The position numbers were made by a program, and so were the translations under genes. A DNA stretch of 64,000 bases from Candidatus Eiseniibacteriota bacterium (GTDB taxonomy: Bacteria; Eisenbacteria; RBG-16-71-46): contig JBGPFC010000005.1 of the NCBI GenBank assembly GCA_041483195.1, positions 1 to 64,000 of the forward strand. Reading direction: 5' to 3'. The notes under the pieces were generated by a model that worked only from the letters and a program-made list of their open reading frames with translations, searched no databases and was not told the origin of the DNA. Below, one piece after another: positions 1-64,000 of this stretch. Positions within the stretch are counted from its first letter, which is position 1, and every line of letters starts with the position of its first letter.

Positions 1-82
1 CAACATCCGCGGCAACAGCTACCGGCTCAAGGACAAGCTCAAGTCGGGCATCGTCCAGGCGGCCACCGAGGACGTCAGTTGA
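1..82 (+). CDS. istB: IS21-family helper ATPase IstB, C-terminal fragment (truncated by the window edge)
   Basis: Frame from nt 2 reads NIRGNSYRLKDKLKSGIVQAATEDVS* (TGA 80-82). I-x-G-x-S-Y-R is the typical IstB C-terminal motif, and an IS21-type end follows immediately. Confidence 0.8.
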   Translation, partial: NIRGNSYRLKDKLKSGIVQAATEDVS

Positions 83-141
83 TCACCCGGGTGGGGAGTT
101 TTCGATGACCGCAGATGGGGAGATTTGGGTGACCGTTGACA
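1..141 (+). mobile_element. Right end of an IS21-family insertion sequence
   Basis: Ends in ...GTTGACA (141); the reverse complement begins TGTCAACGG. It carries two tandem imperfect repeats (reverse complement GGTCACCCAAATCTCCCCA / GGTCATCGAAAACTCCCCA), like IS21 multiple terminal repeats, directly after istB. Confidence 0.8.
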
Positions 142-881
142 AGAAAGGCCAGCAGCTCACGGCGGGCCGCGTGCGTCAGTACCTCGAACCGTTCATGGGT
201 CACTTGCAGCTCGACCGCGTGAGCGGGGAGGATGTGCGGGCGTACCGGCTGTGGGTCGAGCGCAGCACGAAGCTCTCGACCGGGTCCGTGTGGCATCTGC
301 TGGCGGACTGCCGGTGCCTGTTCAACTGGTGCGAGGAGGCCGGGCTCGTGTCGCGGAGTCCGTTTCCGCGTCGGGTGATGCCGAAGCTTCAGGAACGGCT
401 CCCGGATCGGCTGACGGACGAAGAGGCCGAGCAAGTGCGGTGTCTGCCCGAGCCGCACGGGTTCGTGTGTCGGCTGGCGTTGGGCACGGGCCTTCGGTGG
501 GGCGAGTTGTGCCGGGCGCAGGCTTCGGAGGTGGAGCGCGAGTTCCTGCTCGTGCATCACACGAAGTCGCGCAAGGTGCGACGAGTGCCACTGACCGGCG
601 AGCTGCTCGCGGAAGTCCGGCTGCACGTGGGCAGGCTCGTTCCGTTCGCGCGATTGTCGCCGGGTTCGTTCGCGAACTCGGTACGGCGCATGAGCGGCAT
701 CGAGCAGTTTCACGTCCACCAGATGCGGCACACGTTCGCTTGCCAGTGGTTGGAGCGGGGTGGCAATCTCGCCGCCCTTCAGCAAATCCTGGGTCACGCT
801 TCGATCGAGACTACGCAGCGATACGCGCGGCTGAGCGATGAAGTGGTGATGCGGGAGGCGCGGAGGCTGGCGCAAACTTGA
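142..881 (+). pseudogene. Tyrosine recombinase/integrase, N-terminally interrupted by IS21 (ORF 105..881 starts inside the IS end)
   Basis: Catalytic motifs GLRWGEL (R), HQMRH (HxxR) and LGHASIETTQRY (H, Y) are present. The first 12 codons of the ORF lie within the IS terminal repeats. Confidence 0.8.
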
Positions 882-893
882 GGAGGGATAAGC

Positions 894-1235
894 ATGGCGA
901 TCGGTGTTGACTTCAAGAAGCGGAGCGACAGGGGTGGATCGGACATCTGGGCTCCGGTGGCAATGTGTGACGTTTGCGGCTCGGAGATCTCCGATGGCCG
1001 CGCAGGTGTGTACCTGTACGACCAGAAACTAGGAGCATTTCAAGTCCCGACGATCGCTTGTAAGGGCAGTTGCCATGAGAAGGCCGAAAGAGAGATGAAG
1101 GCCAAGGGCGCTTCGGTCGGCTGGATGGAGATGTATGCCTTTGTAGGGATGCTCAAAGGTAACGTGATGCTGAAGAGCACACCTGCTGGCAAGAAGCTCG
1201 CTGACGAAGCGGAGAGCGGGGAGTTGGAGTCCTAA
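894..1235 (+). CDS. Small hypothetical protein with CxxC...CxxxC (possible Zn-binding)
   Basis: GGAGGG RBS upstream, 113 aa, CDVC and CKGSC motifs, visibly lower GC than the flanks. Confidence 0.6.
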   Translation: MAIGVDFKKRSDRGGSDIWAPVAMCDVCGSEISDGRAGVYLYDQKLGAFQVPTIACKGSCHEKAEREMKAKGASVGWMEMYAFVGMLKGNVMLKSTPAGKKLADEAESGELES

Positions 1236-1247
1236 CAACCGCTGCTC

Positions 1248-1270
1248 ACCGTAGCAGAGACCGTAGCAGA
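1248..1270. repeat. Tandem 11-bp direct repeat ACCGTAGCAGA x2 (possible integrase arm-type sites)
   Basis: Copies at 1248-1258 and 1260-1270, about 30 nt upstream of the tRNA. Confidence 0.55.
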
Positions 1271-1299
1271 ACGGGTAGAGCAGGGACGCATCTCGTTGT

Positions 1300-1376
1300 G
1301 GCCCCGTAGCTCAGACGGATAGAGCAGCGGTTTCCTAAACCGCGTGCCACTGGTTCGACTCCAGTCGGGGCCACCA
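1300..1376 (+). tRNA. tRNA-Arg(CCT)
   Basis: Acceptor stem GGCCCCG/CGGGGCC, D arm GCTC/GAGC, anticodon stem GCGGT/ACCGC with CCT at 1334-1336, T loop TTCGACT, encoded CCA. Confidence 0.95.
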
Positions 1377-1414
1377 CTCGAAACGCCACGATCCAGCGCG
1401 AAGGTCGGCCAGCC

Positions 1415-1446
1415 AGAGGGTGTCCCGTGTTCCCGGGGCACCCTCT
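1415..1446 (+). other. 13-bp GC-rich hairpin downstream of the tRNA
   Basis: AGAGGGTGTCCCG-loop-CGGGGCACCCTCT with one G-U pair. No U-tract, so not a canonical terminator. Confidence 0.5.
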
Positions 1447-1639
1447 CAGACTGGCGACAGATAGACAGGCAGGGACGGGAGAGGACGTTGAGGGGGAGAC
1501 CAAGCGGAGGGGCGCGAAAGCGCCCCCATGAAACCCCGACCCCTGTCTGCCCGTAGTGGCACCCTTAGTGGCAACCACCGCCCAGTGCTGCTGAACACGG
1601 GGCCATTTGCGCATCGGAGAGGGGCTCGTTGTGGCCGAC

Positions 1640-3373
1640 ATGCAGACCCGAATGAGCGCGATGCCGCCTCAGGAAGCCCCGCTCCCCACCACGGTCGTGT
1701 CGGCGTTGGTCCAGATGTTCTCCCGCCTGGGAGTGAAAGAGGCGTTCGGCGTCTCGGGTGGCGCGATGGCGGCGCTGTGGGACGCGCTGTCATCCAGCTC
1801 GCTCGGCGTCTATCACTTCCGTCACGAGAACGGGGCCGCGTTCGCGGCCATCGAGGCGTGCTTCGCGAGCGGGCGACCGACCGTCCTGTTCACGACCACG
1901 GGACACGGACTCACCAACGCGCTGACCGGCATCGTGGCGGCTCGCGACGAACGCGCTCGCGTCATCGTCGTCTCCGCGTATACGTCCGCGTCATCGCGGG
2001 GCCGGTTTGCCATCCAGGAGACGTCCCGGAGCACGCTGCCCCCTTCGCTCTACGAAGCCGGGCGTCCGTTTCACTTCGCCTCGATCGTCGACGATCCCAC
2101 GCAGCTCGCCGCAATCGAGCGAGGGCTGGCGGAGGGCCTCGCTCGCCGCAGCGGATTCGTCGCTCACCTCGCGATGGACACCGCGGTGCAGCGGGCGCCC
2201 GCTCCCGAACCGCGGATACTCTCGCTGGCGATTCCGGTGACTGCACAGCCACCGCCGCACGCCGACATCGCAGCCTGCGTCGATGCGCTGAGCGATGGCC
2301 CGTTTGCAATCTGGGTCGGGTTCGGCGCGCGCGATGCCGCCGCCGAGGTCGCGACGCTCGCGCGTCGCATGCGGGCGCCGGTGATGTGCTCACCGCGTGG
2401 CAAGGGGATTTTCCCCGAGAACGACCCGCTGTTCGTCGGTGTCACCGGCCTGGCCGGACACGCTTCGGTGATGCGATATTTGGAGGAGTTCAAGCCCCGA
2501 CGCCTGCTGGTGCTCGGCACGCGGATGGGGGAGCCGACCTCGTTCTGGGACCGCCGCTTCATCGCGCCCGAGGGGTTCGTTCACGTCGACGTGGATCCCG
2601 ACGTGCCGGGCGTCGCGTTCGGCACCGCGCCCACGCTCGCCATCGTGGCCGACGTGGGAGCGACACTCCGGGCGGTGCTCGCCAATCTGCGACCTTCGAT
2701 CGGCGGCGCCACGCCGGAGTTGCCGCGTCCGCGGATCGACCGGGTCGATCGACGCACCGAGGGCCTGGTGCGCCCCGAGGCGCTGATGGACGCGCTCCAG
2801 GATCGGGTCGTCGATCGCGGCAACGCGACGGTGCTGTCGGAGTCCGGCAACTCATTCCTGTGGACGACGCACCGATTGCGGTTCTCGGAGCCGCGCCGAT
2901 ACCGGGTCAGCACCGGTGTGGGGGCCATGGGTCACGCCGCGGCCGGCGTCGTCGGCGCGGCGCTGGCCACCGGGCGAAAGGCGGTCGCGGTGGTCGGCGA
3001 CGGCGCCCTGCTCATGACCAACGAGATCAACAGCGCCGTGAAATTCGACGCGCCCGCGGTGTGGATCGTCCTCAACGATGGCCGCTACGGCATGTGTGCC
3101 CAGGGCATGGACGCCCTCGGGCTCACGGCCGACGCGGAGATCCCGCAGGTCGACTTCGCAGCGTTCGCTCGCGCGCAGGGAGCCCGCGCGGCGCGCGTCG
3201 ACCACGAGGCGCAGCTCGACGGAGCGCTGGCGGAGGCCATGGCGGCCGACGGGCCCTTCGTCGTCGACGTTCGCATCGACCCTCGGAGCAAGGCGCCGGC
3301 GTCGCAGCGCAACGCCGCGCTCGCCGCCAAACTCTCCCTGAATCGCGAGCGGATCTTCCCCGCCGGTCACTGA
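1640..3373 (+). CDS. ScyA-like thiamine-diphosphate-dependent acyloin synthase (acetolactate synthase family)
   Basis: FGVSGGAMAALW, FRHENGAAFAA (catalytic Glu), RGRFAIQETS and the ThDP motif GDGALLM...LNDG resemble cyanobacterial ScyA as recalled. The start could be TTG 1607, ATG 1640 or ATG 1652. Confidence 0.85.
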   Translation: MQTRMSAMPPQEAPLPTTVVSALVQMFSRLGVKEAFGVSGGAMAALWDALSSSSLGVYHFRHENGAAFAAIEACFASGRPTVLFTTTGHGLTNALTGIVAARDERARVIVVSAYTSASSRGRFAIQETSRSTLPPSLYEAGRPFHFASIVDDPTQLAAIERGLAEGLARRSGFVAHLAMDTAVQRAPAPEPRILSLAIPVTAQPPPHADIAACVDALSDGPFAIWVGFGARDAAAEVATLARRMRAPVMCSPRGKGIFPENDPLFVGVTGLAGHASVMRYLEEFKPRRLLVLGTRMGEPTSFWDRRFIAPEGFVHVDVDPDVPGVAFGTAPTLAIVADVGATLRAVLANLRPSIGGATPELPRPRIDRVDRRTEGLVRPEALMDALQDRVVDRGNATVLSESGNSFLWTTHRLRFSEPRRYRVSTGVGAMGHAAAGVVGAALATGRKAVAVVGDGALLMTNEINSAVKFDAPAVWIVLNDGRYGMCAQGMDALGLTADAEIPQVDFAAFARAQGARAARVDHEAQLDGALAEAMAADGPFVVDVRIDPRSKAPASQRNAALAAKLSLNRERIFPAGH

Positions 3374-5536
3374 ATGGAAGACAACACATTCACCACCACG
3401 GTCTACGCCCGGACCCCGGCGGCGCGCGCGTTCGCGTACTTGCGGCGTCTGCAAAACCTCGACGAGTGGACCCTCGGCAGCCGCATGCTCACGCGGATCG
3501 ACGACGACACGTTCATGGGCACGGCGTCTGGCTACCAGGCTGCGCTGTGCTACCACGTGCGCGCGCTCGAGCATCCGCGCATTGCCGCGATCGAGTGGCA
3601 GTGCGGCTACCGCTATCGCGAGTACTTCAAGCAGTATCCGGTATTCGTGTTTCCCTCGCGCTACGCGGGCCCTCACGACGACGAAGACGGCAGCTACATC
3701 CACTGGGTCAGCGTGGTCGATCCCGCACGCCGAACCGCGATGATCATGCAGGGAATCGCGGCCGTGCATCACTATGAAGCGCGAGGACTCAAGGCCGCGC
3801 TCGAACGCGCCGAGGGAATCGCGCGGCCCGCCGAGGGGCGAGTCTCCGTGCTCTCGGACACGATGTGGGTCGATGCGCCGCTCGCGATGGCTCGCGAGGT
3901 GCTCGCCGATCGGGAGGCCCTCGCCAGATGGGCGCCGCTCTTTCGACCCGTCGACGCCGCAGCGGGATCATTCCTCGACGAGTACGCGCGGCGCGTCCAG
4001 GTCGAGTTCGCGGCGTGCGATCTCGGCGACTACGCGCTGGTCGAGCAGGACTACGCGTACCCCGATCTCGGCGAGGTGCAGCGCTGCCCGATCATCCTGG
4101 TGCCGTGCGCTCGAGCCTTCGGCCCGGAGGCGCCCGGATTCCTGCTCCACCGGGTCGCATTCGTACGCAACGACGGCTCGCAGACGCACGGTCGCACGAC
4201 GGCCTCGGATCTGAGCGCGGAGAGCATGGCGATCAAGCGCATGCTCGAGGCGCGCGCGGGAAACCTGACCAGTTTCGCTCGCGGGATGAGCTATCGGCCC
4301 GGTCCCGCGATCACCGATGACGAGATCATGGCGTCACCACCGGACATCTTCACACCCGAGTTCGCCGCGGATCCATACCCACACTATCGCCGAATGCGCG
4401 ACGAATATCCGCTGTACTTCCACGCGCCAACCCGAGCGTGGATCCTCAGCCGCTACGACGACGTTCGCATGGCGCTGACCAACCCGACGTTCACCACCAA
4501 GAGCTACGCCGCGCAGACCGAGCCCCTGCTCGGCAAGACGATCATCCAGCTCGACGGGCGCGAGCATGCGCTGCAGCGCGGGTTGCTGACGCCGTCGTTT
4601 CGCGAGGGGAGCATTCGAGAGCGCTTCTCCGATCTGATCGTCGGCGCCATCGATGAGCTGACCGGCGTGGTCGCCTCCCGCGGCGAGGCGGACCTGATCG
4701 GGGATGTTGTCGTGCACCTTCCTGTCCGCATCATGGCGGGGTTGCTCGGCTTGCCCGCGCAAGACCGCGACCGGTTCCGGACGTGGTACACGGCCCTGAT
4801 TCAGGGCGCACTCAATCTCACCGGTGACCCGGCGGTGGCGGTGGCGGCCACCACCGCGCGGGACGAGCTCGACGCCTATCTGCGGCCGCTCATCGCCGCC
4901 CGGCGCGAGAGCCCGGGCACCGATTTGATCTCCACCCTGGCGACGACCATCGTTGAGGGCGATCGGCTGACCGACGAACAGATCATCCGCTTCGCGATGC
5001 TGATGGTGTTCGCGGGGGGCGAGACCACCGAGAAGGGGCTCGCGACCGTCCTGCGCAACCTGCTCGCACATCCCGACGCACTGGCCGCGGTGCGGCAGGA
5101 CATGTCGCTGCTGCCGCGAGCGATCGCCGAGTCGTTCCGCTACACCGCCCCCACTCACATGGTGCCGCGTCAGACCCGCGAGGAGGTGGAGGTATCGGGT
5201 GGGCTGCTGCCCGCGGGGGCCGAGGTCATGTGCTTCCTGGGCTCGGCCAACCGCGATGAGCGCCGCTTCGCCGATCCCGATTGCTTCGACCTCGACCGGC
5301 CCGAGTCCGACCCCAAGCGCGCGTTCACGGGCGCGGCCGACCACCTCGCGTTCGGCGGCGGCCGGCACTTCTGCCTCGGGGCCGTGCTCTCCCGTTTCGA
5401 GATCGAGGTCGCGTTGACTCGCATCTTCGATGCACTTCCCGACCTGCGACTCAGAGGCGACACGCCTCCGCCCGATGTCGGGCTGTTCCTGCGCGGCCCG
5501 GCGACGCTTCCCGTTCGATTCTCGAGGCGGGCGTAG
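3374..5536 (+). CDS. Fusion: ScyC-like cyclase/decarboxylase (N-terminal ~310 aa) + cytochrome P450 (C-terminal ~400 aa)
   Basis: N-terminal MEDNTFTT, NLDEWTLGSRM, GTASGY, IEWQCG, IHWVSVVDP and MIMQGI match ScyC-type motifs as recalled. The C-terminal half has the I-helix FAGGETT, ExxR (ESFR) and heme motif FGGGRHFCLG. One uninterrupted frame. Confidence 0.85.
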   Translation: MEDNTFTTTVYARTPAARAFAYLRRLQNLDEWTLGSRMLTRIDDDTFMGTASGYQAALCYHVRALEHPRIAAIEWQCGYRYREYFKQYPVFVFPSRYAGPHDDEDGSYIHWVSVVDPARRTAMIMQGIAAVHHYEARGLKAALERAEGIARPAEGRVSVLSDTMWVDAPLAMAREVLADREALARWAPLFRPVDAAAGSFLDEYARRVQVEFAACDLGDYALVEQDYAYPDLGEVQRCPIILVPCARAFGPEAPGFLLHRVAFVRNDGSQTHGRTTASDLSAESMAIKRMLEARAGNLTSFARGMSYRPGPAITDDEIMASPPDIFTPEFAADPYPHYRRMRDEYPLYFHAPTRAWILSRYDDVRMALTNPTFTTKSYAAQTEPLLGKTIIQLDGREHALQRGLLTPSFREGSIRERFSDLIVGAIDELTGVVASRGEADLIGDVVVHLPVRIMAGLLGLPAQDRDRFRTWYTALIQGALNLTGDPAVAVAATTARDELDAYLRPLIAARRESPGTDLISTLATTIVEGDRLTDEQIIRFAMLMVFAGGETTEKGLATVLRNLLAHPDALAAVRQDMSLLPRAIAESFRYTAPTHMVPRQTREEVEVSGGLLPAGAEVMCFLGSANRDERRFADPDCFDLDRPESDPKRAFTGAADHLAFGGGRHFCLGAVLSRFEIEVALTRIFDALPDLRLRGDTPPPDVGLFLRGPATLPVRFSRRA

Positions 5537-6105
5537 TCCGAACGCGCCATCGCCGCGATACACCCCGGTTCGCGCAGCAGGCCGTACGCCCGAGAACCCC
5601 GACGTGCTCCAGCCCGATGGAGCGGTGTGGGCTCGTATCGCGACATCGATCCAAGCAGGCCGCTTCCCTCCCCCGGCCGATGATGAGGCGGGCATGCCAG
5701 TGCATTGGAGCAACGAGCCTACGGAGAACGCTTCATGGCCCGGATCGAGCCGGGCTGGGTTCGAAATGCGGGCACCCCGACGACGATTTTCACGCTCATA
5801 CTCGCAGGGCCGTGGTGCCTCATCCCGTTCATCGGCCTCCGGTTCCTCCTCGTCGATCTCAGCATCCTCCCGCCGATCTGGTGGTGGCTGGTGCGAGGCC
5901 GGACGGACGAGCCGCTGCGAGGGGCGATGGCGAGTTTGGTCATCGGCCCACGCGTTCACCTCGACGAGTCCATGCTTCTGGTCTGCACCGCGAGAGGGCC
6001 GGGGCGCGGCGACGGTGACCAATGGAGGCGGTTGCGCTTACGTCTGCTCCAAGGCGGGTTCACTTGCGTTCTCGCGCGCGGAGCTCCGGAGTTCCGCGGA
6101 TTGTC

Positions 6106-7359
6106 CTACGAGGCGACCGCGCCCTTCGCTTGCCTCAGCAGGTGCGCGAAGATCGCGAGGTAGTCTCGCGCCTCGCGGGGGTGGAGGAAGTTGTCGCGCA
6201 CGTGCTCGCGACCCTCGCGCCCGAGCCGGCGGCGCAGCGCGGAGTCCCGCAGCAGCCGGACGATCTGCAGCGCGCACCCTTCGACCGAGCGCACGAGCAT
6301 TCCGGTGCGCTCGTGGATCACTTGGAGCGGAATCCCGCCGACCGCGCTGGCCACCACCGCGCGCCGCTTCCACAGCGCCTCCGACACGGTGAGCGCGAAC
6401 CCCTCGCGCAGCGACTTCTGAATCACCACGGCGGATCGCCGCTGGAGCGCGTTGATGATGCGGTGGGAATCGGGTGGCAGCGCGAGCAGCGTGACGTCCT
6501 TTCGGCCCCCGACTCGCTCTCGCGTCTCGGCCAGCACCACCGCGCCCTCGGGGTCGTCGTCCGCGGTGCCGCCCGCGAGCACCAGATGCGCCTTTTCGCG
6601 ACGCCGCGCCAGCACGAACGCCTCCACGACGCCCACCGGATCCTTCAAGCGATCGAAACGCGAGACCTGCGTCACCGTCGGCGTGTCGCGCGGCAGGTCG
6701 AACGGCTCGAGGAGTCGGTCCACCTCGTCGTCGGGCAGCTCGAGATTCTTCTCGGAGAGCGGATCGATCGAGGGAGGAGCGAGAAACGCCGGCGTCGCGA
6801 GCGGCGGAACGAACGTCACGTGCGAGAACACGGCGGCGTGAAAATGGTTCACGCGATTCGCCACGAAATCAAGCACGTCCGGATTGGCCCGCGAGAGGTC
6901 GATGTGGCAGCGCCACAGCCAGCGCTGACCGGCCTTTCTCCGCAGCTCGGCCAGCGCGGCCGGCTGGGGATCGTGAATCAGCACCAGGTCGCCATCGAGC
7001 GCCAGCTCCGCGGCCGCGCGGCGGTTCATCTCGTGGAAGTGGTCCATGTCGTCGGCGGTGAGGGACCCCGGGCCGCCGTGCAGGGCGTTGTGAATCGTCT
7101 TTGTGATCTCGTAGAAGCGGGCGTCGCCGGGCATGACCTCCCAGGTGGTGGGAATGCCGAGCTCGTTCAACAGCGGCACCAGCCGGTGAAGGATCTCCGC
7201 CACGCCGCCGCCGGTCGACGTGGAGTTGACCATGGCGATGCGATGACCGTGGAGCGACCGCGCGAGCGACTCGAGCGCGCGCATCGGGCCGTCGCCAATT
7301 ACCGCGCGATAGCCGTCCACCAGCGACGCGCCGTCCGAGCGGGTCTGGACCCGCGTCAT
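6106..7359 (-). CDS. treT: GT4 glycosyltransferase, trehalose synthase TreT-like
   Basis: VNSTSTGGGVAEIL, IHDPQP, WRCHID, QVSRFDRLKDP and QKSLREGFALTVSEALWK motifs. Confidence 0.85.
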   Translation of the reverse strand: MTRVQTRSDGASLVDGYRAVIGDGPMRALESLARSLHGHRIAMVNSTSTGGGVAEILHRLVPLLNELGIPTTWEVMPGDARFYEITKTIHNALHGGPGSLTADDMDHFHEMNRRAAAELALDGDLVLIHDPQPAALAELRRKAGQRWLWRCHIDLSRANPDVLDFVANRVNHFHAAVFSHVTFVPPLATPAFLAPPSIDPLSEKNLELPDDEVDRLLEPFDLPRDTPTVTQVSRFDRLKDPVGVVEAFVLARRREKAHLVLAGGTADDDPEGAVVLAETRERVGGRKDVTLLALPPDSHRIINALQRRSAVVIQKSLREGFALTVSEALWKRRAVVASAVGGIPLQVIHERTGMLVRSVEGCALQIVRLLRDSALRRRLGREGREHVRDNFLHPREARDYLAIFAHLLRQAKGAVAS

Positions 7360-8111
7360 CGGGTGTCACCCGAACCACGGCGCCGGCGCACGAGCCGCAC
7401 CACGGCCTGCCGCGCGGCCTCGCGACGCGCGTCCTCCGGGGCTCTCGTGGCCTCGGCGAGATGTCTTCCGATCTTGCTCCGCCGCCACCGCGTCTGAACG
7501 CGCGCGCGCACTTTGTCGATCGGCAGACCCGACCCCGCGGCCTCCTCGAGCCAGGTCGCGAGGCGGTCATCGGACGTGCCGCGGAGCCACGCGAGCAGGG
7601 GGGCGTGGCCGCCTCCAGTCCATGGCTCTTCGACCAGGTGGAAGAACCACACACACGCGTCCGCCGCCAGCAGCGCGTCCACGAGTTCCTGGCCGTCGTG
7701 AGCCCGCATGCCGATGGAAAATCTCAACGAGATCGCGGAGAGGAACGGGAACGCGCTGCCCTCTGGCGCGTCGCGCTCGACGCGCCGTTTCGTGGGGATC
7801 GCATCCAGCACCTCAAGCAGCTCGGCCCTCAGCGATTCGGCGGTGGCGTGCCTGGCCTGGACCACGAACGAAAGGCGCTCCGCGGTCTCGTCGTCCTGCG
7901 CGACCCCGCCGATCCACGCGCTGAAGTCGTCGCGCGGCTGCTCGTCGGCACCCGGATGCCGCAGCCGGTACTGAACCGCGTGGTGGAAGATCACCTCGGC
8001 CGGGGCCGCCGCGATGCCGTGGCGGAGCCCATCGAGATCACGCGCCGGCTCTCCCCACGGCTGGATCAGATGTGCCACTCCGCTCAGCTCGAACCCGGGG
8101 CCACTCGCCAT
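7356..8111 (-). CDS. DUF5752-like protein (TreT-associated)
   Basis: Two internal repeats (IFHH..DFSAWI / FFHL..LAW). ATG at 8111 overlaps the upstream TAA (TAATG). Typical neighbour of treT. Confidence 0.7.
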   Translation of the reverse strand: MASGPGFELSGVAHLIQPWGEPARDLDGLRHGIAAAPAEVIFHHAVQYRLRHPGADEQPRDDFSAWIGGVAQDDETAERLSFVVQARHATAESLRAELLEVLDAIPTKRRVERDAPEGSAFPFLSAISLRFSIGMRAHDGQELVDALLAADACVWFFHLVEEPWTGGGHAPLLAWLRGTSDDRLATWLEEAAGSGLPIDKVRARVQTRWRRSKIGRHLAEATRAPEDARREAARQAVVRLVRRRRGSGDTR

Positions 8112-8815
8112 TATTCCGGCCTCTTCGGCCCCACTTCGTCGAGCGAACGCAGGTACTCGACCAGGAAATCCCGCGCGAGGTCGCGGCATCCGAGGCCGAA
8201 CGCCAGCGCCAGCCCGAGGCCGGCCGTCGCGACGGCCACGATGCCGATCGCCATGACGAACTGCGCGGCCAGGCCGAGCTGCTCGAGCGCGAGCAGCGCC
8301 GCGAACCCGGTAAGGACCGCCGAGACGATCCGCCCCTGGAGCTTCGCCGTGCGGATGTCGGCGGATTCGAGGAAGCGCTCGGTGATGCCTCCGATCAGCA
8401 ACGCGATGAACACGCCGACCGCGAACAGCACGGCGGAGGTCACGATCCGCGGCACCACCTCGCTCAGCCGGTCCGCCACCGATGCGCCGAGGCTGAACCC
8501 GAGCGTATCGAGCGCCAGCATCGCGGCGCCCGCCATCACGACCCAGTACACCGCCCAGCCGGCGATGCCGGCCGGCTCGTGCCGGAGCGGCGCATGCGGA
8601 CCCATGAGACGCCGCATGCCTTCATCGAACTTGAGCGCGCGCAGGACGCCGCGCACGACGCGGGAGAGGAGCGCGGCGACCGCCCAGCCCAGCAGCATCA
8701 CCACCAGGGCCGCGGCCGTGTTGATGGCACCCTGGCCGGCCGCGCCTCCCAGGTCTTCGAGACGCGTGAGAAGACTCGACCACGGCTCCGTCTGCAGTAT
8801 CACGAGCGTCGACAT
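8111..8815 (-). CDS. Membrane protein, mechanosensitive-channel TM-helix/CmpX-like
   Basis: Several hydrophobic helices and a C-terminal GLALAFGLGCRDLARD motif. Confidence 0.7.
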   Translation of the reverse strand: MSTLVILQTEPWSSLLTRLEDLGGAAGQGAINTAAALVVMLLGWAVAALLSRVVRGVLRALKFDEGMRRLMGPHAPLRHEPAGIAGWAVYWVVMAGAAMLALDTLGFSLGASVADRLSEVVPRIVTSAVLFAVGVFIALLIGGITERFLESADIRTAKLQGRIVSAVLTGFAALLALEQLGLAAQFVMAIGIVAVATAGLGLALAFGLGCRDLARDFLVEYLRSLDEVGPKRPE

Positions 8816-8840
8816 GCGATCACCTCCACGTTGTGCGGGC

Positions 8841-10448
8841 TCAACCGGGCGTGCGCCCGGGTTCGGAGGCCGATGCGGGCGGGGCCTCCCTGGCGGGTGT
8901 TCTGAGGTTCAGGCCCACGATGGTGTCGAGCACGTCGAGCGTCCAATCGAAGATGTTCCGGCGCAGCACCGTCTCGCGCAGCGCCGCCATGCGCTCGCGG
9001 CGCCCGTCGGCCGGCTCGGAGAGCGCGTCGTGGTACGCGTCCGCCAGCGCCTCGCGGTCGAAGGGGGAGACGAGCCAGGCCCGCTCGAGTTCCCGCGCCG
9101 CGCCCGTGAAGGGCGACAACACGAGCGCGCCCTCGAGATCGGGCGAGGCGGCGAGGTATTCCTTGGCCACCAGGTTCATGCCGTCGTGGAGCGACGTCAC
9201 CGTGCACAGGTCCGCCATGCGGTAGTAGGGGACAAGTTCGCGGAAATCGAGATTGCTCTCGATCAGGTGCACCGTGGGACCCGCCGCGCGCGGGTAGCGG
9301 CGGTTGATGGTCTCGGCCCAGCGGCGCGTCCGAAGCTTCACGTTGCGGTACTCTCGCAGCTCGATGCGGGACGGCACGCCGATCTGGATGAAGACGAGTC
9401 GCCCCCGCCACTCGGGGTGCTTCTCGAGCAGCCGATCGAGCGCCTCGAACCGCTCGGGAATTCCCTTCGTGTAGTCGAGCCGGTCCACCCCGAGGACGAT
9501 CTTGCAGCCCTCGAGCCCCAGTCGCTCGCGGATATCGGCCTCGGCCCGCCGCGTCTCCGCGGTCTCCGCGAGGGCCGCGATCTGCTCGGCGTCCACGCTG
9601 ATCGCGACCGGGTGCACCCAGGTGCGCCGGCCCGCGCGGTCCACCGCCAGCCGCTCGAAATCCACGCGCGCCTCGAGCGATTCCGCGACGCTGTCGAGGA
9701 AGTTCATCGCGTGGCGGCGGATGTGGAATCCCACGAAGTCGTTCGCCAGCATTCCGGCGAGGACCTCTTCCTTCCAGGGCAAGACGCGGAACGCCTCGGG
9801 ATTGGGCCACGGAATGTGCCAGAACATCGCCACCTGAAGATCGGGACGTTTCTCTTTGATGAATCGCGCCGCCAGCGCGAGGTGGTAGTCCTGAATGAAG
9901 ACCAGCGCCGGCAGGTCGCCGACTTCCTCGAGCACTGCCTCGGCGAAACGCAGGTTGACCTTCTGGTATGACCTCCAGTCCGCGATGCGGAACAGCGGCC
10001 GCACGTACACGACGTGGCACAACGGCCACAGCGCGCTGTTGGCGAACCCCGAGTAGTAGTGAGCGTGATCCGCGTGCGTGAGCCAGAGCCGCCGCAGGGT
10101 GTAGCGAGGGCGATCGGGCGGACACGCGATCCGATCGTGGGCGTCCACCACCTCGCGGTCGGCATCGCCGCCGCCGTGGGCGACCCACACGCCGCCCAGC
10201 GCCTGCATGACCGCATCGAGCGCGACGGTCAGCCCGCCCGCGTTGCGGATCGCGCGGAGCTCGCCGTCCACGCGCTGATGCGAGTAGGGCTCCCGATTGG
10301 AGACCACGACCAGCTTGCGGTTCGGGAGATGGGCCTGAGCCCAGGCGACGAGGTCGGCCTGCGTCGTACGCGGAGGACCCTCGCTTCGCTGTTGCGTTCG
10401 AATCGCGGCGCGGCTGAGTGCCGAGCGAGCCCTCTCGGCAAGGTCCAC
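8841..10448 (-). CDS. otsA: Trehalose-6-phosphate synthase (GT20)
   Basis: VVSNREPY, AGGL, YYSGFANSALWPLCH, QDYHL, FWHIPWP, GVDRLDYTKGI and DGMNLVAKEY motifs. Confidence 0.95.
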   Translation of the reverse strand: MDLAERARSALSRAAIRTQQRSEGPPRTTQADLVAWAQAHLPNRKLVVVSNREPYSHQRVDGELRAIRNAGGLTVALDAVMQALGGVWVAHGGGDADREVVDAHDRIACPPDRPRYTLRRLWLTHADHAHYYSGFANSALWPLCHVVYVRPLFRIADWRSYQKVNLRFAEAVLEEVGDLPALVFIQDYHLALAARFIKEKRPDLQVAMFWHIPWPNPEAFRVLPWKEEVLAGMLANDFVGFHIRRHAMNFLDSVAESLEARVDFERLAVDRAGRRTWVHPVAISVDAEQIAALAETAETRRAEADIRERLGLEGCKIVLGVDRLDYTKGIPERFEALDRLLEKHPEWRGRLVFIQIGVPSRIELREYRNVKLRTRRWAETINRRYPRAAGPTVHLIESNLDFRELVPYYRMADLCTVTSLHDGMNLVAKEYLAASPDLEGALVLSPFTGAARELERAWLVSPFDREALADAYHDALSEPADGRRERMAALRETVLRRNIFDWTLDVLDTIVGLNLRTPAREAPPASASEPGRTPG

Positions 10449-10593
10449 GGCGACCTCCTTCGGAGTGCCCGCCTCCGCGGCGCCGGGGGAGGCGTACGGG
10501 CAGCGAATCGGGCGCTCGTTCGAGCCTCGTTGACGTCATCCGGAGGCTACGAGACGATGAGCGGGCGGTCAACCTTGGCGGGGCGCCCCCAAC

Positions 10594-11400
10594 ATGCGGC
10601 CTCCAGATGCTCTCGAAGGCGTTGCGGAAGAGCTGTGGCGCATGGCGTCGCTCGCCCGCCACCGGCTGCTGATGCTCGATTACGACGGGACGCTGGCCCC
10701 CTTCACCGTCGTCCGCGACGAGGCGCGGCCCGCGCAGCGCACGCTGGAATTATTGCGCCGCATCGGCACGGGGTCCCGCACGATCGTCGCGATCGTCTCG
10801 GGGCGTCCGCTGGTCGAGCTCGAGCGAATGATCGGAGCGCTGCCGGCTATCTTCGTCGGCGAGCACGGCTGGGAACGGCGCGCGCCCGACGGGAGCCTCG
10901 TGCTGCGCCCGCTGGACCCATCGGTCGCGACCATGATCGAGGACGCCGAGCGCATGGCGCGCGCCTCGGGCTTGAGCGAATGGCTCGAGCGCAAGCGCTC
11001 GGCGATCGTCCTCCACACCCGGTCGCTCCCCCCCGAACAGGCTGTCGCGTTGAACGAACGCTGCGTCGCCGCGTGGCGGAGCCTCACCCTCGGAGGCCGC
11101 GTGACGTTGGATCGGATCGATGGCGGGGTGGAGCTGCGCGCGAGCGGATGGGGCAAGGGAAGTGTCGTAGGTTCGCTGCTCTCGCAGTCACCGCCCGAAA
11201 CGCTCTGCGTGTTCGTCGGCGACGACGTGGCGGACGAGGACGCCTTCGCCGTCGTCCGCGAGCGCGGGTTCGGCGTCCGGGTGGGCGATCGCGAGTTGCC
11301 GTCGCTCGCAATGGGCCGCCTGCCATCGAGCGAGGCGGTGACGGTGTTTCTCGAGAGGTGGCTCGAGGTGGTCGAGGACGCGGCAGGCACGGCGCCCTGA
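10594..11400 (+). CDS. otsB: Trehalose-6-phosphate phosphatase (HAD)
   Basis: LDYDGTL, IVSGR, GEHG and GDDVADEDAF motifs; divergent from otsA. Confidence 0.9.
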   Translation: MRPPDALEGVAEELWRMASLARHRLLMLDYDGTLAPFTVVRDEARPAQRTLELLRRIGTGSRTIVAIVSGRPLVELERMIGALPAIFVGEHGWERRAPDGSLVLRPLDPSVATMIEDAERMARASGLSEWLERKRSAIVLHTRSLPPEQAVALNERCVAAWRSLTLGGRVTLDRIDGGVELRASGWGKGSVVGSLLSQSPPETLCVFVGDDVADEDAFAVVRERGFGVRVGDRELPSLAMGRLPSSEAVTVFLERWLEVVEDAAGTAP

Positions 11401-11452
11401 GCCCGCCGGACCGCTGCCGGATCGCGGCGGTCTCGGTCGCGCTGGGGGGCGC

Positions 11453-11896
11453 CTACCCGTTCGGATTCGCGCTCGCGGGACGTCGAGGCTCAACCGCGCG
11501 CTTGCGCCCGATCAACCCATCGACGCTCCAATCGCCGCCGCCCCGCGCCGCCAGGTACAGGAAGATGAAGCAGAGCAGCACGGCCGGCGCGCCCATATTC
11601 ACGATGGGCCACGCTCCCTTCGGCGCGTGGAACTGCCAGTACGCGACTGCCATCTCGCCGGACAGAATGAAGGCGACCGGCCGGGTGAAGAGGCCGAGCA
11701 TGATGGCGACGCCGCCGATGACCTCGAGCACGCCGCCGATTCCCGCCTCCGTCATCAGGGGCGCGTGCGAGCCCAGGTGGCCGGGCATGCCCCCGTACCA
11801 GCCGAACAGCTTCATCGCGCCCGGCTGGAAGATCAGCAGCCCCGCGACGATTCGAAGCAGGAAGAGCGTGACCTGTTCGCCGCGATGCGAGTTCAT
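11453..11896 (-). CDS. DoxX-family membrane protein
   Basis: LLRIVAGL..KLFGW, LGLFTRPVAFILSGEMAVAYW and GGGDWSVD motifs. Confidence 0.85.
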   Translation of the reverse strand: MNSHRGEQVTLFLLRIVAGLLIFQPGAMKLFGWYGGMPGHLGSHAPLMTEAGIGGVLEVIGGVAIMLGLFTRPVAFILSGEMAVAYWQFHAPKGAWPIVNMGAPAVLLCFIFLYLAARGGGDWSVDGLIGRKRAVEPRRPASANPNG

Positions 11897-12414
11897 CGAG
11901 TGCCCCCTGAGCGGGTCGCCAGAAATTCGGCGAGACGGTCCAGCATTTCGATCCAGCCCTGCTGCGTCGCTTCGCGCTCATCGATCGAATCGGGAATGGA
12001 ATGCATCAGGGTGAGCTTCGTCCCGCCTTCATTCTCCGCAAACGTCACGGTCACCAGCGTCTCGGAGGGGTGGCCCTCGCTGAACCCGTAAAGGGCCGGG
12101 GGGACCGGGTTGCCGTTCGCGTCGGCGAAGGCGTCGGTGTAGACGATCCGCTCCGGCGCGACGATTTCGCGAAAGATGCCGATGCCCCAGATGTCGCGCC
12201 CCTCGGGCAGCCGCATGCAGTAGTGGAATACGCCGCCCACGCGGAGATCCACGGTGCAGAACGGCGTCGTGCAGCCCTTCGGCGCCCACCAGCGCATCAG
12301 GTGCTCAGGCCTGGTCCAGGCCTCGAACACCCGCTGGCGCGGAGCATCGATGATGCGAGTGGTGACGATCCCAGGGTCCATGGTCTTCGCGAGGGGGCGA
12401 TTGCCTTCGTTCAT
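11893..12414 (-). CDS. SRPBCC/AHSA1-like domain protein
   Basis: TRIIDAPRQRVFEAWT, DLRVGG, PERIVYT and GW motifs. AAGGAG RBS before ATG 12414. Confidence 0.85.
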   Translation of the reverse strand: MNEGNRPLAKTMDPGIVTTRIIDAPRQRVFEAWTRPEHLMRWWAPKGCTTPFCTVDLRVGGVFHYCMRLPEGRDIWGIGIFREIVAPERIVYTDAFADANGNPVPPALYGFSEGHPSETLVTVTFAENEGGTKLTLMHSIPDSIDEREATQQGWIEMLDRLAEFLATRSGGTR

Positions 12415-12484
12415 CTCGCTCTCCTTTGGGTTGCGGCCCGCGCACGAGGTCGTGCGGTCGGCCACGTGATTAGTGCGCCTCGGG

Positions 12485-12955
12485 CTACTCCGCGAGTTGC
12501 GCGGCGAGCAGCCGCGCCAGGCGGTCGAATCCCGAGCCCCAGCCCGAGCCGTGGTGATCGCGGGTCTGGCGGTCGGGGAAGAACTCGTGCGTGAGCTTCA
12601 ATCGCGTGCCGCCCGGGATGGCGATGAATTCGAGCGTGACGCGCGCCTCGGGCGCGCCGGCGAGCGGCCCATCCAGCCATCGCGTGTGCCAGACGATGCG
12701 GGCCGGCCGCCGGATCTTGGCATAGCGCGCCGTGCAGTGGGTGACGCCGCCGGTGGCCACGTCGCTCATGGCGAGGCTCCAGCCGCCGCCGACGCGCGCG
12801 TCGACCGTCATCGTGTCGATCGTGTAGGCGTCCGCCGACCAGATGCTTCGAAGCGCGGCCGCATCGAGAAACGCGCCGAAGACGCGTTCGCGCTCCGCCT
12901 CGAAGTCGCGCGAGAGTTCCAGCGTGGTGTTCGGGTCGGGACCGGCCGCCATCAT
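12485..12955 (-). CDS. SRPBCC/AHSA1-like domain protein
   Basis: DARVGG, GTRLKLTHE and HGSGWGSGFDRL motifs. Confidence 0.8.
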   Translation of the reverse strand: MMAAGPDPNTTLELSRDFEAERERVFGAFLDAAALRSIWSADAYTIDTMTVDARVGGGWSLAMSDVATGGVTHCTARYAKIRRPARIVWHTRWLDGPLAGAPEARVTLEFIAIPGGTRLKLTHEFFPDRQTRDHHGSGWGSGFDRLARLLAAQLAE

Positions 12956-12993
12956 TTCTCACCTCCCATGGTGCTGCTCCCGGTGTCGAAGAA

Positions 12994-13344
12994 CTACTTC
13001 TTCCGGCCGCGTGCCTTGCGTCCTCCCCGCAGTCCGCGGAGGTAGTCGTCCAATCGATCCAGCCGCTGTTCCCAGAGGCTGCGGTACTGCGCGAGCCACA
13101 CGGACGCCTCCTGCAGAGGCACCGCCTCCAGCCGGCAGGGCCGCCATTGCGCCTCGCGGCCGCGTGCGATCAGGCCCGCGCGCTCCAGCACCTTGAGGTG
13201 CTTGGAGACGGCGGGCAGGCTCATGTCGAACGGCTCGGCGAGTTCCGTGACCGCGCGCTCGCCGGACGCGAGCCGGGCGAGGATCGCCCGCCGGGTGGGA
13301 TCGGCGAGTGCTGCGAATGTGGCGTTCAGGCGCTCTGGCGACAT
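12994..13344 (-). CDS. ArsR/SmtB-family transcriptional regulator
   Basis: FAALADPTRRAILARL and SLPAVSKHLKVLERAGLI wHTH motifs. Start placed at MSPERL. Confidence 0.9.
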   Translation of the reverse strand: MSPERLNATFAALADPTRRAILARLASGERAVTELAEPFDMSLPAVSKHLKVLERAGLIARGREAQWRPCRLEAVPLQEASVWLAQYRSLWEQRLDRLDDYLRGLRGGRKARGRKK

Positions 13345-13360
13345 GGGGCGAAGGACCTCC

Positions 13361-13388
13361 GTGTAATCAACCACTCGGTTAAATACAC
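13361..13388. promoter_or_regulatory. Palindromic operator upstream of the ArsR operon
   Basis: GTGTAATCAACC-ACTC-GGTTAAATACAC, a 10/12 inverted repeat just upstream of the arsR-family start. Confidence 0.7.
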
Positions 13389-13479
13389 CAGAGGACCACC
13401 TCGGGTCAAGGGTTACTCGGGATGGGGGAGCAGACGGGCCGAGGATGGATCACGCTCTCGGGCGCCGCCGTCCCGTCGC

Positions 13480-16173
13480 TCAGACCCCGATCCAGAAGGT
13501 GGCTTTCACCGCGAACACGTTCTCGGGCGCGTGGTCGAGCAGCCCGCGATAGTCGCGCGAGAAGTCGAACCCGCCGAGCGGCTGGATATCGGTGCGGTGC
13601 TGCTGCCACACCAGGAATAGCGTCGAGCCGGGGCGATACTCCCAGCGCAACACGGCGTTCCCGAGCAGCGACCGGAAGTTGAAGTCGGGGTCGTCGAACG
13701 CGAAGGTCGCGCCGTTGCCGGGATCGACGGTGTACACGCCGGAGGGATCGCGCGTGATGCTGCCGCGATGCTTGCCGTACACGTCGAACTGGAATTGCTG
13801 CGGCGCGCGCAGCTCCTTGAACTGCGAGTAGTGCCCGGTCACGACCAGCGGCTGCACGTAGATCTGCAGGCTGAGCCGCGGGGTGAGCGTCCAGTCGCAG
13901 CGCGTGTCGAGCGAGAGGATCCGCTGGTCGAGCGTGGCGAACACGTCCCGCTCTCCGTAGGTGGCGGTCGCGTCGGTGTCGGGCACCGATTGCAGATATT
14001 GCCCGAGCGCGTGCGAGGCCGAGTACGACGGCTCGAAGCGCACGCGCAGGGTGGGCGAGGGGCGCAGCGAGACCGACACCGACGGGAAGTCGCCGACGCC
14101 CCCGAATTCGTTCCACGAGTGGGAGAAGTACGGGCTCACGGTCCACGAACGGCGCGAGTCCGAGGTCAGGTTCACGAACCACGACCCGATCTCGGGCGTG
14201 CGCGCCTGCGGGCCGCCGCGCGTGATGCGGTCGTCCATGACGCTCCGATTCAGCGTGATGCGGCTGTCGAAGCTCGAGAAGTCGGGGAACGTGCCGCTCG
14301 CGTCGAGCGCGTAGGAGTCGAACACGCGGTCTCCCCCGAAGTTCCACATCTGATTCTCGAACGGATAGATCGTGTAGTTGCGCAGGAATTTCCCGGGACG
14401 GTTCTCCTGATAGAGCACGATGCTCGAGAATCCCCGGTAGTCGGCGCGCTGGTCGTAGCCGAGGTCGTTGGTCTCGTACCCCGGGCTGCGGCTCACGTAG
14501 GCGAGCGAGGTGAGCCAGTGTGTTCCCGAGGTCTTCGAGATCGAGCCATCGAGCCCGTAGCCCTGGAGCTTCGTGCGATGGGGATCGTACGTGAAGTAGT
14601 CGGCATGATCGGGGCGTTGCAGGTAGCGCGAGCTGGCGCGTTGCGCCGTGGCGATCGCCTGGCTGCTGCCGTCGATGCTTGATCCCGTGAGCGCGGCGTC
14701 CACCGCCCAGCGGCGCTGGCTCCATGCGCTCCCGAAGTCGACTCCGCCGACGTAGGCGTTGGACCTCAACAATCCCAGGAGCGCGGGATCGTCCAGCCGG
14801 CGATTCACGGCGGTGAGCAGCGCGCCGACCGAGGTGTTGCCGGAGCGCAGCTCGCGGCGCGCGCGACCGGTGAAGTAGTGGGTGAGCGGCTCGACCTCGG
14901 CGCTGCGATGGACGCCGAGGGTGTCCACGTAGTCGGCGAGCTCCCGGGTCGTCACCGCGTCGAGCGCTCCGATCGCCCATCCGCCGGCAGTGCGCCCGGT
15001 GAGCTTCGCGGCGCCGCCGATGCTGGTCGCGGGCGGGCTGTCGACGAAACGGAAGTTCGGGCCTCCGAGCACCCGCTGCGGCGCGCGGCCGATGCGCCGC
15101 GAGTTGAAGATCGTGGGCACCCCGATGTTGTTGAACGCGCGAGAGCGGCCGAAGCCGAACAGGTCCGAGCCCTCCACGAAGAACGGGCGGTGCTCGGGAA
15201 ACAGCGTCTCGAACGCCGTGAGGTTCACCTCGGCCGGATCCTGCTCCACCTGCCCGAAGTCGGGATTGACCGTGAGATCGAGCGTGAGGTCGCTGGTGAC
15301 GCCGTACTTGAGATCCCCGCCGGTCGCGCCGAAGTAGTCGCTGTGCGACCGGAACGGATCGTTGCGCGCGACGTCGAGTCGTTCGTTGCGGCCCGACACG
15401 TACGGCATGATCTCGAGACGCTGGGGGCGCTCGAGGCGTCCCAACCCGACGAGTTCGCCGTAGCGACTCACGCCGCCCTGTTCCTTCTTCGGGGTGAAGG
15501 CGAACACCGACCGTTCGCCCCTGCGAAAGATGGTGCGTGCGAGCTGCAGCCCCCAGGCCGCTTCGCCCTGCGTGTTGTATCGCAGCTGCGCGAGCGGGAT
15601 GCGCAGCTCGGCGCTCCAGCCGAGCGAGTCCACGCGGGTGCCGGCCTCCCACACCGCATCCCAGGTGTCGTCCTCGCCGCCGTCGGTGCCGATCGCGCCG
15701 TCGAGGATCGCGCCCGCGGGGTTCACGCGGAAGCGCTTCGCCGTGAGGTGGTCGTGGTAGGAGTCGAGGTACACGTCGAACGCGTCGGTCTCGACCGGAT
15801 CGTCGCGCCGCGAGAGCCGCGCCTTGATCTTCGATGGCTCACGGTCGAACAGCCGCGCGCCGATGTAGAGCGCGTCGTCCCCGATCAGAATCCGCACCTC
15901 GGTGCGCTCGGAGACCGGCTTGCCCTCCTCCGGGTCGTTCTGCGTGAACTCGGTGACCGGCGTCGCCTCCGACCACGCCGCCTCATCGAGCACGCCGTCG
16001 ATGTGGACCGTTCCGCTGAGCCGCGAGGCGATCGCCCGCGGGGGAGGAGCGACGTGACGCGCCGCCGTGGTGTCGGGCGGCTGGGCGAGCGCGGCGTTCG
16101 CGCCCGCGAGCACCATCCACGCGATGAGCGGCGTCGCGCGCACGAGCCCGGGGGTCGAAGGCGGCGGCGTCAT
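13480..16173 (-). CDS. Secreted/outer-membrane protein, CBM9-like sugar-binding domain + DUF5916-like barrel
   Basis: Signal peptide, IDGVLDEAAW, WSAELRIPL, LTVNPDFGQVE, ETLFPEHRPFFVEG and a C-terminal VKATFW. Confidence 0.75.
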   Translation of the reverse strand: MTPPPSTPGLVRATPLIAWMVLAGANAALAQPPDTTAARHVAPPPRAIASRLSGTVHIDGVLDEAAWSEATPVTEFTQNDPEEGKPVSERTEVRILIGDDALYIGARLFDREPSKIKARLSRRDDPVETDAFDVYLDSYHDHLTAKRFRVNPAGAILDGAIGTDGGEDDTWDAVWEAGTRVDSLGWSAELRIPLAQLRYNTQGEAAWGLQLARTIFRRGERSVFAFTPKKEQGGVSRYGELVGLGRLERPQRLEIMPYVSGRNERLDVARNDPFRSHSDYFGATGGDLKYGVTSDLTLDLTVNPDFGQVEQDPAEVNLTAFETLFPEHRPFFVEGSDLFGFGRSRAFNNIGVPTIFNSRRIGRAPQRVLGGPNFRFVDSPPATSIGGAAKLTGRTAGGWAIGALDAVTTRELADYVDTLGVHRSAEVEPLTHYFTGRARRELRSGNTSVGALLTAVNRRLDDPALLGLLRSNAYVGGVDFGSAWSQRRWAVDAALTGSSIDGSSQAIATAQRASSRYLQRPDHADYFTYDPHRTKLQGYGLDGSISKTSGTHWLTSLAYVSRSPGYETNDLGYDQRADYRGFSSIVLYQENRPGKFLRNYTIYPFENQMWNFGGDRVFDSYALDASGTFPDFSSFDSRITLNRSVMDDRITRGGPQARTPEIGSWFVNLTSDSRRSWTVSPYFSHSWNEFGGVGDFPSVSVSLRPSPTLRVRFEPSYSASHALGQYLQSVPDTDATATYGERDVFATLDQRILSLDTRCDWTLTPRLSLQIYVQPLVVTGHYSQFKELRAPQQFQFDVYGKHRGSITRDPSGVYTVDPGNGATFAFDDPDFNFRSLLGNAVLRWEYRPGSTLFLVWQQHRTDIQPLGGFDFSRDYRGLLDHAPENVFAVKATFWIGV

Positions 16174-16564
16174 CGGAAACCTCCGGGGTGAGAAGAGCGA
16201 CTGCCAGGTTCGAAGGGCGGCAGGCGCTTCCGCGCCTCCGCCGTCACTCCGACGATGTAACGTCTCGCAGGGTTGGGCGGCTCATGAGAGAGCGGGCGAC
16301 CGAACATGCGCACGAGCGTGCGCCATGCGCCTGCCGCACGCGCCACTCAACGCACCAGACCCCGCATGCGCGAGACGGACGCGGCGCATCCGGGGCCGGG
16401 CGCGGGGGGCCGCAGGAGCGGGCGGGCACGGGGCAGTCGGACACGCGGCGCGCGCTCGCCCGAAGGCCGGCGCCTTGCGGATGGCACCGACCCGCCCCAT
16501 CGAATAGAATCCGGCGCGTCATCAGGCCCCCGTGATTCAGACCCTCGCAATCGGGAGGTCCATC

Positions 16565-17239
16565 ATGTCTGATCACCGCATCGGTCTCAGCCTCGCGGCG
16601 CTCGCCACCCTCTCCTCGATGCTCGCCGGTTCTCCTCCGGCGGCGTGCGCCCAGTCGCGCGGCATTCAGCTCAGCCTCGGCGCCGAACAGCGCTCGATCC
16701 AGACTCACTTCTACGACTACAACGGCGGCAACGCGCAGAACACCTGGGAGACCTATCCATTGCTGGGCGCCAAGGCGGAGTTGGGAGTGCGCATCTGGCA
16801 ACGCGGGAACACGACCGTTCAGGGCGGGATCGGGCTCGGCGTCTTCAGCGTCGGGGCGTACGACTACGAGGTGCGAATCTCGAAGGGTCAGGGGCCGTCC
16901 GGCGGGTTCGGATACGAGGTGGATCTCATGGCGCAGGGAAGCATCGCGGCCGCGCCCAACCTCTCGCTCTTCGGGCGGGCGGGCGCCAGCTATCTCGGCG
17001 TAGACGTTTCGGGATCATCCACGCTGCCCGCTCCGTACCAGGAAGATTTCAGCGCGGGATTCCCCGACGTGTTCGTGGCCGGCGGCGCCCAGCTCGATTT
17101 CACGCCGAAGTTCTTCGGCGCGGCGCTGGTGCGGGCCAATGTCGCGGACCTCGGCTCGTGGACCGACTACGGAACGAGCCCGGTGGTCTCGAGCGTGAGC
17201 AGCATCGGATTCCGCGCCATGATCGGGATCAAGCTCTAG
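16565..17239 (+). CDS. Outer-membrane beta-barrel protein (small, OmpA/OMP_b-brl-like)
   Basis: GGAGG RBS, signal peptide, alternating amphipathic strands, C-terminal strand FRAMIGIKL. Confidence 0.65.
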   Translation: MSDHRIGLSLAALATLSSMLAGSPPAACAQSRGIQLSLGAEQRSIQTHFYDYNGGNAQNTWETYPLLGAKAELGVRIWQRGNTTVQGGIGLGVFSVGAYDYEVRISKGQGPSGGFGYEVDLMAQGSIAAAPNLSLFGRAGASYLGVDVSGSSTLPAPYQEDFSAGFPDVFVAGGAQLDFTPKFFGAALVRANVADLGSWTDYGTSPVVSSVSSIGFRAMIGIKL

Positions 17240-17257
17240 CGCCGGGCGTGGCCCGTA

Positions 17258-20200
17258 CTACGCCGGTTCGATCGCGAGCTTCGCCTCGACGCCCTCGATG
17301 TCCACGCTCTTCGCCCCGTCGCGCGGCGCGCCGTAGTCGAAGGACGTGACGAGGCACTCCGCCGCGACCGTCGCCTCCCAGCGCCTCGCGAGGGCGAGCA
17401 GCGATTCCGGGCCGGAGAGTCGCAGGACGATGCGCGCCTCGTAGGGGAGATCGCGTTCCTTGCGCTCGCCCTGCACGTGATGGATCAGCTCGCGGATCTG
17501 CCCCTCTTCGAGCAGCTCCGGGGTGAGCTGCGTGGACACCACCACCACGCCGCTGCGTCCGGGCGCGGCCGACCAGCCGGGCTTCGCTTCGAGCCTCACG
17601 AACACCTCCTGCTCGCTGAGCGTCACCGGCTCCCCGTCCACGTCCACCACGATCGCGCCGTCGGCCGCGAGCCGGCGCCGCACCTCGGCGGGATCGAGCG
17701 CCGCCAGCGCCGCGCCCAGGCGGGGCAGGCGCTTGCCGAGCCTCGGGCCGAGCAGCTTCAAGTCGGGCTTCACCTGGTAGCTCACGTAACGGTCGCCTTC
17801 GGTCGTGAACTCGACGCGCTTCAGATTCAGCTCCTCGAGCACCAGCGACACGTGGGTGCTCAACCGCTCGGCCTGTTCGGCGCGCGACACGATGATCTCG
17901 GCGAGCGCGAGCGGCTGGCGCACCTTGAGCCTGGCCGCGGTGCGCGCCGCACGGCCGGCCGAGACCAGGTCACGCACCTGCTCCATCAGGTCGGCCAGCG
18001 GTTCGTCGATCGCGGCGGGATCGGCGGCCGGGAAGTCGCTGAGATGCACGCTCTCGGCGTATCCGCCGGCGCGCTCGCCGCTGAAGCCCGCGCGCGTCAG
18101 CGTCTGCCACAGGGTCTCCGCGAAGAACGGCGTGAAGGGCGCGATCAACTGGCTCAGCGTGAGCAGGCACTCGTAGAGCGTCTCGTACGCGTCCCACTTG
18201 TCCTGCGACTTGTCGGACGACCAGAAGCGCGGGCGCGAGCGCCGCACGTACCAGTTGCTGAGCGCGTCCACGAACTCGTTGAGGCGGCGCGCGGCCGGGT
18301 AGTTCTCGAAGCGGTCGAGGCTCTCGCGCACCGTGCGGATGGTACGGTGCAGCTCCGAGACGATCCAGCGATCCAGCTCGCCGCGCTCCCGCACCGGCCG
18401 CGCGTGGGCGCCGGGCTCGAAGCCGTCGATGTTGCCGTAGATCACGAGGAAGCCGAACACGTTGGCGAGCCGCACCAGGAATTCGCGGTGCGCGTCGCGG
18501 ATGTTCTGCTCCTGGAAACGGGCGGTGGTCCATGGCACCTGCGCGCCGAGAAAGTACCAGCGCATCGCGTCGGCGCCGTAGGTGTCGAAGATGTACGAGG
18601 GCTCGCGGTAGTTCTTGAGCCGCTTCGACATCTTGGCGCCATCTTCGCCGTTCATGTGCCCCAGCACGATGCAGGTGCGGAACGGGATCGGATAGGCGCG
18701 GGGCTTGCGATCGCCCGCCTCGGCGGCCGGCGGGCCGAACAGCAGCGTGTTGATCGCGAGCAGGGCGTAGAACCAGCCACGCGTCTGATCGATCGCCTCG
18801 CTGATGAAGTCGGCGGGAAAGCGCTGGTCGAGCAGATCGGCGCTGCCCTTGACGTGCGGGTAGCCCCACTGCGCGAACGGCATGCTGCCTGCGTCCCACC
18901 ACACGTCGATCACGTCGCGCACCCTGCGCATGCGCGCGCCGTTCGCGAACGGGCTGTCGTACGTCCACTCGTCGATGTAGGGCTTGTGCACGCGCAGGTG
19001 GTCGGGGAGCGCCGGGTCCTCCGTCTTCTTGCGCGCCCAGAACCCGCCGTCGGTGGCGCCCGGCTTCGCGGTGATCTCCGCGAACGCGCCGACTGCCTCC
19101 ATGCGGCCGGTGCGCTCGCACACCCAGATCGGGAGCGGCGTGCCCCAGTAGCGTTCGCGCGAGAGCGCCCAGTCCACGTTGTTGCGCAGGAAGTCGCCGA
19201 AGCGGCCCTCCTGGATGTGCGACGGCAGCCACCGCATGCGCGCGTTGTTCGCGAGGAACTCGTCCTTGAAGCGCGAAGTGCGCACGAACCAGCTCATGCG
19301 AGCGTACTGGATGAGCGGGTCGTTCTCGGCGCGCGGCGAGAACGGGTACTCGTGCCGGATCTGCTCCTGGTGGTAGAGCAGCCCCCGCTCCTTCAGCTCG
19401 CGTGCGATGTCCTTGTCGCAGTCCTTGATCCAGCGGCCGCGATACTTCGCGGGCGCGTCGTCGGAGAAGTTGCCGTCGGGCCGCACCGCGCACAGCAGCG
19501 GAACGGCGTCGGGATCGGCGAAGCGCCGGCGCTCGGCCTGCAGGATGTCGAAATCCACTTCGCCGAAGGCGGGGGCCTCGTGCACGAGGCCGGTCCCGGA
19601 ATCGAGCGTCACGAACTCGGCTGCCAGCACGCGCCAGCCGATCGGCGCGTCGCCGCCCGCGGCGAGCGCGGCCCGCCGCTCGCCGAGCGGCGCGCCCTCC
19701 GCGAGCGCGGGGGGGAGCGCGGTGCGGGCGGAGTAACCGTCGAACGGCGGCAGGTAGCGCAGTCCGAGCAACGCCGCCCCGCGCACCGTCGCGATCACCG
19801 CGAGGTCGCGCTTCACCTTCTTCGCGATGGTATCGACCAGGCTCGCGGCCACCACCAGGCGCTCGCCGTCGGCCGCGTCGTGCACGATCGCGTAGTCCAG
19901 CTCCGGGTGCACGGCGGCGAAGTGATTGCTCACGAGCGTCCACGGGGTGGTCGTCCACACCAGCAGGCTCTCGCGTTTCGCGGCGGGCGCGCCGTCCGGC
20001 ACCGGGAGCGGATCGCGCAGCGGGAACTTCACGAACACGCTGGGATCGTCCACTGTGCGGTAGCCCTCGCCGACCTCGCCCGCCGACAGGGCGGTGCCTC
20101 CCTGCGGCCACCACCACACCACCTTGTGGCCCTGGTAGAGGAGGCCGCGCTCGAACAACGTCTGGAGCGACCACCACACGCTCTCCACGTAGCTCTGGTG

Positions 20201-20653
20201 GTAGCTGACGTACGCCTCCTCGAGGTTCATCCAGAACCCGATGCGCCGCGTCAGCTCTTCCCACTCCAGCGTGTAGCGGAACACGCTGTCGATGCAGCGG
20301 CGCACGAAGCGCTCGACGCCGTACGCCTCGATCTCCTCCTTGGTGTGAATGCCCAGCTCCTTGCACACCTCGACTTCGACCGGCAGCCCGTGCGTGTCCC
20401 AGCCCGCCTTGCGCTCCACCAGCTCTCCGCGCATGGTTCGGTAGCGGGGGAACAGGTCCTTCATCGCGCGGGTGAGGGCGTGGCCGGGATGCGGCATGCC
20501 GTTCGCCGTGGGCGGGCCCTCGTAGAACACGAAGCGCTTCGCGCCCGAGCGGTTCCTGATCGAGCGCCCGAAGATGTCGTACTTTTCCCAGAAGTCGCGC
20601 ACGCGCCTTTCGGCGGCGGGGAAATCGAAGTTGGGAGGCAGCGGTTCGAACAT
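17258..20653 (-). CDS. ileS: Isoleucine--tRNA ligase (type 2)
   Basis: FYEGPPTANGMPHPGH, GWDTHGLPVE, WTTTPWTL, DWALSRERYWGTP, DQTRGWFY and KMSKRLKNY. Start placed at MFEPLPP. Confidence 0.95.
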   Translation of the reverse strand: MFEPLPPNFDFPAAERRVRDFWEKYDIFGRSIRNRSGAKRFVFYEGPPTANGMPHPGHALTRAMKDLFPRYRTMRGELVERKAGWDTHGLPVEVEVCKELGIHTKEEIEAYGVERFVRRCIDSVFRYTLEWEELTRRIGFWMNLEEAYVSYHQSYVESVWWSLQTLFERGLLYQGHKVVWWWPQGGTALSAGEVGEGYRTVDDPSVFVKFPLRDPLPVPDGAPAAKRESLLVWTTTPWTLVSNHFAAVHPELDYAIVHDAADGERLVVAASLVDTIAKKVKRDLAVIATVRGAALLGLRYLPPFDGYSARTALPPALAEGAPLGERRAALAAGGDAPIGWRVLAAEFVTLDSGTGLVHEAPAFGEVDFDILQAERRRFADPDAVPLLCAVRPDGNFSDDAPAKYRGRWIKDCDKDIARELKERGLLYHQEQIRHEYPFSPRAENDPLIQYARMSWFVRTSRFKDEFLANNARMRWLPSHIQEGRFGDFLRNNVDWALSRERYWGTPLPIWVCERTGRMEAVGAFAEITAKPGATDGGFWARKKTEDPALPDHLRVHKPYIDEWTYDSPFANGARMRRVRDVIDVWWDAGSMPFAQWGYPHVKGSADLLDQRFPADFISEAIDQTRGWFYALLAINTLLFGPPAAEAGDRKPRAYPIPFRTCIVLGHMNGEDGAKMSKRLKNYREPSYIFDTYGADAMRWYFLGAQVPWTTARFQEQNIRDAHREFLVRLANVFGFLVIYGNIDGFEPGAHARPVRERGELDRWIVSELHRTIRTVRESLDRFENYPAARRLNEFVDALSNWYVRRSRPRFWSSDKSQDKWDAYETLYECLLTLSQLIAPFTPFFAETLWQTLTRAGFSGERAGGYAESVHLSDFPAADPAAIDEPLADLMEQVRDLVSAGRAARTAARLKVRQPLALAEIIVSRAEQAERLSTHVSLVLEELNLKRVEFTTEGDRYVSYQVKPDLKLLGPRLGKRLPRLGAALAALDPAEVRRRLAADGAIVVDVDGEPVTLSEQEVFVRLEAKPGWSAAPGRSGVVVVSTQLTPELLEEGQIRELIHHVQGERKERDLPYEARIVLRLSGPESLLALARRWEATVAAECLVTSFDYGAPRDGAKSVDIEGVEAKLAIEPA

Positions 20654-20798
20654 CGGCAGCTCCGCGGGCGCGTGACGAACGTGATCGGACCACATGGCGT
20701 GTTCCCGAGCCCGGGAATCTAGACGAGTTTGCGCGATTCGTGAACTGCGGCCCCGAGCCGGGGGCGGGCAGGGCGCGCGCGACGCAGGGAGATCGGCG

Positions 20799-21347
20799 AT
20801 GGACTCATCGGATCGGAAGCCGCAGTTCGACCTCGGAGAGGCGATCGCGGTGCTGGACCGCACGCCGCGGGTGATGGACACGCTGCTCGGCGGCCTGCCG
20901 GCGGGCTGGACCGAGGCCACCGATGGCGCGGAGTCGTGGAGCCCCAGGGTCGTGATCGGGCACCTCATTCACGGCGAGGACACCGACTGGATCCCGCGCG
21001 CGCGGATCATCCTCGAGCACGGCGAGACGCGGGCGTTCCTGCCGTTCGACCGGTTCACGCAGCTCGAGCGCTTCCGCGACACGGGCCTCGCGGAGCTGCT
21101 CCCGCTGTTCGCGCGAAAACGCGCCGGGAACCTCGCGACGCTCGCGGCGTGGAAGCTCGGCCCGGTTCAGCTCGCCCGCTCAGGGACGCACCCCGAGTTC
21201 GGCCGCGTCACCATGGAACAGCTGCTCGCGACCTGGGTCGCTCACGATCTCGGGCACGTCGCGCAGGTGGTGCGCGTCATGGCGCGCCGCTATACGCGCG
21301 ACATCGGGCCATGGAAGGCGTACCTCTCGATCATCGGTAATACGTGA
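20799..21347 (+). CDS. DinB-family protein
   Basis: WSPRVVIGHLIHGEDTDWIPR, HPEFGRVT and TWVAHDLGH His triad. Confidence 0.85.
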   Translation: MDSSDRKPQFDLGEAIAVLDRTPRVMDTLLGGLPAGWTEATDGAESWSPRVVIGHLIHGEDTDWIPRARIILEHGETRAFLPFDRFTQLERFRDTGLAELLPLFARKRAGNLATLAAWKLGPVQLARSGTHPEFGRVTMEQLLATWVAHDLGHVAQVVRVMARRYTRDIGPWKAYLSIIGNT

Positions 21348-21415
21348 GGAGAACTTCCCGCGGGCTCGATCGTCTAGAAAGCAACCACCGGCCCGCGCTC
21401 GAGGACGCCCTTCGC

Positions 21416-24265
21416 ATGATGCTGAAAGCCGTGGCACTGGCGTGCCTGCTCGCCGTGGTGCCGCATCCGCTCCACGCGCAGACCGCGACGCTGCGGGGAA
21501 GGGTCGTCGACCGGGGGTCGGGGGCGGCGATCGCGGGCGTGCGGATCCGGCTCGTCAATCTCTCGGACACCACCGACGTCCATTCCACGATCACGCGCGA
21601 CGACGGCACGTTCGAGCTCTCTGGCCTCGCGCTCCGCGGCTACCGCCTCGAGACGCTGCGCCTCAGCTACGTGCCGCTGCGGCAGACGGTCCGCGTCGTG
21701 CGCGGCGAGCAGGACCTCGGCCCGCTCCGGCTGGTCACCGCTGCGTTGCCGGTGCGGGGGGTGGTGGTCAGGGCGTCGCCGCCGCCCGCCACGCAGAAGG
21801 CCGACACCACGGAATTCGCGGCCGCCGCGGTCAAGACCCATCCCGACGCCTCCGCCGAAGATCTCGTGTCGAAGCTGCCGGGCATCACGGTCGAGAGCGG
21901 AACCGTCAAGAGCAACGGCGAGACCGTTCAGCAGGTGCTGGTCGACGGGAAGCCGTTCTTCGGCGGCGATCCCACCATCGCGCTGCGCAACCTGCCGGCC
22001 GACGTGATCGACAAGATCCAGGTGTTCGACAAGCTCAGCGATCAGGCCGAGTTCAGCGGGTTCGACGATGGGCAGACCACGAAGACCATGAACTTCGTGC
22101 TGCGCGCGGACCGGCGCAATGCCCGCTTCGGTAAGGCATACGGCGGCTACGGCGATCACGATCGGTACCTCGCGGGGGGGAACGCGAACCTGCTGAAGGG
22201 GCAGACTCGCTTCTCGGCGATCGCGCTCGCCAACAACGTGAACCAGCAGAATTTTTCGGCGCAGGATCTGCTCGGCGTGCTCAACACCGGGAACGCGCGC
22301 GGTGGCCCGGGCGGGGGCGGGCCGGGCGGCGGTCGGCCGGGCGGCGGGCAGGGGCGGCCTCCGGGCGGCGGCAACTTCGGCGGGCCGGGAGGAGGAGGAG
22401 GAGGCGGGGGAGGCGGGCAGAATTTTCTGGTTGGCCAGCAGGACGGGGTCGCGACCACGAGCTCGATCGGAACCAACTACTCGGGGACGCCGCGACCCGG
22501 TCTCACGATCAATCAGAGCTACTTCTTCAACGGCACCGACAACCAGAACGCCCAGCGGCTGGCGCGCTCGTATCTGGCACCCGAGGACTCGGCCGCCCGA
22601 TACGGACAGAGCTCCACCTCCGACAATCGAAACGGCAATCATCGCATCGAGGCGCGCATCGAGTGGGCGGCGGATTCCGCGAACTCGGTCGTTGAGCAGC
22701 CGCGGCTCTACTTCCAGGGCAATCACGCATCGAGCGCGCTGTCCGCGGAGAACCGGTCGGAATCCGGAGCGCTGGTCAATCGGGCCGTGAACGACAGCCG
22801 CGGCACCACCTCCGGCGACAACCTCTCGAACCATCTCGTGCTGCGTCACCGGTTCCCGACGCGCGGCCGCACCATCTCGCTCGATCTCGGGACCGGCTAC
22901 ACCCTGAAGGACGGCTCGAGCGGCGCGCGGTCCCTCACCGACTACTTCCAGATTCCCGCCACCGCGAGCGACACGCTCGATGAGCGAACCTCGCTGCGCA
23001 CCACCACCTCCTCGTTCTCCGCGCGCGCGGTGTACACCGAGCCGGTCGGCCGCGCCGCGCAGTTGCAGATCGCGTACAACCCGTCGGTCGCAACCAGCCG
23101 CTCGGACCGTCGCGCCTTCGCGCTCGACCCGGCTTCGGGCGCGTACACCCTCCCCGACAGCGGGCTGTCCAATTCGTTCGACAACACGAGTACGGCGCAG
23201 AGCGCGGGGGCCGGGCTGCTGGTGCGTCGCGGCGGCCTGAGATTCAACGCGAACCTGTTCTTCCAGCACAGCGGGCTGAGTTCGGAGCAGAGGCTCCCCG
23301 CGCGACTCTCGGTTCGGAAGTCGTTCGACGACCTGCTGCCCTCGCTCATGCTGAACGCCAATCTGGCCGACCATCGCAATCTGCGCCTGTTCTACCGGAC
23401 CTCCACCCAGGCTCCGAGCATCGCCCAGCTCCAGAACGTGGTGGACAACTCGAACCCGCTGGTGCTGTCCAGCGGCAACCCCGACCTGAAGCAGTCCACC
23501 ACCGAGAGCATGGTGTGCCGCTACTCCGAGACCAATCCCGCGCGCTCGCGCAGCCGCTTCGTGGTGGTGTCGGTGCAGCACACGCGCAACAGCATCGCGA
23601 ACTCGACGCTGACCGCCGTGAACGACACGGTGCTGGCGGGGGGCGTGGTGTTGAAGCCGGGCGCCCAGCTGAGCTCGCCGGTCAACGTGAACGGCGCGTG
23701 GAACGTCAGCACCTTCGTGACCGAGAGCGGCCCGGTGGGGCTCCTCAAGAGCCTGCTCAGCGTTCATGGCGGCGTGACCCTGAGCCGCACCCCGGGGCTG
23801 GTTCAGCGGAGCGTGAACTTCGCCAACACCTGGGCGCTGAGCGGAGGGGCGGTGCTCGCGAGCAACATCAGCGAGGCCCTGGACTTCACGCTCGCGTACT
23901 CGGGCACCTACAACATCGCGCACAACACGCTGAGCGCGAGCCTGAACAACGACTATTACACTCAGGTCGCGAGCCTCAAGCTGAACGTGATCTCGTGGAA
24001 GGGCGTGGTGATGCGGCACGAGCTGAGCCACTCGCAGTCGATCGGCCTGGCGGGAGGGTTCGGGCAGAATGCGGTGCTCTGGAATACCAGCATCGGGAAG
24101 AAGGTCTTCAACAATCAGCGCGGCGAGATCCTGCTCTCCGCCGCCGACGTGCTCGATCAGAGCCGCAGCACCAATCGGACGGTGACCGAGACCTACCTGC
24201 AGGACACGCAAAATCGTACGCTGGGCTCGTATGCGATGCTGACCTTCACCTATACGATGAGGTAG
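21416..24265 (+). CDS. Outer-membrane beta-barrel/TonB-dependent-receptor-like protein with carboxypeptidase-regulatory-like N-domain
   Basis: Signal peptide, GRVVD..AIAGV, KLPGITVE, VDGKPFFGGDP, KIQVFDKLSDQAEFSGFDDG, GNPDLK and terminal LTFTY. Gly-rich insert at about 22301-22417. Confidence 0.8.
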   Translation: MMLKAVALACLLAVVPHPLHAQTATLRGRVVDRGSGAAIAGVRIRLVNLSDTTDVHSTITRDDGTFELSGLALRGYRLETLRLSYVPLRQTVRVVRGEQDLGPLRLVTAALPVRGVVVRASPPPATQKADTTEFAAAAVKTHPDASAEDLVSKLPGITVESGTVKSNGETVQQVLVDGKPFFGGDPTIALRNLPADVIDKIQVFDKLSDQAEFSGFDDGQTTKTMNFVLRADRRNARFGKAYGGYGDHDRYLAGGNANLLKGQTRFSAIALANNVNQQNFSAQDLLGVLNTGNARGGPGGGGPGGGRPGGGQGRPPGGGNFGGPGGGGGGGGGGQNFLVGQQDGVATTSSIGTNYSGTPRPGLTINQSYFFNGTDNQNAQRLARSYLAPEDSAARYGQSSTSDNRNGNHRIEARIEWAADSANSVVEQPRLYFQGNHASSALSAENRSESGALVNRAVNDSRGTTSGDNLSNHLVLRHRFPTRGRTISLDLGTGYTLKDGSSGARSLTDYFQIPATASDTLDERTSLRTTTSSFSARAVYTEPVGRAAQLQIAYNPSVATSRSDRRAFALDPASGAYTLPDSGLSNSFDNTSTAQSAGAGLLVRRGGLRFNANLFFQHSGLSSEQRLPARLSVRKSFDDLLPSLMLNANLADHRNLRLFYRTSTQAPSIAQLQNVVDNSNPLVLSSGNPDLKQSTTESMVCRYSETNPARSRSRFVVVSVQHTRNSIANSTLTAVNDTVLAGGVVLKPGAQLSSPVNVNGAWNVSTFVTESGPVGLLKSLLSVHGGVTLSRTPGLVQRSVNFANTWALSGGAVLASNISEALDFTLAYSGTYNIAHNTLSASLNNDYYTQVASLKLNVISWKGVVMRHELSHSQSIGLAGGFGQNAVLWNTSIGKKVFNNQRGEILLSAADVLDQSRSTNRTVTETYLQDTQNRTLGSYAMLTFTYTMR

Positions 24266-24376
24266 CGATCGTCCGTTTCGCCGGATGCCCGGGCCGGGGG
24301 AGGGGGCCAGATCGTCATCACGCATCACTCGGCGCCGGTGGTAGCCTTCGCTCCGGGGTCGCGAGAGGAGGGTGTC

Positions 24377-25177
24377 ATGATCGCGAATCGCGCGCCGCGC
24401 CCGCGGCGCGGAATCATCGCTCGCATCCTGCGCATCGAGCGGATTCCTCCGCTCGCGCTGGTGCTGGGGCTCGTCACCGGCCCATCCGACGGCTGCCACG
24501 GCTCGAAGCCGCCGCCGCTCGCGGGGGGCGCCATCGCCACGACCGCCACCAACGCCGTGACCGCCGGCGACTGCTCCACTCCGCCGCTCGGCCGCGTCAC
24601 CGCCTACCTGCTCGGGCCCGACGAGAATGGAATCCATCAGTTCACGGGAACCGTCGTCCAGCTCCCGCCGGCGAACGCGGGCGGCGCAGGCAAGTGGGTG
24701 GTACGCGAGGGCGGCGGTGCTGAACACATCATCATGGTGGAGGTGCCGCGGGTCGTGCTGCCGCTGAAGATGGGAGAGAGCTACGCCTTCGAAGTGCAGA
24801 ACATCGGCCGCTTCCCCGCGGCGAGCGCGCTGCTCGTCTCGGACTCGAAGGGACTGCGCTGCGCGGCGGTCGCGGATATCGGCCCCGGCGAGCTGGTCTT
24901 GCACGGCGGACTCCCGGGATTCGACGTGGCGCTGCTGCCCGCCACTTGCGACAGCCGCCCGCACGACGAGTGCTACGAGTCGATCCGCAACGCGCCGCTC
25001 ACCGTGACGCGCGCGGGGCAGACGGTGCGGCTCATGCACGGCGACGCGGCCGACCTCGGCGATTACCGCCTGACCTGTCTCACCGCGCAGCGAGTGACGC
25101 TCCGCGAGGGAGCGCCCTGCGGCGATGCGGGGCTGATCGCGATCTCGTACGTCATCGTGCGGCGCGACGCGCAGTAG
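24377..25177 (+). CDS. Hypothetical secreted/lipoprotein-like Cys-containing protein
   Basis: GGAGGG RBS before ATG 24377, hydrophobic N-region, host-like codon usage. Confidence 0.55.
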   Translation: MIANRAPRPRRGIIARILRIERIPPLALVLGLVTGPSDGCHGSKPPPLAGGAIATTATNAVTAGDCSTPPLGRVTAYLLGPDENGIHQFTGTVVQLPPANAGGAGKWVVREGGGAEHIIMVEVPRVVLPLKMGESYAFEVQNIGRFPAASALLVSDSKGLRCAAVADIGPGELVLHGGLPGFDVALLPATCDSRPHDECYESIRNAPLTVTRAGQTVRLMHGDAADLGDYRLTCLTAQRVTLREGAPCGDAGLIAISYVIVRRDAQ

Positions 25178-25274
25178 ACGGGTGGCCGCGGCGCGCTTCG
25201 CGCGGGGCCGAAATGAATGGGGGCGAACCGCGATCGGTTCGCCCCCGCCTTCATGCGCGCCGTCGCGCCTCAGG

Positions 25275-28200
25275 CTAGCGCAGCACGCTCACGCGCTTCA
25301 CCGTGCTGAGTCCGGGCGCGCGAACGCGGTAGAAGTAGATCCCGCTCGGCGCGCGGCGGCCCTGGTCGTCTTTCCCATCCCACACCAGCGGATGCCGGCC
25401 GACGCCGAACTCCTGGTCCACCGGCACCCGCACCTTCTGCCCGAGGATATTGAACACCTCGAACGTCACGCGGCCGGGCGACGCCAGCGACAGCACGTTG
25501 CGCGGATCCAGAGCGGTCCGGCCGATGGCGTCCGCCACGCTCGGCGCGCTCGGCGCCGGGGTCGGGGTCGAACTCATCGTCGCCGGCTCCCCGGTGCCCG
25601 CCTTCGGGGTCGAGGCCGTCGTCACCGGCAGCGCGCCATCGTACAGATCCTCGATCATGAAGTCGGTGCCGTCGAGCTCGTAGTGGAGCCCGATCGGGTC
25701 CTCGCCGTTCGTCGCGTCCGTCAACGTCTTCAGCGAACCCGCGGAGTAGGTGAGCGCGAGATCCGCGAGGCCGTCTCCCGTGACATCCGTCTTCTGCACG
25801 TGAACCGGAAGCGCGAAGCCGAACTCGTTTCCAATCATCGTCCGGCCTGGAACGATCCGGGTCGCGTCGAAGAGCCCATTCGACGGAATCGCGAGCTGTA
25901 GATCCTGCGACGCCGCGGCCAATTCGAAGTCGTTCGCGACCAGCAGCGCCGCATTGCCCGACTGACTGTGGGGCACGCGGACGTACGCCGTGTCATAGGC
26001 GGTGTTGCCGGAGAAGTCGCGGCCGCAATAGATGATGGTGTACTTGCGACCGCTCCCGGGGCCCGAGCGCTCGGACCGCAGCAGGAACGCGAGATCCGCC
26101 GTGCCGTACGCCGCGCCCTGGATGTCGTACTGGGTGTCGCCGTCGCCGAGGCCGTTGTCCGGCTCGTTGCTGGTGATGGACAGCAGGGTGAACGTCGGGT
26201 TCGGGTCGCAGATGTCGGTCACCGTGACCGTGGCGTGAATCTCGACGAGCTTATGGTTCGGCGGCCACAGCGCGTCGCGGTCGATGGCGACCGTGATGAC
26301 CGGCGGCGTGGTGTCGACCACCTTCACATGGCGCGTGCACTGCGAGCTGTTGAGCGCGTTGTCGGTCGCGGTGAAGGTCACGGCGGTGGTGCCGTCCGGG
26401 TAGCAGGTGGGCGCGTCGTCGGTGACGACCGGCGTCGCGGTGCAGTTGTCGGTCGCGGTCGCGATGAATCCCGCGAGCTGCGGATCGCTCGCCGGGGTGC
26501 CGCAATGCGAGCTGCACTCCACGGTGATGTCGGCCGGGCAGGCGAGCACCGGCGGCGTGTTGTCGAAAACGCTCGCCTGGGAGAAGTCGCTCGCCGAGAC
26601 GTTGCAGTTGTCCTTCGCCCCGAACGTCACCCTCACCGTGACCGGCCCGCCGACCAGATTCGAAACCAGCACGCTGCCCGTCACCGTCACGGTCTGCCCA
26701 TCGTTCTGCACCTTGCCGATCGCCGGCACGCCGAGGGTCGCGCCGCCGCCCGGGAGCGTGACGCCCACCGTGACGTCCCCGGCCAGGATCGAGCAGTCGT
26801 CGGTGATGGTGCCGCCGAACGTCACGCTTCGCTGGCAGCTGGCGTCCACCGCTCCGCCGGTCACGTTGACGGCGACCGACGGGGCGTTCGCGCTCACGCT
26901 GAAGTTTCCGTTCGAGACGTCGAAGAAGATGTTGCCAACCGCTTCGACCATGATGCGGCCCTGCGACGTCGCGCCGCACGGGAGCGTCACCGCTTCCGAA
27001 CCGTCGTTCGCGGTGTTGGCGGCGAGCGTGCTGAAGGTCGCACCGCCGTTCGACGAGTAGCGGATGTTGACGTTCGCGGCGACGCTGCCGCCGCCGACCG
27101 TCCACGTCACCGTCACCGGGCAGCCGGAATTGAGCGTCTCGCCGCCGTTGGGATAGGTGACGGCGAACGGGGCTCCGCTGACGTGCACCACCATCGCGTC
27201 GTAGTTCACGCCACCGCCGCCCGCGCGATTGTCGCGGGCCGTGCAGCGGAAGTTCATGTCGCGATCCACGGTCGGCAGGTGCTCCCACGGATCCGCGACC
27301 CCGCTCAGGACGGTGCTCATCTTGGGAAGGGTACGGGTCGGGCTGGTGGTCGGGACCGGCGAGCGGAACAGCGGCCCGTCCGCGTTGTTGGCCGGCGGAG
27401 ACTGGGTGCCCAGATCGAACTGCTCCCAGCCGAACGTGAGCGGGTCGGAATCGGGATCGCTGCCGGTCGCGGTGAGGCGAAACGGGGTGTTGCGCGGAAT
27501 GGTGAAGTCCGATCCCGCGTTCACGTTGGGGGGCGAGTTGCCGGTCGCGGTCGATGGTCCGCAGGTGCCGCCGCCCTCGCGGAACGCGACGATCTGATCG
27601 AAGCTCCGGGTGTGGAAGAAGGGATCGCTGTGCGGCTGGACGTCCTCGGCGCCGCAGATCCCGGCGTAGGCCATGATCGTGGTGCCGCTGCCCGGCTCGT
27701 AGGCCGAGCTCGCGACGCGGTTGCCGCCGCCGCAGCTGCTGGTCGAGCCGTTGAACGTATGATCCGCGTGGAACTGATGGCCCATCTCGTGGGCGACGTA
27801 GTCCACGTCGAAGTCGTCGCCCTGCGGCGTGCCGCGCGAAGTGCCACCCTTCGCCTTGTTCGCGGCGCACACGCCGAACTGCGCGAGACCGCCGCCGCCG
27901 CCGGAGCTGACGATGTGCCCGATGTCGTAGTTGGCCGAGCCGACATTCGTGTCGGTATCGGTCTGGTTCTCGTTGAGCAGCGTGCCGTTCACGCTGGTTC
28001 CGGCGGGAAACGGATCGGTCGCGGGATTGGTGTAGATGTTGAACGCGACGAGGCTGAGCCGGATCGACAGCTCCTTCTCGTAGATGCCATTGACGCGGTT
28101 CACGGTGGTGGTGATGGCCGCCTGTGCAGCGGCGACGGTGCCGCCGAAGAATTGCGTGTATTCGCCGGTCGCGGTCATCGCGAGGCGATAGGTGCGCAGG

Positions 28201-28862
28201 TTGCCGCCGGAGGGCGTGGCGATCCGGTTCGGCAGGGAGATGTCAGTGTTCACCTCGCTGGCGTTGCAGATGAAGTCACCGGGCTGCCGCTCCAGATCGC
28301 TCTTCCAGAAGCTCATGTACTGCCGCGTGTCGCCGCGCAGGTACGGGTCGACGTACACCGTTCCCTTCGGCGTGAGAATCATGGCGTGAAATCCCGCGGG
28401 CGTGCGATCCATCCGCGCGGTGGCGGTGCGGTCCTCGATTCCCTCACCGAGGTAGGTCTGCAACTCGGGGTGCTGCGCCGCGAGCGCCGGGGCGAGGAGC
28501 GGAGAGTTCACGATCCGGAAGTGGCTGTAGCCGCCGTCCGGCATCGGGATGCTGATCACGAGCCTCGAGCCTCGGGCGCCCGATGCGATTTCGCGCGGGG
28601 CCGCGGCGAGCATCTGGCCGAGACGGTCGGCGTCGAGCTCGTACATCTTGAAAGCCACCGGACGATTGGTGACCTGAATCAGCGAGTTCGATTGGAACTG
28701 AGGCTGTTCGATCTCGGACCACAATCCGTCTTCCGAAGGATTGCCGGTGAGATCGGACCGCTGCACGGCGAAAGAGGAGACGACGCACAGCGACAGCACA
28801 CCGAGCGCGAATGCGAGCGAGATCGACGCGCGACGCACGGACCGCCAGGAATGGCGCATCAT
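25275..28862 (-). CDS. Secreted M12 reprolysin-like zinc metalloprotease with Ig/HYR-like repeats and a C-terminal FlgD-Ig/T9SS-like domain
   Basis: Signal peptide, LRTYRLA, DYVAHEMGHQFHADHTF (HExxHxxxxxH), EPGSGTTIMAY Met-turn, and C-terminal FNILGQKV..WDGKDDQG..SGIYFYRV. Confidence 0.9.
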   Translation of the reverse strand: MMRHSWRSVRRASISLAFALGVLSLCVVSSFAVQRSDLTGNPSEDGLWSEIEQPQFQSNSLIQVTNRPVAFKMYELDADRLGQMLAAAPREIASGARGSRLVISIPMPDGGYSHFRIVNSPLLAPALAAQHPELQTYLGEGIEDRTATARMDRTPAGFHAMILTPKGTVYVDPYLRGDTRQYMSFWKSDLERQPGDFICNASEVNTDISLPNRIATPSGGNLRTYRLAMTATGEYTQFFGGTVAAAQAAITTTVNRVNGIYEKELSIRLSLVAFNIYTNPATDPFPAGTSVNGTLLNENQTDTDTNVGSANYDIGHIVSSGGGGGLAQFGVCAANKAKGGTSRGTPQGDDFDVDYVAHEMGHQFHADHTFNGSTSSCGGGNRVASSAYEPGSGTTIMAYAGICGAEDVQPHSDPFFHTRSFDQIVAFREGGGTCGPSTATGNSPPNVNAGSDFTIPRNTPFRLTATGSDPDSDPLTFGWEQFDLGTQSPPANNADGPLFRSPVPTTSPTRTLPKMSTVLSGVADPWEHLPTVDRDMNFRCTARDNRAGGGGVNYDAMVVHVSGAPFAVTYPNGGETLNSGCPVTVTWTVGGGSVAANVNIRYSSNGGATFSTLAANTANDGSEAVTLPCGATSQGRIMVEAVGNIFFDVSNGNFSVSANAPSVAVNVTGGAVDASCQRSVTFGGTITDDCSILAGDVTVGVTLPGGGATLGVPAIGKVQNDGQTVTVTGSVLVSNLVGGPVTVRVTFGAKDNCNVSASDFSQASVFDNTPPVLACPADITVECSSHCGTPASDPQLAGFIATATDNCTATPVVTDDAPTCYPDGTTAVTFTATDNALNSSQCTRHVKVVDTTPPVITVAIDRDALWPPNHKLVEIHATVTVTDICDPNPTFTLLSITSNEPDNGLGDGDTQYDIQGAAYGTADLAFLLRSERSGPGSGRKYTIIYCGRDFSGNTAYDTAYVRVPHSQSGNAALLVANDFELAAASQDLQLAIPSNGLFDATRIVPGRTMIGNEFGFALPVHVQKTDVTGDGLADLALTYSAGSLKTLTDATNGEDPIGLHYELDGTDFMIEDLYDGALPVTTASTPKAGTGEPATMSSTPTPAPSAPSVADAIGRTALDPRNVLSLASPGRVTFEVFNILGQKVRVPVDQEFGVGRHPLVWDGKDDQGRRAPSGIYFYRVRAPGLSTVKRVSVLR

Positions 28863-29022
28863 GGGGGGAACTCCTCTGCGAGGGTGGGGGGCTGAAATGC
28901 GATCGACGGGGGGAAGCCGGGCGCCGCGCTAGCGGGATGTGGATGGCGGCATTTGGGAGCCTCCGGGCTGGCCACTGGGACCCCACGCGCAAGTCGAAGG
29001 CCTGCGGCGTCGAAAAGCTAGC

Positions 29023-29038
29023 CGCAATGACGATGCCG
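29023..29038 (-). promoter_or_regulatory. Sigma-54 (-24/-12) promoter for the metalloprotease
   Basis: Minus strand reads CGGCATCGTCATTGCG, i.e. GG-N10-GC with TTGC, about 160 nt upstream of the start. Confidence 0.65.
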
Positions 29039-29190
29039 GGCAAGAAATAAGGATGTCCCGCGGGGGATGCGTCGCGCGCGGATCGAACCTGGGGCTCGAT
29101 CGTGTCGCCGAGCGTGCGAACCCAGGGTGACCGCGCGGTCCACGCTCCAACCGCGATGCAGCGCTCCACGAGTTGCCGCTAAACAATATC

Positions 29191-29219
29191 TTGACAGGTG
29201 AGCAACATGAGCGGAGAAT
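29191..29219 (+). promoter_or_regulatory. Sigma-70-type promoter for the two-component/exosortase operon
   Basis: TTGACA-17 nt-GAGAAT in an AT-richer patch. Confidence 0.55.
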
Positions 29220-29352
29220 TCTCGGGCGCTCACAACGGCCGGAGGCGCGATTCACCGCGCCTCGTGTGGGGGTGAAAGCGCGTCCCTGATCTCCAGATCG
29301 CCGCGAATCCATTCCCACCTCCGGCCCTCGTCGCGCATTCGTCTCGCGAGCG

Positions 29353-31065
29353 GTGCCCTTCGTCACCGCTTCATTGAGCAAGACTGTGAGCCCAATGACG
29401 ATCGACCCCTCGACTGGGTTGGGCATGGTGGCGGAGGCGACCCCTCCTCCGCGAACTGGGCGCAAGCATGCGCCAGCGACCAGCTCTCCGCTCGCCTCGG
29501 GCGACGCTCACCGAGCTGATCGCTACGATCCCGGGCTCTCCAATCTGGTGCTTGGCCTGCGCCTGCTCGCGCTCGCGGTGGTCGCGGGTTCGGGAACGCT
29601 GCTCCCGATCGGCGCGGCGTCGCGCCCGGGCCTGATCGCCGGGATTCTCGCCGGGGCCGCGGTGGGTGCGCTCCAGTACCTCGCCGCCCGCGCCGGGCGC
29701 CGGGGGTTCGGAGAGGCGCTCGTTCCGGTTCAGGTCGCGAGCTGGACGTGGCTGGTCCACGTCTCCGGCGATCAGCACTCACCGCTGTTCGTCGGCTATC
29801 TCCTCGAGGTCGCGCTCGCCGGGGCGGCTTACTCGCGGCGAGGCTGCTCGATCGCGGCGCTCGGCGGATTCGCCGCATACCTCATGGTGGGGCTGCGCAT
29901 CAATCCCCCGCTGGTCGCCAGCACGCTGGCCACCGTTGGCGGATTCCTCGCGGTGGGGACCGTGCTCACCTGGCTGCTGATCGGGGCCATCGAGGGGCAG
30001 CGGCGGCGGCTCGCGCTCTACCATTCGGCGCTGCGTGCTCGCGCCGACACGGTGGGCGAGGAGCTGCGTCTGCTCGGAGACTACATGAGCGGGGCGCTCG
30101 TCAGCCTCGACGACCTGGGTCGCGTCGTGAGCGTCAATCCCGCGGCCGCCCAGCTGCTCGGCATCGAGGCGCAGCCCGCGCTGGGAAGGCCATGGCAGGA
30201 GATCGTCCGCGCGGACTCGGAGGGGGTGCGCGCGATCGTCGCGACCCTGAGCGAGGGCCGGGCGCAGCGCGGACTCACCATGACCCTGCGGCGCGCCGAC
30301 GGACGCGAGATCGGAGTCGGCGCGGAATTGTGGGTGAGTCCCTCGCCCGAGGGGCGGCGTACCTACCTGCTCGCTCGCGAGAGCACCGGCGCGCCCGCCG
30401 AGAGCGACCCGCTGCGGCGCCTCGGCGAGGCCGTGGCCTGCGTCGCGCACCAGATCAAGAATTCGCTCCACGCGATGCAGGGGTTCGCGGGGGAGATCGC
30501 GCGCGACCCGGAGGGGTCGGCCGATCGGTCGAGCGCCGAGCACCTGCTGTGCGTTGTGAAGAGCCTGAGCGCGCTCTCCGACGACGTGCTGGCGATGGCC
30601 GGCGCCTCGCGTCCGCTCACCGAGACCGTGCAGCTCTCCGAATTGCTCGAGTCGGCGACCATGCTCACCCGGCTCGCGCCGGGGCGCGTCGTGACGCAGA
30701 CCTGCAACGGAGACCTGCGGGTGCGCGCGCATCGCGGCCAGCTGGTGCACGCGCTGTACAATCTCATCGACAATGCGTGCCGCGTGTCCCCGGCCGGTGA
30801 GCCGGTCCACATCGGCGCGCGTCGCGAAGGCGATCGCGTCGCGATCGAGATCGCCGACCGGGGACCGGGCATCCCGAGCGCGATCGCGGACGGCGCGGGA
30901 CCGGCGCTCTCGAAGGCCGGCTCGGGATTCGGACTGCTGGCGGTGCGCCGATTCGTCGAGGCCAACGGCGGGACGCTCCGCTTCGAGCCGCGGCCCGGCG
31001 GTGGCACGCTGTGCCGTGTCGCGTTCCGCGCGGAGCCGGACCTCGCGCCGCAACCAGACGCCTGA
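29353..31065 (+). CDS. Membrane-bound PAS-domain sensor histidine kinase
   Basis: Several TM helices, PAS (VNPAAAQLLG), H-box VAHQIKNSL, NLIDNA, DRGPGI and GSGFGL. Exact start uncertain. Confidence 0.85.
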   Translation: MPFVTASLSKTVSPMTIDPSTGLGMVAEATPPPRTGRKHAPATSSPLASGDAHRADRYDPGLSNLVLGLRLLALAVVAGSGTLLPIGAASRPGLIAGILAGAAVGALQYLAARAGRRGFGEALVPVQVASWTWLVHVSGDQHSPLFVGYLLEVALAGAAYSRRGCSIAALGGFAAYLMVGLRINPPLVASTLATVGGFLAVGTVLTWLLIGAIEGQRRRLALYHSALRARADTVGEELRLLGDYMSGALVSLDDLGRVVSVNPAAAQLLGIEAQPALGRPWQEIVRADSEGVRAIVATLSEGRAQRGLTMTLRRADGREIGVGAELWVSPSPEGRRTYLLARESTGAPAESDPLRRLGEAVACVAHQIKNSLHAMQGFAGEIARDPEGSADRSSAEHLLCVVKSLSALSDDVLAMAGASRPLTETVQLSELLESATMLTRLAPGRVVTQTCNGDLRVRAHRGQLVHALYNLIDNACRVSPAGEPVHIGARREGDRVAIEIADRGPGIPSAIADGAGPALSKAGSGFGLLAVRRFVEANGGTLRFEPRPGGGTLCRVAFRAEPDLAPQPDA

Positions 31066-31068
31066 GCC

Positions 31069-32385
31069 ATGCGCATTCTCATCGTGGACGACGACCCGCA
31101 CGCGATCGAGGCGATGGCCGCGGTGCTGACCCCTGCGTATGAGGTCGAATGCCGCGACGGGGGCGGGGCTGGCATCGATGCGCTGCGATCGCAACCGTTC
31201 GACCTGGTGCTCACCGATCTCGGCATGCCGTCTCCCGACGGATTCGATCTGCTCCGCGCCGCTCGCGAGCTGCCGGGGGCGCCGCCGGTGGTCGTGATCA
31301 CCGGGCTCGACGACGCGCGCACCGCGGTCGAGGCGATGCGGCTCGGCGCCGCCGATCTACTGGTGAAGCCCGCTTCGCGCGAGGAGATCTGCGAGATCGT
31401 GAGCCGGGTCGAGGCGGAACGGCTCGGACTCGATGACGAGATCGAGGCGGCGGCCGGCCTGATCGGCCGCTCCCGTGGGCTGCGGCGCGTGCGCCGGCTC
31501 GTGCCGCTGCTCTCGCGCAGCCGCGAGACGGTGCTCATCACCGGTGAAACCGGGACCGGCAAGGAGCTGCTGGCCAGAGCGCTCCACGAGCTGGGGCCGC
31601 TCAAGGCGCGGCCATTCGTCGCGCACAACATGGCGGCGACTCCGAGCGAGCTGGCCGAGAGCGTGTTCTTCGGGCACGTGCGGGGGTCGTTCAGTGGCGC
31701 GACCAGCGATCACGCCGGGTTGTTCGAGAAGGCGGAAGGCGGCACCCTGTTCCTCGACGAGGCCGACAGCTTCCCGCTTCCGCTCCAGGCCAAGCTGCTG
31801 CGCGTGCTGGAAGGAGGACGGGTGCAGCGGGTAGGATCCTGCGCCGAACGTGGGATCGACGTGCGCGTCATCGCGGCGAGCGCGGTCGACCTGGGTCAGC
31901 TGGTGGCGGCGGGCCGGTTCCGCGCCGACCTCTACTACCGGCTGCGCCAACTGGAGGTGTCGATGCCTGCGCTGCGCGAACACATGGAAGACGTTCCCGC
32001 GCTCGCGAGACATTTCCTCGCCGAGCTCGGCCCCGACGCGGGCCCCGCGCCGCGAATCGCCGCGGCGACCCTCGACGTGCTGATGCGGTATCCATGGCCG
32101 GGAAATTGCCGCGAGCTGCGCAACGCGCTGCGGAGCGCGGCGGTGCTCGCCGGAACGGCGACGATCCAGCCCGGCCATCTGCCGCGCGCGGTGATGCGCG
32201 CCGCCTCGGAGGGCGCCGCGGTGGATGCGCCCTCGACGCTGGTCGCGGTCGAGCGCGAACACATCCGGCAGGCGCTCGAGCACGTCGGAGGAAATCGCAG
32301 CCGCGCCGCGCGGCTGCTCGGCATCGATCGCGGCACGCTCGCGCGCAAGATCCGGAGCCTCGGCCTGGACCCGCCCGCGCGATGA
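31069..32385 (+). CDS. Sigma-54-dependent response regulator (NtrC family)
   Basis: Receiver ILIVDDD..TDLGMP, Walker A GETGTGKE, GHVRGSFSGA, LFLDE, FRADLYYRL, WPGNCREL and Fis HTH. Confidence 0.9.
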   Translation: MRILIVDDDPHAIEAMAAVLTPAYEVECRDGGGAGIDALRSQPFDLVLTDLGMPSPDGFDLLRAARELPGAPPVVVITGLDDARTAVEAMRLGAADLLVKPASREEICEIVSRVEAERLGLDDEIEAAAGLIGRSRGLRRVRRLVPLLSRSRETVLITGETGTGKELLARALHELGPLKARPFVAHNMAATPSELAESVFFGHVRGSFSGATSDHAGLFEKAEGGTLFLDEADSFPLPLQAKLLRVLEGGRVQRVGSCAERGIDVRVIAASAVDLGQLVAAGRFRADLYYRLRQLEVSMPALREHMEDVPALARHFLAELGPDAGPAPRIAAATLDVLMRYPWPGNCRELRNALRSAAVLAGTATIQPGHLPRAVMRAASEGAAVDAPSTLVAVEREHIRQALEHVGGNRSRAARLLGIDRGTLARKIRSLGLDPPAR

Positions 32386-32951
32386 GCCGACCCGGGCCCA
32401 GGGCGCAGACCCCACCGCATTCCCACTCCCCGCCGAAGCCACGGTCCGCGCCCCGGTCCGCCAGCAGCCGCGCGGTCGCCTTCTTTCTCGCCCGCTTCGT
32501 CGGCGGGTGGCTCGCGGTGCTGGTGCTGTTCGCGTTCGCGCCGGGGATCGAGCGCTGGATGGTGCGGCACACCATCGGCAGCCTGCTGTTCGTCACCCAT
32601 CTGTTCCGAATGCACAGCCAGTCCTCCGGCACCGACCTCAGCATGGGCGGCGTCTCGCTCCAGATCGTTCCCGACTGCACGCCGCTGATGCCGACGGCCG
32701 CCCTGTGGATCGCGATCGTCGCGTTCCCCGCCCCGTGGAGAGCGAGGCTGACCGGGCTCGGCGCCGGGGCGCTGCTGCTGTGGGCGTACAACCTGTTGCG
32801 CATCCTCGCCCTGATCCCGGTGCTCGCGCACCGGCCGGAGCTGTTCGAGTTCATTCACGTGTACCTGTGGCAGACCATGACGCTGCTCGTGGTGTTCGCG
32901 ATCTTCCTGCTCTGGTTGCGCTTTCAGGAGCCGAAATTGAGCGCGGCATGA
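32382..32951 (+). CDS. Exosortase/archaeosortase-family protein (XrtH-like)
   Basis: Catalytic triad candidates IVPDCT (Cys), YNLLRI (Arg) and FEFIHVYLWQ (His). AFPAPW motif as in XrtH. ATG 32382 overlaps the regulator stop. Confidence 0.8.
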   Translation: MSRPGPRAQTPPHSHSPPKPRSAPRSASSRAVAFFLARFVGGWLAVLVLFAFAPGIERWMVRHTIGSLLFVTHLFRMHSQSSGTDLSMGGVSLQIVPDCTPLMPTAALWIAIVAFPAPWRARLTGLGAGALLLWAYNLLRILALIPVLAHRPELFEFIHVYLWQTMTLLVVFAIFLLWLRFQEPKLSAA

Positions 32952-33430
32952 AGTGGCTGGGGCGGTTCATCCTGTGGTCCACGCTGCTGGCCATCCCGTG
33001 CTGGCTGATCTCACACGGATACCAGCGCGCGCTGGCGCGCGCGGCATCGCTGGTGTTCGCCGCCTGCGGACAGACCGTCGCGATCGACGACATCGAGGTG
33101 ATGGCGCCGTTCGATCTGGGCATCTTCGCGGCGATGTGCCTCGCGAGCCTGACGGCGCCGTGGCTCGCGCGACGCCGCGCGCTGTTGGTGGGGGTCCCGA
33201 TCCTCGTCGCGCTCGAGGTGCTCACCGTGGTGCTCGGGATCGCGGTCTACATGGTCTGGCCACAGAACTCGAAGCAGCTCGAGGCCAGCCTCCGGCTCAC
33301 CGGCTACCTGATCGAGAGCATTCCCTGGGTGAGCGCCACGGTGGTCTGGCTGCTGCTGCTCGGCGCGTGGGAGCTGCCGCTCGCGCCGCAGCCGCCGCGC
33401 GCGCGGCCCGCGCGCGGCGTGCGCGCCTAG
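32948..33430 (+). CDS. Exosortase-associated membrane protein
   Basis: ATGA overlap with the exosortase, about four TM helices; this position mirrors the XrtH-associated membrane protein. Confidence 0.65.
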   Translation: MKWLGRFILWSTLLAIPCWLISHGYQRALARAASLVFAACGQTVAIDDIEVMAPFDLGIFAAMCLASLTAPWLARRRALLVGVPILVALEVLTVVLGIAVYMVWPQNSKQLEASLRLTGYLIESIPWVSATVVWLLLLGAWELPLAPQPPRARPARGVRA

Positions 33431-33550
33431 CCACGCGCGCGGCGGCGGTCGCGCGCGGGGTGAACGCCCGCGCGCTTTCCCCGGGCGGTCGCCCTTGCTA
33501 GAGTCGGCGCGTACGCGTTCGACCCCACGGCCGTCGCCCCGGAGAAGCCC

Positions 33551-34003
33551 ATGCGCAAGCCAACGCAAGCCGATGCCGAGCTGCTGCTCCACCTCTACGA
33601 AATGCGTCGCGACCCCGAGCTGCGCCGCGGGCGCCAGTGGTTCCTGAGCGAGTTCGAGCCCGGCGACTGGAGCGAGATCAAGCCCCGTTACCTGAAGTTC
33701 AGCGATGAAGACCGCTGGTTCCGCATGACGGTATCGTACTGGGAGATGGTGGGTGCGATCGTCAACCGCGGACTGCTGGACGCCGAGCTGTTCTTCGATC
33801 ACACCGGCGAGGCGGTGGTGACCTGGGAACGCTGCAAGCCATGGATCGCCGGGGCGCGAGCGGCGATTCGGCCGACGTACCTCCTTCAATTCGAGCGCAT
33901 GGTCGCCGCCCAGCTCGCGTACCGGGCGAAGCAGCTCGCCGCGTTCAAAGCTTCCGCGGCGCGCGCGGCCGCGCCGCGCGGCGGCGCGAAGCGCAAGCGC
34001 TGA
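33551..34003 (+). CDS. Hypothetical protein (DUF4760-like)
   Basis: GGAG RBS; DAELLLHLYEMRR..FRMTVSYWEM pattern. Confidence 0.6.
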   Translation: MRKPTQADAELLLHLYEMRRDPELRRGRQWFLSEFEPGDWSEIKPRYLKFSDEDRWFRMTVSYWEMVGAIVNRGLLDAELFFDHTGEAVVTWERCKPWIAGARAAIRPTYLLQFERMVAAQLAYRAKQLAAFKASAARAAAPRGGAKRKR

Positions 34004-34004
34004 C

Positions 34005-35066
34005 ATGTCCTCGTCATTCGGCACGCTGTTCGTCGTCACCACCTTCGGCGAATCCCACGGGCCGGCGGTCGGCGTGGTGGTGGACGGCATGCCGCCCGGC
34101 ATCCGCGTCGAGAGCGCGGAGGTTCAGCGCGAGCTCGATCGGCGCCGGCCCGGGCAGAGCGCGCTCACCACGCAGCGCAAGGAGAGCGACACGGTCGAGA
34201 TCCTCTCCGGGATCTTCGAGGGCCTGAGCATGGGCACGCCGATCGCCATGCTGGTGCGCAATACCGACGCGCGCTCGAAGGACTACGAAGCGCTCAGGGA
34301 CGTCTTCCGCCCCGGCCACGCCGACTACGCGTACTTCGAGAAGTACGGGGTGCGCGACCACCGCGGCGGCGGCCGCGCCTCGGGACGCGAGACCGTCGGC
34401 CGGGTCGCGGCCGGCGCGCTCGCGCGCGCCGCGCTCGCGACGGTCGGAGTCCGGATCGTGGGCGGCACGGTGCAGGTGGGAGCGGTGCGCGCCGAGGCCC
34501 GGCACTGGGACGAGGTCGAGAAGAATCCGGTGCGCTGCCCCGACGCGACCGCGGCCGTGACGATGGCGCGGGTGATCGAGGAGGCCCGCGACGCGAAGGA
34601 TTCGGTGGGGGGCGTGGTCGAGGTGAACGCGTTGGGCGTTCCGGCCGGGTGGGGCGATCCCACCATGGCGAAGCTCGACGCGGCGATCGGCGCCGCGATG
34701 CTCTCGATCCCCGCGACCAAGGGGGTCGAGATCGGCGGCGGCTTCGGCATGTGCGAACGCCACGGCTCGGAGACCAACGACGTGTTCGACGGCGAGCGCT
34801 TCCTCACCAACTTCGCGGGAGGCATCAACGGAGGGATCTCCAGCGGCGCCCCGATCGTCGCGCGCGTGGCGGTGCGCCCGGCGACCTCGATCGGGAAGCC
34901 CCAGACCGCGGCGATGCGCGGGGGCGGCACCACCACCATCGCGATCGAGGGTCGTCACGACCCCTGCATCTGCCCGCGCGTGGTGCCGGTCGCCGAGAGC
35001 ATGCTGGCGCTGGTGCTCGCCGATGCGTGGCTGCGCCAGCGAGCGCTGCGCGGGAGGGAAGCCTGA
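34005..35066 (+). CDS. aroC: Chorismate synthase
   Basis: TTFGESHG, RRRPGQS, RPGHAD, GGGRASGRET and GRHDPC motifs. Confidence 0.97.
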   Translation: MSSSFGTLFVVTTFGESHGPAVGVVVDGMPPGIRVESAEVQRELDRRRPGQSALTTQRKESDTVEILSGIFEGLSMGTPIAMLVRNTDARSKDYEALRDVFRPGHADYAYFEKYGVRDHRGGGRASGRETVGRVAAGALARAALATVGVRIVGGTVQVGAVRAEARHWDEVEKNPVRCPDATAAVTMARVIEEARDAKDSVGGVVEVNALGVPAGWGDPTMAKLDAAIGAAMLSIPATKGVEIGGGFGMCERHGSETNDVFDGERFLTNFAGGINGGISSGAPIVARVAVRPATSIGKPQTAAMRGGGTTTIAIEGRHDPCICPRVVPVAESMLALVLADAWLRQRALRGREA

Positions 35067-35080
35067 ACGACCGCCGTCGA

Positions 35081-35110
35081 TTGACCCGCCTCGAAAACGC
35101 GTGCTAGGCT
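35081..35110 (+). promoter_or_regulatory. Sigma-70-type promoter upstream of the DAHP synthase leader
   Basis: TTGACC-18 nt-TAGGCT with extended -10 TG. Confidence 0.55.
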
Positions 35111-35140
35111 CGATGCCTCGTTCGACGGAGGTTTGCGCGA

Positions 35141-35224
35141 ATGTTCGGCACCGGGAACTACGAGTGGATCTGGCGCGGGTACGGCTACGCGTGGCGTGGC
35201 CGGGAGACCGCGTCGCTCCGCTGA
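35141..35224 (+). CDS. Aromatic-rich attenuator leader peptide MFGTGNYEWIWRGYGYAWRGRETASLR
   Basis: GGAGG RBS at 35127-35131; 27 codons with 1 Phe, 3 Tyr and 3 Trp; followed by a terminator and the DAHP synthase gene. Confidence 0.8.
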   Translation: MFGTGNYEWIWRGYGYAWRGRETASLR

Positions 35225-35251
35225 TTTCCTCGAGCCTCGCGCGCACTCCCT

Positions 35252-35283
35252 GCCCATGCCTTCGCGGCGTGGGCGTTTTCATT
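35252..35283 (+). terminator. Attenuator intrinsic terminator
   Basis: GCCCATGCC-TTCGC-GGCGTGGGC stem followed by GTTTTCATT. Confidence 0.7.
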
Positions 35284-35304
35284 GGCGGCTGACCGGAGTC
35301 CCAC

Positions 35305-36318
35305 ATGCTGGTGCTGCTCAAACGCGGCGTGAGTGAGCCCGCGATCAACGAGCTCACCTCCTGGCTGCGCATGGCCGGGCTGGGCGTGCATCGCGCCGAC
35401 CACGACGGCCACGTGCGGCTCGCCGCGCTGAGCGATACCGGACTGCTCGACTGGGAGCAGGTGAGGAAGCTCCCGGGCGTCGAATCGGTGACGAAGATCG
35501 CCGTGCCCTTCAAGCTGGTGAGCCGCGCGTTTCATCCGCACGACACGGTGATCACGGTGGGCCGCTGCGCGATCGGCAGCCAGCAGCTCGCGCTGATGGC
35601 GGGGCCCTGCTCGGTCGAGGGCGAAGCCCAGGCCTTCACCATCGCCGAGGCGGTGGCGAAGGCCGGCGCGACCATCATGCGCGGCGGAGCCTACAAGCCG
35701 CGCACCTCGCCATACTCGTTCCAGGGGCTGGGCGAGGAGGGCCTGAAGCTCCTGCGCCGCGCGGCGGACGCGAACGGCCTGGCGGTGGTGAGCGAGGTGA
35801 TGGACTCGCAGCAGGTAGCGCTGGTCGCGCGCTACGCCGACATCCTGCAGGTCGGCGCGCGCAACATGCAGAACTTCTCGCTGCTGAAGGAGGTCGGGCA
35901 GGCGGGCAAGCCGGTACTCCTCAAGCGCGGCCTCGCCTCGACCATCGAGGAATGGCTGATGAGCGCCGAACACATCCTCTCGCAGGGCAACGCGCAGGTG
36001 ATCCTCTGCGAGCGCGGCATCCGCACGTTCGAGACCTACACGCGGAACACGCTCGACCTCAACGCGATTCCGGTGGTGAAGGAGCTGAGCCACCTGCCGG
36101 TGATCGTCGACCCATCGCACGGCACCGGGATCCGCAACAAGGTGGCGCCGATGGCGCGCGCCGCGATCGCCGCCGGCGCCGACGGGCTCATCATCGAGGT
36201 GCATCACGACCCCGACCACGCGCTCTCGGACGGCGCGCAGTCGCTGTATCCCGCGCAGTACGTCGAGCTGGTGGAGCAGATCCGGACGATCGCGACGGTG
36301 CTGGGAAGAACGGTGTGA
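35305..36318 (+). CDS. aroF: 3-deoxy-7-phosphoheptulonate (DAHP) synthase, type I-beta with N-terminal regulatory domain
   Basis: AGPCSVE, GGAYKPRTSPYSFQG, QVGARNMQN, LCERGIRTFE and VDPSHG motifs. Confidence 0.95.
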   Translation: MLVLLKRGVSEPAINELTSWLRMAGLGVHRADHDGHVRLAALSDTGLLDWEQVRKLPGVESVTKIAVPFKLVSRAFHPHDTVITVGRCAIGSQQLALMAGPCSVEGEAQAFTIAEAVAKAGATIMRGGAYKPRTSPYSFQGLGEEGLKLLRRAADANGLAVVSEVMDSQQVALVARYADILQVGARNMQNFSLLKEVGQAGKPVLLKRGLASTIEEWLMSAEHILSQGNAQVILCERGIRTFETYTRNTLDLNAIPVVKELSHLPVIVDPSHGTGIRNKVAPMARAAIAAGADGLIIEVHHDPDHALSDGAQSLYPAQYVELVEQIRTIATVLGRTV

Positions 36319-36345
36319 CGAGCGAGACTCGCGATTGCGCCGCGA

Positions 36346-36912
36346 CTACTCGCGCCGGGCCCACAGCCGCTTCCAGATCACGGTGCCCTGTCCGGGCGTG
36401 ACGTACTCGAGCAGCATCGATCCACCGATGTGCCCGTCATCGAAGGTCGCGAAGACAAAGGGCCGATCGAGCAGCGTGATGCCCTCGCGATCGTAGAACC
36501 CCATCCTGCCGCCCAGCACGCCGGGGAAGGGGATAAGCTCCGGGTGCGCGACCAGACTGTCCCTCAGCTGATTCGCCGGATCGACCAGCCCCGCTCTGCG
36601 CAGGTCCAGCTCATCCGAGGGCTCGAACATGGTGCGTTTGGCCAGCCACGTGTGCCGGATCGCCTGTTGCCAGCGCCTCGACTGGAGCTGCGCCACGGTC
36701 GCGGTCCAGACCCAGTACAGCGAGTCCCGGGTGCCAAGCTCGTCGGGAGGGCGTGGGAAGGTCACCGTGCTTCCCAGAGAATCGAGGACCACGGAGGTCC
36801 AGTGTCGGATAGAACGAACTCTCTGCTCTGCACGTTGCCACTGAATCCCGAAAAAGGCGCACAGCAGAAGGCTGATCGCCACGAGGACGCCGGGCGGACC
36901 CAATCTCTGCAT
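36346..36912 (-). CDS. Hypothetical membrane-anchored protein
   Basis: N-terminal TM helix, HPELIPFPGVLGGRMGF..FDDGHIGG motif, somewhat lower GC. Confidence 0.55.
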   Translation of the reverse strand: MQRLGPPGVLVAISLLLCAFFGIQWQRAEQRVRSIRHWTSVVLDSLGSTVTFPRPPDELGTRDSLYWVWTATVAQLQSRRWQQAIRHTWLAKRTMFEPSDELDLRRAGLVDPANQLRDSLVAHPELIPFPGVLGGRMGFYDREGITLLDRPFVFATFDDGHIGGSMLLEYVTPGQGTVIWKRLWARRE

Positions 36913-37022
36913 GCTGTGTGTCCTTGAATCCGAGTCCACGCGCCGACCCTCCGCTACGGGCTGAGCCACTCCGACCCGCATCGGGAATCGTTATCGGCAT
37001 CTGGAATGGAATTCGTGAGGGA

Positions 37023-37757
37023 TCACCGCGCGCGATAGATCGCCTTGAGGCCGCCCCAGCTGGCGCGACTCGCGGCGGTGGCCGGGTCGGCCGCGACGCA
37101 CAGCACGTGCGGATCGGGAGCGGCGAGCGCGACGAAGCTGGTGCCGAGCCCCTCGGTGGGAACCAGGTATTGCTGGCCGCCCGGAGCGAACGTGATGAGC
37201 GCGACCTCGAGCGCCTTCACGCACGCGCCCGGGGCGCCGCCGCGCTGAAAGCGGAGGCTGGCGGACACACTCGCGTGGGCGGGAAGCGCGTCGGTGTCCA
37301 GCCGCAGGACGTGCGCGGACATGCCGGCGTCGGTCACGATCGGGCCGAACGACGGCGGGAGGGCGAACGCGAGCGCCGGCGCGACCACGATCTGCCCAGA
37401 CGCCGGAACCGAAGCCGCGCTCCAGGTCGCACTCGTGAGCGTCCAGCCGTCTGGCCATTCGGCGACGATGCACTCGCCGCATCGGGTCACGATCGTGTAC
37501 ACCCCGTGGTGCGTGAACCCGCACAGCACCAGACCGGTCGCGAGGCACTCCGAGCCAAAGTCCACGCAGCCCCGATCGGTCGCGATCGTGACCTGAGAGT
37601 CCACCACGATCTGTTCGACGACGAACGTGAATTGAGCCGTACACGTCCCGTCACCCGGGCACAGCTGCGAGAAGCCCGGCGGCAGGCAGCCGCCCAGGAC
37701 CCATGGTGCGCAGAGCAGGGCGAGCGGAGCGAGATGGGCGAGCGAGGCGCGTCGCAT
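37023..37757 (-). CDS. Secreted/lipoprotein-like protein with C-terminal SWGGLKAIYR motif
   Basis: Signal/lipobox-like VLGGC, Cys-rich body, ending ATAASRASWGGLKAIYRAR. Confidence 0.6.
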   Translation of the reverse strand: MRRASLAHLAPLALLCAPWVLGGCLPPGFSQLCPGDGTCTAQFTFVVEQIVVDSQVTIATDRGCVDFGSECLATGLVLCGFTHHGVYTIVTRCGECIVAEWPDGWTLTSATWSAASVPASGQIVVAPALAFALPPSFGPIVTDAGMSAHVLRLDTDALPAHASVSASLRFQRGGAPGACVKALEVALITFAPGGQQYLVPTEGLGTSFVALAAPDPHVLCVAADPATAASRASWGGLKAIYRAR

Positions 37758-37816
37758 GGCGATCATGTTCTCACAGACGCGGCCTCGCGCCGCCGAGCCG
37801 TGGCGCGGGCGCATTC

Positions 37817-37845
37817 TTGACATCGCATCGCGCCTCCGGCTTAAT
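37817..37845 (+). promoter_or_regulatory. Promoter for tRNA-Val/thrS
   Basis: TTGACA-17 nt-CTTAAT, 12 nt before the tRNA. Confidence 0.65.
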
Positions 37846-37857
37846 CGTCCGCTCCGC

Positions 37858-37933
37858 GGGCGATTAGCTCAGTTGGTAGAGCACTTGCTCGACAAGCAAG
37901 GGGTCACTGGTTCAAGTCCAGTATCGCCCACCA
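37858..37933 (+). tRNA. tRNA-Val(GAC)
   Basis: GGGCGAT/ATCGCCC acceptor stem, CTTGC/GCAAG anticodon stem with GAC at 37891-37893, TTCAAGT T loop, CCA end. Confidence 0.95.
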
Positions 37934-37998
37934 TTGTTCACGCCGCGCGCCGGCCGCAGCCCGCGTCCCGCGGCCCGCTGAGGACTACCGCCGTGTCG

Positions 37999-39771
37999 AT
38001 GACCACCATCCCCGAGGATCGGCCCGAGGTCGCCCGCTATCCCGGGGGCGAGGCGCTCTACCGCCTGCGCCATTCGGCGGCGCACGTGCTCGCGACCGCG
38101 GTGGTCGAGCTGTTCCCCGACGTGAAGGTGGCGGGCGGGCCGCCCATCGAGAACGGGTTCTACTACGACTTCGCCCGCGAGCAGCCCTTCACCCCCGAGG
38201 ACCTCGAGAAGATCGAGGCGCGCATGCGCGAGATCGTGGCCGCGAACCAGCGCTTCGAATACAGCGAGACCGACAAGGCGGAAGCGCGGGCTCGCTTCGA
38301 GGCGGCGGGGGAGAAGTACAAGCTCCACTTCCTGTCCGTGATTCCCGATGGCGCGAAGGTCACCTACTACAGGAACGGCCCGTTCCTCGACCTCTGCCGC
38401 GGCCCGCACCTGGCGGGCACCGGCGAGCTGAAGGCGTTCAAGCTCACCCACGTCGCGGGCGCCTACTGGCTGGGGCAGGAACGCAACGAGATGCTCCAGC
38501 GCATCTACGGCACCGCCTTCCCATCGCAGGCCGACCTCGACGAGCACCTGAAGCGCGTCGAGGAATCGCTCAAGCGCGACCATCGCAAGCTGGGGCGCGA
38601 GCTCGACCTGTACTCGATCCACGAGGAAGTCGGCGGCGGCCTCATCTTCTGGCATCCGAAGCTGGGGATGGTGCGCCATCTGATGGAGAAGCTGTGGAAG
38701 GACGAGCACCTCCGGCGCGGCTATCAGCTGGTCTACACCCCGCACATCGCGAACGAGAAGCTGTTCGAGATCTCCGGGCACCTCCAGAACTACGCGGACC
38801 TCATGTATTCCGCGATGGATATCGACGGCCAGCCGTATCGCATGAAGCCGATGAACTGCCCCGGACACATCATGATCTACAACAGCCGCAAGCATTCCTA
38901 TCGCGATCTGCCGCTGCGCTTCGCGGAGCTCGGCACCGTTTACCGCTACGAGCGCTCTGGCGTGCTCCATGGCATGGAACGCGTGCGCGGCTTCACCCAG
39001 GACGACTCCCACATCTTCTGCACCCCGGATCAGCTGGCCGGCGAGGTCGAGGGCATCCTCGACCTGATGGACTACCTGCTGCGCACCTTCGGATACGAGT
39101 ACAGCTGCTACCTCGCGACCCGGCCGAAGGAGAAGACCATCGGCAGCGACGAGGAGTGGGCGTTCGCGACCGACGCGCTGCGCAACGCGCTCGAGCATCG
39201 CGGCCTGCCCTACGAGGTCGACGAAGGCGGCGGCGCGTTCTACGCGCCCAAGATCGACGTCAAGCTGCGCGACGCGCTGGGCCGCGAGTGGCAGTGCCCG
39301 ACCATCCAGGTGGATCTCACCCTGCCGAAGCGCTTCGGCGTCCATTACACCGGACCCGACGGACAGGACCACGAGGTCATCATGCTGCACCGCGCGCTCT
39401 ACGGCTCGCTCGAGCGCTTCGCCGGGATCTACATCGAGCACACCGGCGCAGAGTTTCCAGTGTGGATCGCGCCAGTGCAGGTGAAGGTCATCCCCGCGAA
39501 CCCGAAGGCGCTCGACTACGCCGTCGACACGGCGCGGCTGTTGAGGGAAGGCGGCGTGCGCGCCGAGGTGGACCTGCGCGACGAGAAGATGGGCGCCAAG
39601 ATCCGCGACGCCGAGCTCGAGAAGGTGCCATACATGCTGATCGTGGGACCGCGCGAGGCCGAGGCCGGCACCGTTTCGCCGCGCCGCAAGGGCGTGGGCC
39701 AGCTCGAGGCCGTCACCCGCCAGGCGTTCCTCGAGCGCGTGCAGCGGGAGTCGCGCGAGCGCAGCGGGTAG
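37999..39771 (+). CDS. thrS: Threonine--tRNA ligase (lacking the N-terminal TGS domain)
   Basis: RHSAAH, DLCRGPH, RIYGTAF, RDHRKLG, KPMNCPGH, RGFTQDD and HRALYGSLERF motifs. Confidence 0.97.
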   Translation: MTTIPEDRPEVARYPGGEALYRLRHSAAHVLATAVVELFPDVKVAGGPPIENGFYYDFAREQPFTPEDLEKIEARMREIVAANQRFEYSETDKAEARARFEAAGEKYKLHFLSVIPDGAKVTYYRNGPFLDLCRGPHLAGTGELKAFKLTHVAGAYWLGQERNEMLQRIYGTAFPSQADLDEHLKRVEESLKRDHRKLGRELDLYSIHEEVGGGLIFWHPKLGMVRHLMEKLWKDEHLRRGYQLVYTPHIANEKLFEISGHLQNYADLMYSAMDIDGQPYRMKPMNCPGHIMIYNSRKHSYRDLPLRFAELGTVYRYERSGVLHGMERVRGFTQDDSHIFCTPDQLAGEVEGILDLMDYLLRTFGYEYSCYLATRPKEKTIGSDEEWAFATDALRNALEHRGLPYEVDEGGGAFYAPKIDVKLRDALGREWQCPTIQVDLTLPKRFGVHYTGPDGQDHEVIMLHRALYGSLERFAGIYIEHTGAEFPVWIAPVQVKVIPANPKALDYAVDTARLLREGGVRAEVDLRDEKMGAKIRDAELEKVPYMLIVGPREAEAGTVSPRRKGVGQLEAVTRQAFLERVQRESRERSG

Positions 39772-39860
39772 CGCCGGGGAAGCGGCACGGGCGCATCCGG
39801 CGGCGCGGAGCCGCGATCGCTTCGTGTCCAGACGCTCGCCCGCTCGAGCTCAGCGCGGCT

Positions 39861-40535
39861 TCACTTCCCTCCGAAATGAAACCCGAAGCCCCCCGCCGCC
39901 TCGAAGCTGCTCGGCCACCACGTCACCTTCGCTCCCTTGTCCTTCGCCGTCGCGTAGCCCCACACGTTTCCAACCTGTCCGGCCAGACTCACCGCCGGCG
40001 AGATCATGATGAAGCCGCCGATTCTAGCCGAAACCCCGAGCCGGGTGGTGGTCGGACCGGTCACGTTCGAACTGGGCGGCGTCGTCCCGAACACGTTCTC
40101 GTACTTCGCATGCCCCGCCCAGTACTCGACGCCCGGTCCCGCGAACACCACGAGACGCTCGCCCACCCGGCCCACCCGGTCGCCTCCGACTCTCAGCTTG
40201 AACCCGGTCGATGAGTACTTGTGGTCGGGGCTGTTCGCCGGCGGGTTGTTTCCCGCGACATCCTTCTCGCTGAAGAATCCGGCCGCCGCCGACAAGCTCA
40301 ACGCGTAGTCGTCCCGGAGCAGGTACCAGTACTGTCCCCCCAGCTCGATCTGGGAGCTGGGATCTCCGGTATCGACGGTCGAATAGTTCGCAGCACCGAC
40401 CACCGGATTCGCGAGGTCCGCCTGTCCCTGCCCGATCTGGATCGCGAATACGGATGAGCCGCGGCCCATGCCGAACGCGTCGAAGCCGCCCACGAGCATC
40501 GCGAGCACGGACACCACGATTGCTTTGCTCAGCAT
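39861..40535 (-). CDS. Outer-membrane beta-barrel protein
   Basis: AAGGAGG RBS, signal peptide, amphipathic strands, C-terminal GFGFHF. Confidence 0.65.
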   Translation of the reverse strand: MLSKAIVVSVLAMLVGGFDAFGMGRGSSVFAIQIGQGQADLANPVVGAANYSTVDTGDPSSQIELGGQYWYLLRDDYALSLSAAAGFFSEKDVAGNNPPANSPDHKYSSTGFKLRVGGDRVGRVGERLVVFAGPGVEYWAGHAKYENVFGTTPPSSNVTGPTTTRLGVSARIGGFIMISPAVSLAGQVGNVWGYATAKDKGAKVTWWPSSFEAAGGFGFHFGGK

Positions 40536-40665
40536 GTCAGCCTCCTTAGGGAAAGAGGGTCAACCACGCCCGATGACGCGAGGACCGCGGCAGGCTATGA
40601 GTGGGGTGGGGGAGTGTCAAACGCGTGGGAAGCTCCCGCCGCGACGCCCTGCACCCGATGCCGGC

Positions 40666-40694
40666 TTGCAATGCGGCGGCCCCGCCCGTAGACT
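40666..40694 (+). promoter_or_regulatory. Promoter of the infC-rpmI-rplT operon
   Basis: TTGCAA-17 nt-TAGACT just upstream of the leader. Confidence 0.6.
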
Positions 40695-40708
40695 GCCCGT
40701 CTATCGTC

Positions 40709-40859
40709 AAGCAGAAGCCCCGCGCTTCTCACCCGCTGCGGGCCCGTGCGGCCTCGCGTCAGGGTTCTCGGTTCCGGCTCGCGGCTGCATCACGAGTGGA
40801 GCGAATGGCGGCAACGCCGGGCGGGGTCTTTTGTTTGGAGACCCCGCCCGGCGTTTTTT
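40709..40859 (+). ncRNA. Ribosomal protein L20 leader-like cis-regulatory RNA with intrinsic terminator
   Basis: AGAAGC..GCTTCTCACC 5' motif as in the Bacillus-type L20 leader. Long hairpin AACGCCGGGCGGGGTCT/AGACCCCGCCCGGCGTT plus T-tract (40813-40859) before infC. Confidence 0.75.
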
Positions 40860-40916
40860 CGCGCGCGCGACGCGCGCGCCGGGTATGCCGAGACCATTCA
40901 CGCGGAGGTGACGACC

Positions 40917-41543
40917 ATTTCCCTGCCGAAGGTACCCGAAGTCCGTGTCAACGAGCGCATCCGTGTTCCCCAGGTCCGCGTCATTGGTGACGACGGCTCG
41001 CAGGTTGGCGTACTTCCGGTGCGCGAAGCGCTCACGCTCGCACAGTCCAGGGGCCTCGATCTGGTCGAGGTGTCGCCCACCGCGCGGCCGCCGGTATGCC
41101 GCATCATGGACTACGGAAAATTCAAGTACGAGCAGAACCGCCGGGCGCGCAAGGCCAAGAAGAAGCAGCACCACATGCAGCTCAAGGAAATCAAGATGCG
41201 GCCCAAGATCGAGGAGCACGACTACACATTCAAGATCCAGCACGCCCGCGAGTTCCTCGAGCAGCGCGACAAGGTCAAGGTCACGGTCACGTTTCGCGGG
41301 CGGGAGATCGCCCATCAGGACATCGGCCACCGTCTGATTCAGAAAGTCATCGCGGCGCTGCTCGACGTGGCATCGGTGGAATCTCCGCCGCGCTCCGAAG
41401 GCCGTACGCTGACCGCGGTGCTGATGCCGAAGCCGCCCAAGACCGGCGGCAAGAGCGAGAGCAAGGACCACGATGGGGCGGTCGCCATACGGCCCCGCAC
41501 CGAAAGCACCGGCCCGCGCGCGGAGACCGGCAGCAGGGAGTGA
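40917..41543 (+). CDS. infC: Translation initiation factor IF-3 (ATT start)
   Basis: RVNERI, DLVEVSP, PPVCRIMDYGKFKY, KEIKMRP and FRGRE motifs. GGAGGTG lies 6 nt before the in-frame ATT. Confidence 0.93.
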   Translation: MSLPKVPEVRVNERIRVPQVRVIGDDGSQVGVLPVREALTLAQSRGLDLVEVSPTARPPVCRIMDYGKFKYEQNRRARKAKKKQHHMQLKEIKMRPKIEEHDYTFKIQHAREFLEQRDKVKVTVTFRGREIAHQDIGHRLIQKVIAALLDVASVESPPRSEGRTLTAVLMPKPPKTGGKSESKDHDGAVAIRPRTESTGPRAETGSRE

Positions 41544-41549
41544 CGATCG

Positions 41550-41747
41550 ATGCCCAAGATGAAAACCAATCGAGCCGCCGCGAAGCGATTCAAGCTGACC
41601 GGCACCGGCAAAGCGGTACGCGCCAAGGCCAACCTGCGGCACGGCATGATCGGCAAGCGCCGCTCACGCAAGCGTCGCCTGGGCGGCACGGAGGTCGTGG
41701 CGGGAGTGGATCAGGCCCGCGTGCAGCGCATGCTCGGCAGACGCTAG
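41550..41747 (+). CDS. rpmI: 50S ribosomal protein L35
   Basis: [21 protein letters not shown]. Confidence 0.97.
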
Positions 41748-41819
41748 GCCAACCCACTCGCATTTCATTTTCCGGCGGCGCTCGCATGCGCATCGCGCCG
41801 GTTGAGGAGGACTCGTAGC

Positions 41820-42176
41820 ATGCCACGCGCAAAAACCGTCGTTCCGGGCCGCGCCCGGCGGCGCAAGGTACTCAAGGCCGCGAAGGGCAATTACAGCGGC
41901 CGACGGAAGCTCTACAAGACCGCGCTCCAGACCGTGCAGCGTGCCGGGCAGTTCGCATTCGAGCACCGCCGCCTGCGCAAGCGCGATTTCCGCCGCCTGT
42001 GGATCACCCGCATCAACGCGGCGGCCCGCATCAACGGGCTCTCATACAGCACGCTCATCTCGGGCCTCAAGCGCGCCAACATCGACGTGAACCGGAAGCT
42101 GCTCGCCGATCTCGCGGTACGCGATGCCGCGGCGTTCGCGAAGCTCGCGGAGGCGGCGAAGTCGGCAGTCGTGTAA
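41820..42176 (+). CDS. rplT: 50S ribosomal protein L20
   Basis: [31 protein letters not shown]. Confidence 0.97.
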
Positions 42177-43324
42177 TGCCGGAATCCCGCGCCCGCCTCG
42201 ACGGGCCAGACCCCGCGTGGAGCAAGGGCGATCCGACGCCACTCGTTCCCGGGTGGCGCGGCGTGGTGGGCGAGATCGAAGCGCTCGACCCCGACGTCGC
42301 GCGGGCGACGTCCGAATACGCGGAGGCGCTGGCCGGCGCCTCGGGCGCCGAGGCGCTCACCGCCGCGCACACCGCGGCGCTGGGGCGCGAGCGCGGCGCA
42401 CTCACCGCTGCGCTCGGCGAGCTGCCGAAGCTCTCGATCGACCGCCGCAAGACCCGCGGCCGCGCGCTCAATCTCGCGAAGCGCCTGCTCACCGAGATCG
42501 AGGCCAACCGGCGCCTCGCGCTGGAGCGCGAGGCCGACGTCAGGGGCGCGATCGACATCACGCTTCCGGGGCGCAAGCCTTGGGTGGGCCGCCGCCACGT
42601 CCTCGCGCGCATCCGCGACGAGATGCTCGACCTGTTCCACGGGCTGGGCTATTCCGTCTACCAGAGCCCCGAGGTCGAGAGCGACGAATACAACTTCGCC
42701 AAGCTCAACTTCCCACCTGACCATCCGGCGCGCGATGCGCACGACACCTACTTCGTGAGCGACGAGGTGGTGCTCCGCACCCACACCTCGCCGGGCTGGG
42801 TGCGCGCGATGGAGGAACGCAAGCCTCCGCTCCGGCTCGTCTTTCCGGGGCGCGTGTATCGCGCCGAGCAGGTGGACGCGAGCCACATGGACCAGTTTCA
42901 CCAGGTGGATGGATTGTTCGTCGACCGCGACGTCTCGATGGCGGACCTCAAGGCCACGCTCAACACGTTCGCGCGCTCGATCTTCGGCAGCCAGGTCCGC
43001 ACCCGGCTGATCCCCATCTACTTTCCGTTCGTGGAGCCCGGCTGCCAGCTCGACGTCGCCTGCGCGATTTGCGACGGCACGGGTCGCATCCGCGAGGGCG
43101 GCGCGGAGCGCCGCTGCGCGGTGTGCAAGGGCTCGGGATGGATCGAGCTGCTGGGGGCGGGGATGGTGCACCCCAACGTGTTTCGCGCGGTGGGCTACGA
43201 CCCCGAGGAGGTCACGGGCTTCGCGTTCGGCATGGGGCTCGAGCGCATCGCGATGATGCGCTACGGGATTCCCGAGATCCGGCTGTTCCTCGAAAACGAC
43301 GTGAGGTTCCTCGAGCAGTTCTGA
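42176..43324 (+). CDS. pheS: Phenylalanine--tRNA ligase alpha subunit
   Basis: HPARDAHDTY, LRTHTSP, FHQVDG, YFPFVEP and GFAFGMGLER; CxxC..CxxC insert; TAATG coupling to rplT. Confidence 0.95.
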   Translation: MPESRARLDGPDPAWSKGDPTPLVPGWRGVVGEIEALDPDVARATSEYAEALAGASGAEALTAAHTAALGRERGALTAALGELPKLSIDRRKTRGRALNLAKRLLTEIEANRRLALEREADVRGAIDITLPGRKPWVGRRHVLARIRDEMLDLFHGLGYSVYQSPEVESDEYNFAKLNFPPDHPARDAHDTYFVSDEVVLRTHTSPGWVRAMEERKPPLRLVFPGRVYRAEQVDASHMDQFHQVDGLFVDRDVSMADLKATLNTFARSIFGSQVRTRLIPIYFPFVEPGCQLDVACAICDGTGRIREGGAERRCAVCKGSGWIELLGAGMVHPNVFRAVGYDPEEVTGFAFGMGLERIAMMRYGIPEIRLFLENDVRFLEQF

Positions 43325-43391
43325 GGCCGCCTGGCGCGGCCGCCCCCGGCGTGACGCACGCCGCACCCCTCACCGCATTCCGGAGCCGCTC

Positions 43392-45221
43392 ATGAAGAAG
43401 CTGCTGCTGCGCACGCTCGCGGTGCTGGCGATCGCCGCCGCCGTGTTCGTCGTTCCCACCGTGTGGCTCAAGCCCTGGTCGATCGACCACTACTACGCGC
43501 GCGTGTTCATCCGCTATGCGCTCCGCCATCCGGAGCTGCTGTCGCAGCTCGGCATCCTGGACGGCACGCCGTTCGACGGGTACGCGAGCCGGCTCGACGA
43601 CCGGTCGCCAGACTTCGAGCGCCGCGAGTCGCGGCAGGTGGCGGACGAGCTGCGCACGCTTCACAGCTACGATCGCGCCGGCATGTCCGAGAGCGCGCGA
43701 CTCTCGGCCGACGTGCTCGAATGGTTCCTCGACGATCAGGTGCGCGAGAGCGCCTTCCAGTTCTACGACTACCCGGTGAACCAGCTGTTCGGCGTACAGA
43801 GCGGGCTGCCCGAGTTCATGATGTCGGTGCACGCGCTCAGGCGTCCGCGCGACGCTGAGCACTACGTCGCGCGCCTCTCGCGCTTCGGCGAAGCGATGGA
43901 CCAGACCATCCAGGGTCTCGAGCTGCGGCGGGGGATGGGCATCGTGCCGCCGCGCTTCGTGCTCGAGCGGGTGCTGAAGGAGATGCGCGACTTCGCGTCC
44001 GGGCCGGCGGCCGCGAACCCGCTGGTCGTCACGTTCGCGGCGCGCATCGACAGCATCCGCGGACTCGGAGCGGCCGAAAAGCAGGCGCTGATCTCCCGCG
44101 CCACGCACGAGGTGGAGGGCACGGTGTTCCCGGCGTACGCGCGGCTCATCGCGTGTTGCGCGAGCCTCGAGACGGTCTCAACCACCGACGACGGCGTGTG
44201 GAAATTTCCGCGGGGCGACCGCTACTACGACCAGTGCCTGCGTGCCCGCACCACGACCGATCTGCCCGCCGACACCATTCACGCGATGGGGCTGCGCGAG
44301 CTGGATCGCATCCAGTCGGAGATGCGCGGCATCCTGCGCGCGCACGGGATCCAGGCCGGCGATCTCGGGGCCGCGATGCAGAAGCTGGCGAAGGAGCCGC
44401 GCTTTCACTACCCGCCCGGCGATTCCGGACGGGCGCTGCTGCTCGCGGAATACCAGCGCATCATCGACGATGCGGATCACCGGGTCGGCGCGCTCTTCGA
44501 CCTGCGGCCCCACACCGGCGTCAAGGTCCAGCGCGTCCCAGCGTTCCGCGAGGCGACCGCGCCCGCCGCGTACTACAACTCGGCGAGCCTCAGCGGCTCG
44601 CGCCCCGGCATCTTCTTCGTGAACCTGCGCGACCCGGCCGCGACGCGCCGGATGGAGATGCGCACGCTCGCCTACCACGAGGCGATCCCCGGCCACCACT
44701 TCCAGCTCACGATCGCGCAGGAGCTGAAGGGGCTCCCGTTCTTCCGGAAGATCATCCCGTTCACGGCCTACGTCGAAGGCTGGGGGCTCTACGCCGAGCA
44801 TCTCGCCTACGAGAACGGCTTCCAGCGCGACGCCTACGATTCTCTCGGCGCGCTGCAGGCCGAGCTGTTCCGCGCCGTGCGGCTGGTGGTGGACACCGGC
44901 ATTCACAGGGAGCGCTGGAGCCGGCAGCAGGCGATCGACTTCATGGTGCGCAACACCGGCATGGACACCAGCGAGGTCGTGAGCGAGGTCGAGCGCTACA
45001 TCGTGAACCCGGGGCAGGCGTGCGCATACAAGGTCGGCGAGCTGGAGCTGCTCGAGCTCAGGCAGCGCGCTAAGGACGCGCTCGGATCGCGCTTCGACAT
45101 CCGCAAGTTCCACGACGTCGTGCTCGGCAACGGCGCGTTGCCGCTGTCGATCCTCTCGCGCCAGGTGGACGAGTGGATCGCGGCCGAGAAGCGATCGGCC
45201 GCGCAATCGAGCAAGGGCTAG
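43392..45221 (+). CDS. DUF885-family protein (putative metallopeptidase)
   Basis: N-terminal TM helix, YHEAIPGHHFQ, AYVEGWGLYAE, RLVVDTGIH, EVERYI..PGQACAYKVG and FDIRKFHD. Confidence 0.9.
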   Translation: MKKLLLRTLAVLAIAAAVFVVPTVWLKPWSIDHYYARVFIRYALRHPELLSQLGILDGTPFDGYASRLDDRSPDFERRESRQVADELRTLHSYDRAGMSESARLSADVLEWFLDDQVRESAFQFYDYPVNQLFGVQSGLPEFMMSVHALRRPRDAEHYVARLSRFGEAMDQTIQGLELRRGMGIVPPRFVLERVLKEMRDFASGPAAANPLVVTFAARIDSIRGLGAAEKQALISRATHEVEGTVFPAYARLIACCASLETVSTTDDGVWKFPRGDRYYDQCLRARTTTDLPADTIHAMGLRELDRIQSEMRGILRAHGIQAGDLGAAMQKLAKEPRFHYPPGDSGRALLLAEYQRIIDDADHRVGALFDLRPHTGVKVQRVPAFREATAPAAYYNSASLSGSRPGIFFVNLRDPAATRRMEMRTLAYHEAIPGHHFQLTIAQELKGLPFFRKIIPFTAYVEGWGLYAEHLAYENGFQRDAYDSLGALQAELFRAVRLVVDTGIHRERWSRQQAIDFMVRNTGMDTSEVVSEVERYIVNPGQACAYKVGELELLELRQRAKDALGSRFDIRKFHDVVLGNGALPLSILSRQVDEWIAAEKRSAAQSSKG

Positions 45222-45375
45222 GCATGGCACCGCCCCGCGACCGCACGCCGGCGCGCGGAGGCGCCAGCCGCGCCGCGCCCGGCCTTCTGTTCCCGCCGCG
45301 CAGTTGCTACATTCCGAGATTCGCGTCGAACCCGCCGCGGGTTCCGGCGCCGAACCCGAGGCCCGAGGATTCCCC

Positions 45376-47802
45376 GTGAAGCTGCCGATCTCCTGGCTGC
45401 GCGAATGGATCGAGCTGGACGCGACGGCGGAAGCCGTGGCGGACGCGCTCACCCGCCGCGGCTTCTACGTCGAGGGCATCGAGACCCACGGCCATGCGTA
45501 CCCGGGCGTCGTGGTCGCGCGCGTGATCGAGGTGAGCCGCCATCCGAACGCCGACCGCCTGTCGCTGTGCCGCGTGGACGGAGGCGCCGGCGAGCTGCAG
45601 GTGGTGTGCGGCGCGCCGAACGTGACGGCCGGAATGCTCGCTCCGCTCGCCACGGTGGGCGCGCGGCTTCCGAACGGCGTCGTGATCGGCGCCAGCAAGA
45701 TCCGCGGCGTGGAGAGCCAGGGCATGCTGTGCTCCCCGCGCGAGCTCGAGATGTCGGACGAGCACCAGGGCATCCTCGATCTGGTGGCGCATCTCGGCAG
45801 CGGCGAGGGCCTGACCGCGGGGCGTCCGCTCGATCAGCTGCTGGGCCCGGCCGAACAGGTGCTCGAAGTCGAGGTGCCGTTCAATCGCCCCGACGCGCTC
45901 GGCATCGTCGGACTCGCCCGCGAGGTCCGCGCGGCGCTCGACGGGCGCTGGACCGCCGCCGCGAGCGCGCGGCTCGCGAACCGCTGGCAGGGCCGCGCCG
46001 ACTTCGACCTCGAGCTGGAGGACGCGGAGGGTTGTCCGCGTTACCTCGCGCAGGTCGTCGAGGAGATCGAGGTGGTCCCCTCGCCGGCGTGGCTCCGGCG
46101 CCGCCTGGAATCCATGGGCCAGCGCGCGATCAACCTGATCGTGGATCTCACGAACTTCGTGCTGTTCGAGTACGGGCAGCCGCTCCACGCGTTCGACCTC
46201 GCCTCGCTGCGCGGCCCGGCGATCCGCGTGCGCCGCGCGCGGGCCGGCGAGCGCATCGTCACGCTCGACGCGAAGGATCGCGCGCTCGATCCGGAAGTGC
46301 TGGTGATCGCCGATCGAGAGCGTCCGGTCGCGATCGCGGGCGTCATGGGGGGCGCCGAGACCGAGGTGACGAGCGCGACGCGAACGCTGCTGCTCGAATG
46401 CGCGTGGTTCCACCCGCGGCGCATCCGCCGCGGCGCACGCGCGCTCGGTCTCGCCACCGAGGCCTCGAAGCGCTACGAGCGCGGCGTGGACCCCGAGATC
46501 GGGCCGGCCGCAGCGGCGCGCTTTCTCGCGCTGCTCAAGGAAACGCTGCCCGGCGTCCGGCCCGCCGCAGCGCGCGAGCGCAATACGCTCGACGGCAAAC
46601 GGCGAACGCTCACGCTGCGCCCTTCGCGCTGTACGCGGCTGCTGGGCCTCGCCGTCACCGCGCCCGAGATGAGGCGACACCTCGAGAGCTTCGAGTTCGC
46701 GGTCGAGGCCGGCGATCCGCTGCGCGTCACGGTGCCCCCGTGGCGCTCCGACATCGCGTTCGAGGACGACCTGGTCGAGGAGGTGGCGCGGGCGAACGGC
46801 TACGATCGCATCCCGGAAGCGCCGCTCGAGACGCGCGGCCGCTACGCGACGCGTTCCGCGCTCGAGCGCACGCTCGAAGCGGCGCGGGTCGCGATGCTGG
46901 CGCGCGGCCTCACCGAAGCCTGGACGACCTCGCTGCTCGGCGAACGCGAGGCGCTCACGACCGCCGGGCTGCTCGGCGAGGAACCCCGGCTGGTGCGCCT
47001 GCGAAATCCGATGAGCCGCGAGGGCGAGTGCCTGCGCCCGAGCCCGGTGGCCGGCCTGTTGCGCGCCTGCGCGCACAACCTCCGGCAGGGTCGCGCCGCC
47101 GTGCGACTCTTCGAAGTGGGGACCGGGTTCCGCGATCTCGGCGGGAAGCTTCCGGAGGAGCGACCCATGCTCGCGGCGCTGGTGACCGGCGCACCGGACG
47201 CGCACGCCCACGATCCGGCCCGGCCGCCGGTGGACTTCGAGCAGGCGAAGGGGCTGTGGGAGGCGTGGCTCGACGAGATGCGCGTTGACACCCCCCAATG
47301 GCGGACCTATTCTGCGCCCGGCTGGAAACCCGGTGCCAGCGCGGAGGTTGCAAGCGGCACTTCGCGCATTGGTTGGACGGGGACGCTGAGCCAGTCGCTG
47401 CTCCGTGAGTGGGACATCGAGGTCCCCGCGCGCCACGACGTTCATCTTTTCGTGGCGCTTCTGGAACCGCTCTCCCGTTCCGAGGCGGCGCGCCCTCGGG
47501 TCCTGCTCCCCGGGCGCTTCCCGCCGGTTCGTCGCGATGTCGCCTTCTTCGTTCCCGAACACGTGACCCATCGCGAAGTCGAACAGGCGCTGGCCGGCGC
47601 GGCCGGGGAGCGGCTGGCCTCGATCGAGGTGTTCGATGTCTACGCGGGTCCCGGCACGCCGAAGGGCATGAAAAGTCTCGCGTACGCGCTTCAGTTCCAG
47701 CATTCTGAGCGCACGTTGACGGAAGCCGAAGTTCAAACCATCCAGGATCGCATGACGGCGGCCGTGACCGCAGCGTGCGGCGGCCAATTGAGAGAACGAT
47801 GA
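45376..47802 (+). CDS. pheT: Phenylalanine--tRNA ligase beta subunit
   Basis: GTG start KLPISWLREW, HPNADRL, VVCGAPN, SQGMLCS, NRPD, GQPLHAFD and FPPVRRDVAF. Confidence 0.95.
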   Translation: MKLPISWLREWIELDATAEAVADALTRRGFYVEGIETHGHAYPGVVVARVIEVSRHPNADRLSLCRVDGGAGELQVVCGAPNVTAGMLAPLATVGARLPNGVVIGASKIRGVESQGMLCSPRELEMSDEHQGILDLVAHLGSGEGLTAGRPLDQLLGPAEQVLEVEVPFNRPDALGIVGLAREVRAALDGRWTAAASARLANRWQGRADFDLELEDAEGCPRYLAQVVEEIEVVPSPAWLRRRLESMGQRAINLIVDLTNFVLFEYGQPLHAFDLASLRGPAIRVRRARAGERIVTLDAKDRALDPEVLVIADRERPVAIAGVMGGAETEVTSATRTLLLECAWFHPRRIRRGARALGLATEASKRYERGVDPEIGPAAAARFLALLKETLPGVRPAAARERNTLDGKRRTLTLRPSRCTRLLGLAVTAPEMRRHLESFEFAVEAGDPLRVTVPPWRSDIAFEDDLVEEVARANGYDRIPEAPLETRGRYATRSALERTLEAARVAMLARGLTEAWTTSLLGEREALTTAGLLGEEPRLVRLRNPMSREGECLRPSPVAGLLRACAHNLRQGRAAVRLFEVGTGFRDLGGKLPEERPMLAALVTGAPDAHAHDPARPPVDFEQAKGLWEAWLDEMRVDTPQWRTYSAPGWKPGASAEVASGTSRIGWTGTLSQSLLREWDIEVPARHDVHLFVALLEPLSRSEAARPRVLLPGRFPPVRRDVAFFVPEHVTHREVEQALAGAAGERLASIEVFDVYAGPGTPKGMKSLAYALQFQHSERTLTEAEVQTIQDRMTAAVTAACGGQLRER
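47285..47313 (+). promoter_or_regulatory. Internal sigma-70-type promoter within pheT
   Basis: TTGACA-17 nt-TATTCT. Confidence 0.55.
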
Positions 47803-48098
47803 CCGAAACCCCTCAGCTGATGCAGAGCGATCTCGACCGGCTCGCCGAGCGCGTCGAGAAGGCGGCGGCGCTGGTGCAATCGCTCCGCGATGACCGCACG
47901 CGCCTCGAGCGCGAGCGCGACGAGGTCGCGCGTCGCATGCACGATCTCGAACAGAAGCTTCAGGGCCAGGACGCGTCGGCGCTCCTCCAGGAGCTGAGCG
48001 CGCTCAAGCGCGAGCAGCGGGAGTGGACGAGCGAGCGCCGCGACGTGGCCTCTCGAATCGAGTCGCTGGTCAAGAAGCTCGAGCGACTCGAGGGCTGA
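47799..48098 (+). CDS. Coiled-coil cell division protein, ZapB-like
   Basis: Heptad coiled coil (LDRLAERVEKA..RIESLVKKLE) between pheT and zapA. Confidence 0.7.
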   Translation: MTETPQLMQSDLDRLAERVEKAAALVQSLRDDRTRLERERDEVARRMHDLEQKLQGQDASALLQELSALKREQREWTSERRDVASRIESLVKKLERLEG

Positions 48099-48215
48099 AC
48101 CCTGCCCGCTCCGCGGCGCTCCGTGGCGAATCGGCCGCGGAGGGCGGGCGGAACCGGACAGGCCGACCACAACGACATCATGGAACGCAGGGAAACGCGG
48201 TGAAGCGAGGGTCCC

Positions 48216-48518
48216 ATGGACGCCAAGAATCTGGTCCAGGTCCAGATCTTCGGTCATAGCTACAGCATTCGCGGCGAAGCGGATCAGGCCTACATCCTGG
48301 AAGTCGCCGCGTACGTCGACCGCAAGATGCGCGAGATCACCGAGAAGCTCCCGGTGGCCTCGCTGTCCAAGGTGGCGATTCTCGCCTCTCTCAACATCGC
48401 AGACGAGCTGTTCAAGGAGCGCGCGCGCCAGCAGACCCAGTCGCAGCAGCTGACCCATCAGGCGGCGCGTCTCAACGCGGTCCTGGATCATTTGCTCGAG
48501 GACGGCCCATCGCGATGA
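48216..48518 (+). CDS. zapA: Cell division protein ZapA
   Basis: VQIFGHSYSI, VAAYVDRKM and AILASLNIADELF motifs. Confidence 0.92.
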   Translation: MDAKNLVQVQIFGHSYSIRGEADQAYILEVAAYVDRKMREITEKLPVASLSKVAILASLNIADELFKERARQQTQSQQLTHQAARLNAVLDHLLEDGPSR

Positions 48519-48550
48519 TGGGAGGATCGTAGCCAGCAGCCTCACCGTGT

Positions 48551-48740
48551 AATCCCTGCCGTGCTCGTGATGCCACAACGTTCTTGAACCAACACTTTCG
48601 TTCAGGGTGATCCGGTGGCCGGCGACGTCGAGCCGCGGCTCCCGCGAGGGAACGCGGAGGACCGACCCGGTCGTAAGGAGCACCCACCTGGCTCGCCAGG
48701 TCTCAAGAACGAGCGGGCACACGGCAATTCGGCGGGGAGT
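48551..48740 (+). ncRNA. ssrS: 6S RNA
   Basis: About 190 nt between zapA and rny. Closing stem TCCCTGCCG/CGGCGGGGA, internal CGTTCTTGA/TCAAGAACG pairing, and the conserved genomic position. Confidence 0.85.
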
Positions 48741-48796
48741 TGTTCCCTGCCTGCGGCCCCGGGGCGTTCGCGCTCCGGGGCGCGGGGGAGATCGGA

Positions 48797-50359
48797 ATGA
48801 ACAACCTCACCTGGATCGGCGGCATCGCCATCGGTGCCGTCTTGGCGTTTGCGGCGGGCTACCTGCTCCGCGCGCGGCTGGGACGTCTCAAGCTGGACAG
48901 CGCCGAGCGGCAGGCGCGCGGACTGCTCGAGCAGGCGGCGCGCGACGCCGAGGGCGTGAAGCGCAACGCGGTGCTCGAAGGCCGCGAGGAGGCGCTGCGG
49001 CACAAGCAGCAGGTCGAGCGCGAGACCCAGGCGGCGCGCGGCACCCAGCTCGCGGCCGAACGGGCGTTCCAGGAGAAGGAAGCGGCCTTCAATCGGCGCG
49101 TCGAGCTGATCGAGAAGAAGGACCGCGACCAGAAGCGCGTCGAGCAGGAGATCGCAGCGCGCGAGCAGGCGGTGTCCCGCCGCAACGGCGATCTCGACCG
49201 GCTGATCGGCGAGCAGACCACGCGCCTCGAGAAGATCGCGGGGCTCAGCGCGGACGAGGCGCGGGCGCAACTGCTCGCGAGCATCGAGAGCGAGGCGCGG
49301 GCGGAGGCCTCGCGGCTGGTCGCCGAGGTGCGCGACAGCGCGCAGCGCAACGCGGAGCGTGAGGCGCGAAAGATCATCACGCTCGCCATCCAGCGCTTCG
49401 CCGCCGATCACGCCTCCGAATCGTCGGTGTCCGTGGTCCATCTGCCGAGCGACGACATGAAGGGCCGCATCATCGGTCGCGAGGGCCGCAACATCCGCTC
49501 GTTCGAGATCATCACCGGGGTGGACGTCATCATCGACGACACGCCGGAGGCCGTGATCCTCTCGGGCTTCGACCCGGTGCGCCGCGAGATCGCGCGGCTG
49601 GCCCTCGAGCGGCTGGTCGCCGACGGCCGGATCCACCCCGCGCGCATCGAGGAGGTCGTGGCCAAGGTGCGGACCGAGGTCGAGAACAAGATCCGCGAGC
49701 TGGGCGAGATGGCCTGCCTCGAGGTCGGCGTTCACGGTATCCACGCGGAGCTGCAGAACACCCTGGGCCGGCTCCACTACCGCACGTCGTACGGGCAGAA
49801 CATCCTGCGCCACTCGATCGAGGTCGCGCACCTCGCGGGGATGATGGCGGCCGAGATCGGCATGGACCAGAAGATGGCGAAGCGCGGCGGGCTGATGCAC
49901 GACATCGGCAAGGCGATCGACCACGACCACGAGGGGACGCATCCGGCGCTCGGCATGGAGCTGGCCGCCCGTTTCGGCGAGCCCCAGCCGGTGCTCGAGG
50001 CGATCGGCTATCACCACGACGACTACTCGGGCGGCAGCCTGTGGCCGGTGCTGATCTCGGCGGCCGACGCGATCTCGGGCGCTCGCCCCGGCGCCCGGCG
50101 CGAGAGCCTCGAGATCTACATCAAGCGCCTCGAGGCGCTCGAGAAGATCGCGAACGGTTTCCCGGGCGTCGAAAAGTCGTACGCGATCCAGGCCGGGCGC
50201 GAAGTGCGCATCATGGTCGAGCACGGCCGGGTGGACGATGCGCGCGCCCAGGGGCTCGCGAGCGAGATCGCGCGCCGGATCGAGAAGGAGCTCCAGTATC
50301 CGGGCCAGATCCGCGTGACCGTGATCCGCGAAACGCGCGCCGTGGACTACGCGAAGTAG
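48797..50359 (+). CDS. rny: Ribonuclease Y
   Basis: N-terminal TM helix and coiled coil, KH domain [16 protein letters not shown] domain [15 protein letters not shown]. Confidence 0.97.
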
Positions 50360-50365
50360 GCGCGC

Positions 50366-52051
50366 GTGCTCAATCTCCTCTTCATCGCCGACGTCATCGG
50401 CTCGCCGGGCCGCGAGGTGGTCCGCGCGCTGCTGCCCGGGCTGCGCCGCAGGCACGACATCCACCTGGTGATCTGCAACGCCGAGAACTCGGCGGCCGGA
50501 TTCGGAGTCACCCGCGACGTGGCGCGCGAGCTGTTCGACTCCGGCATCGACGTGCTCACCGGCGGCAACCATCTGTGGGACAAGAAGGACTCGATGGACT
50601 ACCTCGCCGATGAGCCGCGACTGGTGAGGCCCGCGAATCTTCCTCCGGGCACGCCGGGCGAGGGCTATCGCGTGTTCAAGGCGGCCGACGGCACGCCGGT
50701 GGCGGTGGTGAATCTCCTGGGCCGCGTCTTCATGAAAGAGGCGGACTGTCCGTTCCGGGCGATGGACCGGGTGCTCGCCGCGCTCAAGGATCAGTGCAAG
50801 GTCGTCGTCGTCGACTTCCACGCCGAGACCACCGCCGAGAAGGCGGCGATGGGCTGGCACCTCGACGGCCGCGCGAGCGCCGTGCTCGGCACCCACACCC
50901 ACGTCCAGACCGCGGATGATCGCGTGCTGCCGAACGGCACGGCGTTCATCTGCGACGCGGGCATGACGGGCGGATTCGAATCGGTGATCGGGATGGACCG
51001 TCACGCCGCGCTGCGGCGGTTTCTGACGCTGCTGCCCGAGCGTCTCACGCCGGCGGGCGGCGATCCGCGCTTCAACGGCGTCGTGTTGCGGATCGATCCG
51101 GCGACCGGCCGCGCGCACTCGATCGAACGCCTCCAGATCCCGCACGCGCCCCCGCCGAAGGACGGCGCCCGCCGCCTGAGCGGAGAAGAACCGGCGATCG
51201 CGGTGCGGTACGCGGCGCGGCTCGAGGTCGAGCAGCTGATCACGGCCGGGGTCACGCCCGCGCTGGCGCTGATCTCGGTGGGCGAGGATCCCGCATCGAG
51301 GATCTACCTCAAGCGCAAGGCCGAGGCCTGCGCCGAGGTGGGGATCGCGGTCCGCCGCGTCTCGATCGAGGCCGGCGCCGACACCGCGGGCGTGATCGAG
51401 CGGGTGCGCGCGCTGGGCGCCAATCCGGACGTGCACGGCATCCTGATCCAGCTCCCGCTCGCTCCGCCCCTGGACCCGCGGGCAGTGCTCGAAGCCATCC
51501 CGCCCGGCAAGGACGTCGATGGATTCCATCCGGTCAACGCCGGCGCGCTCGCGCTCGGGCTGCCGGGATTCGTGCCGGCGACGCCGCGCGGCATCCTCGA
51601 GCTGCTGCGCTACCACCAGATCCCGCTCGCCGGAAAACACGCGGTGGTGCTGGGCCGCAGCAACATCGTGGGGCGGCCGCTCGCGACGCTGTTGTCGAGC
51701 CGCGGCGTCGACATGACGGTCACGCTCGGTCACAGCGCGAGCGGCCTCGCGCTCCCCGCGTTGGCGCGCGAGGCCGACGTGCTGGTGGCCGCGATCGGCC
51801 GGCCCGAGTTCGTCACCGCGGACTGGGTGAAACCCGGCGCGACCGTGGTGGACGTGGGCATGCATCGCGTGCCGTCGCCGGACGATCGCCGCGGCACTCG
51901 CCTCACCGGCGACGTCGACGCGGCTGCGGTCGCGCGGGTCGCGGGGGCGCTCACCCCGGTCCCGGGCGGAGTGGGGCCCATGACGGTCGCGATGGTGGTC
52001 GCGAACACCGTGCTGGCCGCACAGCGTCAGGCCGCCGCCGCGAAGGTGTGA
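50366..52051 (+). CDS. ymdB-folD: Fusion: YmdB-family metallophosphoesterase + FolD (methylenetetrahydrofolate dehydrogenase/cyclohydrolase)
   Basis: N-half NAEN, TGGNHLWD, DFHAETTAEK, GTHTHV and DAGMTG. C-half IYLKRK, ILIQLPL, KDVDGFHP, GRSNIVGRP and TPVPGGVGPMT. Single frame. Confidence 0.9.
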   Translation: MLNLLFIADVIGSPGREVVRALLPGLRRRHDIHLVICNAENSAAGFGVTRDVARELFDSGIDVLTGGNHLWDKKDSMDYLADEPRLVRPANLPPGTPGEGYRVFKAADGTPVAVVNLLGRVFMKEADCPFRAMDRVLAALKDQCKVVVVDFHAETTAEKAAMGWHLDGRASAVLGTHTHVQTADDRVLPNGTAFICDAGMTGGFESVIGMDRHAALRRFLTLLPERLTPAGGDPRFNGVVLRIDPATGRAHSIERLQIPHAPPPKDGARRLSGEEPAIAVRYAARLEVEQLITAGVTPALALISVGEDPASRIYLKRKAEACAEVGIAVRRVSIEAGADTAGVIERVRALGANPDVHGILIQLPLAPPLDPRAVLEAIPPGKDVDGFHPVNAGALALGLPGFVPATPRGILELLRYHQIPLAGKHAVVLGRSNIVGRPLATLLSSRGVDMTVTLGHSASGLALPALAREADVLVAAIGRPEFVTADWVKPGATVVDVGMHRVPSPDDRRGTRLTGDVDAAAVARVAGALTPVPGGVGPMTVAMVVANTVLAAQRQAAAAKV

Positions 52052-52659
52052 GGGCTGCGCACGATTCGCAGGAGGTCGCCGTGGCGAAGCTGATCCGCCG
52101 CATACTCGACGCGCCGCCGCGCGCACGCTCGCGTGAGGCGGCGCGCTTCGTGTGGCAGCTCGACGACCAGAGCCGCCGCCTGCTGCTCGACGTGCGGGGC
52201 GCATCGCCCGAGGAGCTGGAGTGGCAGCCCGCGCCCGGCATGAACACGATCGGCATGCTGCTGCTCCACATCGCGCTCACCGAGATCGCGTGGGTGCGGA
52301 TCGGGTTGTGCGGCGCGACCGAATACCACGCGCACGGCGTGATCCGCGCGCCGTTCGACCAGAGCGGCGTTCCGCTTCCGCCGGATGGACGTCTGCCCGC
52401 GCAGCTCGCGGGGAAGAACCTCGGCTTCTTCCGGCGAAAGCTCGCCGTCGCCCGCGCGCACACCAGGCGCGTGGTCGCGCCGCTTCGCGACCGCGATCTC
52501 GGCGCGCGCTTCCGGGTGCCGGCGTTCTGGTCCCGCGAAACCCGCTTCGAGGGAAACGCGCGCTGGATGCTGTATCACGTGCTCGAGCACGAAGCCGGGC
52601 ACTACGGCCAGATCAACCTCCTGCGTCATCTGTACGCGGCGTCGCGTCGCGGACGCTGA
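52048..52659 (+). CDS. DinB/DUF664-family protein
   Basis: NTIGMLLLHIA..E and WMLYHVLEHEAGHYGQI motifs. Confidence 0.8.
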   Translation: MRAAHDSQEVAVAKLIRRILDAPPRARSREAARFVWQLDDQSRRLLLDVRGASPEELEWQPAPGMNTIGMLLLHIALTEIAWVRIGLCGATEYHAHGVIRAPFDQSGVPLPPDGRLPAQLAGKNLGFFRRKLAVARAHTRRVVAPLRDRDLGARFRVPAFWSRETRFEGNARWMLYHVLEHEAGHYGQINLLRHLYAASRRGR

Positions 52660-52663
52660 ACCC

Positions 52664-54031
52664 ATGTCGCTCGCCCCGGCTCCGGAGACCATTCTCAGCG
52701 TCGCGGCGCTGACGCGCCTCATCAAGGACACGCTGGCCGGCGCGTTCCCCGCGGTATGGGTGAAGGGCGAGCTCTCGGGGTTCAAGCGTTCCGATCGCGG
52801 GCATCTCTACTTCGCGCTCAAGGACGGCAAGGACGCCGTGCTCGATTGCGTGATGTGGAGCCGGACCGCTGCGCGTCTCGGGTTCGAGCCGCGCGACGGC
52901 GACGCGATCGAGGCGTTCGGCGCCGTGACCGTCTACGAGCCGCGCGGACGCTACCAGCTGGTGGTCGACGAGATGCGCGCGAGCGGGCTGGGCGCGCTGC
53001 TGGTCGCGCTCGAGGAGCTCAAGCAGAAGCTCGCGGCCGAGGGGCTCTTCGAAGCCGCGCGCAAGAAGCCGCTGCCGCGTTACCCCGCCCGGATCGGGAT
53101 CGTCACCTCGCCGGTCGGAGCGGCGGTGCGCGACCTGGTGAAGGTCCTGCGCGCGCGCTGGCCATCGATCGCGATCGTGCTCGCCCCGGTGCGGGTGCAG
53201 GGGGAGGGCGCGGCGGAAGAGATCGCGGCGGCCATCGAGCGCTTCAACCGTTACGCGAGGGTGGACCTGCTGGTGGTGGGCCGCGGCGGCGGCTCCCTCG
53301 AGGATCTGTGGGCGTTCAACGAGGAGCGCGTGGTGCGCGCGGTCGCGGCCTCCGCGATCCCGGTGATCGCGGCGGTGGGGCACGAGGTGGACTGGACGCT
53401 CACCGATCTCGCCGCCGACCTCCGCGCCGCGACGCCATCGAACGCTGGCGAGATCGCCGTGCGCGATCGCGCCGACGTGATCCACCGGGTGGAGGCGCTC
53501 GCCGCGCGCTCCGGGCGCGCGATGCGCCAGGGCCTCGCCGATCGGCGCGCGCGCCTCAGGCGGCTCGTCGATCAGTACGGATTCCGCCGCCAGCGCGACG
53601 CGCTCGGGTTCCTGCAGCAGCGGATCGACCACGCGCTCGAGCGCATCGGCCCCGCGATCCGCGCACGGCTGCGCGCCGCCGCCGAGTGGCTCCGGCGCGT
53701 GAAGCAGAGCTACGGCCTGCGCGAGTGGCCCCGCACGCTCTCCGAGCGGCGGGCGCGCATCGGCGAGCGGCGCTCGGCGCTCACCGCGCGCCTGGTGGCC
53801 GCCATGCATGGGCGCCGCACCCTGCTCGCCGGGTACCGGGACCGGCTCCGCGCGCTCTCGCCCCGGCTGGTTCTCGAACGGGGCTTTTGCATCGCGCGGG
53901 CCGCGGACGGTACCCTGCTGCGCGCGGCCGAGGCGCTCGCGGTCGGCGAGCGCGTGTCGCTGGAGTTCGCGCGCGGGGAAGCGGACGCGCGCATCGAGGC
54001 GATCCGTCCGGGAGGAACACATGGCAGCTGA
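52664..54031 (+). CDS. xseA: Exodeoxyribonuclease VII large subunit
   Basis: VWVKGELS, GHLYFALKD, RGGGSLEDLWAFNEE, VGHEVD and AATPS motifs. Confidence 0.95.
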   Translation: MSLAPAPETILSVAALTRLIKDTLAGAFPAVWVKGELSGFKRSDRGHLYFALKDGKDAVLDCVMWSRTAARLGFEPRDGDAIEAFGAVTVYEPRGRYQLVVDEMRASGLGALLVALEELKQKLAAEGLFEAARKKPLPRYPARIGIVTSPVGAAVRDLVKVLRARWPSIAIVLAPVRVQGEGAAEEIAAAIERFNRYARVDLLVVGRGGGSLEDLWAFNEERVVRAVAASAIPVIAAVGHEVDWTLTDLAADLRAATPSNAGEIAVRDRADVIHRVEALAARSGRAMRQGLADRRARLRRLVDQYGFRRQRDALGFLQQRIDHALERIGPAIRARLRAAAEWLRRVKQSYGLREWPRTLSERRARIGERRSALTARLVAAMHGRRTLLAGYRDRLRALSPRLVLERGFCIARAADGTLLRAAEALAVGERVSLEFARGEADARIEAIRPGGTHGS

Positions 54032-54332
54032 GAACGAGGCCGCGCAGGCCGGCGAGGCGGGAAGCGTCGAGGGGCTCACCTTCGAGGAGGCGATGGACCG
54101 TCTCGAGAGCATCGTCGAGGAGCTGGAGGGCGGCGCGCTGACGCTCGAGCAATCGATCGCGCGATACGAGATGGGCGTCAAGCTCTCGCAGCGTCTCACC
54201 CAGACCCTGGATCAGGCGGAGAAGAAGATCGAGAAGCTGGTCGAGGGCGATGACGAAGCGCCGGCCACCCAACCGATGGAGCTCGAGCTCAAGCATCCGG
54301 AGCCCGGGTCCGAGGGCGAGCTTCCGTTTTGA
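54021..54332 (+). CDS. xseB: Exodeoxyribonuclease VII small subunit
   Basis: TFEEAMDRLESIVEELEGG..LEQSIARYE; GGAGG RBS. Confidence 0.92.
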   Translation: MAAENEAAQAGEAGSVEGLTFEEAMDRLESIVEELEGGALTLEQSIARYEMGVKLSQRLTQTLDQAEKKIEKLVEGDDEAPATQPMELELKHPEPGSEGELPF

Positions 54333-55306
54333 GACGCCCCGCCCGGAGCCGCGCGCTCCGCGCGGGTTCGCGGCGCGCGGCCCGCGCGGGCGCCAGCTCC
54401 CGGGGCGTGCCCCGCCCGCCCGCGACCCGCGATGCGCTCGACCGGCGGCGGCGCGCGTTCGAGCGCTACTTCGACCGGGCGATCCGCGCGCGCTGCGGCG
54501 CGCCCGGAACGCTCGGCCGCGCGATCCGCTACGCCGCGCTCTCGCCCGGAAAGCGCCTGCGCCCGCTGCTGGTGCTCGCGGCCTGCGAGGCGGTCGGGGG
54601 GAGATGGCGCAACGCGCTCCCGGCCGCGGCCGCCGTGGAATGCGTGCACGCGTTCTCGCTGGTCCACGACGACCTGCCCGCGATGGACGACGACGACTAC
54701 CGGCGCGGGCGCCTGACGACCCACCGCAAGTTCGGAGAGGCGATCGGGATTCTGGCCGGCGACGCGCTGGCCGCGTTCGCTTTCGAGGAGCTGACCCGCC
54801 TCGATCGTGGCGGCGTCTCCGCGTCCCGCGTGGTCGCAGCTTCGCGCCTGCTCGCGCACGCGAGCGGGGGAGCGCAGCTGATCGGGGGCCAGGCGCTCGA
54901 CATCGCCGGCGAGCGGCGGCCGGCGGGCCGGGCCGCGGTGCGCGCGATCCACGAGCGCAAGACCGGCGCGTTGTTCGGAGCCTCGCTGGCGCTGGGCGCG
55001 CTCGCCGGCGGCGCGCCGCCGCGCGAGGTGCGGGCGCTCGAGCGCGCCGGCCGCGCGCTCGGCCTCGCGTTCCAGATCCACGACGACCTGTTGAACGCGG
55101 GCTCGACGCTCGCGCGACTGGGGAAGCGGGCCGGCACCGACGCCGCCCGCGGCAAGGCGACCTATCCGCGGGCGGTCGGCGACGAGCGCGCGCGGCGCGA
55201 CATGGCCCGGCTGCTCGGCCGCGTGCGCTCGCAGGTCGCGCGGCGCGGGGCGCGTGCCGCGCAGCTCACGCGGCTGATCGAAGCAGTCGCGGCGCGCGAG
55301 CGCTGA
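54329..55306 (+). CDS. ispA: Polyprenyl (farnesyl) diphosphate synthase
   Basis: GKRLRP, HDDLPAMDDDDYRRG, GQALD, KTGALF, FQIHDDL and GKATYP motifs. Start uncertain. Confidence 0.9.
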   Translation: MRRPARSRALRAGSRRAARAGASSRGVPRPPATRDALDRRRRAFERYFDRAIRARCGAPGTLGRAIRYAALSPGKRLRPLLVLAACEAVGGRWRNALPAAAAVECVHAFSLVHDDLPAMDDDDYRRGRLTTHRKFGEAIGILAGDALAAFAFEELTRLDRGGVSASRVVAASRLLAHASGGAQLIGGQALDIAGERRPAGRAAVRAIHERKTGALFGASLALGALAGGAPPREVRALERAGRALGLAFQIHDDLLNAGSTLARLGKRAGTDAARGKATYPRAVGDERARRDMARLLGRVRSQVARRGARAAQLTRLIEAVAARER

Positions 55307-55379
55307 ACGCGGAGCGCGCCGCACCCGCGGCGCGCCCCACCACGCACGCCGCGACCCGCGCCGCGGCGCGCGGCCATCG

Positions 55380-55886
55380 TCACCCGATCTGCAGCTCGGC
55401 CTCGATCGCCGTGCGCGCGGCGTCCGTCCCCGCCCGCGGGGCGGTGATCGCCTGGAGCGTGTCGAGCACATCCTTCGCGAGCAAGCCGCGCTGCGACCGC
55501 CCCGGCACATCGGAGGGGACCCGCACCAGGTCGTTGATCGAAAGCATGCCCTGGAGCGACCCGGCACGATCCACCACCGGCAGGCGCCGCACGCGCCGGG
55601 ACTTCATGATCTCCAGCGCCGCGTGCACGTCCTGCTGCGGATGCACCGTGTGGAGCGCCTCCGAGACGACGTCGCCCACCATGATCTCCTCCGCGCGACG
55701 ATGGCGCGTCGCCACCGCCATGCAGATGTCGCGGTCGGTGATCACCCCGACCACCTTGCCGCCCGCCGCTTCCGTCACCGGCACCGCCCCGCAGTCGTTT
55801 CGCCACATGATCATGGCGGCGGCCGCGAGATCGGTGTCGCGCGAGCAGGACTCTGCGCGTTTCCTCATGACCTCTTCGACCTTCAT
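55380..55886 (-). CDS. CBS-domain protein
   Basis: Two CBS repeats (CGAVPV..GVITDRDI; VRRLPVV..GMLSINDL); AGGAGG RBS. Confidence 0.9.
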   Translation of the reverse strand: MKVEEVMRKRAESCSRDTDLAAAAMIMWRNDCGAVPVTEAAGGKVVGVITDRDICMAVATRHRRAEEIMVGDVVSEALHTVHPQQDVHAALEIMKSRRVRRLPVVDRAGSLQGMLSINDLVRVPSDVPGRSQRGLLAKDVLDTLQAITAPRAGTDAARTAIEAELQIG

Positions 55887-55926
55887 ACCCGTCCTCCTGA
55901 TTGTCGCGCGGTTCGCGCAATGGACC

Positions 55927-56886
55927 TCATGTCCATTGCGTTGCCCGCGCCACCGGCCGCGCGTACGCCCCGCCCGGGGCGTGCGCGCGGCCCCGAGGCA
56001 TCGCGAGCTGGCCGCGGTGCGCGAGCCACTGGTCCATGCGCTCCGGCGTGCCGAGATCGATCCAGCCGCAGGGGGGAAGCATCGCGAGCCGCAGGTGCGC
56101 CGTCACGCGCTCGAGCAGGTCGCGGCCGAACTCGACGCGCGGCAGACCGGGATAGGCCCGCCGCGCCGCGCGCGCCGGAAGCCGGCCCTCGTCGATCGCC
56201 GCCAGGTACGCGTGGAAAAGCTCGGGCACCGCGCGCTGGTACGCGTGCACCAGAGCCCATCCGTTCGCCGCGAGCACGAAGGTGTTCCACACGCCGCCGA
56301 TGCCCATGAGGCGCCGGGCTTCCGAGGCGTTCGGCTTCTCCACGAAGCTCGCGACCGGAACCGGCTCACCGCCGCGATCTCGCCCCGGCACGATCCAACC
56401 GTACTCGGTGTCGGCCGCCGCAGGCGGTGCGCCCAGCACCACGATGTGATCCGGCCACGCGTCCGTGGCATGGACCATCCCCGCCGCCGCATCCGCCAGC
56501 ACGCTCTCGTCGTCGGCTTCGTGATCGGAGGGAAACACGACGATCGTCGCCGCGGGGCAGTCCCGCAGAATGTGGATCACGGCATGCAGGAGCGCGACGG
56601 CGGTGCCGCGGTTCACGGGCTGGGACAGAACGTTCTCGGGAAGCAGCGCCGAGAGCTGCGGCTGCCACCACCGGCGCTGCGCGTCGACCACGACCGCGAC
56701 CACGTGGCTCGGGCGCGCGAGGCGCGACGCGCGCTCGAGGGCGGCGTCCAGCGGGGTTCGACGATCGTCGACGCGCCAGAACTGCTTCGGAACCGCCCGC
56801 CCGAGCGCGTCGAGCGTGAGATGCGCGATGCGCCGTCCCTCGCCGCCCGCGAGCACGACGGCCCACACGTTTCCACGCTGCGACAT
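55927..56886 (-). CDS. Sugar-phosphate nucleotidyltransferase (mannose-1-phosphate guanylyltransferase-like)
   Basis: VVLAGGEG, PKQF, QPVNRGTA, FPSDH, EYGWI, FVEKP and GWIDLGTP motifs. Confidence 0.85.
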   Translation of the reverse strand: MSQRGNVWAVVLAGGEGRRIAHLTLDALGRAVPKQFWRVDDRRTPLDAALERASRLARPSHVVAVVVDAQRRWWQPQLSALLPENVLSQPVNRGTAVALLHAVIHILRDCPAATIVVFPSDHEADDESVLADAAAGMVHATDAWPDHIVVLGAPPAAADTEYGWIVPGRDRGGEPVPVASFVEKPNASEARRLMGIGGVWNTFVLAANGWALVHAYQRAVPELFHAYLAAIDEGRLPARAARRAYPGLPRVEFGRDLLERVTAHLRLAMLPPCGWIDLGTPERMDQWLAHRGQLAMPRGRAHAPGGAYARPVARATQWT

Positions 56887-57116
56887 CGATCACCTCGGCG
56901 ATCGGCCCGGCCCTGACCACACCGCTAGCACGTCGCGCATGAAACGGGAAGCACCGAATGGAATGCATCGGGCATGCCTTGACGGTCTCCTGTCGCGGGA
57001 GGGACACCATGGTGCGGGCCGGTCGGAGCACCGGCGCCGCGACCGTTGGAGGAACCGTCCCGCCGCCAGTTGCCCAAAGCTCGCGAGATGCTTATCGTGT
57101 CGCCCCCAGCACGTCC

Positions 57117-57578
57117 ATGGGACGGACGAACCTCATTTCGGAGGCCGCGATCACGGAATCGTTCTGGCTCGCCCTCAGCGTCGGTTTCCTGGTCCAGGGC
57201 TACAAGGGATTTCGCGACTTCTTCGCGACCCGCCGCCTGAATCTGCGCCGCTTCGTGCAGACCGGCGGGATGCCCAGCTCGCACGCGGCCTCGGTGTCCG
57301 CGCTGACGACCATGGTCGGCCTGCGCGAGGGTTTCCGCTGCACGCTGTTCGGGGCGACGCTGTTTTTCAGCCTGATCGTCATGTATGATGCCGCCGGTTT
57401 GCGCCGCGCGGCGGGACGGCAGGCGGCCGTGCTGAACCGCCTGATCGACCAGCACTTCAAGCATTCGGAAGCCGAGACCCAGCGCCTGATGGAGTTGCTC
57501 GGCCACACTCCCTTCGAGGTCCTCGTCGGCGCGCTGCTCGGCGTGGCCAGCGCCCTGCTCTGGGACCGGGTCCACTGA
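57117..57578 (+). CDS. Divergent PAP2-family protein (DUF212/YuiD-like)
   Basis: TGGMPSSH, VMYDAAGLRRAAG and ELLGHTPFEV motifs; usual neighbour of ispA/dxs. Confidence 0.9.
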   Translation: MGRTNLISEAAITESFWLALSVGFLVQGYKGFRDFFATRRLNLRRFVQTGGMPSSHAASVSALTTMVGLREGFRCTLFGATLFFSLIVMYDAAGLRRAAGRQAAVLNRLIDQHFKHSEAETQRLMELLGHTPFEVLVGALLGVASALLWDRVH

Positions 57579-59470
57579 TGAGTCTGCTCGAACGCATCCA
57601 TTCCCCGGCCGATCTCAAGACGCTCACGCGTCCCGAGCTCGACCAGCTCGCGACCGAGATCCGGCACACCATCATTCAGACCGTGGCGCGCCGCGCGGGG
57701 CATCTCGCGCCCAACCTGGGCGTGGTCGAGCTGTCGATCGCGCTCCATCGCGTGTTCGATTCGCCTCGCGACAAGATCATCTGGGACGTTGGGCACCAGT
57801 CCTATCCCCACAAGCTGCTGACCGGGCGTTTCGAACGGTTCGACTCGCTGCGCAGCCTCGGCGGCCTCGCCGGCTACCCGAGCCGGAGCGAGAGCGAACA
57901 CGATCCGTTCGGCACCTGCCACGGAAGCACTTCGCTCTCCGCGGCGCTCGGCTTCGCGGTCGCGCGCGATCTGCGCGGCGAGAAGAACCACGTGATCGCC
58001 GTGATCGGGGACGGCGCGCTCACCGGAGGCATGGCCTACGAGGGACTCAACAACATCGGAGAGCTCGGCAGGCGCGTGATCGTGATTCTCAACGACAACG
58101 AGTGGAGCATCTCGCCCAACGTCGGAGCGATCTCGCGCTACCTCACCAAGCTCACCACCAGCCGCGTGTACCGCGCGTTCGAGCGCGATGTCTACGAGCT
58201 GATCGGCAAGCTGCCGCGGCTCGGCAAGAAGGCGCAGGAGGCCGCGCGGCGCGTGAAGGAGGGGCTCCAGAACCTGGTGGTCCCGGGCGTGCTCTTCGAG
58301 GAGATGGGCCTCAAGTACTTCGGGCCGATCGACGGCCACAACCTCGACGTGCTGGAGGAGACGCTCTCCGATCTCCGGCGCTTCGAGGGGCCGGTGCTGC
58401 TGCACGTCGTGACCACCAAGGGCAAGGGCTACCAGCCGGCCGAGCGCGACGCCGGCACCTTCCACGGCGTGGGGGTGTTCGATCCCGAGACCGGCACAGC
58501 CTCGAAGAGCACCAGGAAGACCTACACCCACGTGTTCGGAGAGACCGCGCTCGAGATCGCGGAGAAGGTTCCGAACGTGGTCGCGGTCACCGCCGCCATG
58601 ACCGACAACACCGGGCTCAAGCCGTTCGCGAAGCAGTTCCCGGATCGCTTCTTCGACGCGGGCATGGCCGAGGAGCACGCGGTCACGTTCTCGGCCGGAC
58701 TCGCGGCGGGCGGGCTCATCCCGATCACGGCGATCTACTCGACCTTCCTCCAGCGCGGCTTCGACCAGATCATCCACGACGTCGCTGTGCAGAACCTGCA
58801 CGTGGTGCTGGCGGTGGATCGCGCGGGGCTGGTGGGCGAGGACGGCGCGCCGCAGCACGGGGCGTTCGACGTCGGATTCCTGCGGATGATCCCTGGCACC
58901 GTTGTCATGCAGCCGCGCAACGGGGAGGAGCTGCGCGACATGCTGTGGACCGCGGTCTCCCACCGCGGCGGACCGATCGCGGTGCGCTACCCGCGCGCGA
59001 ACATCCCGGAGGACGCGATGCCGAAACGCGAGCCGCGCGTGCTCGCGCTCGGGGTGAGCGAGCAGCTGCGCGCCGGGGGCGACGTGGCGATCCTCGCGCT
59101 CGGGACCATGGTGGCTCCTGCGCTGGCCGCGGCTGAAACGCTGGCGGCGGCCGGGGTGTCGGCCACCGTGGTCAACGCGCGCTTCGTGGCGCCGCTCGAC
59201 GAACGCGCCATCTCGGGCCTCGCGCGGTCGGTGGGGCGCATCATCACCGTCGAAGAGAACGTGCCGATGGGCGGATTCGGGAGCGCGGTGCACGAGTGCC
59301 TCGACCGTCACGGCCTCTCGGCGACGCCCATGCTGCGCATCGCGCTCCCCGAGACCTTCGTGACGCACGGCAAGCGCGACGAGCTGCTCGCGCGCGTCGG
59401 GCTCGACGCGGCCGGCATCGCGACGCGCGCGCTCGACTGGATCAAGGTCACCCAGCGCCAGTACACATGA
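57578..59470 (+). CDS. dxs: 1-deoxy-D-xylulose-5-phosphate synthase
   Basis: NLGVVEL, WDVGHQSYPHK, GDGALTGG, GPIDGH, AIYSTFLQR and DRAGLVGEDG motifs. Confidence 0.97.
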   Translation: MSLLERIHSPADLKTLTRPELDQLATEIRHTIIQTVARRAGHLAPNLGVVELSIALHRVFDSPRDKIIWDVGHQSYPHKLLTGRFERFDSLRSLGGLAGYPSRSESEHDPFGTCHGSTSLSAALGFAVARDLRGEKNHVIAVIGDGALTGGMAYEGLNNIGELGRRVIVILNDNEWSISPNVGAISRYLTKLTTSRVYRAFERDVYELIGKLPRLGKKAQEAARRVKEGLQNLVVPGVLFEEMGLKYFGPIDGHNLDVLEETLSDLRRFEGPVLLHVVTTKGKGYQPAERDAGTFHGVGVFDPETGTASKSTRKTYTHVFGETALEIAEKVPNVVAVTAAMTDNTGLKPFAKQFPDRFFDAGMAEEHAVTFSAGLAAGGLIPITAIYSTFLQRGFDQIIHDVAVQNLHVVLAVDRAGLVGEDGAPQHGAFDVGFLRMIPGTVVMQPRNGEELRDMLWTAVSHRGGPIAVRYPRANIPEDAMPKREPRVLALGVSEQLRAGGDVAILALGTMVAPALAAAETLAAAGVSATVVNARFVAPLDERAISGLARSVGRIITVEENVPMGGFGSAVHECLDRHGLSATPMLRIALPETFVTHGKRDELLARVGLDAAGIATRALDWIKVTQRQYT

Positions 59471-60345
59471 GTGGACGCCTGCGTCGCGTCGGGATCCTGG
59501 GCCACGCCGGCCGCCCCGGCGTGCGACGCGCGGCGGTTTCGCTGGTGCGGCGACTCGAGCGAAGGGGCCTCGTCGTGCGCCTCGACGCGCGACTCGCCGG
59601 CGAGACCGGGAAGGATGGCATGGCGCTCCGCCCGCTCGCCCGCTGGTGCCAGCTGCTCGTGACCCTGGGCGGAGACGGCACCGCGATCACCGGGGCGCGC
59701 GCGCTGGCGGGCAGCCCCGGGGTGCTGCTCCCGGTCAATCTCGGCGGGCTCGGTTTCCTGACGGTCGCCGAGAGCCGCGAGCTGGACATCGCGGTGCGTC
59801 ACGCGCTCGACGGATCGTGGCCGATCGTGCGGCGCCGCCTGCTGAGCGCGCTGGTGCGGCGCAACGGCCGCACCGTGAAACGCGGGATCGCGATGAACGA
59901 CGTGGTCGTCAAGGGCGCGGGCGGGTACTCCGCGATCCATCTGCGCATGGCGGCGATGGGCCACGACCTGGGTCATCTGGTCGCCGACGGACTGATCGCC
60001 GCGAGCGCGGCGGGCTCGACCGCCTACTCGCTCTCGGCCGGCGGCCCGGTGGTCGCGCCCGACGTGGAGGCGATGGTCGTGACCCCGGTGTGCGCGCATT
60101 CGCTCGGCAGCCGCTCGCTGGTGCTGGCTCCCGCCACCGAGCTCGCGCTGCGCGTGATTGGTTCGTTCGATCGCGTGCTGATGCTGCTCGACGGCCAGGA
60201 GAGCGTCGATCTCTCGCCCCGTGACGAGATCCGCGTGCGACTCGACCGCCTGGCGGTGCGGATGATCCAGAATCCCGACCGCCCCTTCACGCGCTCGCTG
60301 CAGGCCAAGCTGGGCTGGCAGGGGAGCGCGAAGCGCAGCATGTAG
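59467..60345 (+). CDS. nadK: NAD(+) kinase
   Basis: LGGDGT, VNLGGLGFLT, ND motif and GSTAYSLSAGGP. ATGA overlap with dxs. Confidence 0.9.
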   Translation: MSGRLRRVGILGHAGRPGVRRAAVSLVRRLERRGLVVRLDARLAGETGKDGMALRPLARWCQLLVTLGGDGTAITGARALAGSPGVLLPVNLGGLGFLTVAESRELDIAVRHALDGSWPIVRRRLLSALVRRNGRTVKRGIAMNDVVVKGAGGYSAIHLRMAAMGHDLGHLVADGLIAASAAGSTAYSLSAGGPVVAPDVEAMVVTPVCAHSLGSRSLVLAPATELALRVIGSFDRVLMLLDGQESVDLSPRDEIRVRLDRLAVRMIQNPDRPFTRSLQAKLGWQGSAKRSM

Positions 60346-60347
60346 CC

Positions 60348-62042
60348 GTGCTCGAACGCCTGCGCATCCGCGATCTCGCGCTGCTCGACGAGGCCGAGGT
60401 CGGCTTCGGCCCCGGACTCAACGTGGTCACGGGCGAGACCGGCGCTGGCAAGTCGCTGCTCGTCCAGGCGGTGAGCCTGCTGGTCGGCGGACGCGCGGAC
60501 GGAGAAGCGGTGCGCGATGGCGCGCCGGCGGCGGTGGTCGAAGGCGAGTTCCGGCTGTCAGGCGAACACGCGCGCCGCGCCGGCGCGCTGCTCGCGGAAT
60601 GGGGCCTCGAGTTCGACGGGGAATCGCTGATCGTGCGCCGCGAGGTGCAGCCGGGCGGCCGGAGCCGGGCGACGGTCAATCAGTCCGCGATCACGCAGAG
60701 CGCGCTCCGCCGTCTCGGCGAGATCCTGCTCGACATTCATGGACAGCACGAGCACCAGAGCCTGCTGCGCGAGGGCGCGGCGCTGATCACGCTCGATCGT
60801 CTAGCGTCGCTCGATCCGGAGCGGGCGCGATACGCGGAGGCGCTCGCGGCGTTCCGCGAGGCGCAGGGCGAGCACGATCGGCTGGTCTCCTCGCTCGCGA
60901 CCTACGCCGAGCGCCGCGACTATCTCTCCGCCGCTGCGCGCGAACTGGACGAGGCGCGGCTGCGGGAAGGGGAGGACGAGGAGCTGCGGCACGAGGCGGC
61001 CCGGCTCGCGCACGCGGACCGGCTGCGCGCGCTGGCGGCGCAGGCGCTCGAGCGCCTCTCCGAAGCCGACGGCGCGGCGGTGGAGTCGCTGGGGCAGGCG
61101 CAACGCGCGCTCGAGCAGGCGGCCGCGCTCGACTCCAGCCTCGAGCCGATGCTCGAGCCGTTGCGCGAGGCCGCGTTCGCGGCCGGCGAGACGGCACGCG
61201 CGCTGGCCGACTACGCCTCGCGGCTCGAAGCCGATCCGGCCGCGCTCGAATCGATCGAGGCGCGGCGCGATCTCTACGCGCGGCTCACGCGCAAGTACCG
61301 ACGCGCGATCGGCGAGCTCATCCACTGGCGCGAAGAGCTCGCGCTCGAGCTCGCGTATGGGGAAGACGCGGAGGGCGCGCTGGAGCGGGCGCGCCACAAA
61401 TGCGAAAGCGCCGAATCCGAGGCGCGCGCGCTCGCGAAGCTCCTCTCCGCCCGCCGCGAGCGGGCCGCCGCCGAATGGAGCGCGAGCCTCACGCGCGAGC
61501 TCAAGCCGCTCGGGTTCCAGCACGCGCGCATCGCCTTCGACGTGAAGCCGTCGGAGGACGGTGGCCTCACCGCGAACGGGCTCGACGAGGTGAGCCTGAG
61601 CTTCGGGGCGAACCCGGGCGAGCCGGCGCGAGCGCTCGAGCGCATCGTATCCGGGGGCGAGCTGTCGCGGGTCATGCTCGCCTTGAAGACAGCGCTGGAA
61701 ACCCAAGACCGCGTTGACCTTCTGCTCTTCGATGAAGTAGATTCCGGCATCGGCGGTGCGGTGGCCCAGGCGGTCGGAGAGCGCCTCCGGCGGCTGTCCC
61801 GGCACCGCCAGATCATTTGCGTGACCCACCTTCCCATGATCGCCGCCCTCGCCACCCATCATCTCGGAGTCACCAAGCGCGCCCTCGCGGGCCGCACCGT
61901 CGCGCGCATCGCCGCGCTCGACCGGGGCGCCCGGGTGGAAGAGCTGGCCCGCATGCTCGCCGGAGACCGCGTCACCGAGACCACCCGCCGCCAGGCGCGT
62001 GAGCTGCTCGACGAGACTCCGCAGCGGTCCGCCGCGCGATGA
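60348..62042 (+). CDS. recN: DNA repair protein RecN
   Basis: TGETGAGKS, IHGQHE, SGGELSRVMLA, FDEVDSGIGG and CVTHLP motifs. Confidence 0.96.
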   Translation: MLERLRIRDLALLDEAEVGFGPGLNVVTGETGAGKSLLVQAVSLLVGGRADGEAVRDGAPAAVVEGEFRLSGEHARRAGALLAEWGLEFDGESLIVRREVQPGGRSRATVNQSAITQSALRRLGEILLDIHGQHEHQSLLREGAALITLDRLASLDPERARYAEALAAFREAQGEHDRLVSSLATYAERRDYLSAAARELDEARLREGEDEELRHEAARLAHADRLRALAAQALERLSEADGAAVESLGQAQRALEQAAALDSSLEPMLEPLREAAFAAGETARALADYASRLEADPAALESIEARRDLYARLTRKYRRAIGELIHWREELALELAYGEDAEGALERARHKCESAESEARALAKLLSARRERAAAEWSASLTRELKPLGFQHARIAFDVKPSEDGGLTANGLDEVSLSFGANPGEPARALERIVSGGELSRVMLALKTALETQDRVDLLLFDEVDSGIGGAVAQAVGERLRRLSRHRQIICVTHLPMIAALATHHLGVTKRALAGRTVARIAALDRGARVEELARMLAGDRVTETTRRQARELLDETPQRSAAR

Positions 62043-63505
62043 TCGTTCCTTCGCTCGAGGATTTCCGCGCGCTCGCGAAGAGCGGCAAGCTGGTCCCGGT
62101 GTATCGCGAGGTCTTCGCCGATCACGACACCCCGGTCTCCGCGTTCCGCAAGATCGACGACGGGCCGTATTCGTTCCTGCTCGAGAGCGTCGAAGGCGGA
62201 GAGAAGTGGGGGCGGTACTCGCTGCTCGGCAGCCGGCCGTCGCTGGTGTTCACCGCCCGCGGCGAGCGCTGCGAGATTCGCGAGGGTGACGCCGTGCGCG
62301 CCGGCACCCGCCATCCGCTCGAGGAGCTGGGTGATCTGCTCCGCGCGCACCAGGCGGTCGCGTTGCCCGGCCTGCCCCGGTTCTGCGGCGGAGCGGTCGG
62401 GTACTTCGGATACGACGCGGTGCGCTGGTTCGAGCGCGTGCCCGCGAAGACGCGGGACGATCTCGGCATGCCCGACGCGGTTTTCATGTTCGGCGACGTG
62501 GTGAGCGTTTTCGACAACCTCACGCACACGCTGAAGGTCGTGACCCATGCGCGGGGTGGAAGCGACCCCGATCGGGCCTACCGCGAGGCGGTCCAGCGTC
62601 TCGAGGCCGAGGTGGCGAAGCTGTCGCGCGCGCTGCCGTGGAGCGCGATCGAGCCCGGGCCCGAGCCACCCGAGCCCGTTTCCTCTTCGAGCCGCGAGGC
62701 CTTCATGCGCGCGGTGGAGGTGGCGAAGGAACACATCCGGGCCGGCGACATCTTCCAGGTGGTGCTCAGCCACCGCATGAGCGCGCCGGTGTCGCGGCCG
62801 GCGTTCGAGGCGTATCGCGCGCTGCGCGTGACCAATCCCTCGCCCTACCTTTATTTCCTGCGGCTCGGCGACCTGTCACTGGTCGGCTCCTCGCCCGAGG
62901 TGCTGGTGCGCCGGACCGACGGCGTCGTCGAGGTGCGGCCGATCGCGGGCACGCGCCCGCGCGGGCGCGGGCCTGACGAAGACCTCGAGCTCGAGAAGGA
63001 GCTGCGTGCGAGCGAGAAGGAGCGCGCAGAGCACGTCATGCTGGTGGATCTCGGGCGGAACGACGTCGGCCGGGTCGCCGAGTTCGGAACGGTGGAGACC
63101 AACGAGTACATGCTGGTCGAGCGCTACTCCCAGGTCATGCACCTGGTCTCGAACGTGCGCGGCCGGCTGCGTTCCGGGCTCCAGCCGCTCGACATCGTTC
63201 GCGCGTGCTTCCCGGCGGGCACGGTCTCGGGGGCGCCCAAGGTGCGGGCGATGGAGATCATCGAAGAGCTGGAGCCCTTGCGCCGCGGCGTGTATGCGGG
63301 AGCGGTCGGCCATTTCGACTATCATGGCAACCTCGACCTGGCGATCACCATCCGCACCCTGGTGTACGCAGGAGGCGCGGCGCACTGGGGCGTCGGCGCC
63401 GGCATCGTCGCCGACTCGGAGCCCGAGGCCGAATGGCAGGAGACTCTCAACAAGGGACGCGCGTTGTGGCTGGCGGTGCAGCGCGCGGAGCGGGGCGGAG
63501 TGTGA
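62039..63505 (+). CDS. trpE: Anthranilate synthase component I
   Basis: [48 protein letters not shown] and [11 protein letters not shown] motifs. Confidence 0.93.
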
Positions 63506-63516
63506 CGGCGGGGAGC

Positions 63517-64000
63517 ATGATCGCGGTCATCGACAACTACGATTCGTTCACGTACAACCTCGTTCAGTATCTCGGCACGCTGGGCGCGACGCTCGAGGTG
63601 TACCGCAACGACGCGATCACGGTGGAGGCGCTTGCCATAAGGCCGCTCGATGGCCTGGTCGTGTCGCCCGGACCCGGAGTGCCCCGCGACGCCGGGATCA
63701 GCGAAGGCGCGATCGCCGCGCTCGCCGGCCGCGTGCCGGTGCTCGGCGTGTGTCTGGGGCACCAGGGTCTGGGTGAGGTATACGGGGGGCGCGTGGTGCG
63801 CGCCCAGCGGCTGATGCACGGCAAGACGAGTCCGATTCTCCACAAGGGCCGCGGGCTGTTCGCGGGGCTCGACAATCCGTTCGAGGCCACGCGGTATCAT
63901 TCGCTGATCGTCGAGCGCGAGACCCTCCCGGGCGTGCTCGAGATCATGGCCTGGACGCCGGAGGGGGAGATCATGGCGCTGCGGCACAAGGACCACGAGA
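63517..64000 (+). CDS. trpG: Anthranilate synthase component II / glutamine amidotransferase (partial, runs off the window)
   Basis: [35 protein letters not shown] and RYHSL motifs. Confidence 0.9.

Follow-up and report, generated by a model that had tools for sequence, protein, structure and literature searches.

In cyanobacteria the scytonemin cluster comprises scyABCDEF together with trp/aro/tyr supply genes, and the oxidative C-C dimerisation that leads to scytonemin, an extracellular sheath pigment, takes place in the periplasm with ScyE. The bacterial carbazole pathway of Streptomyces uses a ThDP-dependent coupling of indole-3-pyruvate and then the helix-grip cyclase CqsB2, and also needs a KAS-III enzyme and an ACP. 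The P450 CypX is pulcherriminic acid synthase. Scytonemin has been described, in the portion of the literature accessible to us, as exclusive to cyanobacteria, and a 2022 phylogenetic study places ScyC only in cyanobacteria and in one methanotroph, Methylocaldum marinum.

We analysed a window (the whole stretch of 64,000 nucleotides) in which a scyA-like gene is followed by a gene that joins ScyC to a cytochrome P450. As in the scytonemin cluster of Calothrix, a homologous ThDP enzyme and a full-length ScyC are encoded in the same order and on the same strand, but no scyB lies between them, scyD/E/F are lacking in the genome, dedicated aromatic supply genes are missing, the P450 is fused to ScyC, and the host is non-phototrophic and Eisenbacteria-like. 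On balance, we think it probable that the two genes form an operon that makes a small aromatic alkaloid and derives from the first committed steps of the scytonemin pathway. Its features are as follows.

1300..1376, + strand: tRNA-Arg(CCT) (ARAGORN; Rfam tRNA, 65.8 bits); context, outside the pathway
1640..3373, + strand: scyA-like gene; ThDP-dependent enzyme of 577 aa, putative acyloin synthase coupling two arylpyruvates
3374..5536, + strand: scyC-P450 fusion gene; 720 aa, ScyC profile N-terminal, Pfam p450 C-terminal
3374..4300, + strand: ScyC domain of the fusion (residues 1-309); putative cyclase/decarboxylase
4274..4330, + strand: inter-domain linker of the fusion (residues 301-319); pLDDT <50 in the full-length model
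4343..5521, + strand: P450 domain of the fusion (residues 324-716); CYP134/CypX-like, heme cysteine Cys667 at 5372-5374

Layout of the cassette and its ScyA-like enzyme

The ORF list and Pfam place both genes on the + strand where the first-pass annotation had put them, and its description of directly adjacent genes in a tRNA-adjacent cassette is borne out. The junction reads ...CAC TGA ATG GAA..., with the TGA of the first gene ending at 3373 and the ATG of the second at 3374 (a spacer of 0), and the tRNA-Arg(CCT) lies 263 nt upstream of the scyA-like ATG. For the scyA-like ORF (1607/1640..3373), the ATG at 1640 is the start conserved in one relative (L012). The GC3 values of the two genes, 0.86 and 0.85, follow the pattern of real genes in this genome (GC ~69%), and chance cannot account for profile matches with E-values of 8e-231 (ScyA model) and 1e-119 (ScyC model). 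In the surroundings of the operon the tRNA is the one Rfam hit, and consensus scans returned no promoter and no terminator. Nearby lie genes for trehalose synthesis, regulators and unrelated functions, none of them a dedicated trp/aro/tyr supply gene. Open reading frames on the + strand at 6022-12014 were rejected as genes, since they match no family and lack the codon pattern of genuine genes; that segment is coded on the minus strand.

The identical tRNA also precedes the cassette in two relatives (L011 and L012), and among the three loci similarity ends exactly at the tRNA 3' end, to return about 25 nt before the scyA ATG. We considered an integrated island at the tRNA and rejected it: the window holds neither a copy of the tRNA 3' end nor a flanking direct repeat, and its GC is flat. 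The variable sequence after the tRNA in the relatives is the sole hint of an integration hot spot.

The first gene product carries Pfam TPP_enzyme_N, TPP_enzyme_M and TPP_enzyme_C, and its translation shows both the GDG...ND cofactor motif and the HENG glutamate. It scores 767.6 bits against the NCBIfam equivalog TPP_ScyA (NF035923; curated cut-off 1020) and 717.3 bits against the subfamily model of ScyA-related ThDP enzymes (NF035927; cut-off 1000), whereas the best acetolactate synthase model gives 186.4 bits (cut-off 538); the ScyA-model score is four times that of any non-ScyA ThDP model. Cyanobacterial ScyA proteins are 50-56% identical to it, Eisenbacteria-type relatives 74-86%. Among solved ThDP structures the closest are BbmA/CsmA (BbmA, 199 bits), for whose reaction our literature search found no account. 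The enzyme is the only member of the ALS/ScyA-type ThDP family found in the genome, which is 96.8% complete. The proposed ScyA likeness thus agrees with both scores and phylogeny: the tree places the enzyme with ScyA proteins. By the working definition of ScyA, moreover, the gene adjoins scyC with zero spacing, and the ScyA and ScyC trees are congruent. Because both NCBI cut-offs are missed (767.6/1020 and 717.3/1000), we stop short of assigning a function equal to that of ScyA, and substrate choice may differ from that enzyme's.

The ScyC-P450 fusion

The ScyC equivalog model (NF035924) matches fusion residues 2-309 over profile positions 1-312 of 312, scoring 399.3 bits when the protein is scanned and 402.3 when the genome is, right on the cut-off of 400; the ScyC-like N-terminal domain claimed in the first-pass annotation is therefore matched end to end. 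In the positive control, the Calothrix locus (L073), the same library returned ScyA (1080.4 bits), ScyB (665) and ScyC (610.6) as well as ScyD/E and ScyF. Against a Calothrix ScyC (P0205), 154/313 residues are identical (49%, E 8e-114). All 19 columns that are invariant across 13 diverse ScyC homologues (29-49% identity) are kept, among them H132, E135, K140, E144, R260, E283, K288, R289 and E292. From these matches we regard the domain as a putative cyclase/decarboxylase.

The AF2 model of the ScyC domain (pLDDT 91.7) has a two-lobed helix-grip (SRPBCC) fold. Foldseek ranked the di-domain aromatase/cyclases StfQ and BexL of type II polyketide pathways best, followed by DynU16 and CqsB2. StfQ and BexL share two helix-grip lobes per chain with the domain, but identity is 12-15%, the global TM-score is about 0.3, and polyketide synthase genes are absent nearby. 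CqsB2 (Foldseek E 7e-9) is the one PDB entry that the ScyC profile matches by sequence (E 9e-4), and the carbazole pathway follows the same logic of ThDP coupling and then a helix-grip cyclase; CqsB2, however, has a single domain in about 220 aa and is 17% identical to the ScyC domain, and neither a KAS-III enzyme nor an ACP is found among the cassette neighbours.

Judged by its motifs, the P450 domain (Pfam p450, 111.7 bits) is intact and CYP134/CypX-like. The superfamily marks are present (C667, the acid-alcohol pair E550-T551, and E586/R589), and the heme loop FGxGxHFCxGA, the I-helix GETT and the ExxR are invariant across 22 fused homologues. Its best solved relative is CYP134A1 CypX (3nc3, 255.5 bits), and its best family match is the model of cyclodipeptide-synthase-associated P450s (TIGR04538), at 283.8 bits. 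It differs from that family in scoring below the cut-off of 500 and in being fused to a cyclase; no cyclodipeptide synthase was found in the genome by a search that detected the B. subtilis control. Because of the fusion to a cyclase, its substrate is presumably no diketopiperazine. Neither a ferredoxin nor a reductase gene adjoins the P450 gene.

Over the 22 fused homologues the mean column identity is 71%, and the linker varies in length and sequence. The full-length AF2 model of the fusion has a pTM of 0.53, a disordered linker (pLDDT <50) and no confident domain packing; channelling between the domains, or their packing, finds no structural support in it and was set aside.

Host genome and distribution

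The sequencing runs that hold this DNA are labelled sediment metagenome, and there is no RNA run among the 24 listed. The host had been taken for an apparently non-cyanobacterial one and the cassette for a minimal one, and the genome agrees on both counts: no photosynthetic reaction-centre gene was found in it, the nearest relatives of the cassette are in Eisenbacteria MAGs, and ScyB and ScyD/E are missing genome-wide (best matches 94.5 bits against a cut-off of 600, and 29.8 against 80). The ScyF model matches nothing but NHL repeats, which belong to larger proteins (868-2255 aa) encoded on other contigs.

To place the cassette, we scanned species genomes for ScyC loci with a 5-row alignment and analysed the best 80. 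Fifty of these have scyA-scyB-scyC without such a P450 and are nearly all cyanobacterial, while 29, from MAGs labelled Eisenbacteria, Acidobacteriota and Pseudomonadota, are of the scyA-scyC-P450 type, with an orthologous P450 (54-92% identical) directly 3' of scyC or joined to it. In these 29, scyA is directly upstream in 27 (the remaining two begin at a contig edge), and scyC and the P450 form a single frame in 12 and two touching genes in 14. Fusion in one lineage and mere adjacency elsewhere speak for a joint action of ScyC and the P450. Metagenomes add over 100 clusters of fused, full-length proteins that are 54-90% identical. The cassette of the window is one member of a widespread, conserved family and no one-off. 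The route had also been described as compact and apparently undescribed; our search of the literature outside subscription journals found no paper describing such a scyA-scyC-P450 cassette, in agreement with that part, but other genomes carry the cassette as well.

The split clusters (L026-L070; Acidobacteriaceae, Bryobacteraceae, Terriglobia and alphaproteobacterial MAGs) have the same three units in the same order, with a P450 orthologous to that of the window (54-62% identity), but with scyC and the P450 as separate genes. Once distant outgroups are added, they share the P450-linked clade with the window (27 rows, SH-aLRT 100). At least eight of these loci have a downstream SRPBCC protein, a 221-aa protein without a family and a cytochrome c protein, none of which occurs in the window's genome, so that the end products of the two forms probably differ. 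The flanks of fused-type loci have no further gene family in common.

In both trees the P450-linked rows all fall on one side of a single branch, dividing 28 from 50 rows for ScyC (SH-aLRT 100) and 24 from 49 for ScyA (SH-aLRT 99). On these trees and gene orders, ScyC has a well-populated sister lineage in uncultured heterotrophs, and this lineage never occurs apart from one particular P450. When a quick tree was rooted with 10 distant homologues, the P450-linked clade fell within the cyanobacterial radiation (supports 81-95), but the AU test does not reject a tree uniting all 50 non-P450 rows (p 0.474), and a direction of transfer read from the rooted tree was set aside.

Proposed pathway and its alternatives

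Going by family, the ScyA-like enzyme would couple two arylpyruvates, most likely indole-3-pyruvate and p-hydroxyphenylpyruvate, to a beta-keto acid; as the genome lacks ScyB, the arylpyruvates would be supplied by ordinary aminotransferases or dehydrogenases. The ScyC domain would then cyclise and decarboxylate the beta-keto acid to a cyclopent[b]indol-2-one. The fusion and the conserved linkage suggest a third step, in which the tethered CYP134-like P450 would act in the cytoplasm and hydroxylate, desaturate or C-C couple what ScyC releases, taking over the part that ScyD/E/F play in the periplasm of cyanobacteria. An oxidised cyclopent[b]indolone is the likely outcome. The searches speak to family assignments, catalytic motifs that are intact, the fusion and its conservation across phyla, and a genome devoid of the other scytonemin genes; from these we infer the indole-alkaloid nature of the product. 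Several observations sit uneasily with this proposal: besides the ThDP scores below cut-off, the borderline ScyC score, the missing ScyB, the lack of a ferredoxin or reductase beside the P450 and the extra genes of the split type, CypX, the nearest characterised P450, uses a diketopiperazine and no indolone, and sediment is a habitat without an obvious need for a UV sunscreen.

A possible objection is that the folds are kept while the substrates differ, the ThDP enzyme joining other 2-oxo acids (such as two phenylpyruvates, or an arylpyruvate with pyruvate) and the ScyC-like domain cyclising a skeleton other than that of scytonemin. The two ScyA-family scores below cut-off, the separate clades of the P450-linked enzymes on long, well-supported branches and BbmA as the closest solved ThDP structure all point that way. 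We nevertheless consider it rather unlikely, given the 19/19 invariant ScyC columns, a ScyA-model score four times that of any other ThDP family and a ScyC mechanism that, according to Balskus and Walsh, reportedly needs indole C2 as the nucleophile. Alternatively, the ThDP enzyme could be the cell's acetolactate synthase, sitting beside the P450 fusion by chance. The genome, 96.8% complete and with an ilvC, yielded no other enzyme of the ALS family, but this one reaches only ~185-186 bits where 14/14 control genomes pass the cut-off of 538, no small subunit gene adjoins it, and the gene travels with scyC-P450 across phyla; ilvD is missing too and ilvC stands alone, so that the pathway looks incomplete and not rescued. 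We find this reading scarcely credible. A functionless cassette, left to decay after horizontal transfer, would fit the patchy spread (9/206 genomes of the phylum, 0/3 other genomes of the same genus) and the tRNA-side position, where neighbouring sequence varies between relatives, but open frames, host-typical codon usage, invariant catalytic motifs and the conservation over 22 homologues make this reading very improbable.

The remaining alternative concerns the end product, which could be true scytonemin or a scytonemin-type dimer if the fused P450 performed the oxidative C-C dimerisation. The identity of ~50% between both enzymes and their cyanobacterial counterparts agrees with this, as does a P450 that is invariably attached where all other late scytonemin genes are absent; relatives in the CypX/TIGR04538 group include oxidative coupling enzymes such as CYP121. 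Dimerisation by the P450 is, however, hypothetical, a dimer made in the cytoplasm would need export while the fused-type loci have no conserved export genes in their flanks, and the habitat label is sediment. We hold such a product to be distinctly unlikely. It is likewise improbable that the fused P450 is a cytoplasmic substitute for periplasmic ScyD/E/F, with either a scytonemin-type dimer or a nostodione-type oxidised monomer as product. Were such substitution true, scytonemin-class pigments would be made in sediments and soils by non-phototrophic bacteria from three phyla or more, neither scy genes nor scytonemin-type molecules could serve as exclusively cyanobacterial markers, and the heterotroph clade would be the missing outgroup, donor or recipient for dating the origin of the pathway.

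A cassette of two or three genes is expressible and should yield a new indole-derived metabolite, and the natural cyclase-P450 fusion lends itself to work on the coupling of cyclisation and oxidation. The family also provides new non-cyanobacterial sequences for rooting the ScyA/ScyC trees used to date UV adaptation. Current annotation pipelines overlook the ScyC half of the fused protein: its public labels are just 'cytochrome P450' or 'pulcherriminic acid synthase', the latter a name borrowed from CypX.

A scyA-like gene abutting a scyC-P450 fusion

Contig C5 of a 4.17 Mb genome (93 contigs, rated 96.8% complete) begins with the window, which spans 64 kb at a GC content of about 69%. Gene calls relied on length and codon-position GC, and the products were then scanned with Pfam and NCBIfam models; the first 11.4 kb of the contig is arranged as follows.

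3/105-881, +, tyrosine recombinase, truncated by the contig start
894-1235, +, 113-aa ORF without Pfam or NCBIfam match, codon usage gene-like or nearly so
1300-1376, +, tRNA-Arg(CCT)
1640-3373, +, ThDP enzyme, scyA-like (Pfam, NCBIfam)
3374-5536, +, 720-aa ScyC-P450 protein (Pfam, NCBIfam)
6106-10448, -, TreT-like glycosyltransferase, DUF5752 protein, small membrane protein and GT20 trehalose-6-phosphate synthase (OtsA)
10594-11400, +, trehalose phosphatase (OtsB)

The TGA of the ThDP gene ends at 3373 and the ATG of the 720-aa gene abuts it at 3374. The first-pass annotation, a reading of the sequence alone, had placed and described both genes correctly. It had also likened their products to ScyA and ScyC, and both resemblances are real homology. 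In the ThDP enzyme, Pfam recognises all three domains of its class; the protein scores 767.6 bits on the NCBIfam ScyA model, under the curated cut-off of 1020, and 717.3 bits on the 'ScyA-related' model (cut-off 1000); the best NCBIfam acetolactate synthase (ALS) model gives 186.4 bits, and the nearest solved ThDP enzyme, 'BbmA', 199 bits. Residues 2-309 of the 720-aa protein match the ScyC equivalog over its whole profile and at its curated threshold (cut-off 400; 399.3 bits when the protein was scanned, 402.3 when the genome was), and in BLASTP the N-terminal 315 residues share 154/313 identities (E 8e-114) with P0205, a protein of Calothrix sp. FI2-JRJ7 that NCBI names ScyC. Residues 324-716 are a P450, for which the best family is the cyclodipeptide-synthase-associated model TIGR04538 (283.8 bits vs a cut-off of 500) and the nearest solved structure is CypX (CYP134A1) of B. 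subtilis (3nc3, 255.5 bits).

An alignment of 22 fused homologues that are 55-89% identical to the window protein averages 71% identity per column. It shows no variation in the heme loop with its Cys667, in the I-helix G-E-T-T or in the ExxR residues, and the inter-domain segment varies in both length and sequence. The full-length model (pLDDT 80.6, pTM 0.53, with residues 301-319 at pLDDT <50) looks like a pair of well-folded domains joined by a flexible linker, their packing against each other being unreliable. Folded with 13 homologues, the ScyC domain was confidently modeled as two helix-grip lobes (pLDDT 91.7, pTM 0.90). Foldseek against the PDB ranked the di-domain aromatase/cyclases StfQ and BexL best for this domain (E 6e-11 to 9e-10, global TM ~0.3), with further matches to DynU16 and to the Streptomyces exfoliatus protein CqsB2 (E 7e-9, target-normalised TM 0.57). 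CqsB2 was the sole PDB sequence found with the ScyC profile (E 9e-4), and thus no ScyC structure appears to have been deposited.

Genome background and chromosomal setting

Our model library recovered the scytonemin genes at a Calothrix control locus, L073 (ScyA 1080.4, ScyB 664.7, ScyC 610.6, ScyF 579, and 359 and 327 for two members of the ScyD/E family). In the window's genome the best ScyB hits were ordinary amino-acid dehydrogenases (94.5 bits vs a cut-off of 600), ScyD/E reached at best 29.8 bits vs a cut-off of 80, and the ScyF search returned only NHL repeats within large proteins on other contigs. The absence of these genes makes the module minimal at the genome level, as had been proposed, as far as an assembly of 96.8% completeness can tell. 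Searches of this genome found no cyclodipeptide synthase and no type II reaction-centre protein (a Synechococcus control was positive), and one other P450, at 32% identity.

A possible objection to the ScyA-like assignment is that the ThDP enzyme is simply the cell's housekeeping ALS, for it is the sole ALS-family enzyme of its genome and the search there for a second ALS/ScyA-family enzyme found none. The ALS model, however, reaches 185 bits in this genome against a cut-off of 538 that all 14 control genomes pass, and ilvD is likewise missing; the housekeeping reading is therefore the weakest of the rivals. Both ilvD and an acetolactate synthase were found in 14/14 control genomes and, setting aside the ScyA-like enzyme, neither in this one; branched-chain amino acid synthesis looks incomplete, barring genes in the unassembled 3%. 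An isolated ilvC gene lies at C29:37329-38216, flanked by a TPR-protein gene on one side and an unknown gene on the other.

An identical tRNA-Arg(CCT) stands upstream of the cassette in its two closest relatives among the ScyC-encoding loci of other species, L011 and L012. Similarity among the three loci ends exactly at the tRNA 3' end and returns about 25 nt before the scyA ATG, and the genes downstream of the cassette differ in all three. Upstream of the tRNA there is a tyrosine recombinase with a small ORF in both the window (3-1376) and L011 (L011:707-4663), and in L011 the interval from the tRNA to scyA also holds a second integrase-family gene, which follows the tRNA closely and is encoded on the opposite strand. 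From these sequence comparisons an integration hot spot seems to lie at the tRNA 3' end; since no att-type repeat was found in the 64-kb window, they do not support mobility of the cassette itself. On the other side the cassette is adjoined by the trehalose-synthesis group (6106-11400), whose small membrane protein has a mechanosensitive-channel helix. This proximity is probably coincidental, since the closest relatives have no such linkage. At 5705-6163 a 152-aa ORF with gene-like or nearly gene-like codon usage, which neither Pfam nor NCBIfam recognises, overlaps the TreT-like gene at its 3' end; the related loci have nothing equivalent.

Layouts, phylogeny and distribution of scyC loci

A word-indexed search with the whole fusion, in which the 8000 candidates sharing most words were scored, yielded 169 proteins at E <= 0.001. 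Among the 120 matches listed, most were full-length fused proteins of about 700-790 aa and 54-90% identity; those with names were called 'cytochrome P450' or 'pulcherriminic acid synthase', and the MAG labels given were Candidatus Eisenbacteria and Ideonella. The ScyC domain alone, in an exhaustive HMMER search of 1.84 billion cluster representatives, found 84 at E <= 0.001 and 39 at E <= 1e-30, which marks ScyC, as judged from sequence, as a small and sharply bounded family.

A 5-row ScyC alignment was searched against one genome per prokaryotic species, where 308 loci encode a relative, and the window's three units were mapped by tblastn onto the best 80. An orthologous P450 (54-92% identical) lies directly 3' of scyC in 29 of these best 80 of 308 loci, and a scyA-like gene lies directly upstream in 27 of the 29, the remaining two starting at a contig edge. 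The cassette thus belongs to a conserved family, and its uniqueness had been overstated. No such P450 occurs in the available DNA of 50 loci, six of which have <1.2 kb after scyC; one more locus (L025) stops within scyC and falls in neither class. A scyA-like gene precedes scyC in every one of the 50 except L057, whose available DNA contains none; the two are separated by 1.0-1.9 kb in 46 of the 49, a gap that contains ScyB in L073; in L067, L068 and L079 scyA is directly upstream.

We read the frame from the ScyC start in the 29 P450-linked loci. Twelve have one open, window-like frame of 702-770 aa and one more is open to the contig end (fused); in 14, a ScyC of 320-337 aa is followed at once by a separate P450 gene (split), with a 4-nt overlap in L026. 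The frame is interrupted in L018 and could not be read in L027. When flanking ORFs were clustered, the fused-type loci had no gene family in common outside the cassette. At least eight split-type loci have three further downstream genes in common, for an SRPBCC protein of 155 aa, a family-less 221-aa protein and a 309-aa cytochrome c protein, and these additional conserved genes suggest a longer pathway there than in the window. The window's genome has no counterpart of the SRPBCC or 221-aa protein, and a weak 30% match to the cytochrome c protein. The three genes lie at L044:10205-12285 and at the same positions in L029, L030, L034, L035, L037, L045, L046, L049 and L051; the SRPBCC protein is a Polyketide_cyc2 member and the 221-aa protein has no Pfam family.

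P450-linked loci carry the labels Candidatus Eisenbacteria/Eiseniibacteriota, Acidobacteriota (Bryobacteraceae, Acidobacteriaceae, Terriglobia) and Pseudomonadota (Hyphomicrobiales, 'Ideonella', unclassified). The 50 loci lacking the P450 are cyanobacterial except for two Acetobacteraceae MAGs and contigs labelled Tatlockia, Gracilibacteria and Synechococcus; the Tatlockia and Gracilibacteria ScyC sequences nest among cyanobacterial ones, L048 (Tatlockia) being separated from a Chlorogloea sequence by a branch length of zero and L058 (Gracilibacteria) grouping with Hydrococcus. L027, labelled Synechococcus at GC 0.50, has the heterotroph-type scyA-scyC-P450 layout. L048, L058 and L027 are at odds with their MAG labels, likely through mis-binning. 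The Acetobacteraceae contigs L067 and L068 (~6168-15462) carry, in this order, scyA, scyC (470 bits on the ScyC model), trpD, trpE, a class II DAHP synthase gene and tyrA, with neither scyB nor a P450, and are a third, scytonemin-like layout, in Alphaproteobacteria.

All trees were quick IQ-TREE runs (LG+G4, SH-aLRT support). In the ScyC tree of 78 rows (the window and 77 loci; L025, L027 and L034, partial or interrupted, left out), one branch with support 100 parts 28 P450-linked rows from the 50 others, and the fused proteins form one clade of 15, also with support 100. The ScyA tree (73 rows) has the same split, 24 vs 49, at support 99. When 10 distant standalone homologues were added as outgroups and the long-branched L018 was dropped (87 rows), the 27 P450-linked rows remained one clade (support 100), sitting among cyanobacterial lineages at supports of 81-95; by the AU test, a topology uniting the 50 non-P450 rows is not rejected (p 0.474). 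These phylogenies make a solid case for one P450-linked lineage, within which ScyA has co-evolved with ScyC.

Within the window's own phylum a ScyC match was found in 9 of 206 genomes (counting the window's own and G073, which is flagged unpublished), always in long open frames of 500-842 aa, in 5 of the 121 high-quality genomes, and in none of three further members of the window's genus; the cassette is accordingly an accessory trait. One Acidobacteriota MAG has two copies, on contigs L018 and L025; in L018 the fusion frame is interrupted, with the P450 in two pieces, and L025 is cut by the contig end, which could be assembly indels or a decaying duplicate.

Proposed chemistry and prior knowledge

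According to Balskus and Walsh, ScyA reportedly couples indole-3-pyruvate with p-hydroxyphenylpyruvate, and ScyC is said to cyclise and decarboxylate the product to a cyclopent[b]indolone. By analogy, the window ThDP enzyme would make a beta-keto acid from arylpyruvates drawn from general metabolism, the ScyC domain would form a tricyclic ketone, and the tethered P450 would oxidise this ketone, with electrons presumably from an unlinked ferredoxin system. The main argument for the P450 acting on the ScyC product is that fusion or adjacency is conserved. For the mechanism as a whole, we lean modestly towards its being correct. Sequence comparisons bear out the first-pass interpretation of the module, for which a scytonemin-related indole alkaloid is a predicted product. 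One split-type locus, in an Acidobacteria MAG, has scyA directly preceded by a gene for a class I/II aminotransferase (L026:1994-3244), which may supply arylpyruvate and could plausibly take the place of ScyB.

According to the abstract of PMC4870267, what ScyA, ScyB and ScyC do in vitro has been established. The accessible text of a 2022 study (PMC9796282) reports that BLAST with ScyC found 71 cyanobacterial sequences and Methylocaldum marinum, with nothing else below E = 1, and that a few Myxococcales and Acidobacteria sequences stand on long branches of the ScyA tree; that of PMC6939163 covers cyanobacterial variants only. The existence of the 'ScyA-related' model shows that ScyA paralogues are known to NCBI curators. 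The literature searched, largely outside subscription journals, gave no description of a ScyC-P450 protein or a scyA-scyC-P450 cassette. The suggestion that the compact route is undescribed holds to that extent, but not for the first two steps, whose enzymology is already known, as are the constituent enzyme families; the novelty lies in the coupling to a P450, in the lack of scyB and scyDEF, and in the hosts. In our view the cassette is a genuine pathway variant, widespread and uncharacterised, that lends itself readily to testing and is made of known enzyme families.

No RNA runs are among the sequencing runs listed for the window DNA. Eight of the 24 listed hold at least half of the sampled words, two of these eight may be the source, and all runs holding the window DNA are labelled sediment metagenome.

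Follow-up and report, generated by a model that had tools for sequence, protein, structure and literature searches.

The closest described relative of the locus presented here is the scytonemin cluster of Nostoc punctiforme and other cyanobacteria, which comprises scyABCDEF and the ebo genes. In this pathway ScyA couples indole-3-pyruvate with p-hydroxyphenylpyruvate and ScyC makes a ketone, the ebo proteins export the monomer, and ScyE has been posited to be the periplasmic dimeriser; expression of scyABC or scyABCDEF in E. coli ends at the monomer (PMC6282210, PMC7997468, PMC4870267). A single oxidation state separates the ScyC ketone from the monomer, and in Nostoc an oxidised monomer has been found (PMC6282210, PMC4870267). 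EvoMining has revealed scytonemin variants with gene gain and loss around scyA, predicted congeners and some unspecified monooxygenases (PMC6939163); those loci are cyanobacterial and were picked for scyA plus scyB, and the available part of that report names no P450, fusion or non-cyanobacterial cassette. A 2022 ScyC survey counts 71 cyanobacterial homologues and one other (Methylocaldum), and its accessible text leaves P450s unmentioned (PMC9796282).

Two further systems resemble parts of the locus. The carbazole pathways cqsB and nzs follow the logic proposed for it, with ThDP-dependent coupling of indole-3-pyruvate (CqsB3/NzsH), a cofactor-free Bet v1-like cyclase acting on indole C2 (CqsB2/NzsI) and a tailoring P450 (NzsA). 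CypX (CYP134A1), the pulcherriminic acid synthase of the TIGR04538 family of cyclodipeptide-synthase-associated P450s, is the solved P450 nearest to that of the locus by sequence and fold.

The window, that is, the whole stretch of 64,000 nucleotides analysed here from a Candidatus Eiseniibacteriota bacterium, carries a 3.9 kb cassette of two genes encoding three enzymes, in which scyA adjoins scyC directly, with no scyB between, and scyC continues into a P450. ScyA and ScyC orthologues, their order and their conserved columns are common to the cassette and the scytonemin cluster; the cassette differs in lacking scyB, scyD/E, linked ebo genes and precursor-supply genes, in having a P450 fused to ScyC, and in its hosts, which are mostly uncultured non-phototrophs (Ca. 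Eisenbacteria, Acidobacteriota, Pseudomonadota), many of them from soil and sediment. In contrast to the carbazole pathways it has no KAS III (CqsB1/NzsJ), ACP or prenyltransferase, and NzsA is a separate late hydroxylase, unlike the fused P450. No report of the ScyC-P450 fusion, of the scyA-scyC-P450 cassette or of a ScyC-CqsB2 link was found in open full text, subscription journals and supplements lying outside this scope; the fused cassette apparently represents a form of the scytonemin pathway, with a novel domain architecture, that has not been described. The features of the locus are as follows.

105..881, + strand: tyrosine recombinase at the contig end (PF00589; context only)
1300..1376, + strand: tRNA-Arg(CCT), with the cassette just downstream, likewise in loci L001 and L008
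1640..3373, + strand: ScyA-like ThDP-dependent acyloin synthase, 577 aa (NF035923 and NF035927 scores); its stop codon is immediately followed by the fused gene's ATG
3374..5536, + strand: ScyC-P450 fusion gene, 720 aa (family profiles, homologue search, junction-spanning contigs, AlphaFold model)
3374..4297, + strand: ScyC domain, aa 1-308, built of two SRPBCC/Bet v1-like repeats in tandem (NF035924, 401.6 bits)
4298..4327, + strand: variable linker, 10 aa in the window (homologue alignment, AlphaFold pLDDT)
4328..5533, + strand: cytochrome P450 domain, aa 319-720 (PF00067; TIGR04538, 286 bits, cut-off 500)

The fused gene and its surroundings

The gene had been described from its letters as a ScyC-like cyclase fused in frame to a P450, and this description holds: positions 3374-5536 of the + strand form a single open frame with zero internal stops, which matches both NF035924 and PF00067. 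The coordinates and motifs given in the original prediction were all correct, with RGMSY ending at nt 4294, the linker PGPAITDDEI following, Met319 at nt 4328, and AGGETT, ESFR and FGGGRHFCLG present in the P450 part. Residues 1-308 score 401.6 bits against the NCBIfam ScyC model NF035924 (cut-off 400), covering model positions 1-310 of 312, and the whole fusion scores 399.3 bits, just below the same cut-off; the ScyC domain is 45-50% identical to cyanobacterial ScyC.

Logan contigs, which are contigs and not raw reads, span the junction without difference in runs X3 (3921-4517), X6 (4057-4556) and X2 (4059-5001), the last a possible source of the DNA; those of X5 do not bridge it. When the ScyC domain was used as a query and 8000 candidates were scored, proteins of 396-1260 aa fell into 120 clusters ranging from 90% down to 52% identity, 117 of which carry both the ScyC and the P450 parts. 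The linker differs in length between fused homologues, and both halves are under purifying selection (dN/dS 0.14-0.21 for ScyC and 0.12-0.17 for P450, 4 pairs). The fusion is real and conserved, and it is neither an assembly nor a frame error. A lost stop codon, an assembly error or separate translation of the P450 from Met319 is very improbable: the window gene does have a Met at the P450 start, split forms occur in 25 of the 101 unique loci that have 300 nt of downstream sequence, and three public gene calls cover the P450 part alone, but the presence of both parts in nearly all long homologues, the grouping of fused genes over several phyla in one clade (100/100) and the contigs of three runs bridging the junction all speak against it. 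A Met within six residues of the P450 start is present in only 23 of 109 scored homologues and absent from the other 86, and each of the three short calls sits inside an open frame of 720-811 aa. Such calls may explain why the architecture is easily overlooked.

The AlphaFold model of the full-length fusion (pLDDT 87.5, pTM 0.83) has a disordered linker, pLDDT below 50 being confined to linker residues 315-317. The pTM value gives a weak hint of a preferred domain arrangement, and the five full-length models (pLDDT 78-88) disagree.

The ScyA-like protein is 52-55% identical to cyanobacterial ScyA and scores 767.6 bits on NF035923 (cut-off 1020) and 717.3 on NF035927 (cut-off 1000), below both cut-offs; it does far better on these profiles than on acetolactate synthase models (186), and ScyA is its best family. 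The tRNA-Arg(CCT) stands beside the cassette in three loci including the window (two of 25 other loci scanned), and integrases also adjoin this tRNA in L001 and L008. No second copy of the tRNA 3' end that would mark an att site was found, and the conservation of flanking DNA with L001 stops 42 nt before scyA. A promoter and terminator scan of 1200-6200 found none. The ORF at 5705-6163 was considered as a cassette member and dropped, having neither a family nor a counterpart in other loci. A trehalose-synthesis region lies downstream of the cassette on the opposite strand.

In the window genome, which is 97% complete, the best match to scyB, the Trp dehydrogenase gene, reaches 94.5 bits against an NF035922 cut-off of 600, and no NF033206 (scyE/scyD) match exceeds the cut-off; the ScyD/E-like protein and two or three ebo-like proteins of L135/L137 gave no tblastn match at E 1e-5. 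The same genome contains trpB, a ferredoxin of 73 aa and 13 matches to class I/II aminotransferases; the cassette itself encodes neither a redox partner nor a transporter. Among named relatives the nearest, at up to 88% identity, come from MAGs of Ca. Eisenbacteria, so that the host probably belongs to that phylum. The best-covered public runs of the locus are sediment metagenomes, and none of the 24 runs listed is of RNA.

Distribution and evolutionary history of the cassette

Loci were drawn from 22 named genomes, metagenomes (the best 80 of 180), relatives and 401 cyanobacterial genomes, a sample biased toward relatives of the query and toward cyanobacteria, which were deliberately sought. 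The 136 loci with a ScyC match reduced to 116 distinct ones, 71 of them informative, with no less than 1200 nt of sequence upstream and 300 nt of it downstream. The scyA-scyC-P450 cassette was found in 43 of these 71, 27 with the fusion and 16 with an adjacent P450, all without scyB and scyD/E and all with scyA upstream; in the unfused loci the homologous P450 is the gene next after scyC. Two of the 16 adjacent-P450 loci, L013 and L022, are frameshifted, and L013 falls in the fused clade. The canonical scyB-scyC-scyD/E arrangement accounts for 24 loci, none with a P450, in line with the earlier statement that canonical clusters are not known for one, and four (L127, L130, L131, L136) have neither scyB nor P450. 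A P450 together with scyB or scyD/E occurs in none of the 71.

Of the 39 loci that extend 3.5 kb downstream, 15 have genes for one SRPBCC protein, a DUF3108-like protein and a diheme cytochrome c after the P450, and a PEP-CTERM gene is often close by. A LytS/LytTR pair was seen in 7 of the 24 loci that reach 5 kb upstream. Both the downstream set and the pair are missing from the window. A KAS III-like protein or ACP was not a recurring neighbour in the 22 genome loci and the window, nor among 55 neighbours scanned, and no export genes are linked to the fused Eisenbacteria and Acidobacteriota loci. The distribution is patchy, the cassette being present in 9 of 206 genomes of the host phylum and in none of three other genomes of the genus; beyond the centre genome, 401 Acidobacteriota and 401 Pseudomonadota genomes sampled gave no ScyC match, and plasmids gave none. 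All named loci are MAGs, and the P450 cassette was not traced to any cultured organism. ScyC has formerly been treated as a near-diagnostic cyanobacterial marker; since ScyC occurs with a P450 in over 100 sequence clusters from other phyla, matches to ScyA and ScyC alone do not indicate scytonemin.

Pairwise distances of ScyA, ScyC and P450 correlate across 30 loci (Spearman 0.84-0.89) and the three trees agree, so that the three proteins co-evolve as a cassette. There is strong support for a functional connection of the cyclase with the P450, since in unfused relatives the same P450 gene follows directly and the trees of all three genes are congruent. A first, larger ScyC tree was made in quick mode; the careful tree has 39 rows and is rooted on distant ScyC homologues, several of these outgroup proteins being long-branched. 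In the latter the P450 lineage forms one clade (100/99) nested within canonical cyanobacterial ScyC, and the fused genes form one clade inside it; forcing the fused clade outside canonical ScyC was rejected (p-AU 0.008). The stem branches are long (0.21 for the P450 lineage, 0.30 for the fused clade). The sister of the P450 lineage is the cyanobacterial locus L136, which has an RPE65-type oxygenase gene and lacks scyB, scyD/E and P450; loss of scyB and scyD/E therefore seems to precede gain of the P450. Scytonemin-type chemistry would be the ancestral state, as the P450 lineage nests among canonical ScyC, and a canonical cluster probably first lost scyB and scyD/E and then acquired the P450, after which a single fusion took place and the cassette spread horizontally. 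The reverse polarity, an ancestral P450 cassette with scytonemin derived from it, was hinted at by midpoint-rooted trees and by a ScyA tree rooted on acetolactate synthase, whose root lies elsewhere and which does not reject monophyly of the P450 lineage (p-AU 0.33); it was dropped because the ScyA root sits on very long branches and the ScyC trees nest the P450 lineage.

The fusion had been proposed as a Rosetta-stone clue to a late step of scytonemin synthesis. The clue to a functional partnership stands; that to a canonical late step does not, given that the P450 lineage has lost scyB and scyD/E and is a derived branch within cyanobacterial ScyC, features which mark a different pathway, and that canonical dimerisation has been attributed to periplasmic ScyE and ebo export (PMC6282210). 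The cassette is a side branch of the scytonemin pathway and not its missing late step.

The two domains and their characterised relatives

The model of the ScyC domain (pLDDT 94) consists of two Bet v1/SRPBCC-like repeats. Among 48,161 chains its top fold match is CqsB2 (6ipv; Z 17.5, rmsd 2.1, 145 aligned positions, residues 1-148, in the N-terminal repeat), the next row scoring 13.8, and didomain aromatase/cyclases are also among the Foldseek matches. CqsB2 is likewise the top profile match of ScyC, through a weak HMMER alignment (E 0.46); ScyC differs from CqsB2 in being a tandem repeat, and is about 18% identical to it. That weak alignment and the end offset of the structural range agree in placing His132 and Glu135 on CqsB2 His206 and Glu209, which have been proposed as catalytic (PMC7466098); Tyr88 corresponds to CqsB2 Tyr144 in a register set by eye only. 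The catalytic set of the carbazole synthases further includes Tyr172 and Glu105. Across 45 ScyC sequences His132 and Tyr88 are invariant and Glu135 is nearly so. This analogy suggests His132, Glu135 and Tyr88 as candidate catalytic residues, and the CqsB2 match offers named positions at which the ScyC mechanism can be probed. Of the alignment columns with 90% or higher conservation in canonical proteins, the fused clade likewise conserves 97 in ScyC and 168 in ScyA, and it has a fixed difference at 21 and 15, respectively; the changes in fused ScyC include Y59C, H76Q, Q86K, V87Q, F114V and N286A, and they may alter the pocket and the substrates.

The P450 domain has the features of the superfamily, a heme-thiolate Cys motif, ExxR, an I-helix motif and the full fold. 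Its landmarks are the I-helix pair Glu550-Thr551, Glu586/Arg589 of ExxR, the family-typical PTHM after the K helix, and heme Cys667, encoded at 5372-5374. The Glu-Thr pair is present in 112 of 113 scored fused homologues and the heme-Cys motif in 114 of the 120 fused-search clusters, both occur in 113 of 113 P450-length homologues, and PTHM after ExxR is conserved among homologues. The nearest structure is that of CypX by sequence and fold (3nc3, E 1e-74), in agreement with the earlier likening to CYP134/CypX-type enzymes, but assignment to that family does not stand. Members of a CYP family share more than 40% identity, and the cassette P450 is 32-34% identical to CypX (32% by Foldseek, about 134 of 393 columns by hand count). 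With the TIGR04538 score of 286 against 500 bits and an I-helix Thr, Thr551, at the position that is Pro in CypX (PMC7731078), membership of CYP134A was ruled out. Moreover, the cassette P450 has a cyclase partner, and the window genome has no match to the cyclodipeptide synthase profile PF16715. Judged by sequence, it is a new P450 family, and the label 'pulcherriminic acid synthase', often given to cassette proteins in public annotations, is unsupported.

Candidate chemistry of the cassette

The reading that we prefer, with a probability of roughly 0.55, is that ScyA and ScyC build a ketone of the scytonemin-monomer type, which the P450 then converts by oxidation into a new monomeric alkaloid. 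As there is no ScyB, housekeeping aminotransferases would supply indole-3-pyruvate and an aryl-pyruvate; in carquinostatin synthesis indole-pyruvate comes from an aminotransferase (PMC7466098). By homology, the ScyA-like ThDP enzyme would join the keto acids into a labile beta-keto acid, which the ScyC domain would cyclise and decarboxylate to a cyclopenta[b]indol-2-one in a CqsB2-like pocket with His132 and Glu135. In the least certain of the steps, the P450, served by a host ferredoxin, would monooxygenate or desaturate the ketone in the cytoplasm. In E. coli with scyABC the ketone-to-monomer step proceeds without a dedicated enzyme (PMC4870267), and plain desaturation would therefore need no P450. 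The product would be an oxidised alkaloid that stays monomeric, of the type of the scytonemin monomer or nostodione, and not scytonemin; the fusion may hold the P450 at the source of an unstable, auto-oxidising intermediate and let the module move as two genes. This oxidation of a monomer is favoured by the Glu-Thr pair used for O2 activation, which the P450 retains, by the position of the P450, downstream of and fused to the cyclase and not to ScyA, and by the trpB, aminotransferases and ferredoxin of the genome; against it count the ScyA scores below both curated cut-offs, a ScyC domain barely over its own, and the lack of a redox partner or transporter in the cassette. The cassette is directly expressible and could thereby open up an indole alkaloid not yet described, as well as a new P450 family, from bacteria that have not been cultured.

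Three other chemistries have to be weighed against monomer oxidation. The P450 might be a cytoplasmic dimerase that joins two ScyC products by radical C-C coupling, replaces ebo export and periplasmic ScyE, and gives scytonemin or a close dimer, as the early proposal, that the fused P450 may oxidise or dimerise the ScyC product by channelling, had in part envisaged. P450s are known to couple indole aryl systems, as does StaP (PMC7466098). The P450 and scyD/E never co-occur in the informative loci, and a ScyE-family match over the cut-off is absent from the window genome and from four of five other cassette genomes. The exclusion, however, is one change on the tree and not 43, and as a single evolutionary event it carries no statistical weight; L136, moreover, has lost scyB and scyD/E without having a P450. 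The retained Glu-Thr pair is that of a monooxygenase, although it is compatible with radical coupling, a UV screen has no obvious use in the sediments where the locus is best covered, and the fused Eisenbacteria and Acidobacteriota loci have no linked export genes. We regard dimerisation as unlikely; if it were true, two genes would suffice for scytonemin or a similar dimer in non-phototrophs from several phyla, and scytonemin could be produced in E. coli, where heterologous synthesis is known to be blocked at the monomer.

Alternatively, the P450 could act before the cyclase, either by oxidative deamination in place of ScyB, through the N-oxidation of an amino-acid derivative proposed for its nearest characterised relative CypX (PMC7731078), or by hydroxylation of the aryl-pyruvate or the acyloin. 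The absence of scyB from all 43 P450 loci and from the window genome would fit such a role, but scyB can be lost alone, as the four loci with neither scyB nor P450 indicate, aminotransferases are plentiful in the genome, and the P450 is joined to ScyC and not to ScyA; an early role is quite doubtful. A shade less probable still is a change of substrates, in which ScyA and ScyC would, for example, pair indole-pyruvate with a second molecule of itself, with phenylpyruvate or with an aliphatic keto acid, and the tailored scaffold would not be the scytonemin monomer. The long stems of the P450 lineage and fused clade, the 21 fixed ScyC differences and the ScyA score under its cut-off are in keeping with it, as is the use of other acceptors by related ThDP enzymes such as NzsH (PMC7466098); on the other hand, the lineage is nested in canonical ScyC, and most conserved columns are common to both groups, including the residues that map to the catalytic His and Glu of CqsB2.

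Surroundings of the cassette

In three loci, the window, L001 and L008 (L-numbers denote loci with a ScyC match, each with local coordinates), the cassette is adjoined by a tRNA-Arg(CCT) gene with a neighbouring integrase, and this tRNA site looks like an integration hot spot.

Window 1300-1376; L001:248-324; L008:2750-2826, tRNA-Arg(CCT) beside the cassette
Window 6106-11400, trehalose region (TreT-like glycosyltransferase, trehalose-6-phosphate synthase-like gene, trehalose phosphatase)
Window 62702 onward (to 67769 on the full contig, G000:C5), trp operon (trpE/G-like, trpC, trpB)

The trp operon lies about 57 kb from the cassette on the same contig. Upstream of scyA, a LytS/LytTR two-component pair, sometimes joined by a DUF4386 membrane protein, is present in L007, L008, L012, L019, L075, L100 and L141; it could sense the cassette product or regulate its formation.

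Optional extension downstream of the P450

Among the loci with 3.5 kb of downstream sequence, 15/39 carry an extension after the P450, which may constitute a module for export and periplasmic oxidation. It encodes a single SRPBCC protein, a DUF3108-like protein and a membrane-anchored diheme cytochrome c, often accompanied by a PEP-CTERM gene.

L017:12205-15418, extension 3' of the P450 (also in L015, L021, L022, L079, L093, L118 and L125)
L016:10001-12265, fused scyC-P450 gene of a cyanobacterial MAG

The L016 gene, a near-basal member of the fused clade, is likewise accompanied by the extension; a TAG at its codon 3 represents a mutation or sequence error. L097 has the SRPBCC and DUF3108-like proteins as a single fusion and lacks a P450 downstream of scyC.

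Non-canonical loci and distant homologues

The sister of the P450 lineage is a cyanobacterial locus lacking scyB and scyD/E, which is probably another pathway variant.

L136:8275-14052, heme-oxygenase-like gene, scyA, scyC and RPE65-family oxygenase gene

The high-GC loci L127, L130 and L131, from which scyB and the P450 are both absent, are a further non-canonical variant; they combine a ScyD/E-like plus GDSL-domain gene with scyA and scyC, adjoined by trp and DAHP synthase-like genes.

Among distant homologues, P0262 (599 aa), probably frameshifted, has a different P450 fragment N-terminal to its distant ScyC-like part and may represent another P450-ScyC association that arose independently. 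P0244 and P0270 are stand-alone ScyC homologues whose named sources are the cultured actinomycete Microbispora sitophila and an Aquabacterium MAG.
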